Positions 1-53,116 of a DNA stretch of 53,116 nucleotides are shown here, piece after piece; the first letter of the stretch is position 1, and each line of letters opens with the position of its first letter. The stretch is from positions 1 to 53,116 of the IMG/VR virus record IMGVR_UViG_3300038321_000021. One strand, 5' to 3'. The stretch is from a virus. Made by a program: the position numbers and the translations under genes. The notes beneath the pieces were generated by a model. That model ran no database searches and was not told where the DNA came from. It was given only the letters and a program-made list of their open reading frames with translations.

Positions 1-99
1 ATAATAACACAAAAGTTACGATTACCCTCTCGATTGTACTTTGTTTCCTTTCCCGCAAAGTTGCGGAATATAATACGAGCGTTCTCAATGATAATGTTA
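1..99. repeat. Terminal direct repeat, copy 1 (identical to 53018..53116); circular closure overlap
   Basis: Read by eye: nt 1-99 (ataataacacaaaagttacg...caatgataatgtta) are repeated exactly at the window end. The repeat is internal to a minus-strand CDS. Confidence 0.9.
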
Positions 100-119
100 T
101 CTACATTTTTATAAGCCAT
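1..119 (-). CDS. 5' end (first 39 codons plus 2 nt) of the gp2.5-like SSB gene that wraps the circular junction; continues at 53017
   Basis: ATG at 119..117 sits behind the [55 protein letters not shown] then joins in frame to 53017 ([14 protein letters not shown]...). Total 483 nt = 160 aa plus stop. Confidence 0.7.
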
Positions 120-140
120 TTTGTTTTTCTCCTTTCTAAT

Positions 141-1415
141 TTAACGAACATCAAATGGTGTAGAATCGTTCCTAGGTTTATCGGGGTCTCCCCAAGGCGG
201 TGTCTTCGAAATATAAGGTTCGTCCGAAACAAACCATTCAAAATCGCCATACTCGGATATAGACTTAACAGCTTCATCGACCATCTTGTCATAATAGGAT
301 CGATCGATGTTGTCTTCTTTTCCGAGTTCGCTGACCATTTCGGATTCCAGCCACCTGTAGCCTTTCGACCCTGTAGCAGCGTAATACTTACCGTCTTTCT
401 CACGCATAAGTAATCCGCCACCACAACCAGATTTAATGGGGCAGAATTGACCAACTTTTCCAATGAATCGATAGTTGTGACCTTTATCGATGAGTTCTCT
501 CAACTCCTCAACTCGTTCACACTTACGCTTCATTTCCTCGTCATTAGGAAGATCTTGATTATTGATATCTTTCCAAAGTTTTTGGTACTCTTTTTCATAG
601 TCGGATACGTCCGGCAAATCTTCGTTCATATCCAAATATAGAGCCGAGGTTACAGATTTTGTCTCACACATGTCGTCAAATATAATTTCTTCCTTACTAA
701 AAAGTTTTTTGAATACGTATGGTACGGCAAATTGAGTACCCGTTGCTGACCAGGACCCATCTGTATACTTGGCAATATAAACCGCATCATTTACAAGACA
801 CATTCTGTCGTATGTAGCCTCGTGCTCAAATGTATAACCGTATTCCTTTCCAAAATCCATAACGAACTGTATAATCTCGGGAGTCGCATCGGGAATTTTT
901 ATAGAGTCGGTCTTAATATGAGCGACTGTGAATCCTCGACTATGTATCTCGTCTTGAAGTGTTCGCATGAACAACGCCCCTCGAAGTGCTACGATGTTGT
1001 TTTTGTTACGAATATCACGAAAAGGATTATCGAAATTCGCCGAAGTCAAACCATACACACTATTGGCAGCTATTTTCAAAGCGTTTGATAAAGCTGTAGT
1101 ATCCATGCCGTCATGTAAATATTTTGCTAATCTGCCTCCAAGCATTGTCTTAGCCGTCTCAATATCACCATGTTTAATAGCTATTCGGGCATCAAGAAGT
1201 TCTTTAAATCGTCCAGTATATTCTCCGAACACATTCATGTTGATAGCAGAGTTTGGGTGCATGGATTGAACGTCAAGTAACGCAACGTTTCCATACATTC
1301 CGGGTAAAGCATATACATATCCGCCTTTTCCAAGGTCTGTTCCTCTATACATATTATGAAATTGTTTGTCTGTGTCGTCGTATACAAATTCATAGCCAGG
1401 AAACGAATTAATCAT
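141..1415 (-). CDS. Family B DNA polymerase, polymerase (palm/fingers/thumb) half
   Basis: Motif A LLDVQSMHPNS (DxxSLYPS type), motif B KIAANSVYGLTSA (KxxxNSxYG), motif C HIKTDSI (DTDS type). Own SD GGAGGTG upstream of the ATG. Confidence 0.85.
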   Translation of the reverse strand: MINSFPGYEFVYDDTDKQFHNMYRGTDLGKGGYVYALPGMYGNVALLDVQSMHPNSAINMNVFGEYTGRFKELLDARIAIKHGDIETAKTMLGGRLAKYLHDGMDTTALSNALKIAANSVYGLTSANFDNPFRDIRNKNNIVALRGALFMRTLQDEIHSRGFTVAHIKTDSIKIPDATPEIIQFVMDFGKEYGYTFEHEATYDRMCLVNDAVYIAKYTDGSWSATGTQFAVPYVFKKLFSKEEIIFDDMCETKSVTSALYLDMNEDLPDVSDYEKEYQKLWKDINNQDLPNDEEMKRKCERVEELRELIDKGHNYRFIGKVGQFCPIKSGCGGGLLMREKDGKYYAATGSKGYRWLESEMVSELGKEDNIDRSYYDKMVDEAVKSISEYGDFEWFVSDEPYISKTPPWGDPDKPRNDSTPFDVR

Positions 1416-1962
1416 AAGACACCTCCAAAAGTATTCGCCCTTTACAAGTTTTGTTTTTTCCAGACTTTAGAAGTGAAATTGCCGATTTACTCACTCCTAA
1501 TGCCCTTGCTGCTTGCGTATGCGAATCAAAACGTTCAACTTTTCCCGAACTATTTTTAAGAGTAATCCGTCGATTACTTCCTTCTCCGTTTTCATACATA
1601 TCTCGAACATTATCTGCTTGCGTTCCCCATGCCAAATTTTCGACATGATTATTTTCTGGCTCATCGTCAAGGTGTCGAACTACAGGTTGATTGTCTGTAT
1701 TCGGAACGAATGACTCCGCTACGAGGCGATGTATATAGACGCGTTCTCTGCTTCCTGTATCCTTAAGCGATATTTCTAAGTGACCGCTTTTTATGTTTGG
1801 TGTAGGTGTCATAAATTTACGAGAGATGTCCGACCAAACACGACCTCTGTTGCTTATCTTATAAGAAGGGTGTCTAGATATAAACGCCCATTCTTCGTCC
1901 ATGTGTTCTTCTGAAATATAAATATCGTCGCCATATACAAACCTTGCTGCTATGTGTTCCAT
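1408..1962 (-). CDS. HNH homing endonuclease (NUMOD4-like N-terminus, HNH_3-type core, C-terminal HTH), inserted between the two PolB halves
   Basis: WAFISRHPSYKISNRGRVWS; VRHLDDEPENNHVENLAWGTQADN; AARALGVSKSAISLLKSG. Own SD AAGGAGA. Starts 15 nt after the upstream stop and overlaps the downstream ATG by 8 nt. Confidence 0.85.
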   Translation of the reverse strand: MEHIAARFVYGDDIYISEEHMDEEWAFISRHPSYKISNRGRVWSDISRKFMTPTPNIKSGHLEISLKDTGSRERVYIHRLVAESFVPNTDNQPVVRHLDDEPENNHVENLAWGTQADNVRDMYENGEGSNRRITLKNSSGKVERFDSHTQAARALGVSKSAISLLKSGKNKTCKGRILLEVSYD

Positions 1963-1977
1963 TTTAATTCTCCTTTC

Positions 1978-4692
1978 TTAAGACTGTTCGCCAGTCGCTA
2001 AGTCTGTATAAATAAGTCTTGGTTTTCTATCATTACCAAATATAATTCGAGTGGTCAAAGTATTTGTGGTATCATTAACCGTCATACTGGCCACATCAGC
2101 TAGAATTTGTCTCGCTAAGAAGTCGGAATTTCGAGCGTTGAATGTCGCCTCAGTTGCAATAACGTCATTGTCACAATACTCTGCAACTTTCGTCCACATT
2201 TCTTCTGGTACCGGTTTGTCCCACGGTAAACCAAGTTCCTGATGATGAATACCTAATTCTATTTGGAACTTTTTTAGGGACTGCTTCTTACTGGAGAAAT
2301 CGTAAACGTCCGTATAAGACACATTATAGGCTTCCCCGAAGAAACAATTCCGACTACCGTTAATGATCTTCTGAGATAGATTGTAAAGTTGCTCATTTGT
2401 ATAACCCATAAGTCTGGCATACAAAATATGATTATCATATCTACGGCAGTTGAACCCTACCAATCTGAATTTCATCAGATCTTCAATTTCAGAAGGGGAG
2501 GGGTTAATCATTCGTACAACAGGTTTTCCTTCACCTTCAATCTTCCAGTTCACTAAGAATAGGTTAGGGAAGACCTCAACATCATAGAAAACCAGTTTAG
2601 CATCATCATTTTTTCCTCCAGCGGAGGGATCCGCAGACTTAAACTGCATTTTATTTACCAACTTGATACAATAGTCGGCTTGGTGAGTGCTATTTGCAGC
2701 AAACGCCAATACTGCATTACGCATATCAGTGACGTCATAATTCAAGTCACTAGCATATGTATCCTCTAGTATTTTATAAATAAAGTCGATACTGGGCTTA
2801 GTACCTGGATGTATCTCTTTGTTAAGATTTCGTTTGATCAGTGTTCTAAGCCCTTTCTCGCTTTTTATGGCTTCAAAATTTACCATTTTATCTTCTCCTT
2901 TCAGCGGTAAACCAGAGCTAATGGTCGAGATAGGTAAGTTGTTGCATTTTGACAATTTTCGTCTTAATGAACTTTTACCAGTGAACACCTTAACTTCCAC
3001 ATAGTCATCATAAACTCGGCTCAGTTTTGAGACATCTCCAGTGTAAATATAATGCAGATGTATTCCTGCACCACTCTTACTAAGCTCTGCATATGTTGGC
3101 GGCCATTTACTAGCTTCTTCAACGTTCCTTTCAAAAGATTTATTACCGTCTCCATCTGGAATATCGAAGTCAATAACAATATGATTTTCCGGAACTCTAA
3201 CGTAATGGAGTTTTGAAGTATTTAACTCTGATAATTTTGACGTAACTTCATCCCATTTTTCAAAAGGTGTTTCGTTTTCCGTAGCGTACTGAGCAATACA
3301 ATCAGCACATTCTTTGTCAAATATAGATTTGTTTTTTACAAACTTTATATGCGTCATCTTTGTTTCTCCCTCTTCATCACCATCCGTCCTTTCCTCAAAT
3401 TTTTCCGTCCGAAATCCGCTGTAATAACTTCGAACCCTAGATCCATCATCAAAATTAAATCGATCTTTGTAATCCCGGAAATAATTCCTAAGCTCCTCCT
3501 TAAAGATTCTTTGTGAATATGGAAATGCTACCTTTGCCTCATCGCAGTAAGTCTTATACATTTCCCAAGCGGCTTTAAGTGTTGTTCCATCTTCCTTCTT
3601 GAACACATGGTATGAGTCAATAACGAAGTTGTAGAAATCGTTAGATGCACCAAGCATCGCCACTGGAATATAATCATCGTACTTACTGGGGTTCTTCAAA
3701 TATACTTCTTGGCAGTGATAAGCAATTGCCCCCAGTTCAAAGCCGACCTGTTTGACAATTGTTTTATATTCCTTCGAACTCAACTTATCGCCGGAAGGAG
3801 ATACGTCAATTAGTCTTCGGATAAGACCTGATTTTGCATCTGTGATTTTTACCGGCTTATTTGTGCCAAGGAACAGAAAACATTTAAAGCGATTTGCATA
3901 GGTCGATTTGAATTTTTCGTTTACCGTCATAAGCTCGTGGGAAACAAGACTATTCAACCTCGTATTATCTTCAATTTTGGAGAGGTCGCCGTCGTGTTGA
4001 ATCGCAACAAGCGGATTGGTTTTAAACGCTTCCAGCGCAAAAGAATTACTGGAAGAACCAAGAGCCCTAGCATCAAACACTGAATAATAACCTTCAAACA
4101 ACTGCTGGATGATGTTTAGTATTGTAGATTTACCGGTTCCCGCTGCGCCATACAGAACCATGAATTTCTGCAATTTCTTAGAGTCTCCGGATACAATCGA
4201 CCCGATCGCCCACTCAATCTTATGTCGTTCTTCCTCTATATATAGAGTGGACATCAGCTTGTCATAGGCAGACAAATCGCCAGCTTCAAGCGGATAACTC
4301 AGCTTTTTACTGGCGTAATCTTTTTTATCGGTTTTGTTGTTGGAAAATATAAGTTTCTCATCCAACATATGAAAGTGATCCCTCATCTGCTTCTGACAGT
4401 ATTTATGCCAAGAGTCAATCATTCCAGACTCGGCGTCCCACATATGCAGAACTTTTATATTAGAGTCAAATTTTTGGCGGTTTTCTTCTGCGTATCTATC
4501 TAATTCACGATCGATCAGCTGTAAAGCGGAATGTTCGTCTGTAGACCACAGACCATATTCCTCAATCCAGATAGCGTAGAAATCACCACCTCGAATCATG
4601 AGATCTGAGCTTTTTTTGATGATGAACTTTGGATAGATTTCTATTACGCCACGTTTTGTACTGCGTGTTGAAATCATAAGAAAGTCAACCAT
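1978..4692 (-). CDS. Fusion protein: P4/D5-type SF3 helicase + AEP (prim-pol) primase + PolB 3'-5' exonuclease domain
   Basis: Helicase (aa ~170-300): Walker A YGAAGTGKST (aa ~181-190), VAIQHDGD, FLGTNKP. AEP motifs: IVIDFDI and SGAGIHLHYIY (aa ~505-550). Exonuclease: ExoI FYDVEVFPN, ExoII GFNCRRYDNHIL, ExoIII YCDNDVIAT (aa ~700-850). Confidence 0.8.
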   Translation of the reverse strand: MVDFLMISTRSTKRGVIEIYPKFIIKKSSDLMIRGGDFYAIWIEEYGLWSTDEHSALQLIDRELDRYAEENRQKFDSNIKVLHMWDAESGMIDSWHKYCQKQMRDHFHMLDEKLIFSNNKTDKKDYASKKLSYPLEAGDLSAYDKLMSTLYIEEERHKIEWAIGSIVSGDSKKLQKFMVLYGAAGTGKSTILNIIQQLFEGYYSVFDARALGSSSNSFALEAFKTNPLVAIQHDGDLSKIEDNTRLNSLVSHELMTVNEKFKSTYANRFKCFLFLGTNKPVKITDAKSGLIRRLIDVSPSGDKLSSKEYKTIVKQVGFELGAIAYHCQEVYLKNPSKYDDYIPVAMLGASNDFYNFVIDSYHVFKKEDGTTLKAAWEMYKTYCDEAKVAFPYSQRIFKEELRNYFRDYKDRFNFDDGSRVRSYYSGFRTEKFEERTDGDEEGETKMTHIKFVKNKSIFDKECADCIAQYATENETPFEKWDEVTSKLSELNTSKLHYVRVPENHIVIDFDIPDGDGNKSFERNVEEASKWPPTYAELSKSGAGIHLHYIYTGDVSKLSRVYDDYVEVKVFTGKSSLRRKLSKCNNLPISTISSGLPLKGEDKMVNFEAIKSEKGLRTLIKRNLNKEIHPGTKPSIDFIYKILEDTYASDLNYDVTDMRNAVLAFAANSTHQADYCIKLVNKMQFKSADPSAGGKNDDAKLVFYDVEVFPNLFLVNWKIEGEGKPVVRMINPSPSEIEDLMKFRLVGFNCRRYDNHILYARLMGYTNEQLYNLSQKIINGSRNCFFGEAYNVSYTDVYDFSSKKQSLKKFQIELGIHHQELGLPWDKPVPEEMWTKVAEYCDNDVIATEATFNARNSDFLARQILADVASMTVNDTTNTLTTRIIFGNDRKPRLIYTDLATGEQS

Positions 4693-4698
4693 CGCCTT

Positions 4699-4932
4699 TT
4701 ATTCTCCTTTCATGCGTTTAAGCTCCTCGATCTCTTTACTTAGTTCTTCGATTTTTTTGTCTTGTCCATAATTATGGGTCTTCACCATAAGCGCATAGGT
4801 AGTAATAGTAAATGCGAAAGCGGCTAGCGTTCGGTTAAACCTTGCTTGATTTCGAAGTTGTTTTCTGATGTTTTTAATGGCGTCTGAAGAAGACTGTAAA
4901 CTTCCGAAAATATAATTAATCATTTCAACCAT
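4699..4932 (-). CDS. Hypothetical small protein (one hydrophobic segment, C-terminal coiled-coil-like)
   Basis: 77-aa ORF with SD AAAGGAGG 8 nt upstream. Confidence 0.6.
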   Translation of the reverse strand: MVEMINYIFGSLQSSSDAIKNIRKQLRNQARFNRTLAAFAFTITTYALMVKTHNYGQDKKIEELSKEIEELKRMKGE

Positions 4933-5146
4933 TAACTTTTCCTCCTTTCGTTTTGTGTTTCATGAAACTGTCCACGGTTTCAAACTTCCAATCTCTATGG
5001 TTATTGAAAGTAAATATAAATTCCGCATCGTTCTGCTGTCTTACGCGGATACTGTTTTTACCATTCGGAAACCATACTGCGACGCGGTTCCCAGCAAATA
5101 GCTCAAAATATAATTCGAACCATTTGAAAACTTCATTGTGAGTCAT
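4925..5146 (-). CDS. Hypothetical protein
   Basis: 73-aa ORF with SD AGGAGGGG upstream. No recognisable motif. Confidence 0.6.
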   Translation of the reverse strand: MTHNEVFKWFELYFELFAGNRVAVWFPNGKNSIRVRQQNDAEFIFTFNNHRDWKFETVDSFMKHKTKGGKVNG

Positions 5147-5156
5147 TTCACCCCTC

Positions 5157-5711
5157 CTAAGATGCTAGGATGTCGTCCAAATACCAACACATTTGGTACC
5201 AAATTTCAGCGGTTCGTAAATCATGTTTACAATTCTTAACAGTAAACAAACCGCCCTCGCCGTTTCGTTCATATTCTCGGTTAAGGAACCTCGTAATGAC
5301 GCTTTCCAAATACCATTTATCAAATATCGTGTCATGCATGGAACCCAAACCAAGATTTACAATCATGTTCCAGAACCATTGCCCTGTGCGATTGCCGATA
5401 TCGGGGTCATCCATAATATGTTCCTCGCAACGAATAGCAAGGGCTGTTAACATTTCTAAAACACTACAAGGACGGTCATCCAAATATGTTGCTATCATAG
5501 GGCTATTGTACTGACGCTCATATCCAAATCGATATCGGAGGTCTATCCCATCTTCGGCTCTGTTACCATCCATTTCAATAATATAGGTAAACTCCATATC
5601 ATGTAGGTGAGTCAAAAGCTTCCGATAGGATAGCCTTTTCGGATATTTTTCATTGCATACGAGCTGGTACATCCATTCGAAGTATTCTTTGTTCAGCTCG
5701 TTTTTTGTCAT
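5157..5711 (-). CDS. Hypothetical conserved phage protein
   Basis: 184-aa ORF with globular-looking composition. Start overlaps the upstream stop (TAATG). Confidence 0.65.
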   Translation of the reverse strand: MTKNELNKEYFEWMYQLVCNEKYPKRLSYRKLLTHLHDMEFTYIIEMDGNRAEDGIDLRYRFGYERQYNSPMIATYLDDRPCSVLEMLTALAIRCEEHIMDDPDIGNRTGQWFWNMIVNLGLGSMHDTIFDKWYLESVITRFLNREYERNGEGGLFTVKNCKHDLRTAEIWYQMCWYLDDILAS

Positions 5712-6301
5712 TAATCACTCACCGGCTTTCTTCTGATGATAACGCTCGAATATTTTCTTTGATCAAGAAGGATTTCATAGTCGCATTTCAGTCTGTCGTT
5801 TCTGACAAATACTGAATCATCTTCATACTCTCCAAAACTATTCAAAGAATCGAATCCGACAACGTCTTCGACATCATCCACGATTACATCGTTATCGTCG
5901 GCCAGAATTTGATCAGCGTAATAAGTTAGACTAATTGTTTCATAGTCATCTAAATCGCCAAACTCTTCCGGAGCGATAACATAAGGTTTATCTACGCTCA
6001 TAGGCTCCTCTTTCACCTCCTCGGGTTTTTCATCAACCAAGTCGGAATAGTTAGTATAACCATGTTCACTTAAACGGGCTGCGTATTCTATAACGCTCGG
6101 CTTTTCCTTTGCGTTGTCCGCCTTTATTCGGGCTTCTGTATTCTCAGTAAATTCGGCTTCTCTCTTTGAGAATACTTCTTTTACTGAATCAATTTCATCT
6201 TGAGCTATCTGCTCATATTTTTTCTCAACATACCGCCAGGTAACTACTGAACCGACGGCTACGCCGAGAACAAACATCATAAAATTTATTGTTTTATTCA
6301 T
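5711..6301 (-). CDS. Membrane-anchored acidic protein (N-terminal TM helix)
   Basis: N-terminal FMMFVLGVAVGSVVTW segment followed by a strongly acidic C-terminal half. SD GAGGAG. Confidence 0.65.
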   Translation of the reverse strand: MNKTINFMMFVLGVAVGSVVTWRYVEKKYEQIAQDEIDSVKEVFSKREAEFTENTEARIKADNAKEKPSVIEYAARLSEHGYTNYSDLVDEKPEEVKEEPMSVDKPYVIAPEEFGDLDDYETISLTYYADQILADDNDVIVDDVEDVVGFDSLNSFGEYEDDSVFVRNDRLKCDYEILLDQRKYSSVIIRRKPVSD

Positions 6302-6319
6302 AATCGTTCTCCTCGCTTT

Positions 6320-6832
6320 TTACCGAAATACATTTTCTCTATTCGGTCCCGAACAAAAGAACAGATACTCAGACAAAGCTTTACAATCATTTGCATACCA
6401 ATCAGTTAAAGTCTCTTCTGCGATTTGAATATCGCTTTCACTGACAGGGCGACTTTGTCTCCAGTAACCTACAAATTGTCCTTTGGTTGTTACAACATCA
6501 ATAACGTTTTCTCCAAATCCGCCATCTGATACACGATTAACAATGACTTCAACAACTTTACGTTTATCAGCCATTTTATCGTCATAACATTCCCCGGCTA
6601 ACGTCCGAACAATCGCTTCAACTTCTTCATCCGAAAATGGTTTTTCTTCTAACGGTTCTATAATCATTTCCGGAGTTTTGTATGACGTAGTGACAGTCGG
6701 TATAGCCGAAGTAATTGGTTTAGAAATCACAATCTCTCCAGTGTCGGTTTCATTGATAGGAATATTACTACAAACCATAAATATAAATACCGCACTCAGA
6801 GAGACTATGATTACCTTGTTTAATTTTCGCAT
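6320..6832 (-). CDS. Cell-wall hydrolase, SleB-like (Hydrolase_2-type) with N-terminal signal/anchor
   Basis: N-terminal VIIVSLSAVFIFMV. Catalytic-domain pattern AIVRTLAGECYDD...VVEVIVNRVSDGGFGENVIDVVTTKGQF resembles SleB-family hydrolases. Confidence 0.65.
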   Translation of the reverse strand: MRKLNKVIIVSLSAVFIFMVCSNIPINETDTGEIVISKPITSAIPTVTTSYKTPEMIIEPLEEKPFSDEEVEAIVRTLAGECYDDKMADKRKVVEVIVNRVSDGGFGENVIDVVTTKGQFVGYWRQSRPVSESDIQIAEETLTDWYANDCKALSEYLFFCSGPNRENVFR

Positions 6833-6855
6833 AAAAAGGTCTCCTAAAATATAAA

Positions 6856-6877
6856 AAGACTACCCTAGGGTAGTCTT
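6856..6877 (-). terminator. Intrinsic terminator-like perfect palindrome
   Basis: Minus strand reads AAGACTACCCTAGGGTAGTCTT followed by TTTTATATTTT, directly after the stop of the 6898..7860 gene. Confidence 0.6.
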
Positions 6878-6897
6878 CGTATTTTTTGATGCACTCA

Positions 6898-7860
6898 TTA
6901 CATCAGATCCAAAATGTTTCCATCTACATTGAAGTCAAGAAGGACTACTCGTTCGTATACTTCTTTTCCAAATCTTTCACGCATAACTGTATCTTTTACG
7001 AAAGATTCTTCATCCCTTCGGTAGGTTTCGTAAATCCCGAAATCAACGTAATTATCACCATTAGGGTTATTGGGATCATATACCCATCCAACAATTTGAC
7101 CGGCTTTAGTTCTAGGAATACCAAGGGTATCGAGTACGTCATTCAAGTACAAATATCCATAGGCTCTAAGTTTATCGTTAGCATACTGCTGCTGAGCTAG
7201 AAGAAACATTCGATTATAGTTTCCGTCTTTTTCCCAATAAGGATTAGACTCTTCAAAGAAGAAAGAATAATCACTCAATGAGTCTCTTTCCACAACGCTG
7301 ATGGTCTCTTTGACTTTCTTTTCCTTACCGTCTTCGCCGACGACAACTTTTTCAATCTTCTTAGCCTTGATACCGTGCTTCAGCTCGCGGTCGACTTCTT
7401 CGCCAAAACGCTCTACCACGTGATTTCTGTATTCTTTAAATCCTTTATCAACCGTAGCGTAAGCAGCAGCCAGTGCTACATTTCTCTGACGAAGAATATT
7501 ATTCGATGCCAGAATGCTACCAAGGGATAGTACACCAAGGGCTACTGCCGGAGCATAAAGTTTTGTCAATTTAACGCCTGTCTGAACATAAACGATTGCT
7601 AAATCTTTCTTAGCGTCTTCTGAAGTGTATTCCTCTACGAACGCCTCATTAGCCGCACAATCATGAATAGAGTTGATATCTTCTTTGGCTTTTTCTAAAA
7701 TATCATTCACTTTAGTAGTAGCTTTACAAGCCATGACCGCACTTACAACGGTTCCGACTACACCAGCCACTACGAGAATTTCCGGGCTATGTTTTTTGAG
7801 CTTAAAACCCATCTTGTTAAACGAACTACTTACAGTCGTCATAAGTTCTGCTTTTTTCAT
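6898..7860 (-). CDS. Membrane-anchored paralogue A (family with conserved SPEIL-x-GxxG TM motif)
   Basis: KKHSPEILVVAGVVGTVVSAVMACKATTKV plus C-terminal LNDVLDTLGI...GQIVGW. Paralogous to 9678..10472 and 11729..12529. Confidence 0.75.
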   Translation of the reverse strand: MKKAELMTTVSSSFNKMGFKLKKHSPEILVVAGVVGTVVSAVMACKATTKVNDILEKAKEDINSIHDCAANEAFVEEYTSEDAKKDLAIVYVQTGVKLTKLYAPAVALGVLSLGSILASNNILRQRNVALAAAYATVDKGFKEYRNHVVERFGEEVDRELKHGIKAKKIEKVVVGEDGKEKKVKETISVVERDSLSDYSFFFEESNPYWEKDGNYNRMFLLAQQQYANDKLRAYGYLYLNDVLDTLGIPRTKAGQIVGWVYDPNNPNGDNYVDFGIYETYRRDEESFVKDTVMRERFGKEVYERVVLLDFNVDGNILDLM

Positions 7861-7862
7861 AA

Positions 7863-7961
7863 TTAGATAATCTCCTTTTCGTTTTTAATAGATTTATACC
7901 CGGTATTACCAGGTCCGCATACACATTGTTTGGCTCTATCTAGAGTTTCTGCTCTTGTCAT
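7863..7961 (-). CDS. Small ORF (32 aa), not in supplied track
   Basis: MTRAETLDRAKQCVCGPGNTGYKSIKNEKEII. SD GAGGAG. Tightly packed between neighbouring genes. Confidence 0.45.
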   Translation of the reverse strand: MTRAETLDRAKQCVCGPGNTGYKSIKNEKEII

Positions 7962-7962
7962 T

Positions 7963-8070
7963 TTATCTCTCCTCATTCAAATATTCGTAATACTCGGATT
8001 CTGTTGCGAATAACATCCAACATCCAGCAACAAAACCCATGTATCCATATGAAGTCAGATATCCTTTCAT
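7963..8070 (-). CDS. Small ORF (35 aa), not in supplied track
   Basis: MKGYLTSYGYMGFVAGCWMLFATESEYYEYLNEER. Strong SD AGGAGGATTATT before the ATG. Confidence 0.5.
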   Translation of the reverse strand: MKGYLTSYGYMGFVAGCWMLFATESEYYEYLNEER

Positions 8071-8080
8071 AATAATCCTC

Positions 8081-8692
8081 CTAATTTAGCGGAAGGACTT
8101 TGGGTAGTTTAAGCATATAGCCGTCCCGTACTCTAATTACAGATGCACTTCGAATATCGGTCCATCCATATTTATTATCTGTATAATTTCCTGTTACGCC
8201 GACCAAATCATACAAATCTGCCACGCTAACCAAACCATAAGTAGAAATCAACTCGTCCATTCTTGACAGGACGTCTTCGGCTTCTCCTCGATTATCCAAG
8301 ATAATATCGTCGTAATTATAACTGGTCTTTGTCCTAGCCAAGTTATAATCTCTACGGTCATTTCCTCCATCGTAATAACTCCTGTAAGATTCCTTAGAAG
8401 CAGTGGAATTACTCTTTGTCCTACCTGTTCCCCCGTAAAGTATCATGTCAATACCGTTCGTCACGATATCCGAAATGGCTTTTTTAATTGCTGGAACCAG
8501 TACATCCAATAGAATATAGGACTTTACGTCGTTGACATCCTCCGAGATGAATACGTTCGTAAACTTCTGAATCTCGCTTTTTTTCTTGGATTTTACCGTC
8601 CCAGCAATCACTTTTTCCACTTTCTTTTCCGGCACAGATTCCCGTCGTTCTTCTTTGGATTTATGGGAATTTGGCTTGTATTGCTCCATCAT
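8081..8692 (-). CDS. Hypothetical protein (basic N-terminus, globular C-terminus)
   Basis: 203-aa ORF with SD AAAGGAGAAAAAC. No recognisable catalytic motif. Confidence 0.7.
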   Translation of the reverse strand: MMEQYKPNSHKSKEERRESVPEKKVEKVIAGTVKSKKKSEIQKFTNVFISEDVNDVKSYILLDVLVPAIKKAISDIVTNGIDMILYGGTGRTKSNSTASKESYRSYYDGGNDRRDYNLARTKTSYNYDDIILDNRGEAEDVLSRMDELISTYGLVSVADLYDLVGVTGNYTDNKYGWTDIRSASVIRVRDGYMLKLPKVLPLN

Positions 8693-8705
8693 AGTTTTTC
8701 TCCTT

Positions 8706-9263
8706 TCACACAGTTTTTAAAACCAGTTGTGGTTTTTGACTCATACTGTCTGCTATCGAGTTGTATATTTTAGACACGTTTTGTAGATTCTGATTAAATT
8801 CCTCCAACAGCGAATCTAAATCGTCATCGAATTTAGAAATCACTTTTTCTTTTGCTTCGTCTTTGATCTCCTGTTTTAAATCCGAAATATCAATATTGGA
8901 TACTTGATCGCGTATTTCCTTAGTTACAGAAGTCTTAATGTTAGAAAAAGATTTGTCAACAGAGTCTTTAACTTCATTATGCAATGCAGAACTAACTTTG
9001 CGTATTGTTTCTCTAGATAAAGAATAAACAACAGCGTTAACTTCTCTACATACCGCTTTATCAATGGCCATATCTACGATCGACCGAGAAACTTCAACAT
9101 GGATTGTTTTTGACATCTGTTCAACCGATTCCTCGATTAACTCATATGCCTTCTTAACTTTTACTTTCGAATACCAAGAGTATCCTACGGCAATAACCCC
9201 TGTTATTAATGCCGCGATTCCCAATCTTTCCGAAGCATTCATGTGTTTACTCCTTACGCCCAT
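8706..9263 (-). CDS. Membrane-anchored coiled-coil protein
   Basis: Start moved to the internal ATG (MGVRSKHMN...) behind SD GAAAGGAGAAAAATT. TM segment LGIAALITGVIAVGYSWY. Confidence 0.65.
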   Translation of the reverse strand: MGVRSKHMNASERLGIAALITGVIAVGYSWYSKVKVKKAYELIEESVEQMSKTIHVEVSRSIVDMAIDKAVCREVNAVVYSLSRETIRKVSSALHNEVKDSVDKSFSNIKTSVTKEIRDQVSNIDISDLKQEIKDEAKEKVISKFDDDLDSLLEEFNQNLQNVSKIYNSIADSMSQKPQLVLKTV

Positions 9264-9359
9264 AATTTTTCTCCTTTCAAAAAGAAAAAGGAAAAGCACC
9301 CTGTTAAAGGTACTCTCCCTCGTTAGAACTCTGTTTTCTATTTACTTAGGTACATCAAG

Positions 9360-9599
9360 TTACTCATCGATTTCGGCATCGTCAAAATCATCAACTTCTG
9401 CGTTAATCCTTTGCTGTTCCTTCTTGGTTTTGATTTTAGCCATTACCGGTTTGATTACATACTTGTAAGCTACAAAGCCTCCAAGAACTGTCAAACCGAC
9501 ACCTGCTGCCACCTTAAAAACCTTTCCAGAACTCGCTGTTGCGATTTCCTCAGTTGTTTCAATAACCTCTTCGTTTACCATGATTTCGTTCGTATCCAT
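9360..9599 (-). CDS. Small membrane protein
   Basis: 79 aa with TM AAGVGLTVLGGFVAYKYV. SD GAAAGGAGAAAAAC. Confidence 0.65.
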   Translation of the reverse strand: MDTNEIMVNEEVIETTEEIATASSGKVFKVAAGVGLTVLGGFVAYKYVIKPVMAKIKTKKEQQRINAEVDDFDDAEIDE

Positions 9600-9636
9600 T
9601 TTGTTTTTCTCCTTTCAAATATAGAAAAGTCTATAT

Positions 9637-9667
9637 GTTCTCCATTAAAGACCGTGTTTTTTTCGCG
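9637..9667 (-). promoter_or_regulatory. Promoter-like motif, divergent instance (CGCGAAAAAAACACGGTCTTTAATGGAGAAC on minus strand)
   Basis: Shares CGCGAAAA..ACAC..TTWATGGA with the 30-nt motif family. Lies upstream of the 9360..9599 gene. Confidence 0.4.
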
Positions 9668-9677
9668 TACCCAAATG

Positions 9678-10472
9678 CTACCTGTTGTACTCATATCTGG
9701 GGGCAATTTGATAATCGACAACAAGACAAGGAGTGCCTTCGTCCGCTAACTGTGAGCTGAACTGCAAATCTATGTATCCGTGATCGATGTTCCATCCGAG
9801 ATCATCGCCGATGCTGGTGGGGTTAAGCCCGATTTCGTAATAGAACTCGTTAAGAGAAATATACATTTCATCTCTCATTTGTCGATTGAGTTCATTTTCT
9901 GCCTTTTTCAACTTATCGATATCGGATTTAAAATATCGTCCTGAGATCACATCATAACAGAGGGTATTACCTCTTTCGGTAATGATGATTTCTCGACTAC
10001 TAACTGGATCTCGATTAATCCTATCCTTCGCCACGGCATCTCTTACGGACTGTTCTTTTTTCTCACCGATGGCTTCGATTACTTTTCCTTGGTATTCTTT
10101 CAGAGCTGACTCGGATAGAGTATAGGCCGTCGCTAATGCAGCGTTACGACGAACGTTTACGGAGCTTGCACCAATCAGACAAGAGATTGATAAACATCCG
10201 GTTATAGCTGCCGGAATATAGCATTTCCAGGTAAGTCGAATAACATCTTTTATCGGAAGTGGAGTGCTCCCATAAATAAAGTTTTGGTCATTATCCGCAC
10301 GTTCAAGACGCTCGTTATTAATAATTTCTAGTGCCTTTGGTGTTGCTCTTACCGCCATTACGGTAGTTGTAACCATTCCAGCGATACCGATGCCTGTTAA
10401 TATCTCTGGACTATGTTTACTTATTGCCGTCCGTATACTTTTGGCAATTTTAGATAAGTTTGGTTTATTCAT
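9678..10472 (-). CDS. Membrane-anchored paralogue B
   Basis: SKHSPEILTGIGIAGMVTTTVMAVRATPKALEI; C-terminal LNEFYYEIGLNPTSIGDDLGW. Confidence 0.75.
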   Translation of the reverse strand: MNKPNLSKIAKSIRTAISKHSPEILTGIGIAGMVTTTVMAVRATPKALEIINNERLERADNDQNFIYGSTPLPIKDVIRLTWKCYIPAAITGCLSISCLIGASSVNVRRNAALATAYTLSESALKEYQGKVIEAIGEKKEQSVRDAVAKDRINRDPVSSREIIITERGNTLCYDVISGRYFKSDIDKLKKAENELNRQMRDEMYISLNEFYYEIGLNPTSIGDDLGWNIDHGYIDLQFSSQLADEGTPCLVVDYQIAPRYEYNR

Positions 10473-10503
10473 TTATTCATTTTTTCTCCTTTCAAATATT
10501 AAC

Positions 10504-10518
10504 GGGGCACAAGGCCCC
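10504..10518 (-). terminator. Weak terminator-like hairpin
   Basis: Minus strand GGGGCcttgtGCCCC followed by GTTAATATTT, after the stop of the 10523..11074 gene. Confidence 0.3.
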
Positions 10519-10522
10519 TAGA

Positions 10523-11074
10523 TTATTTAACCAACCAGAATACCGGACGAACTCCAATAGAGTCCGAAGCGCTGAGGTAGTTCGCATAGCCATTGTCGTA
10601 CACAAAAGCGAAATCAGCCGCAGAAACTTCTTTTTTCGTGGCGTTTTTCAGCCAGTACCACTCGTAGTCGTCATTGAAATCAACAATACGATTCTTTCTC
10701 TTTTTCATAAGAGGAAGCTGCTCGTCATCATCTGGTTCCATTACATCGTTGTACCAATCGTCGTGACCGAACATCTGTCCGTATGTAGGAATTGTAAGAT
10801 TGTCGATCCTGTCTCTTAAATCTTTCGGAAATGCTGCTAATAGAACATCGTTGATCCATTTACAAAGATCTGATTTCTCATAACCGCCTTTATTAGTGTA
10901 TTTTTTATTCATGGGCTGCTCCGCAACACAGTCATCAAATAAGAACAGCGTTCCTTTGTCGGTGATTTTCTGTGCAGTCGCAGTAAATTCGCCAAACCCC
11001 GTTAACTGAATGATTATTTGGTCTCCCACCTGAATACTACTTGTTTCTAACTCCTGTTTTCTTAATACCTTCAT
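10523..11074 (-). CDS. Hypothetical protein. The C-terminal WYWLKN...GVRPVFWL pattern resembles a Firmicute domain of unknown function (DUF6273, from memory).
   Basis: Start set to MKVLRK behind SD GAAAGGAGAAAAAACC. Motif YEWYWLKNA...ANYLSASDSIGVRPVFWL. Confidence 0.6.
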   Translation of the reverse strand: MKVLRKQELETSSIQVGDQIIIQLTGFGEFTATAQKITDKGTLFLFDDCVAEQPMNKKYTNKGGYEKSDLCKWINDVLLAAFPKDLRDRIDNLTIPTYGQMFGHDDWYNDVMEPDDDEQLPLMKKRKNRIVDFNDDYEWYWLKNATKKEVSAADFAFVYDNGYANYLSASDSIGVRPVFWLVK

Positions 11075-11112
11075 GGTTTTTTCTCCTTTCAAATATAAAA
11101 ATTTAATAGTGT

Positions 11113-11460
11113 TTATAAAAATAACAAAATGATATCATCAGCAACTTCTTTTGCGATGGAAAATATATGCCTATATTGTTTCTTGCAGCCGTCACACTTA
11201 TAAACTTCCATTTCTTCAATAAAACCTGCTATGATATCAACTGGCGGTATTGGTTCACGTGAAGATCCCGTGATGTGGGAGGGGAGACGTTCGGCCTCGT
11301 TGTTCAGACGGTCTATGATCTCGTAAGCTGCCCATCTTGCGTAACTAAGATCTTCAAAGTATTCTTTTGATTCTTTCGGATTGACTTGTCCGAGATAATC
11401 AGTAGCACATAAACGTTCATCTATGTACTTGCTAATTATAGATATTGCTATATCGCACAT
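11113..11460 (-). CDS. Hypothetical protein (start uncertain)
   Basis: The track ORF N-terminus reads through the upstream hairpin cassette. The first ATG after the cassette (MCDIAISIISKY...) is taken as the start; its SD is weak. Confidence 0.5.
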   Translation of the reverse strand: MCDIAISIISKYIDERLCATDYLGQVNPKESKEYFEDLSYARWAAYEIIDRLNNEAERLPSHITGSSREPIPPVDIIAGFIEEMEVYKCDGCKKQYRHIFSIAKEVADDIILLFL

Positions 11461-11509
11461 TTCCTGATTACGGATTCTGACCGCCTCCCTCCTTTCACGC
11501 AAAGAAAAA

Positions 11510-11527
11510 GAGTCCTTGTTAGGACTC
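11510..11527 (-). terminator. Cassette hairpin GAGTCCT-AACA-AGGACTC plus T-run
   Basis: Minus strand GAGTCCTAACAAGGACTCTTTTTCTTT. Contains the stop codon of 11519..11677. Confidence 0.6.
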
Positions 11528-11677
11528 CTCTCCATCTCTCTTGGCAAGCGCCTCATTTACTTTTTCCTCAATCTTTTCATCCATCTTCTTGTCATTAACC
11601 CAATCGGTTATGAGCGTTGCTCCCATTCCGATCGCGGTTGCCGCAATACCGAGGATTTTAATTAATTTACTGTTCAT
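11519..11677 (-). CDS. Small membrane protein (52 aa), not in supplied track
   Basis: MNSKLIKILGIAATAIGMGATLITDW...RDGEES. SD AAAGGAGG. Ends in GAG TCC TAA inside the cassette hairpin. Confidence 0.6.
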   Translation of the reverse strand: MNSKLIKILGIAATAIGMGATLITDWVNDKKMDEKIEEKVNEALAKRDGEES

Positions 11678-11693
11678 AAAGCAATTACCTCCT

Positions 11694-11720
11694 TTCATAA
11701 TAGTGGTTGTAAATCTTGCG
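11694..11720 (-). promoter_or_regulatory. Promoter-like motif, class B
   Basis: Minus strand CGCAAGATTTACAACCACTATTATGAAA, directly upstream of the SD of 11519..11677. Confidence 0.4.
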
Positions 11721-11728
11721 GACTAGCC

Positions 11729-12529
11729 TTAGTAATCAAACTTGTTCGGGTCCCAAAGGGCCGATATCACACAGCATTCCATACCATCATCCAATACGGA
11801 TTGACTGTTTTCGAAGTCGAGCCACATAATTCCGCCCTCCAAGAATTCGTCCATCGACCATCCGATTTCATCACCGTGATTGATTGGTTCTATTCCTAGA
11901 AACTCATAAAATTCATTGATTGTGGTGTCGCCACGCAAACAAAGATTTCGGTTAACATGATATTGAGCATTTAAAACAGCAGCCATTGTCGCCGTAAAAT
12001 ATCTCTGCGAAAACAGGTCATAACAAAGGATTTTTTCGCTTTCTAGATCTAAATCAGCGGAGTACACCGAATATCCATCTGCTGAAACATAAGTATCCTT
12101 CGCCATTTGTGCTTTGATTTTGGAATCCGCGTCCTCACCATAAACGGTATTTGCAGACTTTCTATACCGCTGATAGGATTCACTCAATAAGGCATAAGCA
12201 CTCGTTAATGACGCTTGGTTGCGCTTGTTTAGGGCGTTTATTCCGACTATACAGGTAATGGTTGATAGACCCACCAAGGCTGCTGGAATATAACATTGCC
12301 AACAGGATTGAACCGCTTCGAGTTTTGTGTAGGCATACGGATCTCCGTCATGATTTTGCCTACTGTCGGCTCTAATAAGATCCACGGCTTTTGGTGTGAC
12401 TTTAACGGCCATTACAGAGGTGGCCACAACACCGATTGCGCCTATACAAGTTAGAATAGTTGGGGAGGACCGTTTTAAATATGACTTTGATTTGCGAAGT
12501 AACCCGTTTAGTTTTTGAATTCCTTTCAT
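11729..12529 (-). CDS. Membrane-anchored paralogue C
   Basis: KRSSPTILTCIGAIGVVATSVMAVKVTPKAVDL; C-terminal INEFYEFLGIEPINHGDEIGW. Confidence 0.75.
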   Translation of the reverse strand: MKGIQKLNGLLRKSKSYLKRSSPTILTCIGAIGVVATSVMAVKVTPKAVDLIRADSRQNHDGDPYAYTKLEAVQSCWQCYIPAALVGLSTITCIVGINALNKRNQASLTSAYALLSESYQRYRKSANTVYGEDADSKIKAQMAKDTYVSADGYSVYSADLDLESEKILCYDLFSQRYFTATMAAVLNAQYHVNRNLCLRGDTTINEFYEFLGIEPINHGDEIGWSMDEFLEGGIMWLDFENSQSVLDDGMECCVISALWDPNKFDY

Positions 12530-12553
12530 GTTTTTTCTCCTTTCAAAATATAA

Positions 12554-12573
12554 GAGTCCCTGTTAAAGGACTC
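12554..12573 (-). terminator. Cassette hairpin variant
   Basis: Minus strand GAGTCCTTTAACAGGGACTC followed by TTATATTTT. Confidence 0.5.
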
Positions 12574-12650
12574 CAAGTTTTAGAGAATCAGTATCCGGTC
12601 ACATCAATTCGATGTCTTATACTTCCGTCTTTCACGGTTAGAACCAACTG

Positions 12651-12681
12651 TTTCTCCATAATATAAGTTGTAAATTTCGCG
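12651..12681 (-). promoter_or_regulatory. Promoter-like motif, class B
   Basis: Minus strand CGCGAAATTTACAACTTATATTATGGAGAAA, immediately after hairpin 12692..12709. Confidence 0.4.
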
Positions 12682-12691
12682 TAAAAAGAAA

Positions 12692-12709
12692 GAGTCCTTG
12701 TTAGGACTC
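12692..12709 (-). terminator. Cassette hairpin plus T-run
   Basis: Minus strand GAGTCCTAACAAGGACTCTTTCTTTTT. Contains the stop of 12701..12871. Confidence 0.6.
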
Positions 12710-12871
12710 AGTCTTATACCAATCAGGGTGTTTACGTTTCATTTCTTCTTGATACTCATCACTAAATAAAAACATCACTTTGGAAACTTCCCCAGCTAAA
12801 CATATTGGATTTAGTTTTTTTGGTGCATATTTATCCGCACAATGTTTAATTTTGTTAATATCAATTTTCAT
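12701..12871 (-). CDS. Small hypothetical protein (56 aa)
   Basis: Start set to MKIDINKIKH behind SD GAAAGGAGTG. Ends ...YKTES with the stop in the hairpin. Confidence 0.6.
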   Translation of the reverse strand: MKIDINKIKHCADKYAPKKLNPICLAGEVSKVMFLFSDEYQEEMKRKHPDWYKTES

Positions 12872-12883
12872 GAAATTCACTCC

Positions 12884-12911
12884 TTTCATAATAGAGAGTG
12901 TAAATTATGCG
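12884..12911 (-). promoter_or_regulatory. Promoter-like motif, class B
   Basis: Minus strand CGCATAATTTACACTCTCTATTATGAAA, upstream of the SD of 12701..12871. Confidence 0.4.
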
Positions 12912-12941
12912 TAAATTTATTAAAAACGACCTTTTTCACTT

Positions 12942-13130
12942 AAAAATAGCACAAAAATAAGCCAAATCGTTTCTAAGGCTCTTATTAGCCTATTTAAGCG
13001 ACTTTGCCTATTTTAATGACTTATACCATTAGTTAATCTTTTAATGTGCCTTAAAACAGAAAATATGAGGTCTTTTTTCTTGCAGTCTTTAAAAAATGTG
13101 CATTTTAGGTAATTTCCTTGTAATATTCAC
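12942..13130. repeat. Non-coding dispersed repeat, copy R1 (diverged homologue of 14016..14215)
   Basis: Shared colinear blocks: aaaaatagc, aaatcgNttctaaggc, ttattagcc, tgactNat, aggNcttttttctt, ttgtaata. Confidence 0.6.
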
Positions 13131-13134
13131 GTAG

Positions 13135-13176
13135 AAAAACGAAGAGAACGTGTAATCCACACGGCTCTCCGCTTCT
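13135..13176 (-). terminator. Imperfect terminator-like hairpin plus T-run
   Basis: Minus strand GAAGCGGAGAGCCGTGTGGATTACACGTTCTCTTCGTTTTTC, after the stop of 13192..13584. Confidence 0.4.
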
Positions 13177-13191
13177 TGAACTATTAAGCCT

Positions 13192-13584
13192 TTATTTCTT
13201 AGTTGGTTTAAAACGGTTAAATAAACCTCTAAATGTAGTAGAGGTGTAAGTTCCAGTTTCCTCGAACCTAAATCCTCTCTTCATCCAGGCAGCATAGAAT
13301 ATCATCGGCAATATGATACCTGCTGCTTCTAATCCCAATCTAAAATATCGATCTTTGATCTGTTCTTCCAACTGGTCCTTCTTAAGTATGTTATCGCTTT
13401 CACGAGTGTCATACTTTTCATTAAAGTCCCATTCGTTTTTAGTCTCCTCGATTCTCAATCGGTAAAGTTTAGCCAAGTCATCAATTGCTGTCGATTTCTC
13501 TTTGCTTCCCGGTTCCAAGGTAGATAAGTCTCGAATCTCCGTCTTAATCTCCTCTCCTAACAAATCTTTGATTTCTTCGTCCAT
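13192..13584 (-). CDS. Hypothetical protein with C-terminal TM segment
   Basis: Start set to MDEEIKDLLG behind SD GAAAGGGGAATAAGA. TM segment LEAAGIILPMIFYAAW. Confidence 0.6.
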   Translation of the reverse strand: MDEEIKDLLGEEIKTEIRDLSTLEPGSKEKSTAIDDLAKLYRLRIEETKNEWDFNEKYDTRESDNILKKDQLEEQIKDRYFRLGLEAAGIILPMIFYAAWMKRGFRFEETGTYTSTTFRGLFNRFKPTKK

Positions 13585-13620
13585 TCTTATTCCCCTTTCA
13601 ATAAACAATTTAATTAGTTC

Positions 13621-13647
13621 CATAAAAGAGAGTGTTATTCGTGCGGA
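13621..13647 (-). promoter_or_regulatory. Promoter-like motif, class B (overlaps the 3' end of the upstream ORF)
   Basis: Minus strand CCGCACGAATAACACTCTCTTTTATGG resembles the 12884..12911 instance. Confidence 0.3.
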
Positions 13648-13856
13648 ATGAAGCTTTTAATACTAACCCTAAACGTTACGTATTTCTTTTTATAAATATC
13701 TCTAATATCTTTTGACAGTTCTAAAAACAAATATGGATCGTCGTCCGAATCAGAAGTATCCACTCGAAGAGAGCCGACTGACCGAGTTCGAAATATAATC
13801 ATTGTAAGAATGCAACCTATTAATACTCCGATTCCAAATATAATAATTAACTGCAT
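13635..13856 (-). CDS. Small membrane protein
   Basis: 73 aa. N-terminal TM MQLIIIFGIGVLIGCILTMIIF. SD AAGGAGGG. Confidence 0.6.
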   Translation of the reverse strand: MQLIIIFGIGVLIGCILTMIIFRTRSVGSLRVDTSDSDDDPYLFLELSKDIRDIYKKKYVTFRVSIKSFIPHE

Positions 13857-13949
13857 AACGAACCCTCCTTATTTCTAACCGGGAATTTCTCACATATCAA
13901 AATAGCATTTTTTATAGTTACCTGCGTGCTGGAAAATAACAAAAAGAAA

Positions 13950-13968
13950 GAGCCCTTGATTAGGACTC
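13950..13968 (-). terminator. Cassette hairpin without an upstream ORF (orphan)
   Basis: Minus strand GAGTCCTAATCAAGGGCTCTTTCTTTTT. The GAG TCC TAA frame has no start codon upstream. Confidence 0.5.
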
Positions 13969-14015
13969 AATCTTGTATAAAGAACCGTAAAATGAGCAAA
14001 TTTATAGCAAAAATG

Positions 14016-14215
14016 ATAAAAATAGCTCTAAAAAAGGCTAAAATAAGAGAAATCGATTCTAAGGCCATTATTAGCCATTCTGAAGAGTTTAACCCCGTTT
14101 ATGACTAATCCATCGCGCACCCCGAAGAACGTGACTTAGAACGCATTTTAAAAGGACTTTTTTCTTAAAAGTTAAAATTTTTCCCATATTACCAGCCTTT
14201 TTGTAATAAAAGATA
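14016..14215. repeat. Non-coding dispersed repeat, copy R2
   Basis: Colinear with 12942..13130 (see R1). Confidence 0.6.
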
Positions 14216-14374
14216 TTAATTTCGCGTTTTATTCAATAACCAGAAAAAACGTCTGTATAATTCGTAGTAAATATCCCTGCAACACGGAATTTCTAATCTA
14301 GCTTTCAAATAATCGTAAGAAACTCCTTTCCATAAATATAACGATGCATATGCAGCTGAAGTAAACTGCTTTCT

Positions 14375-14671
14375 TTAGATTTCTTTAAAGACTTGGCAAA
14401 TTCGTCTTGAGTATTCATTGAATCTAACATTAACCTCTTTAGCCCACTCCATAGCCTCTTTCATATCGCCGTTAACCTCATGGCCCATTACGGCTTTAGC
14501 TGTGCACTGGGCTAGATTAAGGCTCGCTTGCGCCATCTCTAGCTGTATAAGCGAGCCCTCCTCCCTTAATGTCGCGTTCTTCTGCTCTTTATGTTGGCGT
14601 ACTCCGATAATTGCTACTCCTATAGTGCCACATGTTGATATCATCGCCACGATAATGCTGGTTACATCCAT
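14375..14671 (-). CDS. Membrane protein with N-terminal TM helix (holin-like position after the tail fibre genes)
   Basis: MDVTSIIVAMISTCGTIGVAIIGV followed by a helical soluble tail. Function not established. Confidence 0.55.
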   Translation of the reverse strand: MDVTSIIVAMISTCGTIGVAIIGVRQHKEQKNATLREEGSLIQLEMAQASLNLAQCTAKAVMGHEVNGDMKEAMEWAKEVNVRFNEYSRRICQVFKEI

Positions 14672-14701
14672 CCGTCACGCCCCTTCCATCAAACGGTTTA
14701 G

Positions 14702-14824
14702 TTAGACTGGATCACCTCCTTTTTCGGCATCAAGCATAGATTGAACTTCTGCTCTGTATCTTTCTGGTACTTTCTCTATAACTCGGCGACCTTCTGTAAC
14801 TAAAGTGTAATAAAGTTGTACCAT
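14702..14824 (-). CDS. Small conserved phage protein (40 aa), not in supplied track
   Basis: MVQLYYTLVTEGRRVIEKVPERYRAEVQSMLDAEKGGDPV. Its ATG directly abuts the upstream TAG. Resembles the short proteins found between tail fibre and holin genes in Firmicute phages (recollection, unverified). Confidence 0.55.
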   Translation of the reverse strand: MVQLYYTLVTEGRRVIEKVPERYRAEVQSMLDAEKGGDPV

Positions 14825-15142
14825 CTATTTAGTACCTCCTTCCACTAGTTCCCGTAGGGCTATTACCTCTTCGAACGTCGTAGCAAGAGCGTCCATTAGA
14901 ATTATGTTTTGTTCTTCGATACGAATAAGTTTTTCTTCGGTAGTTTCGGGAATGGGATCGGAATATGTTGGTTCTATTATTGGCGGCTCTAGAGCATCCC
15001 ATTCTTCCTGTGTTATTGGTATAAAATTATCATTTATCGGGTAATTATTGTCCGTTTTTATAAACGTACCCATATCAGTAACGACAATTTGTTTGACATA
15101 AATGTATTTGATTTGTTCGTCGTTATTAATTTTGAAAAACAT
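14825..15142 (-). CDS. Hypothetical protein (tail-module end)
   Basis: Start set to MFFKINNDEQ behind AAAGGGTGG. The upstream ATG at 15163 has no SD. Confidence 0.55.
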   Translation of the reverse strand: MFFKINNDEQIKYIYVKQIVVTDMGTFIKTDNNYPINDNFIPITQEEWDALEPPIIEPTYSDPIPETTEEKLIRIEEQNIILMDALATTFEEVIALRELVEGGTK

Positions 15143-15165
15143 CGTTTTTCCACCCTTTCTCATAA

Positions 15166-15801
15166 TTATTCTAGGGAATATAACGCAACGCCATAGACGT
15201 TATTAGTACCCACCCTAGCGCATTGTATTATTAGGGAAGTTTTAAAAGGGATACAAAAAGAACTGGGACTCACGGCAATATCAATAAATCTCGCTTGTGT
15301 TGTCGGTTTTGGCAAGGCAGTGTGTGAGGCTACCTGTAACCCGGGATTGAATGCCGATGCGTAATATGAACTGGTCCCTAATTGAGTACCAACAGATCCC
15401 GTATTCCCGTGGAATATTTCTACACCATCAACAATGATCTTATATTGTCCGCCATCCCCTGTGGCATTATAGTTTAAATGACCCAATGCTAAAAATTCAC
15501 CTTTTCCTCTTATATTTAAAACGTCGGTTAATGTTTCGGGGTCAATATTCCATTCTATTCTTTTCATCCCCCTAGGGCGTTGCGTCTTAACAAGTTCTCC
15601 AGATATAAAAGAACGTAACTCCTTCACCTTAGCATGCACACTCCCGGCCGCACTAGACGCGTCCGCGTTAGACCCAACGTTAACCTTTATAGTATCGATG
15701 ACGGTTTTACTAGAATTCACAATGGTTTTTACAGAATCGATTAAAACGTTCAACGGCGTAGAGAGATCGCTATTGACTGCTTTTTTTATTATAGGCCACA
15801 T
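15166..15801 (-). CDS. Putative tail fibre / receptor-binding accessory protein
   Basis: 211 aa, beta-rich composition. TAATG-coupled to the upstream fibre gene. Confidence 0.45.
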   Translation of the reverse strand: MWPIIKKAVNSDLSTPLNVLIDSVKTIVNSSKTVIDTIKVNVGSNADASSAAGSVHAKVKELRSFISGELVKTQRPRGMKRIEWNIDPETLTDVLNIRGKGEFLALGHLNYNATGDGGQYKIIVDGVEIFHGNTGSVGTQLGTSSYYASAFNPGLQVASHTALPKPTTQARFIDIAVSPSSFCIPFKTSLIIQCARVGTNNVYGVALYSLE

Positions 15802-16721
15802 TACACAACCACCTCCGTAATACTTCCATTCGCATTAAATATTGTAGTGATGACGGAATTTTTAATCACTGTTACTCCATCCGTATCGTAGACTGTCACG
15901 GATACCGTTATTGTCGTATCCGGGTTAAACACTGTTGTCCGTACAGCTATCGTGGTGAGACCTACAGTGGTAAATATAGTCTCTGTAATGTCACCATTCG
16001 CCTCGAATACTGTATTGCGTGTACAACCCGGTAACTCACCGATATTATCGAAGTTGAAAGTTTGTAATAACGTAATATCATCCTTGACGAGATCATACCA
16101 AGCTTGAATTGTAATTTGACGTCCGTCGAAGTCGTTTTGTTGCTCCGCCATCTGATCGACCCAATCTTGAGAATGTACGGTAAAAGCACTATTCCATTGG
16201 GCTAATAAAGGCGCACTGTCAAGAGTTTCAAGAATACCAGTGCTTAATGGACACGCCGCAGTACCAACACGATTAGTAATGTTGGCCGCGATAATCTCAG
16301 TAACGTTCGCTCCCACGTAGACGTTCGCTAAAGGGTATTGGTGTACTAATTCGGTATTTATAAGAGTAGGTGCGATCGGGTTAGTTGCGGGCGTACCCTT
16401 TATAACCTTTATGCTATTCGCCCTTACTTCCTCCGAAGCGTTAATCTCCAACACCACAGTGTCGAGACGATTAAGAACTATCTCGGCGGGCGCAATCGCG
16501 TGTAATGACGCTACTGAATTATATGTCCACGTATGATCGAACCACGCCCGTCCGGAGCCAACTGTAACTTGCATACCATTAGCCGCCGAAACAATGAATG
16601 CCTCACCAATGGACATAAACACTCCGTCATTAAGGATACCATCAAATATCGACGATATGTCAGCGGCGTCGTACGTTCGATCGCCATTTTGCGAGTTGTA
16701 GAATCCATATGTTAAAGCCAT
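15801..16721 (-). CDS. Putative tail fibre / receptor-binding protein
   Basis: 306 aa. N-terminus MALTYGFYNSQNGDRTYDAADISSIFDGILNDGV is typical of Firmicute siphophage fibre proteins (recollection). Position downstream of the tail hub. Confidence 0.5.
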   Translation of the reverse strand: MALTYGFYNSQNGDRTYDAADISSIFDGILNDGVFMSIGEAFIVSAANGMQVTVGSGRAWFDHTWTYNSVASLHAIAPAEIVLNRLDTVVLEINASEEVRANSIKVIKGTPATNPIAPTLINTELVHQYPLANVYVGANVTEIIAANITNRVGTAACPLSTGILETLDSAPLLAQWNSAFTVHSQDWVDQMAEQQNDFDGRQITIQAWYDLVKDDITLLQTFNFDNIGELPGCTRNTVFEANGDITETIFTTVGLTTIAVRTTVFNPDTTITVSVTVYDTDGVTVIKNSVITTIFNANGSITEVVV

Positions 16722-16777
16722 TTTTACCTCCTTACTACTAAACGGTTGCGTTTACACCAACTTTTAAAGTCGGTATA

Positions 16778-17842
16778 CTAGTTATTACTGTTCCTCCTAA
16801 ACGTAGGGTATTCTTTGAGACCTGATAGATCCTGAGAATATATCATCTCTATAACACGTGTCTTAGCCTCTATGCCGTACTCATTGATAATCTGTACGAG
16901 ATCGCCGAGGAAGAAATCTTCGCCGTATTTATAAGTAGTAGCGCTATCTAACTCACCATCGAAAGATGTTGAGAAAGAGTGTTCGGACAAGACCTCAGAT
17001 CCCCTCTGCTCGAGCTGGGCGAGATATTCTTCGTCCGTTAGAGTAACACCATCAACTGTTCGATAGATACTCTTAGCGTCTGTATAGATTTCTCTCCTCG
17101 TTAAGCCCGATTCTCCACCGACCACCGTCGACTTCTCTTCACCATCTATGAGCGTTACCGTCCTCAGATTCGTTTTAGTCTCGATGTAATTACTATTCAT
17201 TAGATTTTCAAAGTTGGATGAGAACACTACGTAGGGATTATCAAATTGATCATACGATCTATCCTGACCCTTGTATAACTTGAATATGAATTTATCATCT
17301 GAGAGAGTTATCTTGAAACCGACACCTCTCTCAAAACAAAGGACAAGAACCGCTTCGTATAGATTAGTGCCGCGTTCAATTTGAGCGTCTACAGTTAAAG
17401 ATAGAATATTCGGATCGGTTGATGGTTCAAATATAAAGTTAGATATTTTACGATCTTCTATTGCTGGCGAGATAACGTTCTCATTAAGTAGGGTTTGAAT
17501 GGCGTCCTGAAAATTACCGGTTAGTATTGTTTGTTCCCAAACGATCCGTCGATCAAGAATGAATTCTAGAGATCTTCCTGTTACTATAAGATGATCGCCT
17601 TCCTCTATATCACATTCGATTTCCATACTTTCAATCATCATGAGATGTTCAGAACCTTTACGCCACAGGTAATAATCTTGTTGCAGAAATGACATCAACT
17701 CAAGATTTACGGGTGTGTAGATCTCAAAGTCACCAGCGCCATAATATCTATCAGTCCATATTAGGGATTTTAATGTATCTATGTTTTTTATAGTTTCTAA
17801 GTTGGGATTTAAAACGAGTAACTCAAAAAAGTCTCTTTCCAT
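16778..17842 (-). CDS. Tail hub / tail-associated protein (Gp37-like, recollection)
   Basis: 354 aa. Position immediately after the distal tail protein. N-terminal LVLNPNLETIKNIDTLKSLIWTDRYYGAGDFEIY pattern. Confidence 0.55.
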   Translation of the reverse strand: MERDFFELLVLNPNLETIKNIDTLKSLIWTDRYYGAGDFEIYTPVNLELMSFLQQDYYLWRKGSEHLMMIESMEIECDIEEGDHLIVTGRSLEFILDRRIVWEQTILTGNFQDAIQTLLNENVISPAIEDRKISNFIFEPSTDPNILSLTVDAQIERGTNLYEAVLVLCFERGVGFKITLSDDKFIFKLYKGQDRSYDQFDNPYVVFSSNFENLMNSNYIETKTNLRTVTLIDGEEKSTVVGGESGLTRREIYTDAKSIYRTVDGVTLTDEEYLAQLEQRGSEVLSEHSFSTSFDGELDSATTYKYGEDFFLGDLVQIINEYGIEAKTRVIEMIYSQDLSGLKEYPTFRRNSNN

Positions 17843-17854
17843 ATTTACCTCCTT

Positions 17855-18769
17855 TTAAATTCCCTGATATATTACTTGGTTTATTATTCTAAAATATAAG
17901 TTAACCCCGCCCTCTTCCGCGTCGAAGGCAAATACGTTATCTCCTTTTCGCAGGAACATCCAAGTTACATCGCGATCAAGACAGTTGATGATATTGTAGT
18001 ATACGCCTTCTCTTAGTAGTTGAATGGATTTATCACCCTTAATAGTGGATATAAATATAGAATCGCCCAATATAATAGGTTGTCCAGTTAAAGCGATTAA
18101 TTTATCTGTATCTATTTTCATATTCTCGAGGGTGTCCACGTTATAAATCCTTACATGTTCGGCAGTACCAACGGAGTGAATCTCGATATTGAAACCTATC
18201 TCCGAATCGCCATTGTAGAGTACTGTTTGAATTTGATTCTTAAGGAGGTTGCCCATTATGAGTAACTTGTCCGTTAAAGCTTCGTTCGAAAAAGGAAATG
18301 AGAAAACCTTTTCGAACCCGCTAAATACCGTTATCTGTCTACCTTTTGGTCCAGCGGAATAGAAATATGGATTCGGACACACTATTGAAATTTGTGTAGT
18401 CTCTTGCCTACTAAATATAATCGGCTCGTTCGACTCCACATATCCAAATATCTCAGCCGTACGATTGGTCGTCTCGATAAGGAGACGTATACGCTTCTTA
18501 ACGGGGAAATACTTGTAGGATTTTTGCCGTGCATCCTCTATCGTCGGGCTCTCTAAAAGAGCTAAATTGAAAACTATATTACGGGATGACAGACGAGCGG
18601 AATTATAGATTGACCCGTCAACACTAGATAACTCAGAAACATTTATATCCGCCTTGACCGGGCCCAGTCCTGATATTTCTTGAATGACGAACCCAGATTT
18701 CTCCGGGAACGCCAACTCAAGTTTTATAGATTCGTTTAGGTGGTTCGTTACGGTTATGGATTTTATCAT
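17855..18769 (-). CDS. Distal tail protein (Dit-like)
   Basis: 304 aa. Overlaps the tape-measure stop. N-terminus MIKSITVTNHLNESIKLEL...VIQEISGLGPVKADI is typical of siphovirus tail-component proteins. Confidence 0.65.
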   Translation of the reverse strand: MIKSITVTNHLNESIKLELAFPEKSGFVIQEISGLGPVKADINVSELSSVDGSIYNSARLSSRNIVFNLALLESPTIEDARQKSYKYFPVKKRIRLLIETTNRTAEIFGYVESNEPIIFSRQETTQISIVCPNPYFYSAGPKGRQITVFSGFEKVFSFPFSNEALTDKLLIMGNLLKNQIQTVLYNGDSEIGFNIEIHSVGTAEHVRIYNVDTLENMKIDTDKLIALTGQPIILGDSIFISTIKGDKSIQLLREGVYYNIINCLDRDVTWMFLRKGDNVFAFDAEEGGVNLYFRIINQVIYQGI

Positions 18770-21700
18770 GTAGTACCCACCACCCCTCTCAATGTTGATA
18801 TTTGATTCTTGGTTTGTCTGTAAATTTCAAGTCTGGATAAAGCTTTAGGCGAATAGTTATTCTGTACAAACGATACCTTTGTTTCCTGTGGAGTTTCAGA
18901 CCTGTTGACGCCGTCAGATTCACTAGATGCGGCGAACGTTGGCAGTTTCCTTATTACATCAGCTACATTTATTCCTTTATTCTTGGAGAGTAAATCGTTA
19001 ATGAGTAAACTTCCAGCCTCCACGTCACTGAGATCTAGAACGGGTCTGATGACAGGATCTAAATCCGCATTGTCGTTAATTACATCAGATATTGCCGATA
19101 TGACATTCTTCAAAGTAGATATCGTAGACATCCCCATATCGGCGGCAGATGACATACCAAGATGACTGTACTTCTTCAAACCTTCAGCAAACCCCACCAT
19201 TGACCATCTACCCAATTCGGCAAATTTCTTTGAGGGGGATGCTACTCCTATTGCGTCTCTGGCTGCTTGTAATGCGTCAGTAGCAGTTCGTGCTGCTGCC
19301 TGTGCTAGTTCGGAGGCTTTTGATAAGATGCCCCACTTCATTCCATCGACAATGTCTTGACCGAGTCCCATCCAGTCGGGAGTTCTCATAATGGATACAA
19401 TGTTGTCCGCAAACGTTCTGAAGTCTTTCTCACCTTTCGTCCGCAACTCGCCAATCTTCTTGAGCCAGTCGTTCTTCATATTCTCGATTGTCTTAGCGGT
19501 TTCTTCGGCTAATTGTTTTGTCTTCTCTTCAAATATGAATCTTTGCTCCTCGAGATCTATCCTGGCCTGCGCATTCGCCATTCTTATTTGGTTTGACGTC
19601 TCAATGCGCAAACCCTCAAGCTCTTTAGTAGCAACGGTCCTGGCCTGACTTGATTTTTCTTGCCATAGAGATACATACTCGATCAACTCCGGTTCGGACA
19701 ACTTATTCAAAGCTTTGATTTCAGATAAAGACCTAGGTCCCATCTTTTGTAGTTCGTCTATTAGTGCGGAGTCGACTCCTCTACCGGACAGATTACTCAT
19801 TTGTCTTGTCCAATCGTCGAACTCGTTAACCTGATCTTTTAAGTTCTTAATTAGATCGCTACCAAGCACCTCATCCTTAGGTTCAATCTTGTCAAATAAA
19901 CCGTACGTATCATATAGAGATTTTGTCCGCGATTTGAGGGCCTGATCATATTGAGCGTTAAGATCTCTAATATCTCTCTCAAGTTGATCGTTAATCTGTC
20001 TGCACGCTTCATAGTATTCTTGTTCGTATTGGATTCGTTTATCCATAGCGTCACGACTTACGTCTATAACCCCTTGTGCGAAGTCTGCATCGGCCTGGGC
20101 TATTTCTTTCTTTACGCGATAAACTTCTCGATCCGCTTTCTTACGTTCCTCAGTACCTTCTAAATATCTGGACTGAACGCGCTCCCAAGCATCAAGTTCT
20201 TCATATAAACTTAATTCGCTATAATACTTACGCTCGTCGATCCAGTCCGCAGAAGCGTTAAAGGCGTCCTCAGCAGCTTTCTCGGCTTCTTTTGCGGTTT
20301 TAGCCGCAGCTTTCTCAGCGGCAGTAACAGCCTTCTTAGTCATTTTCTCGGATGACGCTTCAACCTTAGGAGTACCTTTGTCTATACCAATAGCTAAACC
20401 GGCGGCGACGTTATCGCCTATTTCTTTAAATACTTCGGAAGGTGAACGAGTATCTAGTACGCGTTTGGCTGCATCAATAGCAGATGTCGCTAGATCTGTG
20501 ACACCCTCAACCACAGAGGATATCTTCTCTTTTATTCCATTTACGAGGCCCATCACTATCTGTCCACCAATCTCGATGAACTTATCAACAGCCTTTAGTA
20601 ACGTTTTAGCCATGAGAAGAACAATTTTACCTATTAGATTTAGGATCGCATCAACAACCATTTCTCCGTTTCGTTCGACGGCATCAGCGAGACCATAAAG
20701 GAAAGAGATCATCAATTCAAATCCAGCTTGTATGATGGCTCCTAATTTCTTTGTTACGCCGGAGATAAAATCAATAACTATGTCAATACCGGACTGAACG
20801 ACCTCTTTAATATTTGATTTGACGCCCTTAAGGAGGATAAGTACTAGTTCCCCACCGAGCTTCATTATCTTAGGTAGATAGGCCACGAACGATTCAAGGA
20901 GTTTTGTCAATAACGTTAGGGCCCCATCAACGACGACCGGTGTTAATGTGACCATTACATCCATAACGGCTAAGACAACATCCTTAACAGCTTGCGCGAC
21001 CACGGCAGCGCCCGATCCTATTACTCGTGCGAATTCGATAACTCCTTCGGCTAATGTTTTGGCAGCATATGGTATCAACCCTATGAGACTCGTCACGAGC
21101 GCTACTAATGCCACCGTGCCAGCTGTGCCAGCTACAGCTAATGCTGCTAGACCCGTCGATAGTGCTAAAATGCCAGCGCCAATGGCGACGATACCTATTC
21201 CTAATAGTGCGATCGCGGCTGAAAAGCCTAATATTGCGGGAATCGCTGGGGTTAACAAAGTCGTAGCTACGCCTAAAATAGCGAACGTGCCAGCTAAACC
21301 AAGTAGGGCTGCCCCTATCTGGACTAGTGACATGGAACCGATAGTTTTTAATGCGGTGGCCAATAAAGTAATACCCAAAGCGAGAATGACGAAGGACGAT
21401 GAGTCCACAATCGAGCCGGTCTTTGCTAGGGCGACGAAAGCAGCGACGACAAGAACTAGGGAAGCGGCTAACCCTAACAGGCCCCTGCCTAATTCTTCCC
21501 AAGACATGCTAGCGAACGCATCCAAGACAACGGTTAACATCATCATAGCACCAGCAATGTCAAGAAGCGCGAGGGACATAACAAATATGTTTTTAGGCAT
21601 GGCTATAAGGGCAACTGTTATGATAGCAAGAGCGCCACCTAAAGCTATGAGTCCTCTGGCCATCTGTTCCCAAGACATTGCTCCCATTTTGATGATAGCG

Positions 21701-24420
21701 GCAGCGAATATATTCATAGCCGCACCTAGGATTGTTAAACTGACCGCAGTGGCAATTACGTGTTTAGCGTTCCCGGAAAGTTTTAGAAATACTAAAATGG
21801 TTGTTAACATAACCGCAAGTCCTGAAAGCCCTTTAACCAAATCCCCAAGATTAATACTGCTTAATTTCTTTACTGCACCGGCTAAGACAGTTATGGCAGC
21901 TGCTAAAAGTAAAATTCCAACACTTTTTATTGCTCCCATTCCACTCAGATCAGCAACCTTCATAAATAACACTAACTCAGCCATTAAGACACCGACTCCA
22001 ACTAATCCTTTAGCCAAGTCGGCAAGGTCTAGACCCCCTAACTGTTTTACAGCTTGGGTAAGAATTAATATTGCAGTCCCAAATATAACAAAACCAACTG
22101 ACACTGCTATTAAGCTTTTAGAACTGGTTTCTAGTAATTTTGTTGCTCCTACTAATATGCCAGTCAAACCAGCTATAGCAGCAAGACCTTTTGCTACTCC
22201 ATTCCAATCAAGACTAGATAATTTCTTCATTGCCGATGCAAGTATAAGAATTGCAATTGATAAACCTATCATTCCAGTTGTGAGTGCACTAATTGCAAAG
22301 AAACCTTTAACCCCCGCAATAGCGTTAAATACGGCCATAGCACCAAAGAGTTCAACAAACATTGCTGTCATAGCAGCTAAGGAAGTAGTAAGTTTTTCTG
22401 AATCAATCATCGATATAGTCAGAAGAGCAGCAGCTAATATACCTATAGATATAGCAATTTTTAATAATACACCTGCTTTTAATTGTGATTGATAAGCCGC
22501 TAAACATCCTCTAACCCCATCGAAGATGCCAGTAATGCCGGATAAAAATCCTCCAGCACTATCAGTTATCTTAGTTAGTGAATCTATAAACTTTTTAATC
22601 CCATATAATATTGCAGCGAATAAACCATTGTTTATGAAATCAAATATGGAATTGAAATCGGCATCGTTTAGCGATTTAAATATACTATCGCTCAATCCAC
22701 TCAATATCTTACCGATTGTAGATGCTAGATTGTAGAAGAAAGAAATGAATTTTTCAAAAGCTTCACCAATCTTAATTAAAGGTTGAAATCTTTTTTCTAT
22801 TTGTCCAGTAAACTCGTCAATGCCAGTCATGTCTGGTGCTCTGACGGCTTTAAAAGCATTTGCTATAAGATCAGTAAACATTACAATTCCTTCTGCAACT
22901 GGTTTTAAGACTTTACCGATGTTTTGGATTACAACATTGAATGTATCCGAAGACTTTAATGCATCACGAATAGCAACTATAAAATCTCCAACACCACCGG
23001 TTACTGAAAGAAAACTACCAGCAACTGGAAATAATGCTTTAACAAGAGAAATAAGACCTCCAGCGATCGCTGTTAAAGCCATCTTACCAATATCAAGAAG
23101 AGCGAAAAAACCTTTGAATGTGTCTTTAATATTTTTAGCAGTTTCGTCTCCTATTTTGAGGTTTTCTGTGAAATTCTTAAGTCCTTCTGTTATAGAGACT
23201 AATTGTGCGCCCGTTATTGAAGGAAAGATTTCTCTAAAAGCTTCTCCTATAGGTTTTAAAATTTGTCCTAATGCTTCAAACGAGTTTCTAAACGAATCAA
23301 TAAGTGCTGCACGACCACCATTGTCTTTCCAGAACTGCAACATCTCGTTACGAGCATCAGACGTTTTATTAATAAATCCACCAATAGCTTCACTAACTTC
23401 TGTGAGTAGAGTCTTAGCTTCCTCGAAGTCACCAATAATGATTTCCCAACTCTTAGCCCAGCCAGAGCCAGCAGCTTCCTTCAAAGTGTCCCATAACTGA
23501 GTAAAAGTCTTGACTTTAGTGGCGGCATCTTCCATGGCTTGAGCTTCAGTAATAAGAGCATCAGCCTGCTCCTGAGTCCATTTACCAGACTCCATCATAC
23601 TCTTGGCGTAGTTAGTCGCACCATCAACGGTGAATTTATTCAAAGTCTGATTCAAAATATCAGCGGAAAGCCATCCTTCTTGCAACGAGTCTCTAAACGA
23701 ACCATTTGCTTTTATAATTTGGTCTACAGCAATTCCATGTTCTCTAGCTGTCTGCTTAAGAGCTTCCTGAAACTTCTCGCCACCCATACCAGCATTGACG
23801 ACTGAGTTCCAGTCCATAAGTTTTACCGTACCAGTTGCTAATGCCTGAGAAAGCTGGTACATTGCCGTCGATGCCTGCTGCGAAGACGAACCGGATGCTG
23901 CCGCTAAGTTAGCAATACCTTGAATGGCTTTTGCTGATTCTTCCAAACCAACTCCAGCAGCCGTGAAGGTACCGATATTGCGGGTCATCTCAGCGAAGTT
24001 GTAAATCGTCTTATCAGCATATGTATTTAACTCGTCGATGACTCGCGTAACATCCTTCATGGTCGTACCCTTACTCGCAGTATTGGATATGATCGTCTGG
24101 ATAGCGTTGATCTTAGTTTCATACTCTGAGAAACCAGCCTTTATCGGATCAATAGTTAGAGCTGAAACGATCCTCTTTCCGGCATTAATCGCAGAATTGG
24201 TGATATTTGCGAGGGCTGTTACTGCCATGACCTCAAGAGCCGAAAACTTCATACGAACTGATTCTACAGCTCTGCTAAGTCCCGACATGTCGGAGGCTCC
24301 GGTCAAATTCAAACTTTGTTTAAGTTTATCAAGAGTTGACATTGTAGTTTTGACATTTGACTCAAACTGTTTATTGTCAAACTGCATCTCAACAACTCTT
24401 GAATCGATTGTCCTGCTCAT
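18766..24420 (-). CDS. Tail tape measure protein (1884 aa)
   Basis: TP901-type core (NAIQTIISNTASKGTTMKDV...ASTAMYQLSQALATGTVKLMDWNSV). Long Ala/Gly/Leu-rich hydrophobic centre and coiled-coil C-terminal third. Canonical position. Confidence 0.9.
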   Translation of the reverse strand: MSRTIDSRVVEMQFDNKQFESNVKTTMSTLDKLKQSLNLTGASDMSGLSRAVESVRMKFSALEVMAVTALANITNSAINAGKRIVSALTIDPIKAGFSEYETKINAIQTIISNTASKGTTMKDVTRVIDELNTYADKTIYNFAEMTRNIGTFTAAGVGLEESAKAIQGIANLAAASGSSSQQASTAMYQLSQALATGTVKLMDWNSVVNAGMGGEKFQEALKQTAREHGIAVDQIIKANGSFRDSLQEGWLSADILNQTLNKFTVDGATNYAKSMMESGKWTQEQADALITEAQAMEDAATKVKTFTQLWDTLKEAAGSGWAKSWEIIIGDFEEAKTLLTEVSEAIGGFINKTSDARNEMLQFWKDNGGRAALIDSFRNSFEALGQILKPIGEAFREIFPSITGAQLVSITEGLKNFTENLKIGDETAKNIKDTFKGFFALLDIGKMALTAIAGGLISLVKALFPVAGSFLSVTGGVGDFIVAIRDALKSSDTFNVVIQNIGKVLKPVAEGIVMFTDLIANAFKAVRAPDMTGIDEFTGQIEKRFQPLIKIGEAFEKFISFFYNLASTIGKILSGLSDSIFKSLNDADFNSIFDFINNGLFAAILYGIKKFIDSLTKITDSAGGFLSGITGIFDGVRGCLAAYQSQLKAGVLLKIAISIGILAAALLTISMIDSEKLTTSLAAMTAMFVELFGAMAVFNAIAGVKGFFAISALTTGMIGLSIAILILASAMKKLSSLDWNGVAKGLAAIAGLTGILVGATKLLETSSKSLIAVSVGFVIFGTAILILTQAVKQLGGLDLADLAKGLVGVGVLMAELVLFMKVADLSGMGAIKSVGILLLAAAITVLAGAVKKLSSINLGDLVKGLSGLAVMLTTILVFLKLSGNAKHVIATAVSLTILGAAMNIFAAAIIKMGAMSWEQMARGLIALGGALAIITVALIAMPKNIFVMSLALLDIAGAMMMLTVVLDAFASMSWEELGRGLLGLAASLVLVVAAFVALAKTGSIVDSSSFVILALGITLLATALKTIGSMSLVQIGAALLGLAGTFAILGVATTLLTPAIPAILGFSAAIALLGIGIVAIGAGILALSTGLAALAVAGTAGTVALVALVTSLIGLIPYAAKTLAEGVIEFARVIGSGAAVVAQAVKDVVLAVMDVMVTLTPVVVDGALTLLTKLLESFVAYLPKIMKLGGELVLILLKGVKSNIKEVVQSGIDIVIDFISGVTKKLGAIIQAGFELMISFLYGLADAVERNGEMVVDAILNLIGKIVLLMAKTLLKAVDKFIEIGGQIVMGLVNGIKEKISSVVEGVTDLATSAIDAAKRVLDTRSPSEVFKEIGDNVAAGLAIGIDKGTPKVEASSEKMTKKAVTAAEKAAAKTAKEAEKAAEDAFNASADWIDERKYYSELSLYEELDAWERVQSRYLEGTEERKKADREVYRVKKEIAQADADFAQGVIDVSRDAMDKRIQYEQEYYEACRQINDQLERDIRDLNAQYDQALKSRTKSLYDTYGLFDKIEPKDEVLGSDLIKNLKDQVNEFDDWTRQMSNLSGRGVDSALIDELQKMGPRSLSEIKALNKLSEPELIEYVSLWQEKSSQARTVATKELEGLRIETSNQIRMANAQARIDLEEQRFIFEEKTKQLAEETAKTIENMKNDWLKKIGELRTKGEKDFRTFADNIVSIMRTPDWMGLGQDIVDGMKWGILSKASELAQAAARTATDALQAARDAIGVASPSKKFAELGRWSMVGFAEGLKKYSHLGMSSAADMGMSTISTLKNVISAISDVINDNADLDPVIRPVLDLSDVEAGSLLINDLLSKNKGINVADVIRKLPTFAASSESDGVNRSETPQETKVSFVQNNYSPKALSRLEIYRQTKNQISTLRGVVGTT

Positions 24421-24794
24421 AGCTTAGTAACCTCCCTCCATGCTTCATTTACGATTTTGTCAAAAATAGGCTGGATAGCAGGATTGATATAATCTCGCCC
24501 CTGTACCCAGCCGCCATTACGAGTTCCATGTCCATACTGCAGAATGATGGCTATTGGAACTCCATTTTGAATGTTTGAGTTATAAAAAGTAATCTTTGCT
24601 GAACCGTGTTTATTGGTTATCTCATAACGCCACGAACTCGCTGTAAGTCCGGAGTCTACGGGTGTTGCAGACGCAAGAGCGGCTACTCCCTCCCGACCGT
24701 ACTTGTCGAACTCTCCGAGACGAACGGTTTCTTTGGCTTTCTCCAGGAAACGTGTCAATTTAGAGAAGTCACCCTTTTGTCTGAACCTTATCAT
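24417..24794 (-). CDS. HK97 gp10-like head-tail / tail-completion protein
   Basis: Start set to MIRFRQKGDF behind SD AAAAGGAGAA. ATPVDSGLTASSW and ILQYGHGTRNGGWVQGRDYINPA patterns. Confidence 0.5.
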   Translation of the reverse strand: MIRFRQKGDFSKLTRFLEKAKETVRLGEFDKYGREGVAALASATPVDSGLTASSWRYEITNKHGSAKITFYNSNIQNGVPIAIILQYGHGTRNGGWVQGRDYINPAIQPIFDKIVNEAWREVTKL

Positions 24795-24819
24795 GTGGAA
24801 TTCTCCTTTTAGAAAAGCA

Positions 24820-25146
24820 TTAATTAGAAAGCAACGCTGGATTCTTATCCCAGAGAATCTTCGCTTCTTCGAGAGCTTTTTCAATTAACTTTTCAAGAGT
24901 TGCAGTAGAAATGAATAATCGAATAATGGCTGGAATATTAGGATAAACTTTTTCAATGACAGCGGCCAGTTTGAGGTTTCCGGTCCCTCCGCCATATTCT
25001 CTTTCCGCCCAAGTTACTAGAGCGAACAATATTTGATCTAGCACTGTCCACTGTTTTTTAACAATGAGTAAAATGATAAAAGCGATTGCTACAACGACAA
25101 CCGCCACACTATCCCAATTGACTGCTAAGAACTCTAATATTTTCAT
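24820..25146 (-). CDS. Holin-like protein (LL-H-type architecture)
   Basis: N-terminal TM VAVVVVAIAFIILLIV followed by WAEREYGGGTGNLKLAAV. Confidence 0.55.
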   Translation of the reverse strand: MKILEFLAVNWDSVAVVVVAIAFIILLIVKKQWTVLDQILFALVTWAEREYGGGTGNLKLAAVIEKVYPNIPAIIRLFISTATLEKLIEKALEEAKILWDKNPALLSN

Positions 25147-25189
25147 TCTCTCTCCCCTTTATCTGCTTGGAGGCGTTACTGCCCCCTTT

Positions 25190-25501
25190 CTAAATTGCAG
25201 GACTATTATCATTACCCCCGCGATCATCATGATGTTGAAAATTTTTAGCCTTCGCTGATTCAAAGGTTATTCCGCCTTCCTTGTGATCAGACTTCACAAG
25301 GTTAAGATATCCAGTAAGACCGGCGCCAATGATTATCTCGGCTAGACCGACAGCTGCAGTAAGCCATGCTGCCGTAGAAGTGTAATCGTTTTTAATACAG
25401 TAATACATCAGGACGAGAGTCTCCTGTGCGATGACAAAACCAGCAAGCACGACAAGAAGCGTCATTAACTTGCTCCATTCGAACTTTTTTTTGATCTTCA
25501 T
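25190..25501 (-). CDS. Holin-like membrane protein (2-3 TM segments)
   Basis: LMTLLVVLAGFVIAQETLVLMYY, AAWLTAAVGLAEIIIGAGLTGYL, charged C-terminus. Adjacent to the amidase. Confidence 0.6.
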   Translation of the reverse strand: MKIKKKFEWSKLMTLLVVLAGFVIAQETLVLMYYCIKNDYTSTAAWLTAAVGLAEIIIGAGLTGYLNLVKSDHKEGGITFESAKAKNFQHHDDRGGNDNSPAI

Positions 25502-25514
25502 AAGAACAATAACT

Positions 25515-26300
25515 TCATACTTTACCTATGAAATGGGCGAAGCGATGAAGTATAGTTACAAACTGCTCGCGAGTCAGAAGATCCTCCCACATATAATTCG
25601 GATTTCCATCCTCTGCCGTTCCGCCTCCAGCTATCAAACCATTGGTAATGGCCCAAGTTCTAGCGTCGTTACTATATGCATTACTGTCATTGTCTTTCAG
25701 TCTTTTCCGCATTTCCAACCAAAGCTCTTCAAACCTATCAATATTCATATCATTATCCTCCGTATTAATTTTGATATTAAGCCGCTTGTTGACTTCGTCG
25801 CATAGTTGCTGACGTCTATTCCAAATGTACGGCTGGGCACACCCAGTAGCTGAAAAATATCTATGAAAGGTGAGTGAAGCGTTTGGTGTATCGTCGCAAT
25901 AAATACCAGGGCGACCGTTTTTTTGTTTTATTCCGTGATTTCTTCGACACATATCAACACATAATCTCACAAGAACTTCCCAAGCAGCGGACGATACAGT
26001 CCAGTTAGGGCTTCCGCTGTCATTAGCCACTTCGATCGTTAAAGCGGCATTATCGTTTGCCAAGCTGCTACTACACCATGATCGATCTTTTTCCTCCACA
26101 TACATTCCAATTCGTCCATCGGAACCGATGCCATAATTAGATGAGGCGTTTCGCTTTGGTGTTTGAAATACCTGTCCTATAGACTCGACGGTGAGATTAC
26201 CCCCCACATGGTGCGGAGTGATTTTTGTTATTGTCTTATTTCGCGGCGCACTTTTGAACGGAGATATTTTTGTATATACGACCAAAGGGCTATTGCTCAT
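25515..26300 (-). CDS. Endolysin: N-acetylmuramoyl-L-alanine amidase (Amidase_2/PGRP type) with SLH-like C-terminal wall-binding repeat
   Basis: ITPHHVGGN...NASSNYGIGSDGRIGMYVEE...ANDNAALTIEVAN. C-terminal ARTWAITNGLIAGGGT...LLTREQFVTILHRF. Confidence 0.8.
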   Translation of the reverse strand: MSNSPLVVYTKISPFKSAPRNKTITKITPHHVGGNLTVESIGQVFQTPKRNASSNYGIGSDGRIGMYVEEKDRSWCSSSLANDNAALTIEVANDSGSPNWTVSSAAWEVLVRLCVDMCRRNHGIKQKNGRPGIYCDDTPNASLTFHRYFSATGCAQPYIWNRRQQLCDEVNKRLNIKINTEDNDMNIDRFEELWLEMRKRLKDNDSNAYSNDARTWAITNGLIAGGGTAEDGNPNYMWEDLLTREQFVTILHRFAHFIGKV

Positions 26301-26469
26301 CTTTATCTCTCCCATCTCCTCCGGCGCAGAAACTTAGAAAAGTCTCGGCATCCAGTACGTCACCCTCTTCGTCGTAAACTTTTCCGCTTACGGTGTCTAG
26401 TTTTAGTTCGCCCACATAGGGTAAATCGTCGTCGATTTCTCCATTATGGTAACGATAATTAAGGTTCAT
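26290..26469 (-). CDS. Small hypothetical protein (59 aa)
   Basis: Start set to MNLNYRYHNGE behind SD GGAAGGAGAGG. Overlaps the amidase start by 11 nt. Confidence 0.5.
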   Translation of the reverse strand: MNLNYRYHNGEIDDDLPYVGELKLDTVSGKVYDEEGDVLDAETFLSFCAGGDGRDKDEQ

Positions 26470-26521
26470 GATGTTTCCTCTCCTTCCGGTCGGACATCGT
26501 TGTTGTTTTTTTTTCATCACG

Positions 26522-27064
26522 TCACCCTCTCGTGTTCAATTGTTTTCTACGAGCCGCATTCAGGGCATTGTTGCGACTCATTATGTCTTTCTTACTTCTC
26601 TTCTTAGGTGGTTGATTCTTAATATTGCAAACTTTAATTAAAGTAAGAAGACGATTAAGATGCCACTTCTGACACTCAAATGGAATATTCAACGCAATCA
26701 TCCAATAATAAATAATTTCCGCCGTAATTAATTCTCTGTTTGTTTTACTGATTTTTTCATCCGAAAAATAAGTAGCTGTCATCGGAGCTTCTATATATTC
26801 GTTAATCTCAATAATGTTTCTATTAGTCAGATAGTTATATACTTCGGGATCTATGTTTTTCGTAATAGTCATAAATTTTATATAGTCCAAAGTTTCTTCG
26901 AGTGTTTTTTCCTGCTTTGTAAGAAATGCTTTGCACCATTTGGATTCCCATTTTGAAAGAGAGACGAGAGAATGCTCCAGTGACAACGTCTGCTCTTTTG
27001 TGAAGACGAATTCTTGTTTAATTTCATCCCATTGCTCAACAGCCGGTATTGTAATTCGAAGCAT
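26522..27064 (-). CDS. Tail assembly protein (gpT-like position) with its own start
   Basis: 180 aa with SD GGGAGGG. LEHSLVSLSKWESKW...WHLNRLLTLIKV pattern common downstream of siphophage tail chaperones (recollection). Confidence 0.5.
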   Translation of the reverse strand: MLRITIPAVEQWDEIKQEFVFTKEQTLSLEHSLVSLSKWESKWCKAFLTKQEKTLEETLDYIKFMTITKNIDPEVYNYLTNRNIIEINEYIEAPMTATYFSDEKISKTNRELITAEIIYYWMIALNIPFECQKWHLNRLLTLIKVCNIKNQPPKKRSKKDIMSRNNALNAARRKQLNTRG

Positions 27065-27085
27065 TCCTCAACCCTCCCAACATTT

Positions 27086-27484
27086 TTATTGATGTGTAAC
27101 CGGAGCCAATGTCGGCTGAGTAGTCTCTACTACCGGAACAATGCCGTTCACAAACTTAGCTGCTGCATCCGCATCTGTCGCCAGTTCCATAAACAACTGA
27201 GAGTATGCTTCTGTCTGAGAAAAAGCTGTAGAAAGTTCTTCAGACTTGATAAACCTCTTTCCATCCGGAGATTTTTCACCGTAAGCTTTAAGAATGATCT
27301 CTTTGAAAGTCTTAATAATTCTTTCACCGTCCTGTGCAGCAACGATCTTGTTAAGCATTTGGGTCATACCACCAGAAACACCCATCTCCATTTCTAAGAC
27401 CTCTGCCTTAGAAAGATTGAAGTAGAAATCCTCGGTCCTTTTGTTTCCGTCGAAGTCTTCATATGTGATGGTTTTTTTCAACAT
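27086..27484 (-). CDS. Tail assembly chaperone (gpG-like)
   Basis: 132 aa, acidic. FYFNLSKAEVLEMEM motif. Position directly after the major tail protein. Confidence 0.6.
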   Translation of the reverse strand: MLKKTITYEDFDGNKRTEDFYFNLSKAEVLEMEMGVSGGMTQMLNKIVAAQDGERIIKTFKEIILKAYGEKSPDGKRFIKSEELSTAFSQTEAYSQLFMELATDADAAAKFVNGIVPVVETTQPTLAPVTHQ

Positions 27485-27514
27485 AATAAATTTTCTCCTT
27501 TCAATAATAAAAGT

Positions 27515-27551
27515 GGGGAGCCGCTAGCCCTAATCCTGAATACGACTCCCC
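27515..27551 (-). terminator. Terminator / attenuator-like hairpin after the major tail gene
   Basis: Minus strand GGGGAGTCG...(19-nt loop)...CGGCTCCCC followed by ACTTTTATTATT. Confidence 0.45.
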
Positions 27552-27580
27552 GTACATTTAGTCGTGATGTTGTCTTGTGT

Positions 27581-28267
27581 TTAACCTGCGCTAACTTCCA
27601 TAAGGGCTATGATTTCGTCGGGAAGGGGAAGCCTTGGTTCCACTGCGGGAGCCTCGGGTTCGACCGTCGCATCTTTACCGTAAAGAATGGCCTCCAGAGC
27701 AGCCAACTTAGTTGCGTCGGCCTTAGTAGAGTCGATCGTGATAGAAGCAGTGGGCTTTGCGCCGGTCACGGAAACAGGCGTGGTAGTAACTTCCCAGGAG
27801 AAAGTGATCGCCTCAGGACTATCGTTAATAGTGGCGTAACCCTTCTCTGAGGGAGCCGCTAGAGCTCCGTAAATAATGTGAAGCTTGTAACCGTAATCCT
27901 CTCCATCGGAGTCGTTACCAAGAACGGTCTTATAAGAAAGACCAAACGCTTTGCGGTTCTGTTGACCGATCATCACGCCTGTAGCAATCTCAGCGGAACC
28001 ATCACACTGGGCAAACTCATCAGGATAGGTATAGGCCTCAATGGTAGCGCCGAACTCCTCGGCAGAAACGAGATTCAGATACTTAATGTTATCTGCATAA
28101 AGAGGCGTTGCTTCAGCTCCGGAAGGGCTCTCGGTTACGGCTGTGAGACCGTTCCAGGCGACACCGGTCGGATATGTACCGCCTTCCCCCTGAAGATAGA
28201 GCACGCCCTGATTTACACCGGTTTCGTAAAAACGTTCGCCGGTTTTATCCCAAACAAGTTTAGACAT
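27581..28267 (-). CDS. Major tail (tube) protein
   Basis: GERFYETGVNQGVLYL...GVAWNGLTAVTESPSGAE...AYTYPDEFAQCDG pattern. Position between the connector proteins and the chaperones. Confidence 0.7.
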   Translation of the reverse strand: MSKLVWDKTGERFYETGVNQGVLYLQGEGGTYPTGVAWNGLTAVTESPSGAEATPLYADNIKYLNLVSAEEFGATIEAYTYPDEFAQCDGSAEIATGVMIGQQNRKAFGLSYKTVLGNDSDGEDYGYKLHIIYGALAAPSEKGYATINDSPEAITFSWEVTTTPVSVTGAKPTASITIDSTKADATKLAALEAILYGKDATVEPEAPAVEPRLPLPDEIIALMEVSAG

Positions 28268-28282
28268 TTTTTAGTCCTCCTT

Positions 28283-28597
28283 TTAATATTGTAAAGTGAA
28301 AACATCATGATTAAGATTATCCGATTCGAAATGACGATTGAATCGACAAGTTGGTAAAGCAATAACTCTACCCACAATTTCACTATCAGGATCTTCATCA
28401 ATCACAGTTATGGAATATTTCCTCTGAGATAAATAAACCCCGTCATCAGCAAACATATTCTCGATGTCTTCGAGACCGTAAACAATGGCGGGGTATTTTA
28501 GTTTTATTGACTCAGGGGGTTGAAAATACACGTTTCGACTTCCGAGTAATTCCTCTAGTAAAGTCTGTAGTTTAAGCCTACGGGGCATTGTATACAC
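28283..28597 (-). CDS. Head-tail joining / tail completion protein candidate
   Basis: 104 aa between the capsid and tube genes. VYFQPPESIKLKYPAIVY pattern. Confidence 0.45.
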   Translation of the reverse strand: MYTMPRRLKLQTLLEELLGSRNVYFQPPESIKLKYPAIVYGLEDIENMFADDGVYLSQRKYSITVIDEDPDSEIVGRVIALPTCRFNRHFESDNLNHDVFTLQY

Positions 28598-28895
28598 CCC
28601 CTATAGTCAATATTAGTCTCGGGTACTGAACTTCGACATTTGATATCTTCCATTTAGCACCCATAAACTCAACGTAGCGCATCGAATGGAAATTCTCATT
28701 GGCAAACGGATCGGATACGATGCTGATCTCATTTGCAACATTGATGTTGTCGTTGAGTTGGTCGGTGGTCTGAAGTCTACGAGTATTTCGGACAAGTTCA
28801 CCGTAGTACATTTTTTCGGTAATCTGCTCCTTCCACACACCAGGCGTCGTTTCCACCGTTTCAGCGTAGCCGATTACTCCGTAAAATTTAGCCAT
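28578..28895 (-). CDS. Head-tail connector candidate
   Basis: 105 aa. Position only, plus the conserved-looking RYVEFMGAKWKISNVE segment. Confidence 0.45.
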   Translation of the reverse strand: MAKFYGVIGYAETVETTPGVWKEQITEKMYYGELVRNTRRLQTTDQLNDNINVANEISIVSDPFANENFHSMRYVEFMGAKWKISNVEVQYPRLILTIGGVYNAP

Positions 28896-28917
28896 TTTGA
28901 ATTTTCCCCTTTGTTAA

Positions 28918-29343
28918 TTATCCGACAACCTCTTCCTCAAGTTCCAAACTATTAAGAGTAAAGGTCTTCGTGATGTACACACCATCGAGCGTGGTGATTA
29001 CCCTGATCCGCTGATTCGTATTGGCAATACGGCCGACCCAGACCATATCAGAGTCAAGAGTTACAGGACCAGATGTACCTCCAAGAATCTCAACAGTTGT
29101 CGAGGCTCCTTCGCTATGTTCAAACTTAAGAACAAGGAAATTACCAGACTGCTGTTCCACGTTGCTAGAAAATCCGGTGAAGTCTGTTACGTGATGGAGA
29201 GTACCGTCAATAAAGGTATCATGGACGATAATGCCTGACTGTAAGTCACCAACCGACTTACCTAACCATTCGGCCTCGCTATCTTCAGGCTCAACAACGA
29301 GACTTACTGAAAAGACATTTCGAGAGCGATGGCAGAATAGGGC
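28918..29343 (-). CDS. Capsid C-terminal extension frame. No usable start; probably expressed by a -1 frameshift from the capsid gene.
   Basis: The frame is open from 29343 to 28918. The only start is GTG at 29160, which has no SD and lies in the middle of a continuous domain (...DLQSGIIVHDTFIDGTLHHVTDFTGFSSNVEQQSGNFLVLKF...). The frame overlaps the last 12 capsid codons in the -1 frame. Confidence 0.5.
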   Translation of the reverse strand, partial: ALFCHRSRNVFSVSLVVEPEDSEAEWLGKSVGDLQSGIIVHDTFIDGTLHHVTDFTGFSSNVEQQSGNFLVLKFEHSEGASTTVEILGGTSGPVTLDSDMVWVGRIANTNQRIRVITTLDGVYITKTFTLNSLELEEEVVG

Positions 29344-31016
29344 TTAATCAAAGCACCAGAGCAGCGGGTCTCAATCAGGTACTTTTGAGCATTGTAGTCG
29401 ATATCGAAATCGTCGAACATATTAACGGCTCCACCTTTATCGGCACCGATATTGTAATCGGTCAAGTTGACGATAATACCCATAAGGCCATACGTAGTAC
29501 CATCGTCGACTCTGCTGAGATTTTCCATTACTGGAACAGTTACGATTTCCTTAACGCGAAGAGCGGTAGCAAGCTTCGAAACAGAATCGTAGATAACTCG
29601 ACCAGTGGTGTCTTCCATAAGCAGACAATCGGTAAGAACATCCTCCGTGGTATATAGAGTAGGCTCGCCGGAACCCTTGTAGCTCTTACGGGACTTGATG
29701 GCCGCACGAATAAATGCCTTAGCCTTTTGGTCAGCTGTAGCATCAGCAGCAACAGTTACAGGAGCCTTAATGGTGTATAGATCAGCGTCGGTCCAGATAG
29801 GACGAATATTCTGTTCATTAATCTTGTCATCGGAAGAAGCCAAACGGCCGTCACCGACCAGAGCAGCGCGGGCAATTTCCTCGTCCAGCATCATACGCAT
29901 CTCGGATTTCAGCCATGCGACAACGTCGAAATCTGTGATGTCGACAACGTCGTCACGATCCAGTTTCTGCTTCTTATAAACAGTGGTTGGAGAAGTGGTA
30001 CGCTTTAATAGAGAGAACACTTCTTCCTTCTTGAGTTTACCCTTGATATACCCCTTGGCACGGGCATCTTCCTCGGTGATGTCAGCCAAAATAGACTTGA
30101 TGCGGGAGAACGGGGTGTGGTGGACAGACTTCATGACCTTCTCAACCCAGCCCATATCTCTTTGGATTAACTGCGGGGTGTTGGTAACGTTCTTGGCATC
30201 GGGGAACAAGTAATCGATGTTCTCGATACCGTGGGCAAGGGCACTGTCCTTCAGGCTGCCGTAACGCTTGGCATCAGCAAAGATGGCTTCCATATCGGAA
30301 TGGCTCAGAACATCCTCCTGAATATCTTCCTTGTCAAACACGTTGTGCTTCATATTATTTCCTCCTTTAGAATCGTCATTATTATTGTTATCTTCGGGCT
30401 CTTCTTTTTCCTCAAGAGCCTGCCCGATCATTGCATAAACTACCGTTTTCTGTTTTTCATTAAGAGTATTGAAGACGTCGGCAACGGTTTCCTCGTCCTC
30501 TTTTTTCTCGCTCTTAGACTCTTCTTTCTTGTCCTCGGGTTTGTCCTCCTTCTGATCATCGGCATGATACAGCGCAATGTTCTCACCCGTATAGATGATG
30601 GCTTCCTCATCGGATTCCTCTCCATGTCGAATTACAGCATCGATAAACGCACCGGGGTTCGCGCCTGCCAGAACGAGGCTGATTTCACGAATTGCGCCAT
30701 GAAGCACGCTGAAACCCTGCTGCTTAAGTTGGTTTGCATAGATAGACAGAGCAGACACGTCACCGTGCTCGACCAAAAGCTTAGCGTTCTTGCCGGATTC
30801 CGTTTCGTTGAATTTGCAGTATGCGTAGACACCCTCATCGCGATTCTCAAGCAGTGCGTGCCCAAGAACGTTCAGAGGGTCGTTATGCTGGTGGTTCCAT
30901 ACGAGGGGAACCGTCTGCCCATTGTTATCTTTAAATGCATCTTTCATGATGGTTCTACCATCAGAGCACTTGAGATTATTTCGGGTAGCCCAGCCACTGA
31001 AATCAAATTTCTTCAT
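29304..31016 (-). CDS. Prohead protease (HK97/S78-type) + acidic scaffold-like linker + HK97-fold major capsid protein, fused
   Basis: N-terminal PLVWNHQHNDPLNVLGHA...ALSIYAN...IREISLVLAGANPGAFID. Acidic stretch aa ~145-215. C-terminal capsid-type sequence (...MLDEEIARAALVGDGR...). Confidence 0.8.
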   Translation of the reverse strand: MKKFDFSGWATRNNLKCSDGRTIMKDAFKDNNGQTVPLVWNHQHNDPLNVLGHALLENRDEGVYAYCKFNETESGKNAKLLVEHGDVSALSIYANQLKQQGFSVLHGAIREISLVLAGANPGAFIDAVIRHGEESDEEAIIYTGENIALYHADDQKEDKPEDKKEESKSEKKEDEETVADVFNTLNEKQKTVVYAMIGQALEEKEEPEDNNNNDDSKGGNNMKHNVFDKEDIQEDVLSHSDMEAIFADAKRYGSLKDSALAHGIENIDYLFPDAKNVTNTPQLIQRDMGWVEKVMKSVHHTPFSRIKSILADITEEDARAKGYIKGKLKKEEVFSLLKRTTSPTTVYKKQKLDRDDVVDITDFDVVAWLKSEMRMMLDEEIARAALVGDGRLASSDDKINEQNIRPIWTDADLYTIKAPVTVAADATADQKAKAFIRAAIKSRKSYKGSGEPTLYTTEDVLTDCLLMEDTTGRVIYDSVSKLATALRVKEIVTVPVMENLSRVDDGTTYGLMGIIVNLTDYNIGADKGGAVNMFDDFDIDYNAQKYLIETRCSGALIKPYSAIALEMSFQ

Positions 31017-32296
31017 TTTGAATTTTCCTCCTTCGATTTGTTATTTGCCGTCCCGATCTTTTCTTCAGTCACATCATTCATTGAATCGGTTTTATCTTTT
31101 GACGGCTCACTCAGATTCTTATTCCTAAGCTCGTCCGCTTTCGGATCTTTCGATGGTTTCCAACCGATAACTTGCCGTATTTCATTCGAAGATGCGATCT
31201 CGTTTCGAGTAAACTTATCAGCGATCTCAGAAATCTCATTAACCGGAACAAGTTTGAACGGGTCTCTGAAGAATGAAATCGACTGCAATTGTGACCGAGC
31301 AGTTTTTGTGAGAAACTTTCGTTTCATCTCATCAACAATAGCCGAAAGAATAGGCTCAATCGTCCGGTTGTGGTAATTCAACATTGTCTTGTCGTCCGCA
31401 GTACCATCTAAGATGCTCTGAGTGATCCCCAACTGGCTGTATAGCATACTCGTTAGGTATTCAATCTGCTTCATTAGATTGTTCTCGACGGCACGATTCA
31501 GCTGTGTAATATGCTCAGTACCATCGGTATAAGCAATACCATACTTAGAACCAGCCAATTGATCCTCAATATCTTTACGCCGTTTTTCGGCCTGTTGGCG
31601 TCTTGCTTCTGTCTTGATTACATATGGCAACTGAATAATTAAATCCAACTTACCAGAGCTGCTCTGTTCGTCGACTACGTCTAATAGATTAAGTTTTCGA
31701 ATAAGCCGCTGCATGGTAGAGTTAGGTTCGTTCATAACTGCATACAAGGGATTTTCCACGATAGCCACCATGCTTTTAGGAATCTCAATATCCTCCTTAA
31801 GGCCGGTTTTCTCGTTATATACTCGAACCCTAACGTGATTTGGATACCAATCCAGAATCTTACCAGTTCGCATTGAATTGATATCATAGGAACCAGTAAT
31901 TTCGGGATTAAAGGTTGTGTCGACTGGAACAATAGCCACACATCCTTCATCAAGCATTGACATAACGGCGTCCTGTATAAAGGATCTACCAGTTTGATCA
32001 ATGTTGGCTTCGACGGTGAGGCAGCCGTTCAATCCCGATTCGATGACCGATAGAAAACGATCATTCTCGTCCAGACGAACATGTTGTACATTAATAGCAG
32101 CAGCATCTAAAGCAATGCGGTTATATACTGAAGTTACGATAGATCGCTCATTACCCCTTGTAAGTCTAGGTCTGTCTGGACGATAAGAATGACTAATCCC
32201 AATATCTCTATAGAAACTCGTGGGGTCTTTGTTGAGAAACACATTCCAAGCATGTTTTAGTCTGGAACCAAAAGTCACCTCCATTTTAGTCATCAC
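31013..32296 (-). CDS. Portal protein (start between 32284 and 32296)
   Basis: 427 aa located between TerL and the protease-capsid gene. SD AAAGGAGG. Acidic/basic C-terminal tail. Confidence 0.6.
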   Translation of the reverse strand: MMTKMEVTFGSRLKHAWNVFLNKDPTSFYRDIGISHSYRPDRPRLTRGNERSIVTSVYNRIALDAAAINVQHVRLDENDRFLSVIESGLNGCLTVEANIDQTGRSFIQDAVMSMLDEGCVAIVPVDTTFNPEITGSYDINSMRTGKILDWYPNHVRVRVYNEKTGLKEDIEIPKSMVAIVENPLYAVMNEPNSTMQRLIRKLNLLDVVDEQSSSGKLDLIIQLPYVIKTEARRQQAEKRRKDIEDQLAGSKYGIAYTDGTEHITQLNRAVENNLMKQIEYLTSMLYSQLGITQSILDGTADDKTMLNYHNRTIEPILSAIVDEMKRKFLTKTARSQLQSISFFRDPFKLVPVNEISEIADKFTRNEIASSNEIRQVIGWKPSKDPKADELRNKNLSEPSKDKTDSMNDVTEEKIGTANNKSKEENSK

Positions 32297-32301
32297 CTCC
32301 T

Positions 32302-32760
32302 TTATTTTTCGACTTTATCAACAACGGTACTTCTGTATGCGACCTTACCGGAGTCATAAATTCCGTTTTTTAGTTGGTTCATGTTATAACCTTGATCGGC
32401 AAGGGCCATGAATACTCCAACTTCTCCTCGTTTAGCTACAAATCGCACAACTTTACCAGATGGTGATGTTAAGTCGGAAACTTGTTCGTTCATTAGAGAA
32501 GCCATTTTTTTGTTATAAGAATTAATGGTGGCCGCACTTAGTTTACCTGATTTATTAACAGCGTTTGGGTCTTTCATTAACTCGTTGGCATATTTCATTA
32601 ATTCTTTCGAAGATTTTTTCCTGGCTTTATCTGTTATCTTGTCGGTGTTTTTCTTGACCCATTTGTGATCTTTTTTAGTAAGATTACCGAGCTGGGCTTG
32701 GGTTCTTCGTACACCCCATTTCATTCCGAGAATACCGTGATGGGCCAATCCATTATCCAT
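32302..32760 (-). CDS. HYG-LGMKWGVR leader protein 1
   Basis: MDNGLAHHGILGMKWGVRR followed by a basic Lys-rich body. Sits between TerL and the portal. Confidence 0.75.
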   Translation of the reverse strand: MDNGLAHHGILGMKWGVRRTQAQLGNLTKKDHKWVKKNTDKITDKARKKSSKELMKYANELMKDPNAVNKSGKLSAATINSYNKKMASLMNEQVSDLTSPSGKVVRFVAKRGEVGVFMALADQGYNMNQLKNGIYDSGKVAYRSTVVDKVEK

Positions 32761-32776
32761 ATGCTAATCACCACCT

Positions 32777-34522
32777 TTACTCAAAAGCATCTTTATTAGC
32801 TTTATAAGCGATATAGGCATCCATCATAGCGGCCACAGCATCGATCTTCTGCTCATATCGTTTCTTAAGTAATTTTCGATTTCCGTTCGTGTCTTCGAGT
32901 GTTATACAGTTACCCATGGCGAAAGTCATAAGTTCTTCGTCAAATAAAAGCATCCGCTCCTCAGAAAGTTTCTTTAACTCTCCAAGAGGAACGGATTCTG
33001 TTTTTGCACCCTGTATAACTTTTTCAATACCAAATGGTCCATTTTCGGATTCCCAACGTTCAACAAACTCTTTTGCGTTGTATGGATCAAAGCCGAAACA
33101 TCGCACATCATAACCGCATTCAGTTATATGACTGTCTAAATCCTCATAAACCTGCATCATGTCGAGCACAGTTCCCTCAAGAACGATCAAACTTCCTTCG
33201 TTCATAAATTGGTCATACTTAATTCTCATGGCCGCTGGTAATTTCATTAGTGTTAACGAAGATATGTAGTTTCTGGTTTTGACACCAAAACAACCATTTG
33301 GTAGAGGAAACAGAAATGTAAACGCACAGAAATCATCACCTTGTGAAAGGTCACCACCCAAGGCACAAGGCATTTGCCAAAAGTCTCGTTTCCTATGTTT
33401 GAGGGTTTCTTCATAAGTGAAGTAGTAAGTGTAACCCTCCATGGGAATCCCAAAACGCTTTGCCAAAATATCGTTTCTAGCTGCCGGGGCTTTTTCTGCT
33501 CTTTCGACATCTAGTTGATAAGTTTCATAGCTAACGGTCTTGCCAATATTTGGATTGGCCTTTATCCACATTTCCGGATTAGAAACTTCGTCGATTGAAT
33601 CAAGTTTGTACCACCAAATCGAAACATGAGGATTAATGTAATCACCTTTAAGAATGTCTGATAACTCCATTTTGATTGTATCGCCGCTCCCGTTTCGAAC
33701 AGTACCTTCTGAACTTGTTGCTACAATTAAATAGTCATCAACTTTAGAAGCACCCTGTTCAATAGCGCCAACAACGTCCTCTCGGATGTCTCCGGAAAGC
33801 CATTCATCTACGGTTGCTACTTTTGTTCGGAGACCTTGAAGTTTGGCAATTGACATCGGACGTATCTCTATCAAAGAACCAGTAAGAAAGTTCTCAATAC
33901 CTTTCTTTGTAGAGGCTAACTTCATTCGTTTAGCTTTAGCTCCGGTGGTATTTTGCAACGAACCTTCTGTAAGAAACTTAAACAAAGGACCTCTTGATCG
34001 AGTTATAGCTGTACGAATAGGGGACATTACTTCTTCAGCCTGTTTCATTGTAGGAGCTGTCGTAATCTGATGAGTCGTTGACGTATCAACGTTTTGGAAA
34101 TATGACTGAATGCACGAATCATATAGGGACTTAGCAGCACCTCTTCCAACTATAAGATACTGTTTGTTAATGAGGCGTTTCTTAATGGTCTTCTTTACGT
34201 AGTGTCCACCGTGTCCGTCTGGATTTGGTTCATAAACGCTTCGTTCAACAAAGTAATACCAACCAAAAACTTGTTCACCCCATAACTTAAAGCTATCTAA
34301 CAAATGTAAGTCGCCGCCATCGGTTAAAGTTAATTCAGATTCACAATAATTTATCCATCCTTCAACTGCTTGGTCGTCATAGTAAACTCCGGGGTTAGCA
34401 ATGAGATCGTCGATACGGTTCATCTCCATTGAGATTTCTTTGCATACCGGAATCTCCCCTCGGATAACGGCATCTCGAAACATGCCGTAATATTTTGGAA
34501 CGGCAGTGTTTGATAATGCCAT
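32777..34522 (-). CDS. terL: Terminase large subunit
   Basis: 581 aa. ATPase LIVGRGAAKS plus downstream acidic motifs. C-terminal nuclease region FGFDPYNAKEF typical of Terminase_1-type TerL. Confidence 0.85.
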   Translation of the reverse strand: MALSNTAVPKYYGMFRDAVIRGEIPVCKEISMEMNRIDDLIANPGVYYDDQAVEGWINYCESELTLTDGGDLHLLDSFKLWGEQVFGWYYFVERSVYEPNPDGHGGHYVKKTIKKRLINKQYLIVGRGAAKSLYDSCIQSYFQNVDTSTTHQITTAPTMKQAEEVMSPIRTAITRSRGPLFKFLTEGSLQNTTGAKAKRMKLASTKKGIENFLTGSLIEIRPMSIAKLQGLRTKVATVDEWLSGDIREDVVGAIEQGASKVDDYLIVATSSEGTVRNGSGDTIKMELSDILKGDYINPHVSIWWYKLDSIDEVSNPEMWIKANPNIGKTVSYETYQLDVERAEKAPAARNDILAKRFGIPMEGYTYYFTYEETLKHRKRDFWQMPCALGGDLSQGDDFCAFTFLFPLPNGCFGVKTRNYISSLTLMKLPAAMRIKYDQFMNEGSLIVLEGTVLDMMQVYEDLDSHITECGYDVRCFGFDPYNAKEFVERWESENGPFGIEKVIQGAKTESVPLGELKKLSEERMLLFDEELMTFAMGNCITLEDTNGNRKLLKKRYEQKIDAVAAMMDAYIAYKANKDAFE

Positions 34523-34534
34523 AATTTATTCTCC

Positions 34535-35050
34535 TTATCCCTTAAGTTCTTTAATGGCTAACGCTATAGACAACGCAGAACCCGTTAAAGCAAGTGTAGT
34601 CCCAGCAACATCTAATGTTTTTTTGGTAAAATCTCGCCCCTTTGAAATACTCGGTGCGATTTCGGGTGCAAACAAAGTATTATACTGTTTCTCTAAAAGC
34701 TCACGATTGATGCGGTCACGCATTTCTTTATCCGTCATTTTAGATAGGTCCATTTTTTGTTTAGTGGATCTCGGACGAGTTTCTTTTTCTATATTTCGCA
34801 TTTGTTTAACTAGATCAGAACTTGTATCGACTGTTCTTTTTTTGCGTTCTATGTCTTCTTTAACCCACCGTTTCGGATCGGGTTTACTGGTATCTATCCT
34901 AGAATCTTTTTTTTTAGATAGATTAGTTTGAATATCTCGATCATAACGTTTTTTACCAGTTGGTGTAAGAGTTCCGTCTTTGTTCTGGTAACGTCTTACA
35001 CCCCATTTCATACCGAGGACACCGTAATGTTTTAGTTCGTTATTATTCAT
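34535..35050 (-). CDS. HYG-LGMKWGVR leader protein 2 (basic, C-terminal hydrophobic segment)
   Basis: Start set to MNNNELKHYGVLGMKWGVRR behind SD GAGGAGGAAATTCAAA. C-terminus VAGTTLALTGSALSIALAI. Confidence 0.75.
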   Translation of the reverse strand: MNNNELKHYGVLGMKWGVRRYQNKDGTLTPTGKKRYDRDIQTNLSKKKDSRIDTSKPDPKRWVKEDIERKKRTVDTSSDLVKQMRNIEKETRPRSTKQKMDLSKMTDKEMRDRINRELLEKQYNTLFAPEIAPSISKGRDFTKKTLDVAGTTLALTGSALSIALAIKELKG

Positions 35051-35411
35051 TTTGAATTTCCTCCTCTTCAATTGTTTTTACAGGATCCGCCGCAACTTGA
35101 ATTCTCCATTCAAGCTCTGATATAATTCGGTTTGTAGACTCGATCACAGCGGAAATAAGAGGAGGATCGAAAAGAAGCTTGACCTTCATATACACATAGG
35201 ACTTTACTAATTCCAATCTTGAATTAGATGGAATAAAATCCGTCCATACTGAAGACTTGTCTTCGATCGAAAAACCTTCGGAGGGACCGACACCAATCTG
35301 AGTTAAAATCGATAGCACAGAATTGATGTGCATAGTTAAGTCCGCATCGAAGTGTGTATACTCTTCCGCAATTCCGAGCATCTTCTTAATTGATGTCAGT
35401 ATACTCTCCAT
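35043..35411 (-). CDS. Conserved phage protein (head-tail connector / packaging-associated family candidate)
   Basis: 122 aa. LGIAEEYTHFDADLTMHINSVLSILTQIGVGP...LLFDPP pattern seen in many Firmicute phages (recollection). Function not established. Confidence 0.4.
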   Translation of the reverse strand: MESILTSIKKMLGIAEEYTHFDADLTMHINSVLSILTQIGVGPSEGFSIEDKSSVWTDFIPSNSRLELVKSYVYMKVKLLFDPPLISAVIESTNRIISELEWRIQVAADPVKTIEEEEIQNE

Positions 35412-35423
35412 AGTAATCCTCCT

Positions 35424-35690
35424 TTACGATTGAATTGCGATAAACTTTTTCATACAGAATCCCTCAATACCAGAGGCCGTATAGACTTTATAAAATTCTT
35501 CGGTTGATTCGTTTTCATCAATCATAAGCTCGGTCTGGTAAACAACTTCGCAGACGATAGGAGCGTCCACTGCGGGTCTTTCACGAATATTGAGTTTCTT
35601 ACAGTCCGCTACAAGACCAATTTTAATTTCTTCCGGCTCGTCATGGCTTTCGGATTCATATGTAGTGTTGAACGTATCATCCTGGTACAT
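35424..35690 (-). CDS. SH3b-like domain protein
   Basis: LNIRERPAVDAPIVCEVVYQTELMI...FYKVYTASGIEGFCMKKFI fits the bacterial SH3 pattern. Confidence 0.5.
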   Translation of the reverse strand: MYQDDTFNTTYESESHDEPEEIKIGLVADCKKLNIRERPAVDAPIVCEVVYQTELMIDENESTEEFYKVYTASGIEGFCMKKFIAIQS

Positions 35691-35706
35691 TTATCGCTTC
35701 CTCCTT

Positions 35707-36141
35707 TTATTTATGCCTCCATGGGCAGGTATCATTTTTAGTTCGCTCAATCGGAGCTTTAATCAACAGATTTTCGTCGCCATAGTGAATTGCGTTATGA
35801 GTTGGATGAGTGGTAGAGATTAAGTATTCTGGATTTAACAGAAACCCGCTTTGAGTCACGATGTCTTTTGGCAGAATCGGATTCATGTGATGTATATAAA
35901 TCTTTCCTCTAATCTCATAACCTTCAATGCCAAGGTCACAACCGTTATCTCTCACAATCACAAAATCGCGAACGGCTTTCCATTCAGGCGACTTATAAAA
36001 GTTCTGGTTAATGAATCTATCAAATCCAAATGTCTCTTCTCCAACAGCTCCATTGAGTTTTAGATATTGGTATCGTTCCTCAAATGTTTGTAACTTGGAT
36101 AGTTCTGAATATGTCCTAATCATCTGAGTCACCTTGTCCAC
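35707..36141 (-). CDS. Packaging-associated HNH endonuclease
   Basis: VRDNGCDLGIEGYEIRGKIYIHHMNPI...THPTHNAIHYG. Position upstream of the terminase. Confidence 0.8.
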   Translation of the reverse strand: MDKVTQMIRTYSELSKLQTFEERYQYLKLNGAVGEETFGFDRFINQNFYKSPEWKAVRDFVIVRDNGCDLGIEGYEIRGKIYIHHMNPILPKDIVTQSGFLLNPEYLISTTHPTHNAIHYGDENLLIKAPIERTKNDTCPWRHK

Positions 36142-36451
36142 TATAGTTTCTCATAGCGTCAAGAGCATTTGTATAAAGCTCTTCAATTCTTTGCGCCGAC
36201 TGTAACGATTGTGTTTTTGCTTCAATCAACTCTTTCTGTTTCTCGAGAATTTCCTTTTCGATTTTCTCTTTGGTTGAGCCAAGCTTTAAGTAATGTGTGA
36301 TGACCTGAGAAGAAGCAGTTCCTTCTAATAACTGTTTCTCAGCAAGGTCCACGGCCAAGGACACTAGCTGATTCTCCCTGGCTTCCGGAGATAAAGCCGG
36401 TCTCATCTTTCTCGAAGAATCATAAGAGGTTACAGCCTTAGCTTTCTTCAT
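36116..36451 (-). CDS. Putative small terminase subunit / packaging accessory protein
   Basis: 111 aa, helical. LAEKQLLEGTASSQVITHYLKLGS motif. The call rests on position and size only. Confidence 0.35.
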   Translation of the reverse strand: MKKAKAVTSYDSSRKMRPALSPEARENQLVSLAVDLAEKQLLEGTASSQVITHYLKLGSTKEKIEKEILEKQKELIEAKTQSLQSAQRIEELYTNALDAMRNYSGQGDSDD

Positions 36452-36491
36452 CCTTACTGCCTCCTCTCGATTAAATATGATTTGGTTATGA

Positions 36492-37154
36492 TTATGTTTG
36501 TCTTTTTAGTTCCCGTATACTTTGTCGGGTTACTGGTTTTATTGAAATTACTTCCAGACTATCTTGTCGGTCGAATATGATGGACGGAACACGAGATATA
36601 ATTCCGGCATCGGCATCATCGATCATCATGTTATAACCTAAATCGGAAAGACTTTTTAAATATTTTTCTCTAACTTCGGAATTCGATGCCACTCCCAATG
36701 CTAATGAATTTTTATATAATCGAGCCTTTTCGTCATAGGTTTTAAGTTGATCTATTTTAGCTTTGATTTTATCTGGGGATGAAAAAACATTATACTGAGC
36801 TTCCGAGTTAGCTAATGCTTTTTTAAAATCATCATCGGAGTCAAGAAGTTTTATGAATTCATCAACTCTAACTTTCATCGAAGGAGCGACTAGATCTTTA
36901 GTTACTTTAAAAGTCATATTATATGCCGCTTGATTGAATGCGCTTCCTCTACGCATATATCCAAGAGCATCTTTTTTATCTATCGAAACAAAAGCATGTC
37001 CTTCTTTGTTTTTTTCAGAATCTGTAGCCGCCGTTCTATAAATCGTTGCTCCTTTTTTTATAGTGAAACCGTCTTTTCGAGATCCGATTTTATCCGCTTT
37101 TCTAACTCCCCACTTCATACCAAGGACTCCGTAGTGGGTTAATTCATTATCCAT
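36492..37154 (-). CDS. HYG-LGMKWGVR leader protein 3
   Basis: Start set to MDNELTHYGVLGMKWGVRK behind SD GAGGAGG. The track N-terminus (TTG at 37301) has no SD and a non-coding look. Confidence 0.75.
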   Translation of the reverse strand: MDNELTHYGVLGMKWGVRKADKIGSRKDGFTIKKGATIYRTAATDSEKNKEGHAFVSIDKKDALGYMRRGSAFNQAAYNMTFKVTKDLVAPSMKVRVDEFIKLLDSDDDFKKALANSEAQYNVFSSPDKIKAKIDQLKTYDEKARLYKNSLALGVASNSEVREKYLKSLSDLGYNMMIDDADAGIISRVPSIIFDRQDSLEVISIKPVTRQSIRELKRQT

Positions 37155-37351
37155 AATAATTACTGCCTCCTCTCGGTTAAATATTGTATGGTTCTCGTAT
37201 TGTTTCATGGGGGTTACATATAGTTTTGCATAGCATTTAAAAGAACTCACAAAGCCGACTAAAACCTTTTGAAAGGAGAATGAAAGAAATGAAGAAGTCA
37301 ACCTTGTGAGCTCTTTTAAATGCCATGCTGAGTAAACGCTTTCCTAAATAT

Positions 37352-37417
37352 CACCCCCGGGGAATTTTTAATGAGGGCGGCGATGACGGAGGGGGTGCGA
37401 TTTTTGCGACACCCCCC
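37352..37417. other. GC-rich palindromic / hairpin element (cos/pac candidate)
   Basis: CACCCCCGGGG (contains the 8-bp palindrome CCCCGGGG), then GGGCGGCGATGACGGA, then the hairpin GGGGGTGCGatttttGCGACACCCCC. All of this sits in an otherwise AT-rich 484-bp intergenic region upstream of the packaging genes. Confidence 0.35.
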
Positions 37418-37482
37418 TATATGTTCCGTCACCAAGAGCCGCAAACGTCTCGTCTTTGGAAATCTTCTAGAACAATCATTTA

Positions 37483-37690
37483 TTTCTAAAATAATTTCCG
37501 TTTAAACGAATGAAAAATAGTATGCGTTTAGGTACTTGCCGCTTGTCTTGCCGCCTTCTTATAGATGTTTCTAAAATAATTTCCGTTTAAACGAATGATA
37601 AATAGTATGCGTTTAAACGAATGATAAATAGTATGCGTTTAGGTACTTGCCGCTTGTCTTACCACCTTCTTATAGATGTTTCTAAAATCG
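37483..37690. repeat. Tandem duplication (85-bp unit x ~2.3, with a nested 26-bp unit x3)
   Basis: The unit starting TTTCTAAAATAATTTCCGTTTAAACGAATGA recurs at 37483 and 37568, and partially at 37679. The 26-mer GTTTAAACGAATGAWAAATAGTATGC occurs at 37500, 37585 and 37611. Each unit includes a copy of the last ~45 nt of CDS 37639..37890. Confidence 0.85.
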
Positions 37691-37890
37691 TATTTAATAA
37701 TTTCATCAATTGCTCTTTCAACTTCCAAATCGTTTTCTTCTTCTGATAATTGATCTGAAGTTCGAGCAATTCTTCCTAAGTAAGCACAAGAATCATAACC
37801 TTTTTCTACATCGAACAGGAACCAGGAAGTGAACTGTTCAAATGGATCGTAGGGGTTATCAAATGTTGTTAACATACATCTGCTTTTCAT
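37639..37890 (-). CDS. Hypothetical conserved small protein
   Basis: 83 aa. LTTFDNPYDPFEQFTSWFLFD...GY pattern. SD AAAGGAG. Confidence 0.65.
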   Translation of the reverse strand: MKSRCMLTTFDNPYDPFEQFTSWFLFDVEKGYDSCAYLGRIARTSDQLSEEENDLEVERAIDEIIKYDFRNIYKKVVRQAAST

Positions 37891-37897
37891 AATCAGA

Positions 37898-40747
37898 TCA
37901 CTCCTTTCCTTTCAAGTATTTTAATACTGTGGTCGACGATACACCAAGAGCATTGGCTATGTCTTTAGTTGTGTAACCAGAAGCTTTCATAGATGCAATT
38001 CGATTAATCTTAGCTGTGCTCAAAGAATTAGTGGTTCTCGGTGTGGCTCGCTGTCTAAGATCATCTATATCGACGTTATTGAGAATCTGGGTAAGTCTGT
38101 TTTCACTAATAGCACCGGCTTGAATAGCTTCCCATTCACGGTCAGATATTGTAACGGGTAACCTCTTGGCACCGACAATAGCCCGCGCCTTAGTTAACTC
38201 TTGTTGACCGAGTTTCTTTATTTCATTACGAGTTATGTCAGGGTTAGCCTGCTTTTTAGCATTGATGGCGGCATTAGCCATCAACTGGGCCTGTCTCTCA
38301 CGAGGTGCGTTTTTAAGGGCCACGTTAAGCTGGGACATAAGGTGGTCTACTTCTTCTTGATAAACTTTTTTAGCAGAGGAGGAGTACTCTATATTACCAG
38401 CCGTAACCATCTCCTTACGAGCCTGGTTGCCTAGGGCCTTCATCCGGTTGGCATATTCAGCGTAAACTCTTTCTGCCGGGGTGTTAGCGTCGGATACTAG
38501 TGTAAAGGCGTCGTCGGTTTCGGCCATCTTGGTAGATTGCTGTGTTCTAGTTTTTACTTTTCCTGTTTTGTCCACATATGTTTCCGCTGGTTTGTAAACG
38601 TAAGCACTTTTTGGTAAGGTTGGATCATACCAATCTTTATCCGCCTTATTGGCGACTCTATTGTATAGTAGAGCTCCTTCAGGACGAGTTGGATCGTACC
38701 AAGCCTTGTCTTTTGTATTAATTTTTGGACTGCCTGTTACTTTTAGTCTTGGTTCTTGTGATTTAGCTCTCGAGATTAAAGTAGCTGCTCCTTCTCTGTA
38801 TCGACCCTCTTTGTCATAGCTACCTTGATATTTTTTCTTAAGAGACGTTATATTGTTGTCAATCTCACTTTGTTTATAATCCAATTTATGTTTTTCAGCA
38901 TCGATAACCACCATGCTATGACGAACAGCTTTTGCTAATTCGTCTTGAGTGGCTCCTCTTAAAGTCATATCCGTAATTAGATTCGAAGCTTTACCCATTT
39001 CGGTTTGAGTATTACTCATAACCTTAATTTTTTTACCGTGACTATTATAATATTGGTCTCCTTTTTTTACAGTGCCGTAGCTCATTTTTGGGTCAAAATC
39101 ATCCAACCCATGTTTCGGGTCCATTCTAGTAGATGTGATTTTAACTTTACCCCCAGTGGGGATGACCATAACGGTATCACCATCAAAGTCGGCGCCAGAT
39201 AAACGATTAGCAACTTTACTGTTAATTCCGATAGCATCCGCTGGAGTGTTTCCTAAAATCCTCCGAGCTTCTGCTTGTTTATTATTAACGGTTAAGATTG
39301 GAATTTCAAACGTTCCACCATGAGGAAATCGTATCAAAGCAACTTGTTCCCCCGGTTCGAAGTTAGGAGCATAAACTTCGTTGTCTTTCATAGAGGTGAT
39401 AGGAAGTATTACCTGATACCTCTGACGGGGAAGGGCTGCCGCTTGTAGATGAATAGCCGCTGAATCGCAATCATCCGAAAACTTTTTTAACAAAACTTTC
39501 TTCAGCGTCGGATTCGGAAGTGACATAATTTCATCAAACTCTGCTTGTTTGTCGGCCGATGCTAGGTTGAGCTGTTTTTCTATCAAAGTTTTACTCTGTT
39601 TGGAAAGAAACTGAGAGGGAAGATTTTTGCTCCATTCGTCCCAATCGCCTTCTTCGGCTCTTTTATTGATTAAAGATAGTTGACGTTTCCCATCCTTGTC
39701 GATGTAATAACTTTGACCTCCTGCTTTAATTAGAGAACCGAAAGGATTGTCTGGATCTTTTTCAATGTTCTTTAGCACGTCACCTTTAGGAGTTCCTTGT
39801 TTTTTGTTGGTATTAAAAATAGCATCAACTCCATCTGGCATATTATCGGAGTATACAGCCATTCCTTTTATATATTTATTATCATCCACTAGAATACGAA
39901 CTTGTGCGTAGTGGGAGTTTCCTAAAGAAAGATCATCTACTCCTCTTCGAATCTCGACTACGCCATCTTTGTCATTTCCGCCTTCTTCCGCATAACGAAT
40001 CTTAATACGATTAGAATCCATACTCTTCGGATAGACAAAGGTATCAAAAGTGTCACCACCATCATGGGAAATATAATCTCGAAGAGAATGCACATTTTCG
40101 AGATTATAGATTTCTTTATGCTCGGTTCCCGGAGGACAGAGAACTTGGATATTAGTTTGTTTTCCGGGGTTTGTAACTTGGGGAACGCCGCCGCCATATA
40201 GTTCGTAACCCTCCATCTCTAAAATATAAAGAGCTTGTTTCATTTTTTCTCTAGAAATATTACCCAGCTCTCGTTCAACACCAACGCCAACATCGATCAT
40301 TCCTTTAGTGTCTACTTGTTCTTTGAGAAAATCGGCTACTTTTTTAGCTTGGTTCATACGGGCTTCGGAATTCTCATTTAACAAAGAGCGTACAGACGAA
40401 TCATTTTTATAACCCATCTTTTCAGCAATCTCATTCAGACTGTATCCTTTTTCTCGCAAACCTTTTGCAGTGTCAACTTGTAGCGACCTTCGCTCTGCGT
40501 TTGCTAAACTCACTTGTGTCCTAAATTGAGTCGAATCCAATCCCATAGATTTAGCAATTGCCATGTCGCCTTTCCAGGTCTTGCCGTCGTCATCTGTAAA
40601 AGTGAAGTTTTCTTTTCGAAGTTCATCCACACGACTCAAAAAATCACCGCTACGTTGAAAAGGGTTTTCGCCAGAACCCCAAGGATAACGCCCAGAACGT
40701 TTTGGCATACCATAATGTTTTAAAATATCTTCAGCAATGGGATTCAT
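37898..40747 (-). CDS. Single-polypeptide two-barrel DNA-dependent RNA polymerase (YonO-like) with N- and C-terminal HTH-like segments
   Basis: Beta-like barrel motif KYIKGMAVYSDNMPDGVDAIFNTN (aa 291-314). Beta-prime-like VALIRFPHGGTFEIPILTV...AIGINSKVANRLSGADFDGDTVMVIP (aa 468-530; ADFDGD codons at 39176..39193). HTH-like GYSLNEIAEKMGYKNDSSVRSLL and GYTTKDIANALGVSSTTVLKYLKG. Confidence 0.75.
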   Translation of the reverse strand: MNPIAEDILKHYGMPKRSGRYPWGSGENPFQRSGDFLSRVDELRKENFTFTDDDGKTWKGDMAIAKSMGLDSTQFRTQVSLANAERRSLQVDTAKGLREKGYSLNEIAEKMGYKNDSSVRSLLNENSEARMNQAKKVADFLKEQVDTKGMIDVGVGVERELGNISREKMKQALYILEMEGYELYGGGVPQVTNPGKQTNIQVLCPPGTEHKEIYNLENVHSLRDYISHDGGDTFDTFVYPKSMDSNRIKIRYAEEGGNDKDGVVEIRRGVDDLSLGNSHYAQVRILVDDNKYIKGMAVYSDNMPDGVDAIFNTNKKQGTPKGDVLKNIEKDPDNPFGSLIKAGGQSYYIDKDGKRQLSLINKRAEEGDWDEWSKNLPSQFLSKQSKTLIEKQLNLASADKQAEFDEIMSLPNPTLKKVLLKKFSDDCDSAAIHLQAAALPRQRYQVILPITSMKDNEVYAPNFEPGEQVALIRFPHGGTFEIPILTVNNKQAEARRILGNTPADAIGINSKVANRLSGADFDGDTVMVIPTGGKVKITSTRMDPKHGLDDFDPKMSYGTVKKGDQYYNSHGKKIKVMSNTQTEMGKASNLITDMTLRGATQDELAKAVRHSMVVIDAEKHKLDYKQSEIDNNITSLKKKYQGSYDKEGRYREGAATLISRAKSQEPRLKVTGSPKINTKDKAWYDPTRPEGALLYNRVANKADKDWYDPTLPKSAYVYKPAETYVDKTGKVKTRTQQSTKMAETDDAFTLVSDANTPAERVYAEYANRMKALGNQARKEMVTAGNIEYSSSAKKVYQEEVDHLMSQLNVALKNAPRERQAQLMANAAINAKKQANPDITRNEIKKLGQQELTKARAIVGAKRLPVTISDREWEAIQAGAISENRLTQILNNVDIDDLRQRATPRTTNSLSTAKINRIASMKASGYTTKDIANALGVSSTTVLKYLKGKE

Positions 40748-40750
40748 CTT

Positions 40751-41308
40751 TTAACCCTCCTCTGCTCTTATTTTTGATATCAACTTATCGAAGGTGATAA
40801 TCTTATCAATAATCGGAACTAGATCCTCTGCCGTCGGTGCATGATGTAAAATCTCGTCAGATTGATAAATTCGCAACTCGATCTCGATATCCGATGGTTT
40901 GGTTCTATACTCTAAACAAAAAAGAGCAGCGTATACTTCGAGTTGTTCCATTCGTGCTGGGGTAACCCCAGATTTATAATCGTGTATTCTAAGTAAATTA
41001 TTTTTAAAAGATATCGCGTCGGTTGTGCCAAAACAGTTCTCCGAATAGAACAGAGGTTGTTCGACGGTCATTCTAAACCCGATAGCGTCATTTACATACA
41101 TGTTCAGAGTTTTTCTAGATTTAGGCAATTTCTGTCCAAGTCTGATGCACTGAGCCGCAAAATCGTGAAGCATCGTTCCTTTTTGTGCCGCTGTGAATTT
41201 GGAATATGATTCAATTAATTTAGATTCATCGTAATTAACCCAATGATATTTACTAGCACCAAGAAATGCATGTTGCCCTTCAAGGTTTAAATGCTTGTTG
41301 AAGTTCAT
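40751..41308 (-). CDS. PD-(D/E)xK nuclease (RecB/YqaJ-like exonuclease candidate)
   Basis: Start set to MNFNKHLNLEGQHAF behind SD AGAGGAGG. GTTDAISF...LRIHDYKSG core. Confidence 0.6.
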   Translation of the reverse strand: MNFNKHLNLEGQHAFLGASKYHWVNYDESKLIESYSKFTAAQKGTMLHDFAAQCIRLGQKLPKSRKTLNMYVNDAIGFRMTVEQPLFYSENCFGTTDAISFKNNLLRIHDYKSGVTPARMEQLEVYAALFCLEYRTKPSDIEIELRIYQSDEILHHAPTAEDLVPIIDKIITFDKLISKIRAEEG

Positions 41309-41585
41309 CCAATACCTCCTCTTTATTTTCTGGACATATAAATCTTGAGAATGACATCTCATCCATACGCCCGACATAATATTCCTGATTCGGTTGTTTC
41401 TTGGCACCCTTATATTTTTTACATTCCAGGGTAGCCCACTTGTCATCGTGCAAAACTAATAGATCGGGAATTCCTTGAATATAACCCGAATCAAGTTTCA
41501 TAACCATGCATCCAGGGAACATCGTTTTTAATTCTTTAATAAGACTTGATTGAAAATCTTTTTCTAGTTTAGAACCTGTAGCCAT
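41280..41585 (-). CDS. VRR-NUC / restriction-endonuclease-fold nuclease (resolvase candidate)
   Basis: Start set to MATGSKLEKDF behind SD GAAAGGAGG. GIPDLLVLHDDKWATLECKKYKG = PD...ExK. Confidence 0.6.
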   Translation of the reverse strand: MATGSKLEKDFQSSLIKELKTMFPGCMVMKLDSGYIQGIPDLLVLHDDKWATLECKKYKGAKKQPNQEYYVGRMDEMSFSRFICPENKEEVLDELQQAFKP

Positions 41586-41656
41586 AAGTAGGCCTCCTTT
41601 CCTGTTTTTAGACAAACGAAAAAGAAAAAGTAAACGCCGGTCGCGTTTTATTCTTC

Positions 41657-41687
41657 TCTCTTCATAAAAGGGCATGTTTTTTTCGCG
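41657..41687 (-). promoter_or_regulatory. Promoter-like motif, divergent instance
   Basis: Minus strand CGCGAAAAAAACATGCCCTTTTATGAAGAGA closely resembles the 9637..9667 instance. Lies upstream of the nuclease genes. Confidence 0.4.
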
Positions 41688-41737
41688 TGGCTGTGATTGA
41701 GCAAAAAAAATGTGAAAATATACTGTTTTTACACTCG

Positions 41738-42067
41738 TGGCCAAATGCCCACTTATTTTGGCCATATCTATATATATCCTTAATCTTTTTATCACAGTTA
41801 ATAGAGAATAAAAGTGGGCAAGTGGGCTTTTCGTCCGAATAATTTTTCAAATCGGAGCAAATCGCCCAAAAACACCCAAAAAACGCCCAAAAAGGGCCGT
41901 TTTGAGAAAATGGACCCAAAATAAAAAGCCCACTTTCGTTTTTAAAAGTGGGCTTTTAGCCCACTTATTTGGCCAAAAAACCAAAAAATCGTCCGAACAC
42001 TCTCCAAAAATCAGCCCAATTTTTCACAAAACTCAAAAAGCCCACTTTGCAAAAATTAAAAGTGGGC
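41738..42067. promoter_or_regulatory. Iteron / operator array: 8 copies of GCCCACTT (both orientations) plus phased A-tracts
   Basis: GCCCACTT at 41747, 41928, 41959 and 42040. AAGTGGGC at 41812, 41820 (tandem), 41946 and 42060. Two pairs form hairpin-capable inverted repeats. CGCCCAAAAA / CACCCAAAAAA / CGCCCAAAAA repeat at 41861..41895. Confidence 0.7.
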
Positions 42068-42071
42068 AGAA

Positions 42072-42080
42072 ATTATATCA
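42072..42080 (-). promoter_or_regulatory. Extended -10 promoter candidate (TGATATAAT) firing into the iteron array
   Basis: Minus strand TGATATAAT. No good -35. The inverted repeat GCCCACTTT...AAAGTGGGC begins a few nt downstream. Confidence 0.35.
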
Positions 42081-42118
42081 ATTTTTAAAGGTTTACGGAC
42101 GAAATTTGCAAAAAGAAA

Positions 42119-42136
42119 GAGTCCTTGTTAGGACTC
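42119..42136 (-). terminator. Cassette hairpin plus T-run
   Basis: Minus strand GAGTCCTAACAAGGACTCTTTCTTTTT. Contains the stop of 42128..42415. Confidence 0.6.
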
Positions 42137-42415
42137 CTTCCATTCTTTTAATAACATTCTCATAATCTCTTTTACGGATTCTGATTGTTCGCTACGTTCT
42201 ATTAATCGATTTATATGAGCGTAATAGTCATCGGCTTGTTCCATATTACCAATTCGTCCCTCGATCATACTCACGGTCGATTCGCGAATTATTCCTAAAT
42301 CGCTCCGTTTCATGTCACGAGCTATATGATATTGGCCTATGTTTAGTAATGCCCTTATTGCTTTCATATAACTTCGATTAATTTCAGCTTGAGTTCTAAA
42401 AATCTCAAATCCCAT
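42128..42415 (-). CDS. Small hypothetical protein (95 aa)
   Basis: Start set to MGFEIFRTQAEINR behind SD AAAGGAGGAATTAATT. Ends ...EWKES with the stop in the hairpin. Confidence 0.6.
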   Translation of the reverse strand: MGFEIFRTQAEINRSYMKAIRALLNIGQYHIARDMKRSDLGIIRESTVSMIEGRIGNMEQADDYYAHINRLIERSEQSESVKEIMRMLLKEWKES

Positions 42416-42438
42416 AATTAATTCCTCCTTTATTATTA

Positions 42439-42469
42439 GTTTCCATAACAGGAGGTGTATGTTTAGCGC
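42439..42469 (-). promoter_or_regulatory. Promoter-like motif, class A
   Basis: Minus strand GCGCTAAACATACACCTCCTGTTATGGAAAC. Confidence 0.5.
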
Positions 42470-42477
42470 AAAAAGAA

Positions 42478-42494
42478 GAGGGGATGAACCCCTC
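42478..42494 (-). terminator. Cassette-position hairpin, different stem sequence
   Basis: Minus strand GAGGGGTTCATCCCCTC followed by TTCTTTTT. Confidence 0.5.
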
Positions 42495-42638
42495 ATTTTG
42501 ATATCCATATGACTGATGTTAAATCATCCATTATATCAATTTGATAAGTATCTCCTCTATCTTCTAAAAATTTGGTTGCTATTTCCTTCGTTGCAAAAGG
42601 TACTTCCATTCCATCTTTAAAAAATGCTCCATAGCTTT

Positions 42639-42827
42639 CTAAAATTGCACTAAAATTGCACGGTCTTTTGAATCATCCATTAAATAGTTTTTCATTATTT
42701 TTTCCAAGGTATTACTCTTTAATTTTTTATTAAGTAATACTGCCGTTGTTAAAATAACAATAGAACCTCCAACAGATAACACAATAATTTTATGCTCCTC
42801 ATAAAACTTTTTTACTTTTTTAAACAT
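42639..42827 (-). CDS. Small membrane protein (62 aa)
   Basis: TM IIVLSVGGSIVILTTAVLL. SD GAAAGGAGAAAAATC. Confidence 0.6.
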   Translation of the reverse strand: MFKKVKKFYEEHKIIVLSVGGSIVILTTAVLLNKKLKSNTLEKIMKNYLMDDSKDRAILVQF

Positions 42828-42851
42828 GATTTTTCTCCTTTCAAAAATATA

Positions 42852-42881
42852 GTTTCCATAATAGAGTATGTTATTATTGCG
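42852..42881 (-). promoter_or_regulatory. Promoter-like motif, class A (degenerate)
   Basis: Minus strand CGCAATAATAACATACTCTATTATGGAAAC. Confidence 0.4.
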
Positions 42882-42908
42882 TAAAAAATCACATAAAAAT
42901 AAAAGAAA

Positions 42909-42927
42909 GAGCCCTTGTTAGAGGCTC
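42909..42927 (-). terminator. Cassette hairpin variant plus T-run
   Basis: Minus strand GAGCCTCTAACAAGGGCTCTTTCTTTT. Confidence 0.5.
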
Positions 42928-42934
42928 AATCTTT

Positions 42935-43147
42935 TTACGGTTTGTTTTGATATTTTTTTACTAAAGCTTCGATATCATTATCTTTTTTACTTTGTTCGAT
43001 ATCAAGCTTATGTTTTGCAGCATCAACGACTATCCTACTATGACGGATTGATCTACTCATTTCTTCCTTTGTCGCGCCTCTTGATATCATATCTGTAATC
43101 AGATTGGAAATTTCGTCTATCTCTTTTGTACTTTTCACACTATTCAT
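42935..43147 (-). CDS. Small protein paralogous to RNAP residues ~586-643
   Basis: Start set to MNSVKSTKE behind SD GAAAGGAGAAAAGAAA. ISNLITDMISRGATKEEMSRSIRHSRIVVDAAKHKLDIEQSKKDNDIEALVKKYQ aligns with ASNLITDMTLRGATQDELAKAVRHSMVVIDAEKHKLDYKQSEIDNNITSLKKKYQ. Confidence 0.65.
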   Translation of the reverse strand: MNSVKSTKEIDEISNLITDMISRGATKEEMSRSIRHSRIVVDAAKHKLDIEQSKKDNDIEALVKKYQNKP

Positions 43148-43179
43148 TTTCTTTTCTCCTTTCAAAATATAAAAAGAAA

Positions 43180-43197
43180 GAGTCCTTGTTCGGACTC
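43180..43197 (-). terminator. Cassette hairpin plus T-run
   Basis: Minus strand GAGTCCGAACAAGGACTCTTTCTTTTT. Overlaps the TGA of 43196..43393. Confidence 0.6.
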
Positions 43198-43393
43198 AAA
43201 TTCTTTTACCATTATTAAATTTAGATTTGATTTTTTCAACAATCATTTCTCGATTACTGACAATATAACTTCCACCTATCAGAACCGCATAAACTGCCAC
43301 ATTAAGGATAATAATTTCCTTTCTATGTATTTTATTAAATTCTTTTCTAGGTTCCTTTACCATTGTTTTATAATCCTGAAACATTTCTTTCAT
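43196..43393 (-). CDS. Small membrane protein (65 aa)
   Basis: TM IIILNVAVYAVLIGGSYIV. SD AAAGGAGGAAATGAAAA. Confidence 0.6.
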   Translation of the reverse strand: MKEMFQDYKTMVKEPRKEFNKIHRKEIIILNVAVYAVLIGGSYIVSNREMIVEKIKSKFNNGKRI

Positions 43394-43408
43394 TTTTCAT
43401 TTCCTCCT

Positions 43409-43438
43409 TTTAATAGTGGTTTCCATAATAGGAGGTGT
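43409..43438 (-). promoter_or_regulatory. Promoter-like motif, class A (consensus instance)
   Basis: Minus strand CGCGAAAATTACACCTCCTATTATGGAAAC, directly after hairpin 43459..43477. Confidence 0.5.
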
Positions 43439-43458
43439 AATTTTCGCGTAAAAAGAAA

Positions 43459-43477
43459 GAGCCCTTGTTTAGGACTC
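43459..43477 (-). terminator. Cassette hairpin plus T-run
   Basis: Minus strand GAGTCCTAAACAAGGGCTCTTTCTTTTT. Contains the stop of 43469..43753. Confidence 0.6.
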
Positions 43478-43753
43478 CTCCTTTTTTGTTTTAATACTTT
43501 TTTTAATAAGTAAAAAACTAATAACAGCGATTACTCCCGAAATGCAACCAACTGTAAGATATTTGTTTTTAGTAAAATTAGATCCTGTTTGGTAATCCAA
43601 CGACACGACCTCGATTAAATTATCTCTAGCTGTACCAACTATTTTAGTACCATCTAAATTTTTACAATCGAAATCCACCGCTGCCTCCGCTAGTTCTCTA
43701 AACTTACTGCCATCCAAGTTGCTTGCAAATTTTCTAAATTTTTTCTCTGTCAT
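43469..43753 (-). CDS. Small protein with C-terminal TM anchor (94 aa)
   Basis: Start set to MTEKKFRKF behind SD GAAAGGAGAAAATGAG. TM VGCISGVIAVISFLLI. Ends ...KKEES with the stop in the hairpin. Confidence 0.6.
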   Translation of the reverse strand: MTEKKFRKFASNLDGSKFRELAEAAVDFDCKNLDGTKIVGTARDNLIEVVSLDYQTGSNFTKNKYLTVGCISGVIAVISFLLIKKSIKTKKEES

Positions 43754-43778
43754 CTCATTTTCTCCTTTCAAAAATATA

Positions 43779-43808
43779 GTTTCCATAACAGGAGGTGTAA
43801 TGTTAGCG
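43779..43808 (-). promoter_or_regulatory. Promoter-like motif, class A
   Basis: Minus strand CGCTAACATTACACCTCCTGTTATGGAAAC. Confidence 0.5.
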
Positions 43809-43868
43809 TATACATAAATATAACCCACGATTGTTATCCAAAAGCGGGTTATAAATATGTACTTATCG

Positions 43869-43991
43869 TTAACTATTATTTCTTAGATACCTAATCAGTA
43901 TCCAGATGAGCCATAGTCCGCCGGTTAACATAACTAGAATAAAATCTAGAAGTATACCAAATATACTACGCTTTTTCGTTCCTCTACTCAT
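43869..43991 (-). CDS. Small membrane protein (40 aa) translationally coupled to nrdD, not in supplied track
   Basis: ATGA overlap with the nrdD stop. MSRGTKKRSIFGILLDFILVMLTGGLWLIWILIRYLRNNS. Confidence 0.5.
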   Translation of the reverse strand: MSRGTKKRSIFGILLDFILVMLTGGLWLIWILIRYLRNNS

Positions 43992-46039
43992 AATTTTACC
44001 TCCTTATTTACGAATTTGTAAATCTCACTAACACCTACAAATCTCTCGTCAATATTTTTAATCCTGTTTCTAACAATGAGGGTAGGGGCTTGTATGATTT
44101 TGAGACTTGCTACAAGTTCTGGTTTGTCTTCTGCTAAAATTTTTACAAAATTGATTCCTGCGTTATTTAAAATCTTTTCAGCCTGGATACAATTAGGGCA
44201 AGTTTTTGTGCCAAATAAAGTAATGTCGTTGCGACAAGAAGCATCCATATCTATACGAGAAGTCGTATACACCTGTCGGTCTTTAAACTCCTGTACTTTT
44301 CCGTCATTCCAATTTTGGACCGGTCGATAATAACCAGTGATGCGACTGTAAATTTCTGTCTTCTCACCACAATCCGGACACAGGTCAACCTCCCCATTCA
44401 AATATCCGTGGTTCTTACAAATAGAGTAAGTGGGGGAGAGGGTGTAATAAGGAAGTTTATAGTTTTCAGCGATTTTACGAACTAGATTAGCAGCGGCTTT
44501 CCAATCTGGAAGCTTCTCACCAAGGAAGGCATGGAACACGGTGCCGGATGTGTATAGGGTCTGAAGTTCATCCTGGATATCAAGTGCTGAGAAAACATCA
44601 TCAGTGTAACCGACAGGAAGATGAGTGGAGTTGGTATAATAAGGAGTTCCGTTCTCGTTAGCAGTGATGATATCAGGATATTGCTTCTTATCGGACCTCG
44701 CAAAGCGATATGCGGTAGACTCAGCAGGGGTAGCCTCCAGATTATAAAGATCGCCATAGAGTTCCTGATAGTCGCTAAGTCGTTCCCTCATATGATTAAG
44801 AACCTCTTTTGCAAACTTTTGAACCCCCGGAGTAGACAAATCTTTGTGTAGCCACTTGGCATTTAGACCAGCTTCGTTCATACCCACGAGACCAATAGTA
44901 GAGAAGTGGTTATCAAACGTCCCTAAATATTGCTTAGTGTAAGGATAGAGTCCGGCATTCAGAAGCTTAGTGATAAATGTTCGTTTAATTTTGAGAGAGC
45001 GAGCCGAAATATCCATTAATTTATCTAACTTAGAATAGAAATCCTTTTCGTCCGAAGCCAGATAAGCGATTCTCGGCAAGTTAATAGTAACTACACCAAC
45101 TGAACCAGTGGACTCACCAGAGCCAAAGAATCCGCCAGACTTTTTGCGTAGCTCCCGCAGGTCAAGTCTAAGACGACAACACATGGACCGCACATCGTTG
45201 GGCTCCATATCTGAATTAACATAGTTTGAGAAATATGGAGTACCGTACTTAGCCGTCATTTCAAATAGGAGTTTATTGTTTTCTGTTTCACTCCAGTTAA
45301 AATCCTTCGTGATTGAGTAGGTGGGGATAGGGTATTGGAATCCGCGTCCGTGGGCATCCCCTTCGATCATGATCTCAATGAAGGCTTTATTAACCATGTC
45401 CATTTCCTTCTGACAATCGCCATAGGTGAAATCCATCTCCTTTCCGCCAACAATAGCAGGGAGGTTGGCCAGGTCGTTTGGAACTGTCCAGTCCAGAGTA
45501 ATATTACAGAAAGGTGCCTGCGTCCCCCAACGTGATGGAGTGTTAAGGCCAAACACGAAGGACTGTACACATTGCTTGATTTCTTTTTGGGTTAAGTTAT
45601 CCACTTTAACAAACGGTGCTAGGTATGTGTCAAAGGATGAAAATGCCTGAGCTCCCGCCCATTCGTTCTGCATAATGCCGATAAAGTTAACCATCTGATT
45701 ACAGAGCGTTGATAAATGACTTGCAGGAGTTGAAGTAATTTTACCAGCTACACCACCAAGTCCTTCTTGAATAAGCTGCTTCAAGCTCCAACCAGCACAA
45801 TAACCTGTTAACATAGACAAATCGTGCAAATGAATTGCAGCGCATTGATGTGCAATGGCAATTTCTCGGTCGTAAACATTCGACAACCAATAGTTAGCAG
45901 TTACAGCTCCGGAATTAGAGAGAATAAGACCCCCAACCGAGTAGCTCACTGTAGAATTCTCTTTTACACGCCAGTCGTTAACATGTATGTAGTCGTCGAC
46001 TAGCTCTTTATAGTTTAAAATATATTCATCATTTCTCAT
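43988..46039 (-). CDS. nrdD: Anaerobic ribonucleoside-triphosphate reductase (class III) fused to a C-terminal glutaredoxin/NrdH-like domain
   Basis: Zn site CKNHGYLNGEVDLCPDCG. Glycyl-radical motif SRITGYYRPV. Then ~90 extra residues with ITLFGTKTCPNCIQAEKIL...APTLIV (thioredoxin fold, CxxC). Confidence 0.9.
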   Translation of the reverse strand: MRNDEYILNYKELVDDYIHVNDWRVKENSTVSYSVGGLILSNSGAVTANYWLSNVYDREIAIAHQCAAIHLHDLSMLTGYCAGWSLKQLIQEGLGGVAGKITSTPASHLSTLCNQMVNFIGIMQNEWAGAQAFSSFDTYLAPFVKVDNLTQKEIKQCVQSFVFGLNTPSRWGTQAPFCNITLDWTVPNDLANLPAIVGGKEMDFTYGDCQKEMDMVNKAFIEIMIEGDAHGRGFQYPIPTYSITKDFNWSETENNKLLFEMTAKYGTPYFSNYVNSDMEPNDVRSMCCRLRLDLRELRKKSGGFFGSGESTGSVGVVTINLPRIAYLASDEKDFYSKLDKLMDISARSLKIKRTFITKLLNAGLYPYTKQYLGTFDNHFSTIGLVGMNEAGLNAKWLHKDLSTPGVQKFAKEVLNHMRERLSDYQELYGDLYNLEATPAESTAYRFARSDKKQYPDIITANENGTPYYTNSTHLPVGYTDDVFSALDIQDELQTLYTSGTVFHAFLGEKLPDWKAAANLVRKIAENYKLPYYTLSPTYSICKNHGYLNGEVDLCPDCGEKTEIYSRITGYYRPVQNWNDGKVQEFKDRQVYTTSRIDMDASCRNDITLFGTKTCPNCIQAEKILNNAGINFVKILAEDKPELVASLKIIQAPTLIVRNRIKNIDERFVGVSEIYKFVNKEVKL

Positions 46040-46088
46040 ATTGAGTTAATGTTCCTTTCCATGTATATATTTTTTTTAGAAAAAGAAA

Positions 46089-46107
46089 GAGCCCTTGTTC
46101 AGGACTC
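46089..46107 (-). terminator. Cassette hairpin plus T-run
   Basis: Minus strand GAGTCCTGAACAAGGGCTCTTTCTTTTT. Contains the TGA stop of 46099..46263. Confidence 0.6.
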
Positions 46108-46263
46108 CTCTTTTAATTGTTTAAGATTTTTGTTCATCCTCCTATAAAAATTGTAGTTACTAATGAGTATATCTCCTAAATCTTTAATGTACGTCACAGC
46201 CTTAATTACCAGATAAAATGGTAAATAAACCAAACCTACCATAAAATATAAGAAATTTTTCAT
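46099..46263 (-). CDS. Small membrane protein (54 aa), not in supplied track
   Basis: MKNFLYFMVGLVYLPFYLVIKAV...LKQLKEES. SD AAAGGAGGATTTTACA. Confidence 0.55.
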   Translation of the reverse strand: MKNFLYFMVGLVYLPFYLVIKAVTYIKDLGDILISNYNFYRRMNKNLKQLKEES

Positions 46264-46289
46264 TGTAAAATCCTCCTTTAATATTATGG

Positions 46290-46319
46290 GTTTCCATAAT
46301 AGGAGGTGTAATTTTCGCG
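46290..46319 (-). promoter_or_regulatory. Promoter-like motif, class A (consensus instance)
   Basis: Minus strand CGCGAAAATTACACCTCCTATTATGGAAAC. Confidence 0.5.
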
Positions 46320-46329
46320 CAGATAATGA

Positions 46330-46617
46330 TTATGAATTTATCCATTCGTAGTACTTCATACCACCTATAACTCCTAAAGTTGGAGCCAGCATTTCAGCGG
46401 CAGTTTTACTCCCAGTGATACCATATACCGCACCTGAGCCAAAACCACTACTAAATAAACCAGCCGCAACTGAAGCTCCTACCTTTAGTATCTTTTCGTT
46501 TCTAGAAGCTCGTTCCTGTTTGGTTTTTGTTGTTCTTTTAGAAGTCGAGGTCCCTCGATCTTTACGAACTCCCCACTTCATTCCTAGCACGCCATAATGT
46601 CTCAATTCGTTATTCAT
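46330..46617 (-). CDS. HYG-LGMKWGVR leader protein 4 (basic linker, Gly-rich hydrophobic C-terminus)
   Basis: Start set to MNNELRHYGVLGMKWGVRK behind SD GGAGGTTTATATT. C-terminus VGASVAAGLFSSGFGSGAVYGI...LGVIGGM. Confidence 0.7.
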   Translation of the reverse strand: MNNELRHYGVLGMKWGVRKDRGTSTSKRTTKTKQERASRNEKILKVGASVAAGLFSSGFGSGAVYGITGSKTAAEMLAPTLGVIGGMKYYEWINS

Positions 46618-47059
46618 AATATAAACCTCCATTTTTAATATCGATAATTCTTTGATTACTGCTGCCGTACATTTTTCCGGCAACTATTTTATCCTGTTCG
46701 AATCTACCGTCAACAATATAATCAGCCATCCTCGCAAGTTGAGTGTGTTTGATTTCTTCGTAGTTAAACCCGGTGTAAATCCATATATCTAAATTTTTAG
46801 GAAGAAGTTTTAAGAGGGAGACACATTCCTCTTGTTGATAGAACGGATCTCCCCCCGATAGCGTTAAACCATCAATATGCTTACATCTCTTAATATCCTT
46901 CGCTAGTTCTTCCAGAGAAATTTCTTTTCCTCCGTTGAAGTCCCATGTTTCTGGGTTTTGACACCCAACACAATGATGAGTGCATCCTTGACAGAATATA
47001 ACATAACGGACACCGTAACCATTAACAAGCGAACAAGATAGGGTTCCTGCTATTCGCAT
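46610..47059 (-). CDS. nrdG: Anaerobic RNR activating protein (radical SAM)
   Basis: Start set to MRIAGTLSCSLVNGYG behind SD AAGGAGG. Cluster CQGCTHHCVGCQNPETW. Confidence 0.85.
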   Translation of the reverse strand: MRIAGTLSCSLVNGYGVRYVIFCQGCTHHCVGCQNPETWDFNGGKEISLEELAKDIKRCKHIDGLTLSGGDPFYQQEECVSLLKLLPKNLDIWIYTGFNYEEIKHTQLARMADYIVDGRFEQDKIVAGKMYGSSNQRIIDIKNGGLYYE

Positions 47060-47072
47060 AGTAACAGCCTCC

Positions 47073-47231
47073 TTATGTAATCCAATTTTCCTTAGCGAAG
47101 AATAAAGGAAGTCCAATAATCAAAGAGAATATAAAAAAGGTGCCGTCGTATTCAATAAGAACACTCAGAGCACCAATCCCTATAAGTATAAGTGAATAGA
47201 TTTTATTTCTTATCAACTCTCGTCTCCACAT
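47073..47231 (-). CDS. Small membrane protein (52 aa), not in supplied track
   Basis: MWRRELIRNKIYSLILIGIGALSVLIEYDGTFFIFSLIIGLPLFFAKENWIT. SD AAAGGAGGACGAA lies inside the end of the upstream gene. Confidence 0.5.
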   Translation of the reverse strand: MWRRELIRNKIYSLILIGIGALSVLIEYDGTFFIFSLIIGLPLFFAKENWIT

Positions 47232-47628
47232 TTCGTCCTCCTTTTAAATCGCTGTCTTTTTCTACCCTGAAATATCCTCTGATGGTAATACCATTGTCAA
47301 ACTGAATATAACCCTCTCGGTTCCCATGACCGCAACAAGCGTTCATAACGGCTCCTAATCTTTGTATGCAAAAATCATCACCATTTTCATTTGGATAGTG
47401 GCCACATCTAGCACAGGGTCTAAACGGAATATCCGAAACCAATTCATTGTTGTCTTCGTATCTCCGGTTTTCGTTTTCGTCGGTGTATCGTTCGTACCCG
47501 TTGTTACTACACCTGTCTAACCATGAGTCGGGAATATCTTCCGACACCACTTCTTCGGTATCGGCGTACATCCATTTACCGTTACGGAAGATTATTTCGT
47601 GACCGTTAATATGTGATTTTACACTCAT
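47203..47628 (-). CDS. Cys-rich (Zn-binding?) hypothetical protein
   Basis: RPCARCGHYPNENGDDFCIQRLGAVMNACCGHG. Confidence 0.65.
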   Translation of the reverse strand: MSVKSHINGHEIIFRNGKWMYADTEEVVSEDIPDSWLDRCSNNGYERYTDENENRRYEDNNELVSDIPFRPCARCGHYPNENGDDFCIQRLGAVMNACCGHGNREGYIQFDNGITIRGYFRVEKDSDLKGGRNVETRVDKK

Positions 47629-47975
47629 GGTTTTCTCCTTTCAACAACCGTAACCTCACCCGAAGTAAGTCTTTCTGCTTCCTCAACAGTCAAAGCTTTC
47701 AGTAGAAGCAAATAGTTGATATGATCAGTAATTTTTTCATCCCACATTTCTTGAGGATAAGTTTTGCTAGACCTACACATATCATAAATACTTACGGTAT
47801 GCTTGGATAACATACCGGCAAGAGCATTAATCGGTGTAGTCATTTGAAGTTCAGCAGCCACTTTGAAATTATGTAGCCTATCCTCCGTAGCATACTCTTT
47901 AGCTTTATTAACTAGAATATCTACACATCTCTTCTGCTGCTCCTCGATGATAGTATTGAATTGTTCAGTTTTCAT
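47625..47975 (-). CDS. All-alpha MazG-like / DUF1599-like (nucleotide-modification-associated domain 1) protein
   Basis: LVNKAKEYATEDRLHNFKVAAEL...ALAGMLSKHTVSIYDM fits the DUF1599 pattern as I recall it. Confidence 0.5.
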   Translation of the reverse strand: MKTEQFNTIIEEQQKRCVDILVNKAKEYATEDRLHNFKVAAELQMTTPINALAGMLSKHTVSIYDMCRSSKTYPQEMWDEKITDHINYLLLLKALTVEEAERLTSGEVTVVERRKP

Positions 47976-47997
47976 CTGAAATCCCCCTTTTTTTCTA

Positions 47998-48405
47998 TTA
48001 CTTTGTTACGACTTGTGTTATTCCGGAATTGATAATCATCTTTTCACAAATTTTACATGGATTTACTTGTTCGGCAGGTATTAGTTTTCCAGCTTCAAAC
48101 CCGACCAAATATAAAGTAGAACCAATCATGTCTTTTCTCGATGCGGATATAATTGCATTCTGTTCAGCGTGTACAGCTAAACAAGCTTCATATTGCTCGC
48201 CATGAGGTATGTTGTTTTCCTCTCTCCAACACTTACCGACATCACAGCAATTATCCATACCTCTTGGAGATCCGTTGTAGCCAGTGGAGATAATTTCGTC
48301 ATTCTTGACGATAATAGCTCCGTATTGTCTTCGTAGACATGTACTGCGTTTCGCTACAGCTTCTGCAATTCCAAGGTAGTATTTGGTTTTAGATATTCGG
48401 TTCAT
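47998..48405 (-). CDS. dCMP deaminase (ComEB-type)
   Basis: Start set to MNRISKTKYYLG behind SD AAGGAGG. HAEQNAI and PCKICEKMI zinc motifs. Confidence 0.85.
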   Translation of the reverse strand: MNRISKTKYYLGIAEAVAKRSTCLRRQYGAIIVKNDEIISTGYNGSPRGMDNCCDVGKCWREENNIPHGEQYEACLAVHAEQNAIISASRKDMIGSTLYLVGFEAGKLIPAEQVNPCKICEKMIINSGITQVVTK

Positions 48406-48562
48406 AAGAGTCCTCCTTATCATTCAGCTGTTCCACCATCGTTACCCTATCTATACCAATTTCAAAATTTTTGGCATGTGAAATATCTGTAGTGTGCTGA
48501 CATTCCGGACTACAACGTTCACAAGCCCTTCTATCGCACAAATATAAAACAGTAGCCGACAT
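48389..48562 (-). CDS. Small Cys-rich protein (57 aa)
   Basis: Start set to MSATVLYLCDRRACERCSPECQH behind SD AAGGAGGAAGATTG. Confidence 0.5.
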   Translation of the reverse strand: MSATVLYLCDRRACERCSPECQHTTDISHAKNFEIGIDRVTMVEQLNDKEDSYEPNI

Positions 48563-49311
48563 CAATCTTCCTCCTTGCATTGAATAATCTCGCTCCACGG
48601 TAGTACCTCGATCCACATACAAAACTCTCGCCATTCATCAAGTTTGTGGCTTTTGCGCATTGGGTAAATACCAGCCAGAACTTCATAGTTCAACATAATG
48701 GTACGTTTCTGATTATAGGAAGAGGGAAGAAGTTGAATCATCTGCCACCAGTATTTTTTGTCTTTAGTTTCTAAATATAAGTTACGATAAAAATTCAAAG
48801 CATCTATTGTTATTAGTATCACACCCATGGATGAAGTATTAAAGCCTTGAGTTGGACCGAATTTTCCTATAATCTTATTGTCAGTTTCGATATTAGTTAA
48901 CGCTTCTAAGTGATCTATGGAAAAATCATCCAGAGTAAATTCCTTATCATGAAAAACGTGCATTGTAGAGCAGGAGTTAGCGACCGTACCCACTTTGTAG
49001 GTGTCAAACTCTTTCCACCAGTATAGAGGTGCTGTAATATCAACATACACGGTAATCATCCTACGAAACTTAGCGTGAACCGGACCACCCTTGACGAGCT
49101 TCATCATCAGCTCGTGGTCGTTCTTACCAATTTGGAAAGAGTGGTTGTAACCATGATTACACGGGTTCGCAGCACAGTTGACACAACCAATACCATCATC
49201 GCCGCCCTTACAAACACCACTATCAGATTTATCCCAGCTGTTCATCGGGTTTCGCATACCACGGATAGACTGATCGAAACCCATAACTTCTGTTTTTTCG
49301 AGTTTAATCAT
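48562..49311 (-). CDS. ThyX-like (flavin-dependent thymidylate synthase fold) protein with non-canonical signature motif and Cys-rich insert
   Basis: HELMMKLVKGGPVHAKFRRMITVYVDITAPLYWWKEFDTYKVGTVANSCSTMH aligns with the ThyX ...[35 protein letters not shown], but RHR is replaced by DTYK. Insert CKGGDDGIGCVNCAANPCNH. Confidence 0.55.
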   Translation of the reverse strand: MIKLEKTEVMGFDQSIRGMRNPMNSWDKSDSGVCKGGDDGIGCVNCAANPCNHGYNHSFQIGKNDHELMMKLVKGGPVHAKFRRMITVYVDITAPLYWWKEFDTYKVGTVANSCSTMHVFHDKEFTLDDFSIDHLEALTNIETDNKIIGKFGPTQGFNTSSMGVILITIDALNFYRNLYLETKDKKYWWQMIQLLPSSYNQKRTIMLNYEVLAGIYPMRKSHKLDEWREFCMWIEVLPWSEIIQCKEED

Positions 49312-49431
49312 TTATTTTTTCCTCCAATTTCGTTTTTATTTTATCGAGTATGGACTCAAGCGTTTTGCGGGAATTTGGATGAAGTTTAATATATTTTTTA
49401 CGTTGTTCGTACCATTGATTATATTGATAAC

Positions 49432-50106
49432 TCATATTTTCCGTTCCTTTCTTTCGTTGTACTCAGTTTCATCGATTTCATCCCAACCGTCCTTAGCGTC
49501 TTTGAAAAACCTATTAATCTCTATTTTTTCGCCATCAGGTTTAACTGCGTAAAATATACCCATTGTGTCAAAGTCGCCGTTCTTTTTATCAGTCAGAAAG
49601 TCTTCGCAATAAACAGCGATAGGTTTTCCGGCAGGATGATAAGGCATCGTAATCGGAAACATCTCATCGATGATTTTCGTTACCAGCCCCGAGCTAAAGG
49701 TATAATAGGGATTATTAATATCAATTCCGTAACATCTATCGATGTCTTTATATGTTACCGTCCCGTCAGAATAAACATATTTAAATAACGAACCCATTCT
49801 TGTACATTGATACGATGTGTATTTATCATTACCATCTCCAAAACGAGAAAGATTGCTCCAAACATCGTCTGTATCTTCAATGGGGGTTAACGGTTTACCA
49901 TCAATGAGTCTATTTAAAATATGTTTAGTCGACCCAATACTAAAGCCACTATGACTGTCACCCATAAGACTCTTAAAGGCTTTTAGAGCACTATCATAAC
50001 AGGCACAGCCATAATCCCAATCCTCATCGTTTTTTACACCAGAAGCTTCTCGTTCACGTTTACAAGCAATCTCAATTTCTTTTTCGGCCCAAGTTTGCAT
50101 ACTCAT
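49432..50106 (-). CDS. Hypothetical conserved phage protein (224 aa)
   Basis: Start set to MSMQTWAEKE behind SD GAAAGGAGAAAAAATA. The track N-terminus reads through the cassette hairpin. Confidence 0.65.
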   Translation of the reverse strand: MSMQTWAEKEIEIACKREREASGVKNDEDWDYGCACYDSALKAFKSLMGDSHSGFSIGSTKHILNRLIDGKPLTPIEDTDDVWSNLSRFGDGNDKYTSYQCTRMGSLFKYVYSDGTVTYKDIDRCYGIDINNPYYTFSSGLVTKIIDEMFPITMPYHPAGKPIAVYCEDFLTDKKNGDFDTMGIFYAVKPDGEKIEINRFFKDAKDGWDEIDETEYNERKERKI

Positions 50107-50137
50107 TATTTTTTCTCCTTTCAAATATAAAAAGAAA

Positions 50138-50155
50138 GAGCCCTTGTTAGGACTC
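50138..50155 (-). terminator. Cassette hairpin plus T-run
   Basis: Minus strand GAGTCCTAACAAGGGCTCTTTCTTTTT. Contains the stop of 50147..50368. Confidence 0.6.
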
Positions 50156-50368
50156 AGTCTCTTTTCGTAATTTGATGCCATGCTTTAAGTCTTCTAAAAG
50201 CACACTTGTTAATTCATACATCGCATCATTGAGATGACCAACATACTCAATTCCGTTTGGGTCTAAAGCCTCCCAAACAGCTACGTCGTTAATCCTTTCC
50301 TCAACTTTAGTAATTTTATAAATCGCCAGTGCTACTTTCTTTCGCTCGCCTTTTGTCATATTTATCAA
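50147..50368 (-). CDS. Small hypothetical protein (73 aa)
   Basis: SD GAAAGGAGATTGATAAAT. Ends ...RKETES with the stop in the hairpin. Confidence 0.6.
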   Translation of the reverse strand: MINMTKGERKKVALAIYKITKVEERINDVAVWEALDPNGIEYVGHLNDAMYELTSVLLEDLKHGIKLRKETES

Positions 50369-50373
50369 TCTCC

Positions 50374-50401
50374 TTTCATAATATGAGGTGTTTTTTTCGC
50401 G
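50374..50401 (-). promoter_or_regulatory. Promoter-like motif, class B
   Basis: Minus strand CGCGAAAAAAACACCTCATATTATGAAA, immediately after the helicase stop. Confidence 0.4.
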
Positions 50402-51628
50402 TTACCATTTAACAAACTTAGTCTCGTTAAAGTTTTTCTTCTCCTTAAGAGACCTACTGATGCCTAAGTCAATTCCACTCCGAGATTTCAAGTGGTAATA
50501 ATATAAATCTTTATAGGATGTGTTAAGCCTATCTGTTCTTCCGGCCGCTTGCGTCATAACCTTGTACGAATAATTCTGGGAGTAGAATATAATAGTGTCA
50601 GTCTTGATACAGTTCCAGCCTTCACAACCAGCCGTATACTGTACAAGGTAGACCCAACTCTTACTATTCGGAATAGGTTCATGTTTGTGACCGTTCCATT
50701 CAGCGACCTTTACTCTCGCTCCATATCCAAGGTCTCTAAGAATTTCCAACTCGTAGTCAAAGTTGTAAAATATGATTACTCGCGGATGTTGTCGGAAGAT
50801 TTCTAAAACAGCTACTTGTCTGGATTGGTCTGAGTTTACGATTTTGCGCCAAATATAACAAAGCCCACCTGCGTTCATGATGGGCTCATTTTTATATGGA
50901 TCCCAACGAGTTCGAGAAACGTCCTTATACTGCTCAACGCTATAGGAAACGTACACGTCTTCGTGGTGTGATATGGTTTCTCTCTTGAAATCCATCGTCA
51001 CAAGAATACTTCGTCGTAGTTTTAACAGTCTTCCAGTGTTAATATAACGGTCAACCTTAGGAAATTTCGTAAATCGACTATAGACAATATGTTCTCTAGT
51101 AAACTCAGTCCGGTTTTTATAGAAACCGTTTGCGATGAAGACCGGAATATAATCCTGCCATGTGTCACCTGGTGTAGCAGATAGCAAAATCCAATCGTTG
51201 TTTTTAACAATTTTAAGAAAGGACTTTACCCAGGCTCCACTACCGATAACCCGTTGCTCGTCAAATATAAAGAAAGCATCGGTGACTTCGGCGTATTTAC
51301 CAATGTTGTTCCAGCTATCAACAATTACTTTGTGTTTATGGTAAAGGTTCGTTTCCGGATGAATAGAAAGAAGGAAGGGTGAAAGCTCACCCTCCCATTC
51401 TAAAGTATCTCTTTTTCTTGCAGTTGTTATAATGTATAGGTCTTTAGGAGGATCGTCCATTGGAATATAATCACCACTAATTAAGCTGTTCGGATCTCCT
51501 CCGTTTTGGAGATAGTAGTAAGACAGGGCAGTTAAACTTTTTCCAGAACCAACTCCACCGCAGAGAATACATCCGTTTTTCATTTTTTTTACAGCTTCTA
51601 TCTGATAATCAAATAACTTAACGGACAT
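50402..51628 (-). CDS. SF2 (SNF2/DEAD-like) helicase
   Basis: Motif I GGVGSGKS, II FIFDEQ, III LLSATPG, VI TQAAGRTDR. Confidence 0.8.
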   Translation of the reverse strand: MSVKLFDYQIEAVKKMKNGCILCGGVGSGKSLTALSYYYLQNGGDPNSLISGDYIPMDDPPKDLYIITTARKRDTLEWEGELSPFLLSIHPETNLYHKHKVIVDSWNNIGKYAEVTDAFFIFDEQRVIGSGAWVKSFLKIVKNNDWILLSATPGDTWQDYIPVFIANGFYKNRTEFTREHIVYSRFTKFPKVDRYINTGRLLKLRRSILVTMDFKRETISHHEDVYVSYSVEQYKDVSRTRWDPYKNEPIMNAGGLCYIWRKIVNSDQSRQVAVLEIFRQHPRVIIFYNFDYELEILRDLGYGARVKVAEWNGHKHEPIPNSKSWVYLVQYTAGCEGWNCIKTDTIIFYSQNYSYKVMTQAAGRTDRLNTSYKDLYYYHLKSRSGIDLGISRSLKEKKNFNETKFVKW

Positions 51629-51665
51629 TCATCAACCTCCTTTCGTTTTGAAAATGTTCATTTAA

Positions 51666-52550
51666 CTATCGTTTCTTGAAGGGTAATTCCTTACATTGAA
51701 ATCCCGATGCGCCTTTATGTCCCCCACCACCATGTTTTTTAGCGATCTCCGATACGTCTATCGTCGTGGAATATAGACTTACGGTGTACTGATTACCGTC
51801 AAATACAAATGGCATTAGGACATCGTATTTTCCAACAGGAAGACTTTTGAAATATTCACTATTACAGCGACCGAGATTGACAGCAAAACATTTTACCCCT
51901 TCAAATTCGGATTCAAAACCCAGATTCATGTAGTCTCTAGCCCACCCGTCACGGAAAGCATTCATCGTGATACCATTTTTAATAAACTCTGAACAGGTAA
52001 AATCATCGGAGGATAGAAAGCCATCCCAAAGCCTGCTCGATGGCCAAAAGTCGTAAGCGTTAAAAGCCGTTATGAAATGTCTCGTGTCGTCTCCGTACTC
52101 AAATTTCCAAACATCCCAATCGGCAATCAGTTTTGTGAATCGGGGTGCATCTTTGGTCATAGAGGGGTCGAATGGTTTGATATCGCCCGTACCCCGTTGA
52201 GTCATATGATAAATATAACAATACGTCAGCATACATCCTGCAACACCGTCATATCTGATACCTCTGATTTTATATTCAAAATCTTTATATTTTTCAATGG
52301 CGGTTTTATGATGGTCTATCCAGGTTACATTTTTCGTGATCTTCAAAAGCTGTCGCATCTCATCTGGTGATATCGAATAATCGACGATGTAGATTTGCTC
52401 ATCTTTACGAATGGATTCCATCGGGAATGGTTTTGCGTAACTCATTTCAATAAAACTGTGGTCTATATATTGATCGTTTATACCCACGCTAAGATGAACC
52501 CAAAACCCTGAACATCTACCGTCGGCATCATTATGATAAAAGCACTTCAT
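51666..52550 (-). CDS. DHH/DHHA1 phosphoesterase (RecJ-like exonuclease or nanoRNase-like)
   Basis: HNDADGRCSG, WIDHHKT, HGGGGHKGASGF. Confidence 0.75.
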   Translation of the reverse strand: MKCFYHNDADGRCSGFWVHLSVGINDQYIDHSFIEMSYAKPFPMESIRKDEQIYIVDYSISPDEMRQLLKITKNVTWIDHHKTAIEKYKDFEYKIRGIRYDGVAGCMLTYCYIYHMTQRGTGDIKPFDPSMTKDAPRFTKLIADWDVWKFEYGDDTRHFITAFNAYDFWPSSRLWDGFLSSDDFTCSEFIKNGITMNAFRDGWARDYMNLGFESEFEGVKCFAVNLGRCNSEYFKSLPVGKYDVLMPFVFDGNQYTVSLYSTTIDVSEIAKKHGGGGHKGASGFQCKELPFKKR

Positions 52551-52653
52551 TTACCTTTCTCCTTTCAAAATATAAGGCAGGGCTGTTTCCTCAATGGACA
52601 TTTAACCAGACACATATAAAATCGGCACCCTGCAACAAAATTGGACGGTCCGC

Positions 52654-53116
52654 TTAGAAAGGAAGCTCTTCAGGTCCTTCCTCTTTGGCATACTTAGCCG
52701 CGAACTCGTCCTCCTCGATGGTTACATACATTGTCCTTAGATAGGCCTTAACTCCAGTCTTACCGTTGACTTCCCAGTTATAAGGTCTTATAGTCAAATC
52801 CACATTACGGATTTCAGCGAAGTCTAGAGTATCAATAGATTCATCATCCAGCGGAGTTTGTGAACGCCTCGTAACCATAATTACTTTAGGCGGAATATTA
52901 GCGAAACTAACTGCGACCTGAATATAATGTGTTGCATCGTCACCCTCGTCACGGGGAGCCAGAATTCTCACATTCCAACCATCTTCAGCCAATTTCTGGG
53001 CTTGTTCAGGGTCATCGATAATAACACAAAAGTTACGATTACCCTCTCGATTGTACTTTGTTTCCTTTCCCGCAAAGTTGCGGAATATAATACGAGCGTT
53101 CTCAATGATAATGTTA
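52654..53116 (-). CDS. gp2.5-like single-stranded DNA-binding protein candidate. 5'-truncated by the window end; the first 20 nt are at 119..100.
   Basis: In-frame continuation across the 99-nt closure repeat. Beta-rich body. Acidic C-terminal tail ending in an aromatic residue (EEGPEELPF), as in T7 gp2.5. Sits between the polymerase and the DHH/helicase genes. Confidence 0.5.
53018..53116. repeat. Terminal direct repeat, copy 2 (identical to 1..99)
   Basis: Exact match to the window start. Confidence 0.9.

Follow-up and report, generated by a model that had tools for sequence, protein, structure and literature searches.

The window, the whole stretch of 53,116 bp that was analysed here, is a complete virus genome deposited in IMG/VR, with direct terminal repeats and only one replicase. 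This replicase is encoded by two genes. The N-terminal half is an open reading frame of 904 amino acids on the minus strand, the polymerase half is a second one of 424 amino acids, and a free-standing HNH gene lies in between (Table 1). The place where the two halves part is called the seam in the following. After the stop codon of the N-terminal half, the signals come in the order AAAGGAG-N7-ATG for the HNH gene and GGAGG-N7-ATG for the polymerase half. Only 15 nt precede the HNH reading frame, and at its other end it shares 8 nt, its stop codon included, with the beginning of the polymerase half. A promoter and terminator scan of positions 1-5300 gave results at chance level, and no terminator was found between the three cistrons.

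The protein encoded in the seam scores 38.4 with Pfam HNH_3 (cut-off 24.8) and 26.2 against 27 in a NUMOD-like match, and matches PHROG 59 with E=2e-44. By these profiles, it is predicted to be an I-HmuI-like homing endonuclease. Homologues with 38% identity are found in the same seam of two other loci (L004 and L005), and are missing from the nearest unsplit relatives.

Table 1. Features of the split replicase locus, with positions in the window and residue numbers of the 904-aa protein where these apply.
Feature	Residues	Position	Strand	Basis
Replicase N-half: helicase + primase + aHD + PolB exonuclease		1978..4692	(-)	PHROG 4210, 42% identity to GP55
N-terminal collar-like domain (predicted)	1-135	4288..4692	(-)	AF2 alignment ranges; boundary approximate
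SF3 AAA+ core + C-terminal helicase domain	136-435	3388..4287	(-)	Pfam DUF5906, structure matches
SF3 Walker A YGAAGTGKST	181-190	4123-4152	(-)	motif
SF3 Walker B VAIQHDGD	229-236	3985-4008	(-)	motif
SF3 motif C FLGTNKP	274-280	3853-3873	(-)	motif
PriS-like AEP primase domain (predicted)	456-600	2893..3327	(-)	AF2 model, Foldseek
AEP DxD motif IVIDFDI	505-511	3160-3180	(-)	motif
AEP SGxGxH motif SGAGIHLHYIY	540-550	3043-3075	(-)	motif
Four-helix aHD (predicted)	601-690	2623..2892	(-)	model helices; Y652, F664 match GP55 Y655, F667
PolB 3'-5' exonuclease subdomain (predicted)	691-904	1981..2622	(-)	PHROG 1252, invariant residues, GP55 equivalence
ExoI FYDVEVFPN	702-710	2563-2589	(-)	motif
ExoII GFNCRRYDNHIL	746-757	2422-2457	(-)	motif
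ExoIII YCDNDVIAT	839-847	2152-2178	(-)	motif
Free-standing HNH homing endonuclease gene (predicted), 184 aa, I-HmuI-like		1408..1962	(-)	Pfam HNH_3, PHROG 59
Replicase C-half, 424 aa: PolB polymerase subdomain		141..1415	(-)	PHROG 4210, E. coli Pol II profile match
PolB motif A		1254-1280	(-)	in 424-aa ORF
PolB motif B		1050-1076	(-)	in 424-aa ORF
PolB motif C		897-920	(-)	in 424-aa ORF

Domains of the two chains

A sequence-only reading of this DNA had seen in the 904-aa protein a helicase, a primase and the exonuclease of a family B polymerase, and had quoted eight motifs. All eight (8/8) are present where it had placed them, and such a set in one open reading frame is far beyond chance expectation. 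The helicase, proposed there to be of the P4/D5 type of superfamily 3, is supported. Pfam DUF5906 matches the protein with 48.2 bits (cut-off 27.6), and the features of D5/P4-type SF3 helicases are found together: a fold like that of D5, along with Walker A, Walker B and motif C. Residues 1-445 were modelled with AF2 (pLDDT 84.4, pTM 0.80), and the model matches the SaPI5 primase-helicase (7ola) with Z 21.8 over 369 aligned residues at an rmsd of 4.4, where model residues 6-414 align to 323-748 of the SaPI5 protein. The vaccinia D5 structure of residues 323-785 (8apl, Z 18.7) aligns over its residues 323-779 with model residues 18-429, and there are also matches to E5, the C-terminal region of NrS-1 and ASFV PrimPol (Foldseek, VIA). 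The domain of about 170 amino acids at the N-terminus, present as described earlier but then left unassigned, can now be given a probable place in the D5-type helicase module, as in the model it aligns with the collar that comes before the core of the SaPI5 and vaccinia D5 helicases; here it spans residues 1-135, with an approximate boundary. This assignment is drawn from the alignment ranges of the 445-residue model, since the N-terminal domain was folded only as a part of it.

The next domain is a predicted archaeo-eukaryotic primase (AEP), which the earlier reading had already put on the C-terminal side of the helicase. An AF2 model of residues 440-700, built from an alignment of 34 sequences (pLDDT 83.7), has as its top Foldseek matches two primase-polymerases, NrS-1 N300 and the prim-pol of pRN1 ORF904, with probability 1.0 and E from 1e-5 to 7e-4; the next matches are unrelated and have E above 0.03. 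TM values for NrS-1 and pRN1 are only 0.3-0.39, because the model also includes the aHD, the name given to the alpha-helix domain of GP55. Helices are found at model residues 173-242, and the model ends in four of them, as the description of the aHD has it. Residues D508, D510 and H545 are invariant in the 34 sequences. At the profile level, PHROG 3022 ('DNA primase') matches residues 497-569 with E=8e-5, and none of the Pfam AEP families matches at E<=0.1. Because Pfam misses the AEP and PDB profiles give only Pol II, the assignment is based on the predicted structure and on homology to GP55, and these support residues 456-600 as an AEP of PrimPol-like fold that would follow the helicase.

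The third domain named there was a PolB exonuclease. Here, PHROG 1252 matches the exonuclease part with E=7e-30, with both halves of the replicase matched colinearly, and the DEDD residues are invariant, with D704, E706, D753, Y839 and D843 unchanged in 34 sequences. Together with the GP55 mutants, this supports the assignment of a putative exonuclease. The best match of an exonuclease-only PDB sequence profile was to ExoIII of Pol gamma, with E=0.17 and thus not significant, and when the profile covered the entire family, the one PDB match was E. coli Pol II, to the polymerase half only (E=1e-4). Pfam DNA_pol_B scores 13.8, below its cut-off of 23. The PolB motifs ExoI-III and A, B and C could all be located across the two open reading frames. 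The domain annotation that had been suggested as a check turned out well for the helicase with Pfam, for the exonuclease with PHROG and for the AEP by its predicted fold, but the Pfam search of the 904-aa protein returned DUF5906 only, with AEP and exonuclease families absent.

Relation to GP55 and to other replicases

PHROG 4210 is a 'DNA polymerase' profile of 1304 positions. Its positions 1-922 match residues 2-899 of the 904-aa protein (E=0) and its positions 923-1293 match the 424-aa protein (E=4e-163). As the profile runs colinearly over both reading frames, both are parts of one known protein family. The summed length of the halves is 1328 amino acids, against 1279-1337 in unsplit relatives. 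As examples of the latter, the gene is a single reading frame in FP_oengus (1337 aa), Gordonia phage Avazak (1279 aa) and Lactococcus phage 1706 (1317 aa). A megablast search with positions 1-5000 of the window found no match in phage records. With tblastn, at least 253 phage records show an unsplit form of ca. 1280-1340 amino acids, each with at least 80% query coverage. They come from phages of Arthrobacter, Gordonia, Streptomyces, Lactococcus, Faecalibacterium and others, and carry labels such as 'DNA primase/polymerase', 'helicase/polymerase' and 'DNA polymerase'. The sequence-only reading had postulated an ancestral helicase-primase-PolB of about 1330 amino acids and had asked for unsplit homologues, and these are the genes of 1279-1337 amino acids that the search recovered. 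The nearest named relative is the 'helicase/polymerase' of Faecalibacterium phage FP_oengus (AUV56521.1, 1337 aa), with 66% identity over the N-terminal half. Like the window's two halves, it falls under PHROG 4210. This gene and the actinophage 'DNA primase/polymerase' genes (e.g. Gordonia phage Avazak gp63) are unsplit.

A member of this family known from the literature is gp55 of Lactococcus phage 1706. Kazlauskas et al. (2016) predicted it to be a fusion of SF3 helicase, AEP and PolB (PMC4889955), and Zhang et al. (2025, NAR) have shown that GP55 acts as helicase, primase, exonuclease and polymerase; it is a dimeric 'four-in-one replicase' in which the aHD, a new helical domain, is required in priming (PMC12205980). 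The order of domains is the same in the window: SF3 helicase, PriS-like AEP, aHD, PolB exonuclease and PolB polymerase. By global alignment, identity to GP55 is 42% for the N-terminal and 40% for the C-terminal half. The residues found to be essential in GP55 (K189, D509, Y655, F667, D712/E714 and D949; PMC12205980) are all kept, as K188, D510, Y652, F664, D704/E706 and, in the 424-aa protein, D48. The difference is that GP55 is one chain of 1317 amino acids, whereas here the exonuclease is cut from the polymerase, with the HNH gene between them. GP55 has four activities in one chain; in the window, the two reading frames are kept apart by a stop codon, the HNH gene and a second start codon, and a two-chain homologue is encoded. 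Such a separation could be costly, since GP55 without residues 689-1317 retained only minimal helicase activity (PMC12205980). None of the published constructs parts the exonuclease from the polymerase.

The architecture given in the sequence-only reading is right, and it has already been published. Its remark that this arrangement is unusual was a fair one, but by then the fusion had been predicted (PMC4889955) and biochemically characterised (PMC12205980). In the text of the GP55 paper the words 'split', 'homing' and 'intron' are all absent (PMC12205980), and our search turned up no paper on a naturally split variant and no paper citing the GP55 study. The fusion is known, and the new element is only its naturally split, horizontally mobile variant.

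Two other groups of proteins are worth comparing. The primase-helicases D5, P4, SaPI5, NrS-1 and ASFV C962R share the AEP and the D5-type SF3 helicase folds; however, in these the AEP comes before the helicase and there is no polymerase, whereas here the AEP comes after the helicase, with PolB attached to it. The second group comes from the T4-related Aeromonas phages 25 and 44RR, where gene 43 is divided into 43A and 43B, the products of which co-purify and are active (Petrov et al. 2010 per PMC2988022). In both cases, a phage PolB is found in two cistrons, and the seam contains a homing endonuclease gene or a bare untranslated spacer, but gene 43 belongs to an unrelated PolB lineage with no helicase or primase. 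The split of gene 43 falls inside the polymerase domain and not at the boundary of exonuclease and polymerase.

The seam among related phages

Two scans of IMG/VR gave 146 loci, so that 147 sequences were analysed including the window. The first scan was seeded with the window protein and the second with a split form, and the second is hence enriched for splits; in the window-seeded scan, 3 of 80 loci are split. An uninterrupted full-length gene is present at 116 loci, contig ends cut 8, and a few more have stops or a duplication. On 14 distinct other contigs, the gene is split at precisely the window's position. The break falls in a linker that is variable in length among the unsplit relatives, and the split forms share a common tail (...YTDLATG(E/K)Qxx-stop) and a common head (M-x-(I/V)-I-N-(A/S)-FPGY). 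As for a split-intein 'fractured gene', no intein halves are present: homology to unsplit relatives runs to within 5-7 residues of the end of the N-terminal half and resumes 1-3 residues after the start of the C-terminal half.

What lies between the halves differs from phage to phage. Besides the HNH-bearing seams, a protein of 120-155 amino acids with an Nlig-Ia domain is encoded in the seams of L084-L089 and L123, a MazG in that of L049, and small unknown reading frames in others, while the seams of L090 and L091 consist only of a spacer of 140-277 nt. As the content is varied or empty, the two-gene state is stable and independent of the endonuclease. A promoter-like motif (AATACGCGAAAA...TATTATGAG) is present in each seam of the non-HNH clade and again at other places in the same loci, and it was not found in the window's own seam. 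Polymerase halves of 413 amino acids are also abundant in public data, and a single exact sequence is present on 302 contigs, the longest reaching 62 kb.

The history of the seam differs from that of the gene around it. Compared with the unsplit L006 and L012, the window has 91-100% identity over residues 1-870 and beyond 1110, but only ~50% over residues 871-960 and 55-78% onward to about residue 1080. Over this stretch of low identity, the sequences nearest to the window are L095 and other split forms. In the backbone tree, from which the seam columns were removed, three changes are needed for the split state, and a single split clade is rejected by the AU test (32 rows, delta lnL 292, p=8e-6). 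In the tree of the seam region one change suffices, and there the AU test rejects the backbone grouping (delta lnL 108, p=1e-7). The seam tree pairs the window with L095 (SH-aLRT 96) within a 'YTDL-type' set of lineages (SH-aLRT 99). Because the two trees conflict, they indicate that the seam together with about 200 flanking codons was transferred horizontally between backbones of different lineages. In the HNH-bearing lineage, homing with co-conversion is plausibly the obvious mechanism.

It does not follow that the HNH gene made the split. The chances seem about even that it entered, or moved along with, a seam already in existence, and that the gene was first broken by some other insertion, e.g. 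a promoter/terminator mini-unit. This would fit the split clade of nine members, which has the same tail and head residues and no HNH gene, the promoter-like motif in every seam of the non-HNH clade, and a seam-region tree that is compatible with one origin; a like ambiguity has been discussed for phage 25 versus 44RR (PMC2988022). However, a single origin of the seam has weak support (SH-aLRT 23-85), the tree is unrooted, so that the HNH-bearing state could be the ancestral one that was later lost or replaced, and the window's seam is without the promoter-like motif. Ordinary mosaic recombination could also explain the imported patch, with no endonuclease involved.

Another explanation would restore a single protein: the ~562 nt of the seam could be a self-splicing group I intron containing the I-HmuI-like HNH reading frame, giving one mature chain of ~1320 amino acids. 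Introns in the polymerase genes of phages are where HNH enzymes of this type are classically encoded, e.g. in SPO1's DNA polymerase gene, and the insertion is in-line in a polymerase gene here too. It is nevertheless very improbable, with no Rfam match at E<=1 in positions 1-5000 and an HNH reading frame that takes 555 of the ~562 nt from the stop codon to the following ATG, so that there is no room for a ribozyme core. In addition, the Shine-Dalgarno sequence and the ATG of the downstream half are conserved in all 15 of 15 split loci, and the seams of relatives can be as short as 140 nt or contain unrelated genes. It is scarcely credible that the split arose in assembly or sequencing, an outcome that the sequence-only reading had named as counting against it, or that the gene is a pseudogene in a defective phage, even though the record is a metagenome assembly and one relative (L021) carries a patch with a frameshift and six stops. 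Fourteen other contigs from at least two backbone lineages have the same seam, neither half is truncated or lacks a catalytic residue, the signals for RBS and ATG are clean, the genome is a complete one that has terminal repeats, and one exact sequence of a 413-aa polymerase half recurs on hundreds of public contigs.

We therefore regard the 904-aa and 424-aa proteins, with a probability of roughly 85%, as a GP55-family replicase in two genes, cut in the linker between exonuclease and polymerase, with an HNH gene between them and an imported seam.

A probable two-chain replicase

By homology to GP55, the helicase would unwind the DNA, the AEP and the aHD would make short RNA primers, and PolB would extend and proofread them. 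The two cistrons, each with its own Shine-Dalgarno sequence and ATG, would yield chains of 904 and 424 amino acids, and these may reassemble non-covalently into a working PolB through the normal interface between the exonuclease and the palm and thumb. The seam with its ~200 flanking codons may have been gained by recombination from another lineage, plausibly in a homing event driven by the endonuclease. On balance, we lean towards a two-subunit four-in-one replicase, with the exonuclease on the helicase-primase chain and the polymerase core on its own, in which the seam is a site for mobile cassettes that has spread among gut-phage lineages along with its flanking codons. The split state is apparently tolerated, with a complete genome that has this as its sole replicase, and the same seam on 14 other contigs.

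The fusion alone adds nothing to the prediction of 2016 and the biochemistry of 2025. For annotation, there is a warning in these data: the many 'hypothetical proteins' of 413-424 amino acids in gut metagenomes are the polymerase halves of this replicase. The split form also provides a clean example, spread over many metagenomic phages, of a seam with a homing endonuclease and co-converted flanks. It is a natural experiment that marks a position where the replicase can be cut with the phage apparently still viable, and this position bears on domain communication in GP55, because the helicase of GP55 depended on the PolB part.

A promoter-like motif and cargo genes in the seam

The site between the two replicase halves, the seam, holds an HNH homing endonuclease gene in the window. 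In all split loci without an HNH gene, the seam contains a conserved motif, A(A/G)TACGCGAAAA-NN-ACA-N7-8-T(A/T)TTATGAG, which is also found at further intergenic positions in the same phages. It looks like a phage-specific promoter. The motif was looked for in the window and was not found there. Genes are also carried between the replicase halves of relatives, and these are predicted to encode a stand-alone DNA-ligase Ia domain protein (Nlig-Ia, NAD+-binding) and a MazG-like pyrophosphatase.

Features of the replicase region in IMG/VR relatives (L, locus carrying the replicase; positions are those of the locus)
Feature	Locus and position	Remark
Seam motif	L084:5475, L088:4596, L090:5865, L091:5883, L092:1230, L094:5506, L123:392, L049:2938	
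Motif outside seam	L084:12845, L091:8946, L123:3804	intergenic
Seam cargo genes	L084:5525-5986, L123:505-867, L049:2612-2938	putative Nlig-Ia domain protein or MazG-like
Replicase ORF	L058:2887-7173, L133:2875-7161	1428 aa
Additional AEP-core copy	L061:2203-2361	53 residues
Replicase with stop cluster	L021:3169-7161	otherwise unsplit

Irregular replicase genes in relatives

Both 1428-aa replicases show an apparent internal duplication of a segment homologous to residues ~642-696 of the unsplit replicase of Faecalibacterium phage FP_oengus, placed at the junction of the exonuclease and the helical domain (aHD) that precedes it. In L061, the additional copy of the AEP core (AEP, archaeo-eukaryotic primase) is 72% identical to FP_oengus residues 513-565 and sits some 800 nt upstream of the complete replicase gene. 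The L021 gene has six in-frame stops in about 40 codons near residue 850, probably through local frameshifting or faulty assembly.

Genes upstream and a second variable patch

Directly upstream of the replicase, the window has four small genes (4699-6301) matching PHROGs 16856, 16983, 4678 and 4695, none of which has an assigned function. Just upstream of the FP_oengus replicase lie ORFs of comparable size (178 and 183 aa). Within the polymerase half, the 424-aa ORF carries a charged, probably helical insertion at residues ~260-320 (window 450-640). Here (concatenated positions 1141-1230) the window is 93-98% identical to L006, L007 and L095, and 18-65% identical to the remaining relatives compared. 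This insertion is a second variable patch of the replicase gene.

Follow-up and report, generated by a model that had tools for sequence, protein, structure and literature searches.

Morons of lambdoid phages, in the sense of Hendrix and colleagues, are autonomous promoter–gene–terminator units placed between genes, and the class III promoters of T7, together with its Tphi hairpin terminator, form a signal set specific to a phage polymerase. In bacteria, attenuators of the pyrBI type and terminators that overlap a stop codon occur. T4-type phages carry cassettes termed promoter-early stem-loops (PeSLs) (Arbiol et al. 2010, PMC2839356; Comeau et al. 2014, PMC4122927). The promoter sequence of the polymerase YonO was still to be determined in 2017 (PMC5467207), and our literature search found no promoter or terminator reported for the RdRP/YonO-like polymerase family. 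Here, we analyse a repeated hairpin in a 53,116-nt stretch of viral DNA (IMG/VR record IMGVR_UViG_3300038321_000021, positions 1 to 53,116; hereafter the window), which an earlier reading of the sequence (the original prediction) had likened to PeSL cassettes. We consider it probable that the hairpin serves as 3′ signal for about a dozen small, autonomous transcription units, whose signals would be inherited within a phage supergroup and would support the exchange of gene modules.

Arrangement of hairpins and promoters in the window

The window contains ten near-identical hairpins of the form GAGTCC-TAACAA-GGRCTC followed by TTTCTTTTT, all on the strand that bears every gene, the minus strand; at least ten copies on that strand had been predicted, and all ten were recovered at the predicted positions. 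A search for the core hairpin pattern within mismatch limits returned five matches, against 0.04–0.06 expected by chance. The promoter motif CGC-N7-ACA-N8-WATGR has 12 exact occurrences on the minus strand and none on the plus strand. Each of the 12 is followed by a hairpin with a T-tract; ten have one small gene in between, one has a tRNA remnant and one has nothing before its hairpin.

Along the minus strand, on which all of the following features lie, the promoter motif at 50376..50401 precedes ORF73, whose E-S-stop (ETES*) is given by the hairpin GAGTCCTAACAAGGGCTC + TTTCTTTTT (50138..50155), with the RBS of the next gene directly 3′. The motif at 46294..46319 lies upstream of ORF54, which ends E-S-TGA (KEES*) in the hairpin GAGTCCTGAACAAGGGCTC + T-tract (46089..46107), upstream of nrdD. 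ORF119 follows the motif at 43783..43808 and takes its stop (KEES*) from GAGTCCTAAACAAGGGCTC + T-tract (43459..43477), directly 3′ of which comes the motif at 43423..43448, with the same 31 nt as promoter 46319; it is upstream of ORF65, whose TGA stop overlaps the first GA of the stem in GAGTCCGAACAAGGACTC + T-tract (43180..43197). The variant hairpin GAGCCTCTAACAAGGGCTC + T-tract (42909..42927) lies a few nucleotides past the stop of ORF76 and some 20 nt ahead of the promoter motif at 42856..42881, itself upstream of ORF62. The hairpin at 42478..42494 (GAGGGGTTCATCCCCTC + TTCTTTTT, promoter directly 3′) had been called sequence-unrelated; it is a different hairpin, but it shares the GAG…CTC stem base and keeps the TTCTTTTT tail. 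ORF126, downstream of the motif at 42443..42468, stops (WKES*) in GAGTCCTAACAAGGACTC + T-tract (42119..42136), 3′ of which lies a sigma-A-like extended −10 (TTGATATAAT). The motif at 41662..41687 stands ahead of an operon with the RNA polymerase gene and has a hairpin (41648-41632, gene strand) almost directly after it.

Towards the other end, the hairpin GAGTCCTAATCAAGGGCTC + T-tract (13950..13968) is placed where the late region ends, with no ORF reading in; as predicted, no minus-strand ORF of at least 40 aa ends in this copy. The motifs at 13620..13645 and 12886..12911 are upstream of ORF143 and ORF62b, respectively, and ORF62b stops (KTES*) in the hairpin at 12692..12709. Directly 3′ of this hairpin, the motif at 12656..12681 opens a unit with a tRNA remnant, closed by the variant hairpin GAGTCCTTTAACAGGGACTC (12554..12573); relatives have a tRNA gene in place of the remnant. 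ORF59 lies between the motif at 11695..11720 and the hairpin at 11510..11527, which supplies its stop (GEES*), an arrangement that many relatives have conserved (35 contexts in the family). Finally, the motif at 9642..9667 precedes ORF79 in a unit closed by a diverged eleventh copy (…GAGTACCTTTAACAGGGTGCT… + TTTCTTTTT, 9288..9321). Cassette elements are confined to 9.3–14.0 kb and 41.6–50.4 kb, among small ORFs in hypervariable regions, with none in the structural module.

The original prediction had most hairpins followed directly by a promoter, so that terminator–promoter brackets would enclose each small ORF. Counting as adjacent a promoter within 30 nt of the hairpin, we find this at only 4 of 11 hairpins (12709, 43477, 42927 and 42494) and at 37% family-wide, and the real order is promoter, gene, terminator. 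The unit would consist of a phage-specific promoter, one small gene (or a tRNA) and the hairpin. Five window hairpins are followed by genes devoid of the promoter motif (nrdD, ORF76, ORF249, ORF266 and ORF147), which implies that termination there is leaky or that other promoters exist. A Thoeris-inhibitor-like (Tad3) gene lies immediately 3′ of one unit's hairpin.

The hairpin as an RNA structure

The suggestion that the hairpin is an intrinsic terminator agrees with its anatomy: it is a stable G+C-containing stem-loop with a 3′ U-rich tract, placed on the sense strand at gene ends. The hairpin RNAs with their flanks fold at −11.5 to −18.6 kcal/mol (z-scores −2.9 to −5.7), and for the GGGCTC variant, a common one, the antisense RNA forms a poor fold (−8.2 kcal/mol, z −1.0). 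The 7-bp stem is lengthened by pairing between a purine run and the U-tract, positions −6 to −3 upstream being purine-only and complementary to the tract and the G at −4 opposing a conserved C at +4. Stem position 4 holds 169 U·G, 51 U-A, about 10 C-G and a single A-U pair; the presence of U·G pairs and the absence of C·A mismatches (0) indicate that the hairpin works as sense-strand RNA. Across 260 contexts the tail TTTCTTTTT has T in 91–100% at eight of its nine positions, and 76% of the ORFs near a hairpin end inside it or at most 12 nt upstream of it. Arranged as purine run, GAGUCC, UAACAA, GGRCUC and UUUCUUUUU, the element would be an RNA structure of the intrinsic-terminator type that ends or attenuates, and probably stabilizes, the transcript begun at the promoter. 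For host RNA polymerase as well, it is an intrinsic terminator of an entirely ordinary kind.

The promoter and a phage RNA polymerase

The transcript would start at the roughly 30-nt promoter CGCGAAAA-TTACA-N5-TATTATGGA, in which CGC, ACA and TATTATGGA are conserved as blocks and the TAT box follows ACA by only 5–6 nt. A sigma-70 promoter was considered and rejected, as the promoter sequences fit neither its spacing nor the −11A rule (several copies have no A at −11), and a sigma-70 scan found no enrichment. In L032, tRNA genes begin 3–4 nt past the promoter ATG, and in FP_oengus within the last bases of the promoter; L082 has the arrangement of these two, and tRNA-like genes (ARAGORN) lie just 3′ of promoter-like motifs in L022, L099, L112 and L179 as well.

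The window encodes a 949-aa RdRP/YonO-like single-chain RNA polymerase whose two ends each carry an HTH domain (37898..40747, minus strand; bioRxiv 10.1101/842583). Homologues at 44–48% identity are present in FP_oengus, Mudcat, Chikenjars and Rima, in which a weight matrix trained on the 12 promoters of the window gave 12, 7, 7 and 11 matches on the gene strand, respectively, and none on the opposite strand of any. Phages of Faecalibacterium, Arthrobacter, Gordonia and Streptomyces carry the motif and have it on the gene strand alone; its conservation spans Actinobacteria and Firmicutes phages. Lactococcus P1046 shows a weak signal, with two low-scoring matches. As for the hairpin, more than 117 IMG/VR contigs and 64 bacterial genome loci contain it in its exact form with the tail, the genome loci lying mostly in Lachnospiraceae and nearly all in prophage-like contexts. 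Hairpins with a long stem, a (C)TAACA(A/C) loop and a following T-tract are present in Mudcat (4), Rima (1), Chikenjars (1–2) and FP_oengus (1); loops in FP_oengus are mostly GAAA, so that TAACA is not the loop used throughout the phage group. The cassette is not peculiar to the window genome; it is inherited across a large lineage of phages. We propose that promoter, TAACA loop and tail are inherited signals of a supergroup defined by an RdRP/YonO-like polymerase with HTH domains at both ends, which would comprise Oengusvirus, Lactococcus Fremauxvirus (1706-like) and Arthrobacter, Gordonia and Streptomyces phages.

Because all the motif-bearing phages share the polymerase, we infer that the 949-aa enzyme probably reads the promoter; it is probably the reader of the hairpin too. 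More tentatively, the promoter (CGC-N7-ACA-N5-TATWATGR) and the hairpin (UAACA loop, GAG/CUC base, UUUCUUUUU tail) may be a dedicated start/stop code of the two-barrel RdRP/YonO-like phage polymerase family, which would recognize DNA through its own terminal HTH domains and would have kept the code from Lachnospiraceae to Streptomyces phages. Were this so, the hairpin would be a sequence-specific terminator for an enzyme without the flap domain of cellular polymerases. Concrete candidate promoter and terminator sequences are now at hand for RdRP/YonO-like phage polymerases, whose culturable carriers include Arthrobacter phage Mudcat, Gordonia and Streptomyces phages and FP_oengus.

It is unlikely that the hairpins are simply terminators for the host polymerase, free of phage-specific recognition, which owe their identity to recent duplication or gene conversion (concerted evolution). 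Although the canonical GC-containing stem and U-tract would suit that account, the hairpin is paired with every phage-type promoter. Copying within lineages could explain why each has one 'house' hairpin (GCTGTGGAGAAATCTGCGGC types in FP_oengus, GAGTCC…GGRCTC in the window lineage) and why promoters 46319 and 43448 around a moved module are the same over 31 nt; it does not explain the TAACA loop, GAG…CTC base and UUUCUUUUU tail in phages of another phylum, and the hairpin is the same in about 140 unrelated upstream contexts whereas phage core genes are only 68–82% identical.

A stop codon within the hairpin

As the original prediction stated, six small ORFs end in GEES, KTES, WKES, KEES, KEES and ETES followed by TAA or TGA within the hairpin, and more broadly the hairpin gives the last two codons and the stop to many unrelated small ORFs, most of them with a membrane-like segment. 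The stop lies within the hairpin in 148 of 246 contexts (roughly 60%; loop UAA, UGA or UAG), although the uniformity of loop and TAA is inflated because related loci were retrieved with the hairpin itself as the query. In 16 of the 246 the stop is a TGA that overlaps the base of the stem, and only four contexts show read-through. The ORF ends at hairpins fall into at least 46 unrelated protein-tail families.

We read the stop-codon overlap as zero-spacing compaction onto a constrained terminator. Genes of this phage group would adjoin their terminators without a spacer, and in the Lachnospiraceae lineage, where the stem is only 7 bp, the UAA at the conserved loop start sits six bases into the hairpin, so that many ORFs may have come to adopt it as their own stop. 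ORFs arriving in the other two frames would run through the terminator, and such ORFs are almost absent. The result would be an extreme form of genome compaction, in which dozens of unrelated genes end on a stop codon drawn from one conserved terminator loop.

The fixed place of the stop inside the hairpin in 60% of contexts, and the several hairpins directly before the RBS of a promoter-less gene, could alternatively reflect a translation-gated attenuator as in pyrBI, with a ribosome at the loop stop covering the 3′ arm, blocking termination and tying downstream transcription to small-ORF translation. This is very unlikely, given that the position of the stop is unassociated with the feature that follows (promoter, RBS or other; chi-square p = 0.62), that the stop comes just before the hairpin in Mudcat and FP_oengus, and that tRNA units carry the same hairpin without any ORF.

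Exchange of modules between relatives

If the units are built from inherited start and stop signals, the same promoters and hairpins around unrelated genes would provide short homology patches for swapping modules between slots and between phages. In L013, L003, L017 and L019, the ORF65 module lies between promoter 46319 and hairpin 46107, upstream of nrdD, and the junctions of this relocation lie within the promoter and hairpin that the slots have in common. Among pairs with a common upstream context, the downstream context is also common in 28% at hairpins against 50% at control gene ends, a modest difference (cluster-level Fisher p about 0.07–0.10). HSP ends fall near cassette elements in 19.9%, against 3.5% for random positions; mosaicism is frequent at ordinary gene ends too. 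The expectation that gene-content breakpoints in aligned relatives would coincide with cassettes is thus borne out by junctions inside the motifs and by lower linkage, but the statistical excess is modest. Swapping at shared promoters and hairpins would follow the same logic as in PeSLs and morons.

Least probable is that the element is an RNA processing or protein-binding site (for a nuclease or a UAACAA-loop binder), a target, at the DNA level, of a recombinase or of a homing endonuclease, or a mobile MITE-like element: loop conservation beyond the needs of stem stability, and an HNH endonuclease and four DUF7211 paralogues in the genome, would fit, but the invariant U-tract is a hallmark of termination, the U·G pairs, and copies that strictly follow the gene strand, speak against a palindrome acting as DNA, and the bacterial copies are almost only prophage-like rather than spread over host DNA, with no target-site duplications seen.

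Comparison with known systems

Taken as inherited promoter–gene–hairpin units, the cassettes resemble PeSLs in placing short conserved promoter and terminator-hairpin motifs amid hyperplastic small-ORFan regions, in having insertion, deletion and replacement junctions between relatives fall in those motifs, and in an arrangement that would isolate the transcription of each module. The match originally drawn with PeSLs stands for the hypervariable regions, the small ORFs and the junctions at motifs, but not for the sigma-70 early promoter, and for the terminator–promoter order it stands at only part of the hairpins. The PeSL promoter is of a sigma-70-like early type, whereas that of the window is a group-specific sequence of about 30 nt kept across host phyla; a PeSL is a stem-loop adjoining a promoter, whereas the window unit runs promoter–gene–hairpin, with a promoter directly 3′ of 37% of hairpins family-wide. 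PeSL cassettes are further characterized by mini-circles that arise when their motifs recombine. In contrast to PeSLs, the window hairpin overlaps coding sequence and gives the stop codon, and the phage, siphovirus-type with Gram-positive hosts, is unrelated to T4-type phages.

Like morons, the units each hold one gene between a promoter and a factor-independent terminator of its own and are present variably among relatives, their content differing from one relative to the next and the functions of promoter and terminator being deduced from the sequence. Unlike morons, about a dozen of them stand in series with one common promoter and hairpin sequence, and their probable reader is a phage polymerase, whereas morons are read by the host polymerase in the lysogen. 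The T7 signals are similar in their long (about 25–30 nt) conserved promoters recurring through the genome and its relatives, and in a hairpin and U-run terminator leaky enough for downstream genes still to be expressed; the window polymerase, however, is not T7-like but two-barrel and RdRP/YonO-like, with HTH domains. As in pyrBI, coding sequence enters the terminator hairpin, so that a ribosome can disturb its formation, but we detected no regulatory association at window-type hairpins (chi-square p = 0.62), and the window ORFs are real small proteins of many families, not leader peptides.

For annotation, the hairpin would flag gene ends and delimit one-gene expression units, many of whose genes encode small membrane proteins. 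Cassette shuffling, framed for T4-like phages, would extend to a very different and abundant group of gut and soil phages.

Organization of the phage genome

The first 99 bp of the window recur exactly at its end (1–99 and 53018–53116), so the window represents one closed phage genome of 53,017 bp, either circular or terminally redundant. Every gene is carried on the minus strand, and the encoded products include terminase, portal protein, a capsid–protease fusion, NrdD and a DNA polymerase–primase. The gene for the last of these (141–1415, 1408–1962 and 1978–4692, minus strand) is split into two ORFs, interrupted by a gene for a homing endonuclease of HNH/NUMOD type that resembles I-HmuI; in three related loci retrieved with hairpin patterns (L013, L015 and L169), the polymerase is interrupted likewise, by an unannotated ORF of roughly 190–207 aa. 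Among GenBank phages, a near-identity DNA search with 6 kb of the window gave no match.

A 949-aa protein (37898–40747, minus strand) matches PHROG 4291, ‘RNA-dependent RNA polymerase’, and contains one HTH domain at each end together with a weak RdRP core match. Homologues are present in Faecalibacterium phage FP_oengus, a human-gut contig and around 250 phages of Arthrobacter, Gordonia, Streptomyces and Lactococcus, with identities of 44–55%, or 35–38% for those of Lactococcus. Proteins of this type are putative YonO/crAss-like RNA polymerases, a signature of a phage supergroup (preprint 10.1101/842583); a PDB sequence search with the 949-aa polymerase returned nothing useful. Just downstream of the polymerase gene, and before the genes for packaging and structure, a direct repeat of about 89 nt is present in three overlapping copies, with 26-nt sub-repeats (37489–37688). 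Four DUF7211 paralogues (32302–32760, 34535–35071, 36492–37301 and 46330–46683, minus strand) share an N-terminal motif and a 62-nt DNA repeat, and are interspersed among conserved genes, resembling free-standing mobile genes. Two DUF6353 paralogues are found at 9678–10472 and 11729–12529 (minus strand), and the equivalent region of FP_oengus holds three such genes.

A conserved hairpin probably acting as RNA

All ten copies of the hairpin originally described (GAGTCC-TAACAA-GGRCTC followed by a T-rich tail) are present, on the gene strand throughout and far above chance, and an eleventh, diverged copy lies at 9321–9288. As originally described, six small ORFs end in GAG TCC TAA or TGA within the hairpin, and the hairpin at 13968 (hairpins and promoters are named by their gene-strand 5′ coordinate) has no ORF reading into it. 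Hairpin 42494, which had been called unrelated in sequence, still shares its GAG…CTC base and its T-rich tail with the others. Rfam contains no family matching the window at gathering thresholds, and a relaxed search of 12.4–14.4 kb gave one chance-level match only.

The window and the related loci together contain 441 hairpins built on a GAG…CTC base, distributed over 299 unique contexts; 148 identical copies are of the main type. The variable stem pair in 239 unique main-type contexts is U·G in 169, U-A in 51, C-G in about 10, A-U in one and C·A in none. Positions −6 to −3 upstream of the hairpin are 94–97% purine, complementary to the U-tract, with a G at −4 opposite the conserved C at +4 of the tail UUUCUUUUU. 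The sense RNA folds well, whereas the antisense of the common GGGCTC variant folds poorly. These patterns indicate a hairpin that probably works as RNA, in the sense orientation.

The exact 27-nt hairpin and tail occurs in more than 117 IMG/VR viral contigs among the matches listed, and at 64 bacterial genome loci, mostly in Lachnospiraceae and other Clostridia (R. torques ATCC 27756, Hungatella, Blautia, Enterocloster, Lachnospira and Dorea). Many of the viral loci are related to the window at 68–82% nucleotide identity. Most of the bacterial loci adjoin homologues of window ORFs or the phage promoter motif, so we take them to be prophages or phage contigs; the remainder share hairpin contexts with viral contigs. 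A host-wide terminator or a mobile MITE-like element is contradicted by these phage-like surroundings and shared contexts.

A second conserved motif, (C)CGTACGCAGGTKAC – about 12 nt – TGnTATTTTGATAT, follows some hairpins (13890–13945, minus strand, in the window), is present in many loci (for example L084, L090 and L097) and has a similar sequence after one FP_oengus hairpin; it may represent another class of promoter, or an operator at the head of the small-membrane-gene array. A non-coding repeat of about 50 nt (AATRGCTAATAAKRGCCTTAGAAWCGATTT…) occupies two long non-coding gaps (14020–14075 and 12960–13015, minus strand). Directly after hairpin 50155, a gene with a Tad3 (type I Thoeris inhibitor) domain (49432–50181, minus strand; Pfam E = 1e-29) is a candidate anti-defence gene.

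Units of putative promoter, gene and hairpin

The motif CGC-N7-ACA-N8-WATGR has 12 exact copies in the window, always on the gene strand and never on the other; allowing up to one mismatch gives 17 matches against 2.2 expected. From sequence we infer that this motif is a promoter, the hairpin a terminator and the 949-aa protein the polymerase involved. All 12 promoters are followed by a hairpin and T-tract, enclosing one small gene in ten cases, a tRNA remnant in one and nothing in one. The original prediction had a promoter directly after most hairpins, such that ORFs were bracketed by terminator–promoter elements, but this is true of only four of the 11 hairpins; the units instead run promoter–gene–hairpin. 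Five hairpins are followed immediately by the RBS of a gene lacking such a promoter, nrdD among them, so termination there is partial or other promoters exist.

At 41632–41687 (minus strand), a phage-type promoter is followed after about 15 nt by a hairpin and T-tract (AAACGCGACCGGCGTTT), apparently a tiny unit or attenuator directly upstream of the RNA-polymerase-containing operon. The non-coding stretch after hairpin 42136 (41800–42110, minus strand) has an extended −10 of sigma-A-like type (TTGATATAAT) and, in both orientations, GCCCACTT/AAGTGGGC with a total of six copies; an early promoter for the host polymerase, upstream of the polymerase operon, could reside there, or an origin, or both. 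The gene at 42500–42827 (minus strand), flanked by promoter 42881 and hairpin 42494, is spread over two frames, 62 aa in one and 38 aa in the other, and its homologues in two related loci (L156 and L159) have 107–108 aa; a frameshift, pseudogene or sequencing error is likely.

tRNA genes starting at the promoter’s end support promoter function. In one related locus (L032; tRNA at 8623–8696), the tRNA begins 3–4 nt after the promoter’s ATG, a second (L082; 313–386) is arranged alike, and in FP_oengus the tRNA begins within the promoter’s last bases. ARAGORN also places tRNA-like genes just downstream of promoter-like motifs in L022 (5922–5993), L099, L112 and L179. The remnant in the window (12575–12655, minus strand), within the unit 12681–12554, keeps the tRNA acceptor-stem ends; it is recognized by neither ARAGORN nor Rfam, and ARAGORN finds no tRNA anywhere in the window. 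Relatives carry a tRNA-Ile gene in the equivalent slot. Some related phages have odd tRNAs directly after the promoter, one of them bearing a UUA anticodon; this may be an ochre suppressor, and such a tRNA would read the UAA in the hairpin.

Putative promoters and hairpins across the supergroup

A weight matrix built from the 12 window promoters only (cut-off of at least 12 bits) finds matches on the gene strand versus the opposite strand at 12 versus 0 in FP_oengus, 7 versus 0 in Arthrobacter phage Mudcat, 7 versus 0 in Gordonia phage Chikenjars and 11 versus 0 in Streptomyces phage Rima; Lactococcus P1046 has two weak matches only. The actinophage consensus, TCGCA-N3-ATTACACGYCCTATAATGAGACCCC, is an AT-rich 30-mer in genomes of 45–59% G+C, and the promoter blocks include CGCG and TATTATGG. 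Host-type promoters do not explain the motif, a sigma-70 scan of the window being not enriched over shuffles. The conserved blocks and their spacing do not match those of sigma-70 promoters, and the host bacteria belong to two phyla, which makes the polymerase that these phages share, bearing two HTH domains, the likeliest reader.

The hairpin, too, seems partly common to the supergroup. FP_oengus carries a repeated hairpin set of its own, in which the GAGC…GCTC base and the TTTCTTTTT tail are the same but the loops are GAAA. Mudcat (four), Rima (one), Chikenjars (one or two) and FP_oengus (one) contain hairpins in which a long stem bears a (C)TAACA(A/C) loop and a T-tract is present. A generic host terminator homogenized by copying could still account for the hairpin, but would leave the recurrence of loop, base and tail across phyla unexplained.

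The stop codon within the hairpin

For 246 main-type hairpins, an ORF at least 40 codons long terminates in the vicinity; its stop lies at +6, reading GAG NCN TRR, in 148 (60%), and is a TGA overlapping the first GA of the stem in 16. In 76 it lies upstream, 23 of these 2–12 nt upstream within the purine run, and only four ORFs continue beyond the hairpin. Compared over their last 50 residues, the ORFs with an E-S-stop ending represent at least 46 unrelated families. Loop variants retain TAA, TGA or TAG at +6, a retention biased upward by retrieval of loci with TAA- and TGA-containing patterns.

Longer-stem relatives have the same loop, but their annotated ORFs stop ahead of the hairpin (0–8 nt before it in Mudcat, about 11–13 nt in FP_oengus), so the E-S-stop ending reads as a by-product, probably of gene packing on a short-stem terminator. 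Genes of this phage group would have been packed tightly against their terminators; in the short-stem lineage, the conserved loop would then place its UAA six bases into the hairpin, and ORFs that had lost their own stop would survive only in the frame that meets this UAA. A translation-gated attenuator finds no backing, in-hairpin stops not being tied to promoter-less downstream genes (p = 0.62). Nor is the element a portable three-frame stop cassette, as stops in all three frames lie near the hairpin in only 43 of 260 copies.

Exchange of modules between relatives

The proposal that gene-content breakpoints coincide with the cassettes is supported by examples. In four relatives (L013, L003, L017 and L019), the ORF65 module (43171–43453) occupies the slot that ORF54 has in the window, bounded by the promoter and hairpin of that unit (46319…46107); the alignment partner changes within each of these two shared elements, and the two window promoters at the switch are identical over 31 nt. 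Several of the window modules are missing from another relative (L081), and here too the boundaries lie at cassette elements. Gene maps of 14 relatives differ greatly in content from nrdD to the polymerase operon, interspersed with promoters and hairpins.

Statistical support is modest. HSP ends lie within 30 nt of a cassette element in 19.9% of cases versus 3.5% for random positions, an enrichment confounded by gene boundaries and smaller in a control-matched test. About 140 distinct contexts precede the main hairpin and about 99 distinct contexts follow it. Of the pairs with a common upstream context, 28% have the downstream one in common too at hairpins, compared with 50% in a control set of 1,616 gene ends. 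Tested by cluster, the excess is only marginal (55% versus 37% and 59% versus 38%; Fisher p = 0.10 and 0.07), and mosaicism is frequent also at ordinary gene ends. A PeSL-like (promoter early stem-loop) shuffling role is thus supported by examples and a modest statistical signal, short of proof.

Comparison with known systems

The original observation stands and its interpretation does so in part. The motifs provide testable candidate start and stop signals for an uncharacterized family of phage RNA polymerases; the YonO paper left the YonO promoter undetermined (PMC5467207). Literature on Oengusvirus, 1706-like and Arthrobacter cluster AM/AU phages, in a coverage mostly outside subscription journals, gives no account of the motifs, and the cluster AM/AU paper notes arrays of small membrane-protein genes without regulatory motifs (PMC5513430). 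The motifs may be new for this phage group, absence of a report not being proof of novelty. The cassettes follow the same logic as the PeSLs of T4-type phages (PMC2839356, PMC4122927) and as morons, but differ in promoter type, unit order and overlap with coding sequence.

Follow-up and report, generated by a model that had tools for sequence, protein, structure and literature searches.

A portable peptide module (DUF7211) on unrelated proteins around the terminase and portal genes of one phage lineage is a candidate capsid-loading tag

The window analysed here is the whole 53,116-nt stretch of viral DNA in IMG/VR record IMGVR_UViG_3300038321_000021. Its packaging and head genes, an RNA polymerase gene and four genes that carry a common peptide tag are arranged as follows.

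29304..31016, minus strand: fusion of prohead protease (S78), acidic linker and HK97-type major capsid protein (Peptidase_S78 E 9.1e-7, Phage_capsid E 6.3e-5)
31013..32296, minus strand: portal protein (Pfam Phage_portal E 4.6e-14), a candidate docking partner of the tag
32302..32760, minus strand: orf152, tag carrier between TerL and portal (DUF7211 E 6.2e-10)
32777..34522, minus strand: terminase large subunit, TerL (Pfam TerL_nuclease E 6e-33, plus TerL_ATPase), with a tag carrier on each side
34535..35050, minus strand: orf171, tag carrier immediately upstream of TerL (DUF7211 E 5.5e-11)
35043..35411, minus strand: head-tail connector in the same operon (Pfam Phage_connect_2 E 7.6e-40)
36492..37154, minus strand: orf220, tag carrier (DUF7211 E 2.3e-11; phrog_7502 E 2.4e-27)
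37898..40747, minus strand: RNA polymerase, YonO/RdRP-like, 949 aa, with an ADFDGD motif and HTH domains at both ends
46330..46617, minus strand: orf95, tag carrier outside the structural module (DUF7211 E 1.7e-10)

A preliminary description of this DNA had reported a nearly identical leader on four otherwise unrelated proteins, and all four were located on the minus strand at the positions listed. The span that it gave for the feature, 32302-40747, holds three of the carriers but omits the fourth (46330-46617). The four ORFs start with the motif M-x-N-x-L-x-H-[HY]-G-[VI]-LGMKWGVR[RK], in which 13 of the first ~19 residues are invariant in an alignment of the four carriers, and a Shine-Dalgarno sequence lies 5′ of the ATG in 4/4. 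Beyond the tag the proteins have diverged, as described: with the tags removed, no pair gave a BLASTP match at E<0.1 or a phmmer score above 5 bits. The GMKWG coding pattern occurs five times in the window against 0.01 expected. The fifth occurrence, in the tape measure gene (19331-19344), lacks the HYG half and the rest of the motif and was treated as chance; no similar tape-measure site was seen in 102 long ORFs from related loci.

The DNA that encodes the tag in the four carriers has a mean column identity of 69%, and the differences are mainly synonymous, so the tag is conserved, and under selection, as a peptide. In principle the repeat could matter chiefly as DNA, as a common 5′ boundary of gene cassettes that favours exchange of the following genes by recombination, and encode a functionless peptide; the tags do lie at the 5′ ends of neighbouring genes with highly variable downstream parts. 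Near-identical peptides encoded by DNA of such limited identity argue against this reading, as does the retention of the peptide across hosts of very different G+C content, and we regard it as improbable to the point of being nearly negligible.

All four ORFs match Pfam family PF23847 (DUF7211), with 38.8, 42.1, 43.3 and 40.5 bits against a gathering threshold of 27 bits for a model of 25 positions. Every carrier examined in related phages also scored above this threshold, which places the window ORFs and their relatives' carriers in the same sequence family. The motif is therefore already catalogued as PF23847; the Pfam entry gives DUF7211 no function. The family is large (32,852 representative proteins at E<=0.001). 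A literature search on DUF7211 and on the motif strings found no relevant paper, and papers on cluster AM/AU, Giantsbane and Faecalibacterium phages mention neither the motif nor virion proteomics. The lineage-wide consensus is [DN]-E-L-x-H-[HY]-G-[IV]-[LK]-G-[MQ]-K-W-G-V-R-R, frequently followed by the extension YQNxDG[TS]LTxAGKKRY. As a peptide module, DUF7211 is portable and spans about 20-35 residues. The term N-terminal leader suits the four copies in the window, and ~95% of the 227 tags fall in the opening ~45 residues of their reading frame, but relatives also have internal tags; polyproteins in which 2-5 tags sit at the borders between modules are frequent among the top-scoring database matches. 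In a search with the extended leader alignment, short fragments and tag-only ORFs scored best among the matches listed, and tag-only ORFs of 34-40 aa are present on long contigs.

In orf171 the tag occupies aa 1-20 (nt 34991-35050), and an extended form, ...GVRRYQNKDGTLTPTGKKRY, reaches aa 36. Next come a basic linker and a helix, and the C-terminus is hydrophobic and rich in Gly/Ala. The protein matches phrog_32444, 7021 and 24711, and homologues with similarity past the tag were found at 73 of the 79 IMG/VR loci, which makes orf171 a core carrier type of the lineage. A second core carrier type is orf152 (tag at aa 1-19, nt 32704-32760), with homologues at 61/79 of these loci; all of its homologues among the matches listed were at least 87% identical. 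The tag of orf220 likewise spans aa 1-19 (nt 37098-37154), and phages of Arthrobacter, Gordonia, Streptomyces and Rhodococcus have kept its cargo; tblastn detects the protein at full length in 112 actinophage records. The gene for orf95 is surrounded by non-structural genes; after its tag (aa 1-19, nt 46561-46617) come a basic stretch and a Gly-rich hydrophobic tail, so that two carriers, orf171 and orf95, have the hydrophobic ends attributed to them earlier. No NCBIfam match and no informative Pfam match was obtained for the cargo of the window carriers. AF2 models of orf152 (mean pLDDT 53.8, tag residues 1-15 below 50, from a shallow alignment of 36 sequences) and orf171 (mean pLDDT 61.2, tag below 50, single sequence) were too low in confidence to be informative on the structure of the tag.

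The cargo is diverse throughout the lineage. The post-tag sequences of 214 carriers fell into 88 clusters, 71 of them singletons. With 88 or more unrelated cargo families behind it, the tag does not belong to any single fold, and the possibility that the leader is an integral element of a conserved enzyme was not borne out. Pfam domains in the relatives' cargo include GNAT acetyltransferases, Gln_amidase (papain-fold toxin 1), Ntox50 and several DUFs; Ntox50 and Gln_amidase were found in relatives and not in the four window proteins. In locus L008 a GNAT carrier is encoded between TerL and portal, and the cargo of ReqiPoco6 gp015 is a 2H/LigT phosphoesterase.

The same set of carriers bears on whether the tag could direct proteins out of the cell, to the membrane or to the cell envelope, as a Sec, Tat, lipoprotein, type VII or holin-like signal would. 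There is a twin arginine after the tag core, 51/214 carriers have a hydrophobic segment (near the C-terminus in 32), and the Firmicutes and Actinobacteria hosts possess type VII secretion. However, a hydrophobic, signal-like stretch within the first 30 residues, defined as a 19-residue window starting there, was present in 0/214 carriers, and there is neither a lipobox nor a WXG/LXG helical domain. An export signal would moreover be implausible on an HTH-bearing polymerase, which has a related motif (see below). We consider a secretion or lipoprotein signal, which had been named as an outcome that would speak against a detachable tag, very unlikely.

The tag is strictly confined to one phage lineage, comprising Lactococcus phage 1706, Faecalibacterium phage Oengus and phages of Arthrobacter, Gordonia, Streptomyces and Rhodococcus. 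A tblastn search of 50,697 phage genomes with the 29-aa tag returned 832 places in 239 records. Among isolate phages the polymerase was found in 250 records from the same taxa, and counts of tag and polymerase records were nearly the same taxon by taxon (Arthrobacter 95/95, Gordonia 55/55, Streptomyces 54/54, Curtobacterium 7/7, Microbacterium 4/4, Rhodococcus 4/4, Faecalibacterium 2/2). In metagenomic and cellular loci the association with the packaging genes is equally strict. The IMG/VR loci fetched by means of the tag (n=79) encoded, within 10 kb of it, TerL in 71 cases, portal in 63 and the protease-capsid fusion in 56; the GTDB loci of at least 15 kb (n=40) had TerL in 40, portal in 37, the protease-capsid fusion in 37 and the polymerase in 34. 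The TerL-portal-protease/capsid module thus recurs beside tag genes in three collections, in agreement with the neighbourhood first noticed in the window. Loci have about 2-4 tag copies. Tag sites at the IMG/VR loci lay in the TerL-portal interval (106), immediately upstream of TerL (41) or within 6 kb upstream (47), and the tag was on the TerL strand in 203/203 scorable cases.

The protease-capsid fusion, which has been reported for clusters AM and AU (PMC5513430), was conserved in every relative examined. Inspection of the fusion for a clue to a cleavage site showed a conserved '...[DE]xVLSHS...' stretch that loosely resembles the '[DE]xLxH' start of the tag, an observation to which we give no weight.

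Variable positions of the tag agreed better within genomes than across genomes (0.54 vs 0.38; 0.70 vs 0.44), and 0/500 permutations reached the observed values. Such concerted evolution fits a single genome-specific partner common to the carriers; gene conversion or recent duplication could also produce the within-genome similarity.

The RNA polymerase belongs to the YonO/crAss-like (RdRP-related) single-chain enzymes, as judged from its DxDGD loop, present as ADFDGD, and from family-level similarity: it matched phrog_4291 with E 0, HHpred linked it at 95.7% to the family in bioRxiv 10.1101/842583, and the Pfam RdRP match was weak and below threshold (E 0.0018). No solved structure for it was found by sequence. 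A motif in 13 copies was also recorded, ACGCGAAAATTACACCTCCTATTATGGAAA. At the start of the polymerase, aa 5-29 (nt 40661-40735) form a diverged tag, EDILKHYGMPKRSGRYPWGSGENP, and the N-terminal motif [DE]xLxHYGxxRxSGRYPWGSG shows no variation among 11 homologues from phages of Firmicutes and Actinobacteria. The claim that this start is related to the leader was upheld by profile-profile comparison (hhalign probability 88.6%, E 2.7e-6 over 20 columns, with a 4-residue insertion). Unlike the four carriers, the polymerase variant lies outside the Pfam model and is joined to the family by hhalign only; DUF7211 was not among the best 25 of 28 Pfam families matched by the polymerase at E<=1. The polymerase has a diverged copy of the tag module and therefore, if the tag directs loading, would be virion-borne too.

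Annotation of Lactococcus phage 1706 (GenBank EU081845) connects the tag with the virion. Its depositors labelled ORF7 and ORF75 'structural protein'. ORF7 is the only 1706 gene with the tag pattern, of which it has two copies, and ORF75 is the polymerase homologue. The position of ORF7 is equivalent to that of orf171, and both match phrog_7021; in pairwise BLAST the tags alone align, so that the relation past the tag rests on the phrog_7021 match. The 1706 record also labels the untagged ORF62 and ORF71 structural, and co-purification is therefore possible for these labels. In the ReqiPoco6 record 'structural protein' labels are repeated by similarity.

Two further readings have to be weighed at this point. 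The tag could be an in-cell assembly motif that gathers accessory proteins around the polymerase, joins them to one another or recruits them into a transcription/replication factory, through one common binding partner or through tag-tag pairing. The related motif on the polymerase, the position of orf95 among non-structural genes and the concerted evolution of tags within genomes are all in keeping with this. Against it, almost all tag genes are on the same strand within the TerL-portal morphogenesis cluster, some cargo has toxin domains of the kind usual in delivered effectors, and 1706 ORF7 is annotated as structural; we rate in-cell assembly as unlikely. The motif could otherwise serve mainly as a recognition or processing site of the S78 prohead protease in polyproteins or precursors and not itself be a targeting signal, which would suit the multi-tag proteins among the best matches, the two tags of ORF7 and the fusion of the protease to the capsid protein in all relatives examined. 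Known prohead-protease sites are a few residues long, whereas the conserved block has 20-35 residues, and the protease works inside the procapsid, where its substrates must first arrive. Processing would therefore supplement targeting, not replace it, and a role confined to processing seems quite unlikely.

We lean towards the reading that the DUF7211 tag in the 1706/Oengus/actinophage lineage marks proteins for incorporation into the assembling procapsid. The preliminary description had proposed a capsid-targeting or ejection tag, and four independent lines agree with that proposal: exclusive association with the packaging module, position in the morphogenesis operon, polymorphic-toxin and effector-type cargo, and the annotation of one phage, 1706; its restriction to N-termini proved too narrow, given the internal and repeated tags. 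The location of orf95 among non-structural genes and the existence of tag-only ORFs count against loading into the virion. In the mechanism we envisage, the tag would dock on a conserved internal component of the procapsid, candidates being the portal, or the scaffold-like linker together with the inner face of the protease-capsid fusion. The fusion is thus a possible docking partner as well as a possible processing enzyme, and the S78 protease may remove the tag. At infection the tagged proteins would leave the virion with the DNA. As core members, orf171, whose C-terminal segment is membrane-like, and orf152 are probably ejection or pilot-type proteins, and orf220 and orf95 would be additional cargo.

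Comparable arrangements are known. The capsid targeting sequence (CTS) of the phage T4 proteins IPI-III and Alt was reportedly described by Mullaney and Black in the 1990s. This peptide of about 10-19 aa directs proteins to the scaffolding core and is removed by gp21, which cleaves at L/I-x-E. Like DUF7211 it is a short N-terminal peptide common to otherwise unrelated proteins, and its carriers lie inside the head and are injected, with host-acting enzymes among the T4 cargo. However, the two peptides have no sequence similarity, the DUF7211 tag can be internal or repeated, and the DUF7211 phages, siphoviruses that infect Gram-positive hosts, have their protease fused to the capsid protein and lack a separate scaffold gene. 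Encapsulins also use short conserved cargo peptides, which dock on the inner face of an HK97-fold shell. These cargo-loading peptides are usually C-terminal and have a different motif, and binding of DUF7211 to the capsid is our hypothesis.

The MuF polymorphic toxins of temperate phages, where the head protein MuF carries Ntox50 as one of its fused toxins (Jamet et al. 2017, PMC5576092), resemble the DUF7211 carriers in that variable toxin domains, Ntox50 included, sit on a constant phage module encoded beside portal and terminase. The constant part differs, being a MuF/SPP1 gp7 domain of ~250 aa in one case and a peptide of 20-35 aa in the other; Pfam detected no Phage_Mu_F domain in the four carriers of the window, in 88 representatives of the carrier set or in 7 proteins with several tags. 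Virion RNA polymerases are carried and injected by N4-like, crAss-like and P23-45 phages, and the DxDGD-type catalytic loop is found in the crAss-like, P23-45 and YonO group (PMC10770324; bioRxiv 10.1101/2020.03.07.982082). The window enzyme is likewise phage-encoded with a loop of this type, and the 1706 annotation suggests that it may be present in the virion. Whereas the N4-like, crAss-like and P23-45 enzymes are giant or fused to the tape measure, it is free-standing at 949 aa and would depend on a small tag common to other cargo.

If the tag is a loading signal, DUF7211, a very large orphan family, would gain a function, and an explanation would be at hand for the odd genes that crowd terminase and portal in many phages from gut, dairy and soil. 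The whole lineage would be predicted to bring an RNA polymerase of its own into the host along with a varying complement of effector enzymes, and the tag would offer a small, sequence-defined handle for putting chosen proteins into particles of phages with Gram-positive hosts. A wider proposal, to which we give a little less than an even chance, is that DUF7211 is a general, transferable encapsidation signal by which any cargo could enter the HK97-fold capsids of siphoviruses from a very large lineage that infects Firmicutes and Actinobacteria, and be injected together with the DNA. Among this cargo would be a YonO-like RNA polymerase, enzymes of the polymorphic-toxin and anti-host kinds, and pilot proteins active on membranes. 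The signal would have no precedent outside T4-like and jumbo myoviruses, with a mechanism akin to encapsulin cargo loading, and would place hundreds of SEA-PHAGES isolates among the phages that start infection with their own injected polymerase.

The tag is encoded from residue 1 of four frames of the window, with a Shine-Dalgarno sequence ahead of each ATG that places it there:

32302-32760, minus strand, tag carrier of 152 aa (orf152)
34535-35050, minus strand, tag carrier of 171 aa (orf171)
36492-37154, minus strand, tag carrier of 220 aa (orf220)
46330-46617, minus strand, tag carrier of 95 aa (orf95)

Their N-terminal consensus is M-x-N-x-L-x-H-[HY]-G-[VI]-L-G-M-K-W-G-V-R-[RK], 13 of the first 19 residues are invariant, and all four proteins have a basic net charge. 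Once the tag was removed, no pair among the four was detected at BLASTP E<0.1 or at 5 bits in phmmer. The preliminary description had proposed a leader shared by four otherwise unrelated proteins, which was borne out, and gave a coordinate span that left out the fourth frame (46330-46617). Column by column, the DNA copies share only 69% identity, and most of the differences fall at third codon positions, so selection acts on the peptide; a cassette boundary acting at the DNA level is scarcely credible. For the GMKWG coding pattern, five occurrences were counted in the window against 0.01 expected. Its fifth occurrence (GQDIVDGMKWGILS; 19331-19344, minus strand), which is without the HYG half, lies within the tape measure gene (18766-24420). 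As none of 102 long ORFs of related loci holds a counterpart, it is probably due to chance.

By profile match, the tag is assigned to Pfam PF23847 (DUF7211), a 25-position model with a cut-off of 27 bits whose entry reads 'family of unknown function'; the four carriers score 38.8-43.3 bits. The tag alone also brings them matches to some fifteen different PHROG families. The motif is already catalogued but without explanation: in the literature collection searched, 'DUF7211' returned no papers and the motif strings nothing relevant, and it goes unmentioned in papers on related phages.

When a profile built from the four tags of the window was run against 1.84 billion representative proteins, 32,852 of them matched at E<=0.001. 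Among 50,697 phage genomes searched by tblastn with a 29-aa tag, 239 isolate records carried it at 832 places, and its taxon counts nearly equal those of the polymerase (250-251 records). IMG/VR yielded 441 confirmed tag stretches; the 79 loci kept contain 227 tags in 221 ORFs, mostly two to four per locus. Within 10 kb, these loci encode the window-type TerL (71/79), portal (63/79), protease-capsid fusion (56/79) and polymerase (34/79). GTDB, with one genome per species, gave 234 confirmed stretches, mostly in Clostridia on phage-sized contigs; loci of at least 15 kb encode the same TerL (40/40), portal (37/40), fusion (37/40) and polymerase (34/40). The tag is a real, non-chance, lineage-defining feature.

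All 203 scored IMG/VR tags lie on the TerL strand, 106 between TerL and portal, 41 directly upstream of TerL and 47 at most 6 kb upstream. About 95% lie no further than ~45 residues into their frame. The tag of ReqiPoco6 gp015 (14111-15727 of the Rhodococcus phage locus) is internal (residues 330-352), C-terminal to a 2H/LigT phosphoesterase domain, a fold also seen in certain phage enzymes that break down cyclic-nucleotide immune signals. ORF7 of Lactococcus phage 1706 has two copies, and the best database matches have 2-5 tags per protein in lengths of up to 1,569 residues. Given these internal and repeated copies, an N-terminal leader that is cut off, possibly by the S78 protease, can be no more than part of the picture. 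We consider it quite unlikely that the tag is purely a processing site. An extended consensus, ...W-G-V-R-R-Y-Q-N-x-D-G-[TS]-L-T-x-A-G-K-K-R-Y, is present in about two-thirds of 216 copies.

Polyprotein-like carriers (P0122, 1335 aa; P0141, 1569 aa; P0124; P0134) have 4-5 tags amid GNAT or glutamine-deamidase domains. Tag-only ORFs of 34-40 aa occur on 49-59-kb contigs (P0046, P0094, P0097, P0098, P0078, and 8001-8105 of the related locus L008). Downstream of the L008 ORF, after a gap of 90 nt, comes an acetyltransferase fragment (8195-8581), suggesting a tag-cargo gene that has been disrupted or recoded.

The 214 sequences beyond the tag fell into 88 clusters. Two cargo types are near-universal in IMG/VR, that of orf171 (73/79 loci) and that of orf152 (61/79), and the remaining clusters are mostly singletons. 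Pfam domains in the cargo are GNAT acetyltransferases, Gln_amidase (papain-fold toxin 1), Ntox50, DUF6883, DUF5662 and DUF6582; annotations of carriers in isolate phages include acetyltransferase, phosphoesterase and RNA ligase. A hydrophobic segment was found in 51 of the 214 carriers, near the C-terminus in 32 of these 51, and at the N-terminus in none of the 214. An export signal, the only alternative that the sequences directly contradict, is highly improbable.

The 949-aa protein (37898-40747, minus strand) is the lineage's signature polymerase (phrog_4291, E 0; ADFDGD motif; weak Pfam RdRP match); no related solved structure was found by sequence. Its homologues define a group (bioRxiv 10.1101/842583). 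This includes Lactococcus 1706-like, Faecalibacterium Oengus, Arthrobacter AM/AU, Gordonia DJ, Streptomyces BI and Rhodococcus Pepy6/Poco6 phages. Eleven homologues, drawn from both phyla, share the N-terminal motif [DE]-x-L-x-H-Y-G-x-x-R-x-S-G-R-Y-P-W-G-S-G-x-N-P-x-Q, in which H, G, SGR, W and G do not vary. In a profile-profile comparison this motif aligned with the tag over 20 columns (probability 88.6%, E 2.7e-6), with four residues inserted, confirming the degenerate leader previously noticed on the polymerase. The polymerase prefix also follows the tags of its own phage (ReqiPoco6: tags DNFLAHYGVKGMKWG, polymerase DDYLAHYGILRRSGRYPWG).

In the depositors' record of phage 1706 (GenBank EU081845), ORF7 and ORF75 are labelled 'structural protein'. 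The tag pattern occurs in no 1706 gene but ORF7, and ORF75 is homologous to the polymerase; the label was copied by similarity into the records of ReqiPoco6 and ReqiPepy6. Garneau and colleagues, in their 2008 paper on phage 1706, reportedly used SDS-PAGE and LC-MS/MS to identify structural proteins. The same label is borne by two small untagged proteins among the replication genes, ORF62 (1053-1331 of the 1706 locus) and ORF71 (5659-6012), so either other routes of virion entry exist or the annotation takes in co-purifying proteins. A motif for assembly inside the cell is an unlikely explanation. Within genomes, tags agreed at variable positions more closely than across genomes (0.54 versus 0.38 and 0.70 versus 0.44; 0 of 500 permutations), which fits a common partner; gene conversion would yield the same result.

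The ends of the window (1-99 and 53018-53116) are 100% identical over 99 nt, indicating a complete, circularly closed assembly of a 53,017-bp unit. Every called gene is on the minus strand, no tRNA genes were found in the window, and Pfam identified TerL, portal, a fused S78 protease-HK97 capsid protein, connector and tape measure protein. In megablast, TerL DNA (32777-34522) matches Gordonia cluster DJ phages at 71-72% identity along ~1.7 kb, unusually high nucleotide conservation for a ~40% G+C phage against phages of Actinobacteria. Further features were observed:

35424-35690, minus strand, 88-aa protein with a bacterial SH3_3 domain, in the packaging module between an HNH-like gene and the connector
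29304-31016, protease-capsid fusion; residues ~222-270, between acidic linker and capsid domain, have a conserved MKHNVF...[DE]xVLSHS...ALxHGIxNID, whose '[DE]xVLxH' loosely resembles the tag start
37489-37688, repeats (tandem 26-nt unit, 37584-37641) between the post-polymerase small ORF and orf220; by analogy with the cohesive genome end of ReqiPoco6 at the equivalent place, these may be a cos or packaging region
9617-9680, 11673-11736, 12645-12708, 12864-12927, 13598-13661, 14190-14253, minus strand, ~30-nt motif ACGCGAAAATTACACCTCCTATTATGGAAA
41637-41700, 42432-42495, 42845-42908, 43412-43475, 43772-43835, 46283-46346, 50365-50428, minus strand, same motif
12683-12715, 13942-13974, 42901-42933, 43172-43204, 43451-43483, 46081-46113, 50129-50161, examples of near-identical hairpins GAGTCCTAACAAGGGCTC

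The 13 motif sites lie upstream of small genes, only in two non-structural regions. The motif may represent a promoter of the sigma-A type (TTTACG, 16 nt, TATTAT, with extra conserved CGC...ACA) or a phage-polymerase promoter. The hairpins, each with a T-run behind it on the coding strand, directly precede the motif, and together they bracket small genes as promoter-gene-terminator cassettes.

The tag's mode of working would be most like that of the T4 capsid targeting sequence and encapsulin cargo-loading peptides. It is a member of neither, having no sequence similarity to the former, and its capsid binding is hypothetical. Its toxin cargo parallels that of MuF polymorphic toxins (PMC5576092), but it is not one of them, as carriers examined by Pfam had no MuF domain. 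The capsid-targeting or ejection role first proposed is still the best available reading and has gained independent circumstantial support, but 'N-terminal' was too narrow for a tag with internal and repeated copies. On balance, the strict tie to one packaging and capsid module, encoding in the morphogenesis operon, attachment to a varying assortment of enzymes and toxin domains, and the diverged tag on a polymerase annotated as a virion protein are best explained by a loading module: tagged proteins would be loaded into the procapsid through the tag and would leave the particle together with the DNA.

Follow-up and report, generated by a model that had tools for sequence, protein, structure and literature searches.

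Gene organization and family membership

The window analysed here is the whole 53,116-nt stretch of viral DNA. On its minus strand, at 37898..40747, it carries an ATG open reading frame (ORF) of 949 amino acids with a GGAGG Shine-Dalgarno sequence 9 nt 5' of the start codon; the initial annotation had placed the ORF here, and every segment it quoted is present in the translation. All window ORFs with a family match lie on the minus strand and the GC skew is negative throughout, in agreement with its description of the genome as unidirectional. Strong Shine-Dalgarno sequences and NrdD/NrdG genes indicate that the host is probably an anaerobic Firmicute. The ORF and its neighbours are as follows.

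41280..41591, minus, endonuclease (PHROG 93), first in the operon headed by the motif copy at 41661 (profile match; synteny)
40751..41446, minus, exonuclease (PHROG 3953, DUF2800), directly upstream of the polymerase gene in the same operon (profile match; relatives' order alike)
37898..40747, minus, predicted RNA polymerase ORF, 949 aa, PHROG 4291 family (ATG ORF; PHROG 4291 match; AlphaFold2 model with Foldseek matches to QDE-1/RDR2)
37639..37890, minus, 83-aa ORF that follows the polymerase gene directly, PHROG 4303 (E 8.4e-37)
37155..37638, no strand, non-coding region that separates the polymerase block from the head module (tandem duplication, G+C-rich palindromes)

In relatives the genes follow one another as here, from endonuclease through exonuclease and polymerase to a small ORF (in the window that of PHROG 4303), after which come the genome end and the head module. 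A small ORF, likened by position alone, follows the polymerase gene in all relatives examined (P092, Avazak, ReqiPepy6, 1706, Scap1, L016 and L017), and that of ReqiPepy6, gp107, is noted as similar to 1706_gp76. The genomes or contigs of relatives stop 300-550 nt after the polymerase gene, where the ReqiPepy6 annotation has a 3' cos overhang, and 37155..37638 is the probable site of the physical genome ends (cos). The window also encodes a primase-polymerase (PHROG 4210); the window genes examined included neither a sigma factor nor another polymerase.

The ORF matches the PHROG 4291 profile over its full length (aa 4-948, E=0, 1259 bits), which by sequence places it in a phage family of wide distribution, of which ORF75 of Lactococcus phage 1706 is the type. 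Homologues with 35-55% identity, nearly all full length, occur in 250 phage genome records, with the nearest at 55%; the nearest metagenomic proteins reach 84-88%. Homologues form 1178 clusters (50% identity, E<=1e-30), and all of the best 150 listed are 869-1068 aa long. The protein is not of a new kind: it is a sequence variant of a family whose architecture, an RdRP-like core with DxDGD and HTH at both ends, has been described (Koert et al. 2021, bioRxiv 10.1101/842583), and the phage 1706 protein had earlier been placed among YonO-like families (Ruprich-Robert & Thuriaux 2010, PMC2919709). In the literature searched, we found no member of the family that had been studied enzymatically or by transcript mapping.

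Fold and catalytic core

An AlphaFold2 model of the polymerase ORF (pLDDT 79.9, pTM 0.71) was compared with the PDB using Foldseek, and the best matches were QDE-1 (7y7r_A, E 2.5e-6; 2j7n_A, E 3.6e-6) and plant RDR2 (E 6.6e-6 to 8e-4), with probability 1.00. Weaker matches were to Pol II Rpb1 and the ASFV RNAP (E about 0.02-0.1) and, for a single double-psi barrel, to the p97 N-domain (E 0.04), and a BFVD structure search returned phage 'RNA dependent RNA polymerase' models (E 3e-7) together with RlpA barrels. Sequence profiles of the window polymerase reached no solved polymerase, and Pfam RdRP (PF05183) aligned to aa 511-631, starting within the last 20 residues of the second barrel, with 17.5 bits, below its gathering cutoff of 23.8. 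As modelled, the polymerase core is made up of two double-psi beta-barrels, with low global TM-scores to QDE-1 (0.27-0.30), and on this model the ORF belongs to the two-double-psi-barrel superfamily, as a nucleotide polymerase formed by a single polypeptide. The predicted elements of the core are listed below.

39653..40006, minus, first (beta-like) barrel region, about aa 248-365, with KYIKGMAVYSDNMPDGVDAIFNTN at 39806-39877 (AlphaFold2 strands and invariant residues)
39158..39421, minus, second (beta-prime-like) catalytic barrel, about aa 443-530, with R473-F-P475-H476 (AlphaFold2 strands; hhalign to the YonO family)
39176..39190, minus, DFDGD metal-binding loop, aa 520-524 (five residues invariant; aligned to YonO D535/D537/D539)

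The first barrel is modelled with strands at 248-251, 263-267, 280-287, 291-300, 309-312 and 347-365, and the second with strands at 443-449, 457-459, 468-472, 484-487, 505-508 and 525-530. In a conservation alignment of 102 family sequences (44% mean column identity), K294, G295, P304, G306, D308, N312 and K315 of the first barrel and R473, P475, H476, G478 and D520-F521-D522-G523-D524 of the second are invariant. R473 and P475, the equivalents of Rpb1 R446/P448, align with invariant YonO R492 and P494, D520/522/524 with D535/537/539, and K294-G295 with K271-G272; the surrounding YIKGMAV lines up with YonO WVKGLLV in an hhalign alignment that by itself is not significant. D308 and K315 are, with K294, candidates for the basic and acidic residues of the Rpb2 K979/K987/D837 type. 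This invariance across the 102 sequences, together with the fold match to solved two-barrel polymerases, places the motifs beyond chance.

The initial annotation had recognized hallmark segments of both double-psi barrels in the one ORF, and the evidence bears this out, with KYIKGMAVYSDNMPDGVDAIFNTN at aa 291-314 as given. Its ADFDGD codons, 39176-39193 (aa 519-524), are exact; its beta-prime segment is present, as VALIRFPHGGTFEIPILTV (aa 469-487) and AIGINSKVANRLSGADFDGDTVMVIP (aa 505-530), starting one residue later than the aa 468 stated. It had also staked its reading beforehand on the predicted structure: in the model the DFDGD loop sits inside the second barrel, and QDE-1 and RDR2 are the best matches.

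HTH modules at both ends

40319..40456, minus, N-terminal HTH, Pfam HTH_3, aa 98-143 (E 6e-6, 26.6 bits against a cutoff of 23)
37910..38023, minus, C-terminal HTH, Pfam HTH_7/HTH_38, aa 909-946 (HTH_7 E 1.8e-7, HTH_38 E 8.1e-7)

HTH-like segments had been proposed near both ends of the protein, and both score above the Pfam gathering thresholds, the C-terminal one with 31.6 bits for HTH_7 (cutoff 23.8) and 29.1 for HTH_38 (cutoff 27). The N-terminal segment GYSLNEIAEKMGYKNDSSVRSLL corresponds to aa 101-123 and the C-terminal segment GYTTKDIANALGVSSTTVLKYLKG to aa 924-947. At least 90% conservation is found for G101, S103, I107, M111, S117, V119, R120 and L123 in the former module (102 sequences) and for G924, T926, E929, A931, L934, G935, V936 and T940 in the latter, and the recognition helices of both are conserved to at least 90%. 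The family consensus shows two G.S(D/N)..IA repeats, and the region around aa 47-82 probably forms a second HTH-like repeat. The C-terminal module has a weak similarity to sigma-70 region 4 (Sigma70_r4_2, E 1.5e-3). The modules may provide sigma-independent promoter recognition, for which a promoter-like motif conserved across host phyla (below) gives indirect support.

These modules bear on what the protein acts upon. PHROG 4291 and many GenBank records name the family RNA-dependent RNA polymerase, and an enzyme that copies phage or host transcripts into antisense or double-stranded RNA would agree with QDE-1 and RDR2 being the closest solved folds and with the weak Pfam RdRP match. We consider such an activity very improbable, since the name stems solely from distant QDE-1/RDR-type similarity, QDE-1 itself transcribes single-stranded DNA well, the characterized phage relatives YonO and crAss gp66 are DNA-dependent, and DNA templates are suggested by the four HTH-type DNA-binding modules and the conserved DNA motif. 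SEA-PHAGES records instead call the protein a 'helix-turn-helix DNA binding domain protein', and its gene adjoins the genome end, as might be expected of a regulator or genome-end-binding protein whose HTH modules act on the motif or on cos to control the host polymerase or packaging, the core being vestigial or a primase. There is little to recommend this reading either: the catalytic residues are all invariant in 102 diverse sequences and full length is much the same throughout the best 150 of more than 1000 clusters, which argues for an active enzyme, and the phage already has a primase-polymerase (PHROG 4210). Despite both usual labels, the protein is most likely a DNA-dependent RNA polymerase.

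N-terminal motif and a possible link to the virion

40670..40732, minus, N-terminal linear motif of the polymerase, aa 6-26, EDILKHYGMPKRSGRYPWGSG, DUF7211-like first half (invariance; low pLDDT; hhalign)
36492..37154, minus, DUF7211 protein, 220 aa, MDNELTHYGVLGMKWGVRK.., opens the head/packaging module (Pfam DUF7211 E 3e-11, 42.9 bits; PHROG 7502)
34535..35050, minus, DUF7211 protein, 171 aa, directly upstream of the large terminase gene (Pfam DUF7211 E 4.2e-8)
32302..32760, minus, DUF7211-type protein, 152 aa, MDNGLAHHGILGMKWGVRR, flanked by the terminase and portal genes (N-terminal comparison)
46330..46617, minus, DUF7211 protein, 95 aa, early region (Pfam DUF7211 E 1.3e-7)

The leader-like N-terminus described in the initial annotation is a family-wide feature: within HYG..SGRYPWGSG, six residues (H11, G13, S18, G19, R20 and P22) are invariant in the 102 sequences, and four other window ORFs share the start M.NEL.HYGVLGMKWGVR. 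The segment appears disordered because pLDDT is below 50 for aa 1-22. Three of the other window ORFs match Pfam DUF7211 (PF23847, threshold 27 bits) with 31-43 bits; the polymerase N-terminus has no match to this model, and the Avazak homologue scores 12.2 bits. Comparison of the polymerase N-terminus with DUF7211 N-termini by hhalign gave a probability of 94.9% (P 4.8e-8) over 10 columns only. Of 28 relatives, 27 have DUF7211-type ORFs next to their terminase and portal genes, and the N-terminus of the 152-aa ORF matches PHROG 35934, 'virion structural protein' (E 5.9e-5).

In the original phage 1706 record the depositors name orf75 'structural protein', and 1706 orf7, labelled structural as well, bears a DUF7211-like motif. 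The 1706 label reportedly goes back to virion mass spectrometry by Garneau and colleagues in 2008. The word 'structural' in the ReqiPepy6 note and in JGI and UniRef names was most likely copied from the 1706 annotation. This one depositor label and the DUF7211-like similarity of about 10 residues are hints that the polymerase may travel inside the virus particle.

A promoter-like motif on the coding strand

A motif of roughly 30 nt, with the window consensus aCGCGAAAATTACACCTCCTATTATGGA, is present in 13 copies in the window, every one of them on the coding strand; the opposite strand has none. Copies that match it exactly or nearly so would not be expected to arise by chance. The copies include the following.

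50375..50401, minus, promoter-like motif copy, Shine-Dalgarno AGGAG begins right behind
46293..46319, minus, promoter-like motif copy, exact consensus
43782..43808, minus, promoter-like motif copy
43422..43448, minus, promoter-like motif copy, exact consensus CGCGAAAATTACACCTCCTATTATGGA (0 expected in shuffles)
42855..42881, minus, promoter-like motif copy
42442..42468, minus, promoter-like motif copy, after a terminator hairpin
41661..41687, minus, promoter-like motif copy, 7 mismatches to the consensus, heads the endonuclease/exonuclease/polymerase operon
13619..13645, minus, promoter-like motif copy
12885..12911, minus, promoter-like motif copy, Shine-Dalgarno abuts
12655..12681, minus, promoter-like motif copy, then a 126-nt leader without ORF
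11694..11720, minus, promoter-like motif copy, Shine-Dalgarno abuts
9641..9667, minus, promoter-like motif copy

Most copies stand just past a terminator hairpin, and a start codon lies 13-45 nt 3' of each copy that has an identifiable downstream ORF. They precede many small early or replication genes and the polymerase operon; none was found upstream of the 23-kb structural operon (37.1k to 14.3k).

Phages 1706, ReqiPepy6 and Scap1 carry analogous motifs at the same genome position, after the tail genes, with at least 11, at least 15 and 6 copies, respectively. An 18-nt degenerate core has 5, 12, 11 and 2 coding-strand matches in the set of four genomes formed by the window, 1706, ReqiPepy6 and Scap1, and 0 on the other strand (shuffles <=0.55), and a 50-kb stretch of SPbeta has 0 matches. 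In 80 further loci the core was found 36 times in forward and 3 times in reverse orientation, and the unconstrained flanks read T.CGCGAAAA. By sequence, the motif core is thus conserved across phages of Lactococcus (1706), Rhodococcus (ReqiPepy6) and Streptomyces (Scap1).

The motif appears to fit a σ70/σA promoter poorly. No conserved -35 was found at 16-18 nt from its -10-like element, and sigma-70-like sites are not enriched in the window (54 against 51.8 expected). In 1706 and in three window copies the Shine-Dalgarno sequence begins right behind TATWRT, so that a start 6-8 nt downstream would cut into it. The motif does hold a good -10-like hexamer, TATTAT in the window and TATAAT in ReqiPepy6, and two window copies score 9/12 as TTTACG-16-TATTAT in a loose sigma-70 scan, which makes use by host sigma-A, perhaps with a phage activator, conceivable.

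Proposed function

The analysis above shows the fold with its catalytic motifs, both HTH modules, the assignment to the family, the shared gene order, and the conservation and strand bias of the motif. Beyond this, we infer a self-sufficient polymerase with DNA-templated activity that would read promoters of the motif type through its HTH modules and would possibly be delivered by the virion, and give this reading a probability of roughly 60%. No sigma factor would be needed: the terminal HTH modules would set the enzyme's QDE-1-like core onto the roughly 30-bp promoter CRCR-N5-WACAY-N3-YTATWRT-RGA, and transcription would probably start inside the motif, at the purine behind TATWRT, as it does at T7-type promoters. 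Because the polymerase gene itself sits behind a motif promoter, the first enzyme molecules would probably enter with the virion, and the disordered, invariant HYG..SGRYPWGSG peptide, related to the N-termini of the head-module DUF7211 proteins, may be the signal for incorporation into the particle. Late transcription is not accounted for by this model because the structural operon has no motif copy.

Such late transcription would be the task of the enzyme if it were instead used as YonO is, outside the virion: host RNA polymerase would read the early region and the polymerase gene from the motif, acting as an unusual sigma-A promoter, and the phage enzyme, the last product of the early region, would then take over, for example on the structural operon, whose start comes to lie just 3' of the polymerase gene once cos is joined. 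In SPbeta, transcription by YonO is confined to the late genes (PMC5467207), no further large gene lies between the polymerase gene and the head module on the circular map, the motif has its -10-like hexamer with two copies passing the loose sigma-70 scan, and the virion evidence has a single source, the 1706 label. We consider this unlikely, though it deserves to be kept in mind, since no distinct conserved motif was found before the structural module, the core and its non-sigma positions (CGCR, WACAY) are shared by phages of two host groups with differing promoters, Actinobacteria and Firmicutes, the Shine-Dalgarno sequence touches the -10-like element in 1706 and three window copies, and the 1706 homologue is labelled structural.

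Comparison with known polymerases

The closest counterpart of the window protein is the phage 1706 ORF75 family, the 'HTH-containing putative RNA polymerase' of an actinophage/Lactococcus/Faecalibacterium supercluster (Koert et al. 2021), which has in common with it the N-terminal motif, HTH at both ends, the DFDGD core and the gene order from endonuclease to genome end.

The initial annotation had taken YonO as the precedent and QDE-1-type enzymes as more distant; this order is reversed, QDE-1/RDR being the closest detectable relatives by Foldseek and by the sub-threshold PF05183 match. YonO of the Bacillus prophage SPbeta (839 aa) is a single-chain phage two-barrel polymerase similar in size to the window protein, and the two have in common the invariant RxP(H)..D(F)DGD and the K-G of the first barrel. 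Membership of the YonO family was rejected: YonO matches PHROG 8308 and the window protein PHROG 4291. By hhalign, the window family aligned with the YonO family at full length with a probability of 15%, over 82 columns around DFDGD, and with 70.6% (P 3.9e-5, 82 columns) when limited to the RxPH..DFDGD barrel. Unlike the window family, the YonO family has neither the HYG motif nor HTH signatures in its consensus and invariant columns (consensus only), and YonO's late-gene promoter is undefined (PMC5467207).

Neurospora QDE-1 and plant RDR2 carry both barrels in one chain in the same order as the window protein, with DxDGD in the second, at about 11-12% identity and TM 0.23-0.30; they lack flanking HTH modules and the N-terminal motif and act in RNA silencing. 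Virion-packaged phage RNA polymerases, which include that of N4 and to which the window protein may belong, comprise two single-chain, QDE-1-like two-barrel enzymes that enter the host together with the DNA and serve early transcription. These are gp66 of crAss-like phage phi14:2 (2,180 aa, no common early promoter motif; bioRxiv 10.1101/2020.03.07.982082) and gp96 of Thermus phage P23-45, which is fused to the tape measure protein and has dedicated promoter motifs. Neither was among the best 50 Foldseek PDB matches of the window model.

T7-type promoters offer a functional analogy only, being 23-30 bp long with an A+T-rich element right before a purine start, as in the motif; T7 polymerase has a right-hand fold unrelated to that of the window protein. 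The 1706 motif has the 8-mer CACTATAG in common with the T7 promoter, and the Scap1 motif TATAGTGAGACC resembles TATAGGGAGACC of T7. This resemblance may be coincidence or convergence. Set beside these systems, the predicted polymerase family described here comes with a likely promoter that is conserved across host phyla.

A two-barrel RNA polymerase with HTH modules at both ends

The ORF listing of the window gives the polymerase gene an ATG start, and a GGAGG Shine-Dalgarno sequence stands 9 nt upstream of it.

37898..40747, minus strand: polymerase ORF, 949 aa

The product matches PHROG 4291 ('RNA-dependent RNA polymerase') from end to end (E=0, 1259 bits). A tblastn search returned 250 phage records with full-length homologues at 35-55% identity, from phages of Arthrobacter, Gordonia, Streptomyces, Rhodococcus, Lactococcus (1706/P092-type) and Faecalibacterium, and the family is present in hundreds of cultured phages of these hosts. 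Annotations of the homologues differ: 'HTH DNA-binding domain protein', 'RNA-dependent RNA polymerase' or hypothetical. When 1.84 billion representative proteins were searched with a profile, at least 1178 clusters (50% identity) reached E<=1e-30, the best 150 of these 1178 all having lengths of 869-1068 aa; the PHROG 4291-type polymerases are a large family. Megablast against 50,697 phage records found no DNA-level match to the gene, whose likeness to known phages lies at the protein level only.

The family has been noticed before. Ruprich-Robert & Thuriaux 2010 (PMC2919709) listed five distant 'YonO-like' families and included the protein of phage 1706 in them, and Koert et al. 2021 (bioRxiv 10.1101/842583) described the family in a supercluster of actinophages and Lactococcus and Faecalibacterium phages, reporting an HHpred match to Pfam RdRP, HTH at both ends and a DxDGD loop; promoters and virion location are not discussed there. 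Klyczek et al. 2017 offer neither promoter nor proteomic data for the homologues, and among the papers listed as mentioning YonO, RNA polymerase and phage, or DFDGD and phage, none contained biochemistry on the family. The present protein adds one member to a family already annotated and predicted as polymerase, and its identification by itself adds little.

In a non-redundant alignment of 102 homologues (mean column identity 44%), K294, G295, P304, G306, D308, N312 and K315 are invariant in the segment that the initial annotation had likened to the bacterial beta subunit, as are R473, P475, H476, G478 and D520-F-D-G-D524 further on. The peptides quoted in that annotation are all found in the ORF and the ADFDGD codons lie exactly at 39176-39193; one amino acid number was off by one (VALIRF begins at 469). 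The HTH-like segments it had noted near both ends correspond to Pfam HTH_3 (aa 98-143) and to HTH_7 and HTH_38 (aa 909-946), all above the gathering score. Its core reading, a single-chain two-barrel RNA polymerase with HTH modules at both ends, is supported.

Searches with phmmer and with the 102-sequence profile against all PDB sequences reached no solved polymerase and returned HTH matches only, and the structure was therefore predicted from the alignment (mean pLDDT 79.9, pTM 0.71). Foldseek against the PDB placed QDE-1 first (7y7r_A, E 2.5e-6; 2j7n_A, E 3.6e-6), followed by maize and Arabidopsis RDR2 (E 6.6e-6 to 8e-4, probability 1.00). Weaker matches were Pol II Rpb1 and the ASFV RNA polymerase (E about 0.02-0.1) and, at E 0.04, the p97 N-domain, an isolated double-psi barrel; a viral structure library yielded RlpA barrels and models of metagenomic phage proteins named 'RNA dependent RNA polymerase'. 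With global TM-scores of 0.27-0.30, which are low, the model differs from the solved enzymes in its domain arrangement. Neither a lack of double-psi barrels nor a DFDGD segment in an unrelated fold, the two structural outcomes named beforehand as contradicting a two-barrel enzyme, was seen in the predicted structure, and at the level of that model the two-barrel reading holds.

YonO of SPbeta belongs to PHROG 8308. Aligned by hhalign with six YonO members, the 102-sequence alignment paired over 82 columns around RxPH..DFDGD only (probability 15%); restriction to the RxPH..DFDGD barrel raised the probability to 70.6% (P 3.9e-5), and pairing in the first barrel was limited to YIKGMAV/WVKGLLV. 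Membership in the YonO family was rejected, since hhalign gave no significant full-length relation to YonO alone or to the six-member alignment. The polymerase resembles YonO in kind without belonging to its family. The order first proposed, with YonO nearest and QDE-1 more distant, is reversed: enzymes of the QDE-1/RDR type are the nearest detectable relatives.

A conserved promoter-like motif precedes the early genes

Repeat analysis of the window revealed a promoter-like element of 27-30 nt, consensus aCGCGAAAATTACACCTCCTATTATGGA, with 13 copies on the coding strand and 0 on the opposite strand. All 13 are intergenic, and most come after a hairpin of the intrinsic-terminator type; for 11 copies a downstream ORF could be identified, and these stand 13-45 nt ahead of its start codon. 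The copies form two clusters (9.6-14.2 kb and 41.6-50.4 kb) among small early and replication genes; a degenerate copy at 41661 heads the polymerase operon, and the structural module of the window contains none. Variants of the motif read CTATTATGGA, CTATAGTAGA and CTATAATGAG, and three relatives carry the motif in the same genomic place.

The motif in relatives, at the same genomic place
Lactococcus phage 1706: GTTTTACATACACTATAGTAGAAAG, at least 11 copies
Rhodococcus phage ReqiPepy6: TCGCAGAAAAAACACACCCTATAATGAGACCCC, at least 15 copies
Streptomyces phage Scap1: TCGCAAGTTTTACAnGCnTTATAGTGAGACCCC, 6 copies

A degenerate core, [AT]ACA-N4-[CT]TAT[AT][AG]T[AG][AG], matched the coding strands of the four genomes 5, 12, 11 and 2 times and the other strand 0 times, against at most 0.55 matches in shuffled sequences and 0 in a 50-kb stretch of SPbeta. 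In 80 further polymerase-bearing viral loci it occurred 36 times forward and 3 times in reverse, with flanks, unconstrained by the pattern, that read T.CGCGAAAA.

If the motif were a host promoter, its A+T-rich part, TATWRT, would be the '-10'. A conserved -35 at 16-18 nt from the motif is absent. Sigma-70-like sites are not enriched in window 36000-53116 (54 found, 51.8 expected), the same scan found neither a host-type promoter set nor a separate late promoter, and no promoter was found for the structural operon of the window. In three copies of the window and in phage 1706, the Shine-Dalgarno sequence directly follows TATWRT, so that transcription starting 6-8 nt beyond a '-10' would truncate it; all copies are compatible with a start of the T7 type, at the purine that follows TATWRT. 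The motif is also shared by phages of high-G+C Actinobacteria and phages of low-G+C Firmicutes, which makes tuning to host sigma factors unlikely. The motif is unlikely to be a host promoter. Among the genes examined, neither a sigma factor nor a second polymerase was seen, and we infer that the conserved HTH recognition helices of the polymerase are the likely readers of the motif.

A terminator hairpin carrying conserved GAGTCCTAACAAGGGCTC and TTTCTTTTT recurs ahead of the motifs, and its core CCTAACAAGG is found again in Scap1 terminators (positions 23369, 24024 and 27167 of that genome); the conserved hairpin may be a polymerase-specific termination signal. The motif copy at 12655-12681 is followed by about 126 nt without an ORF before the next gene (start 12529); this stretch may encode a small RNA or form a long leader, and Rfam found no RNA family in it. 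At least two of three early PHROG 2152 paralogues have their own upstream motif copy. A second intergenic motif, ATAGATGTGCTAnCAGACTATACGGGC, occurs in phage 1706 (20467 and 36666) and in the metagenomic relative L017 (2222 and 4242), is absent from the window and from actinophages, and may mark a second promoter class in the 1706/L017 sub-lineage.

50138-50155, 46086-46110, 43180-43197, 42909-42927 and ~12690-12709, minus strand: hairpins ahead of motifs
12530-12681, minus strand: motif copy (12655-12681) and ORF-free stretch
6898-7860, 9678-10472 and 11729-12529, minus strand: PHROG 2152 paralogues

The polymerase N-terminus and a possible virion location

Residues 1-22 of the polymerase are disordered in the model and hold its most conserved residues in the alignment, with H11, G13, S18, G19, R20 and P22 invariant, in agreement with the leader-like N-terminus described initially. 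Four other window ORFs start with a similar motif, M.NEL.HYGVLGMKWGVR, of the DUF7211 (PF23847) type.

36492-37154, minus strand: DUF7211-type ORF
34535-35050, minus strand: DUF7211-type ORF
32302-32760, minus strand: DUF7211-type ORF
46330-46617, minus strand: DUF7211-type ORF

Pfam DUF7211 matches three of the four (31-43 bits), the fourth being recognized by repeat analysis and its sequence. Of the four, three are part of the packaging and head module. Eight such ORFs occur in ReqiPepy6, all but one between TerL and portal, and at least one is present in 27 of the 28 relatives with enough downstream sequence. Profile-profile comparison of polymerase and DUF7211 N-termini gave a probability of 94.9% (P 4.8e-8) over only 10 columns (D/E-x-x-L-x-H-Y-G-[IV]). 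The Pfam DUF7211 model did not match the polymerase N-terminus, and its motif is therefore called DUF7211-like only.

In the original GenBank entry for phage 1706, orf75, the polymerase homologue, bears the label 'structural protein'; orf7, also labelled structural, carries a DUF7211-like motif (24 bits). The ReqiPepy6 'structural' note is derived from the 1706 annotation, as most likely are the JGI and UniRef 'structural' names, and the 1706 label is a single unverified source for virion location. The 1706 structural labels reportedly came from virion LC-MS/MS by Garneau and colleagues in 2008. The DUF7211-type motif is possibly a tag for virion-internal or ejected proteins.

Genome layout and neighboring genes

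All family-matched ORFs are on the minus strand, with negative GC skew throughout, bearing out the one-directional genome. An exact 99-nt direct repeat (1-99 and 53018-53116) stands at both ends of the window and identifies it as a complete phage genome, circularly assembled, of about 53,017 bp. The order endonuclease, exonuclease, polymerase, small ORF (PHROG 4303 in the window) and genome end is kept in the relatives examined. ReqiPepy6 has an annotated 3' cos overhang at its genome end after the polymerase block, and many viral contigs end 300-450 nt past the polymerase gene. By analogy with these, the non-coding stretch that follows the polymerase block in the window probably holds the physical genome ends (cos).

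37155-37638: non-coding stretch with a tandem duplication and G+C-rich palindromes GGGGGGTGTCGCAAAAATCGCACCCCC and CCCCGGGGG
37489-37688: duplication, the last ~45 nt of an 83-aa ORF and ~65 nt beyond

No RNA families or tRNAs were found in the window by Rfam at the gathering threshold and ARAGORN. The primase-polymerase B gene is in two pieces with an HNH endonuclease ORF between them, which suggests a homing-endonuclease insertion that leaves the DNA polymerase as two separate parts. A 570-aa ORF matches both head-maturation-protease and major-head-protein families, a protease-capsid fusion like that noted for Arthrobacter clusters AM/AU. The NrdD/NrdG-like genes, together with very strong Shine-Dalgarno sites throughout (GAAAGGAGAAAA), suggest that the host is an anaerobic Firmicute. 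Public databases place the closest homologues in Bacteroidales, Fermentimonas or Dysgonomonadaceae MAGs, probably by mis-binning.

141-4692, minus strand: primase-polymerase B gene (PHROG 4210), 904-aa and 424-aa pieces, HNH endonuclease ORF at 1408-1962
29304-31016, minus strand: 570-aa protease-capsid ORF
43988-46039 and 46610-47116: NrdD/NrdG-like anaerobic ribonucleotide reductase genes

Proposed model and comparison with known systems

The analysis yields a candidate 27-30-nt promoter that is conserved across host phyla and a candidate virion-targeting peptide, beside a 949-aa enzyme with predicted built-in DNA-binding modules. We propose that the polymerase is DNA-dependent and self-sufficient and reads the conserved 30-nt motif, a reading to which we give a probability of about 60%; initiation would take place at the purine after TATWRT, T7-like. 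The polymerase gene itself sits behind a motif copy, so delivery of the enzyme with the virion, which would supply the first molecules, would solve the bootstrapping problem. We put such delivery at slightly under an even chance.

If the model holds, it would explain sigma-factor-free transcription in these one-directional phages, could make a compact orthogonal transcription system for Gram-positive hosts possible, and would provide a small, tractable QDE-1/RDR relative for studying self-reliant promoter recognition by two-barrel polymerases.

The T7 promoter core is CACTATAGGGAGACC. CACTATAG within the 1706 motif and TATAGTGAGACC within the Scap1 motif are both closely similar to it; 1706 and Scap1 encode no T7-type polymerase. 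Virion-delivered two-barrel polymerases have precedents in crAss-like gp66 and P23-45 gp96. Tentatively, and with the odds rather against it, the PHROG 4291-type family might be a third type, a portable and host-independent expression system: a compact enzyme of ~105 kDa with its own promoter-recognition HTH, which among the polymerases of prokaryotic viruses would be one of those closest to the eukaryotic RNAi enzymes; a T7-like promoter of ~30 bp, almost the same in phages of Actinobacteria and of Firmicutes; and, for packaging, a DUF7211-type N-terminal peptide, which would then be a general tag for capsid targeting or ejection.
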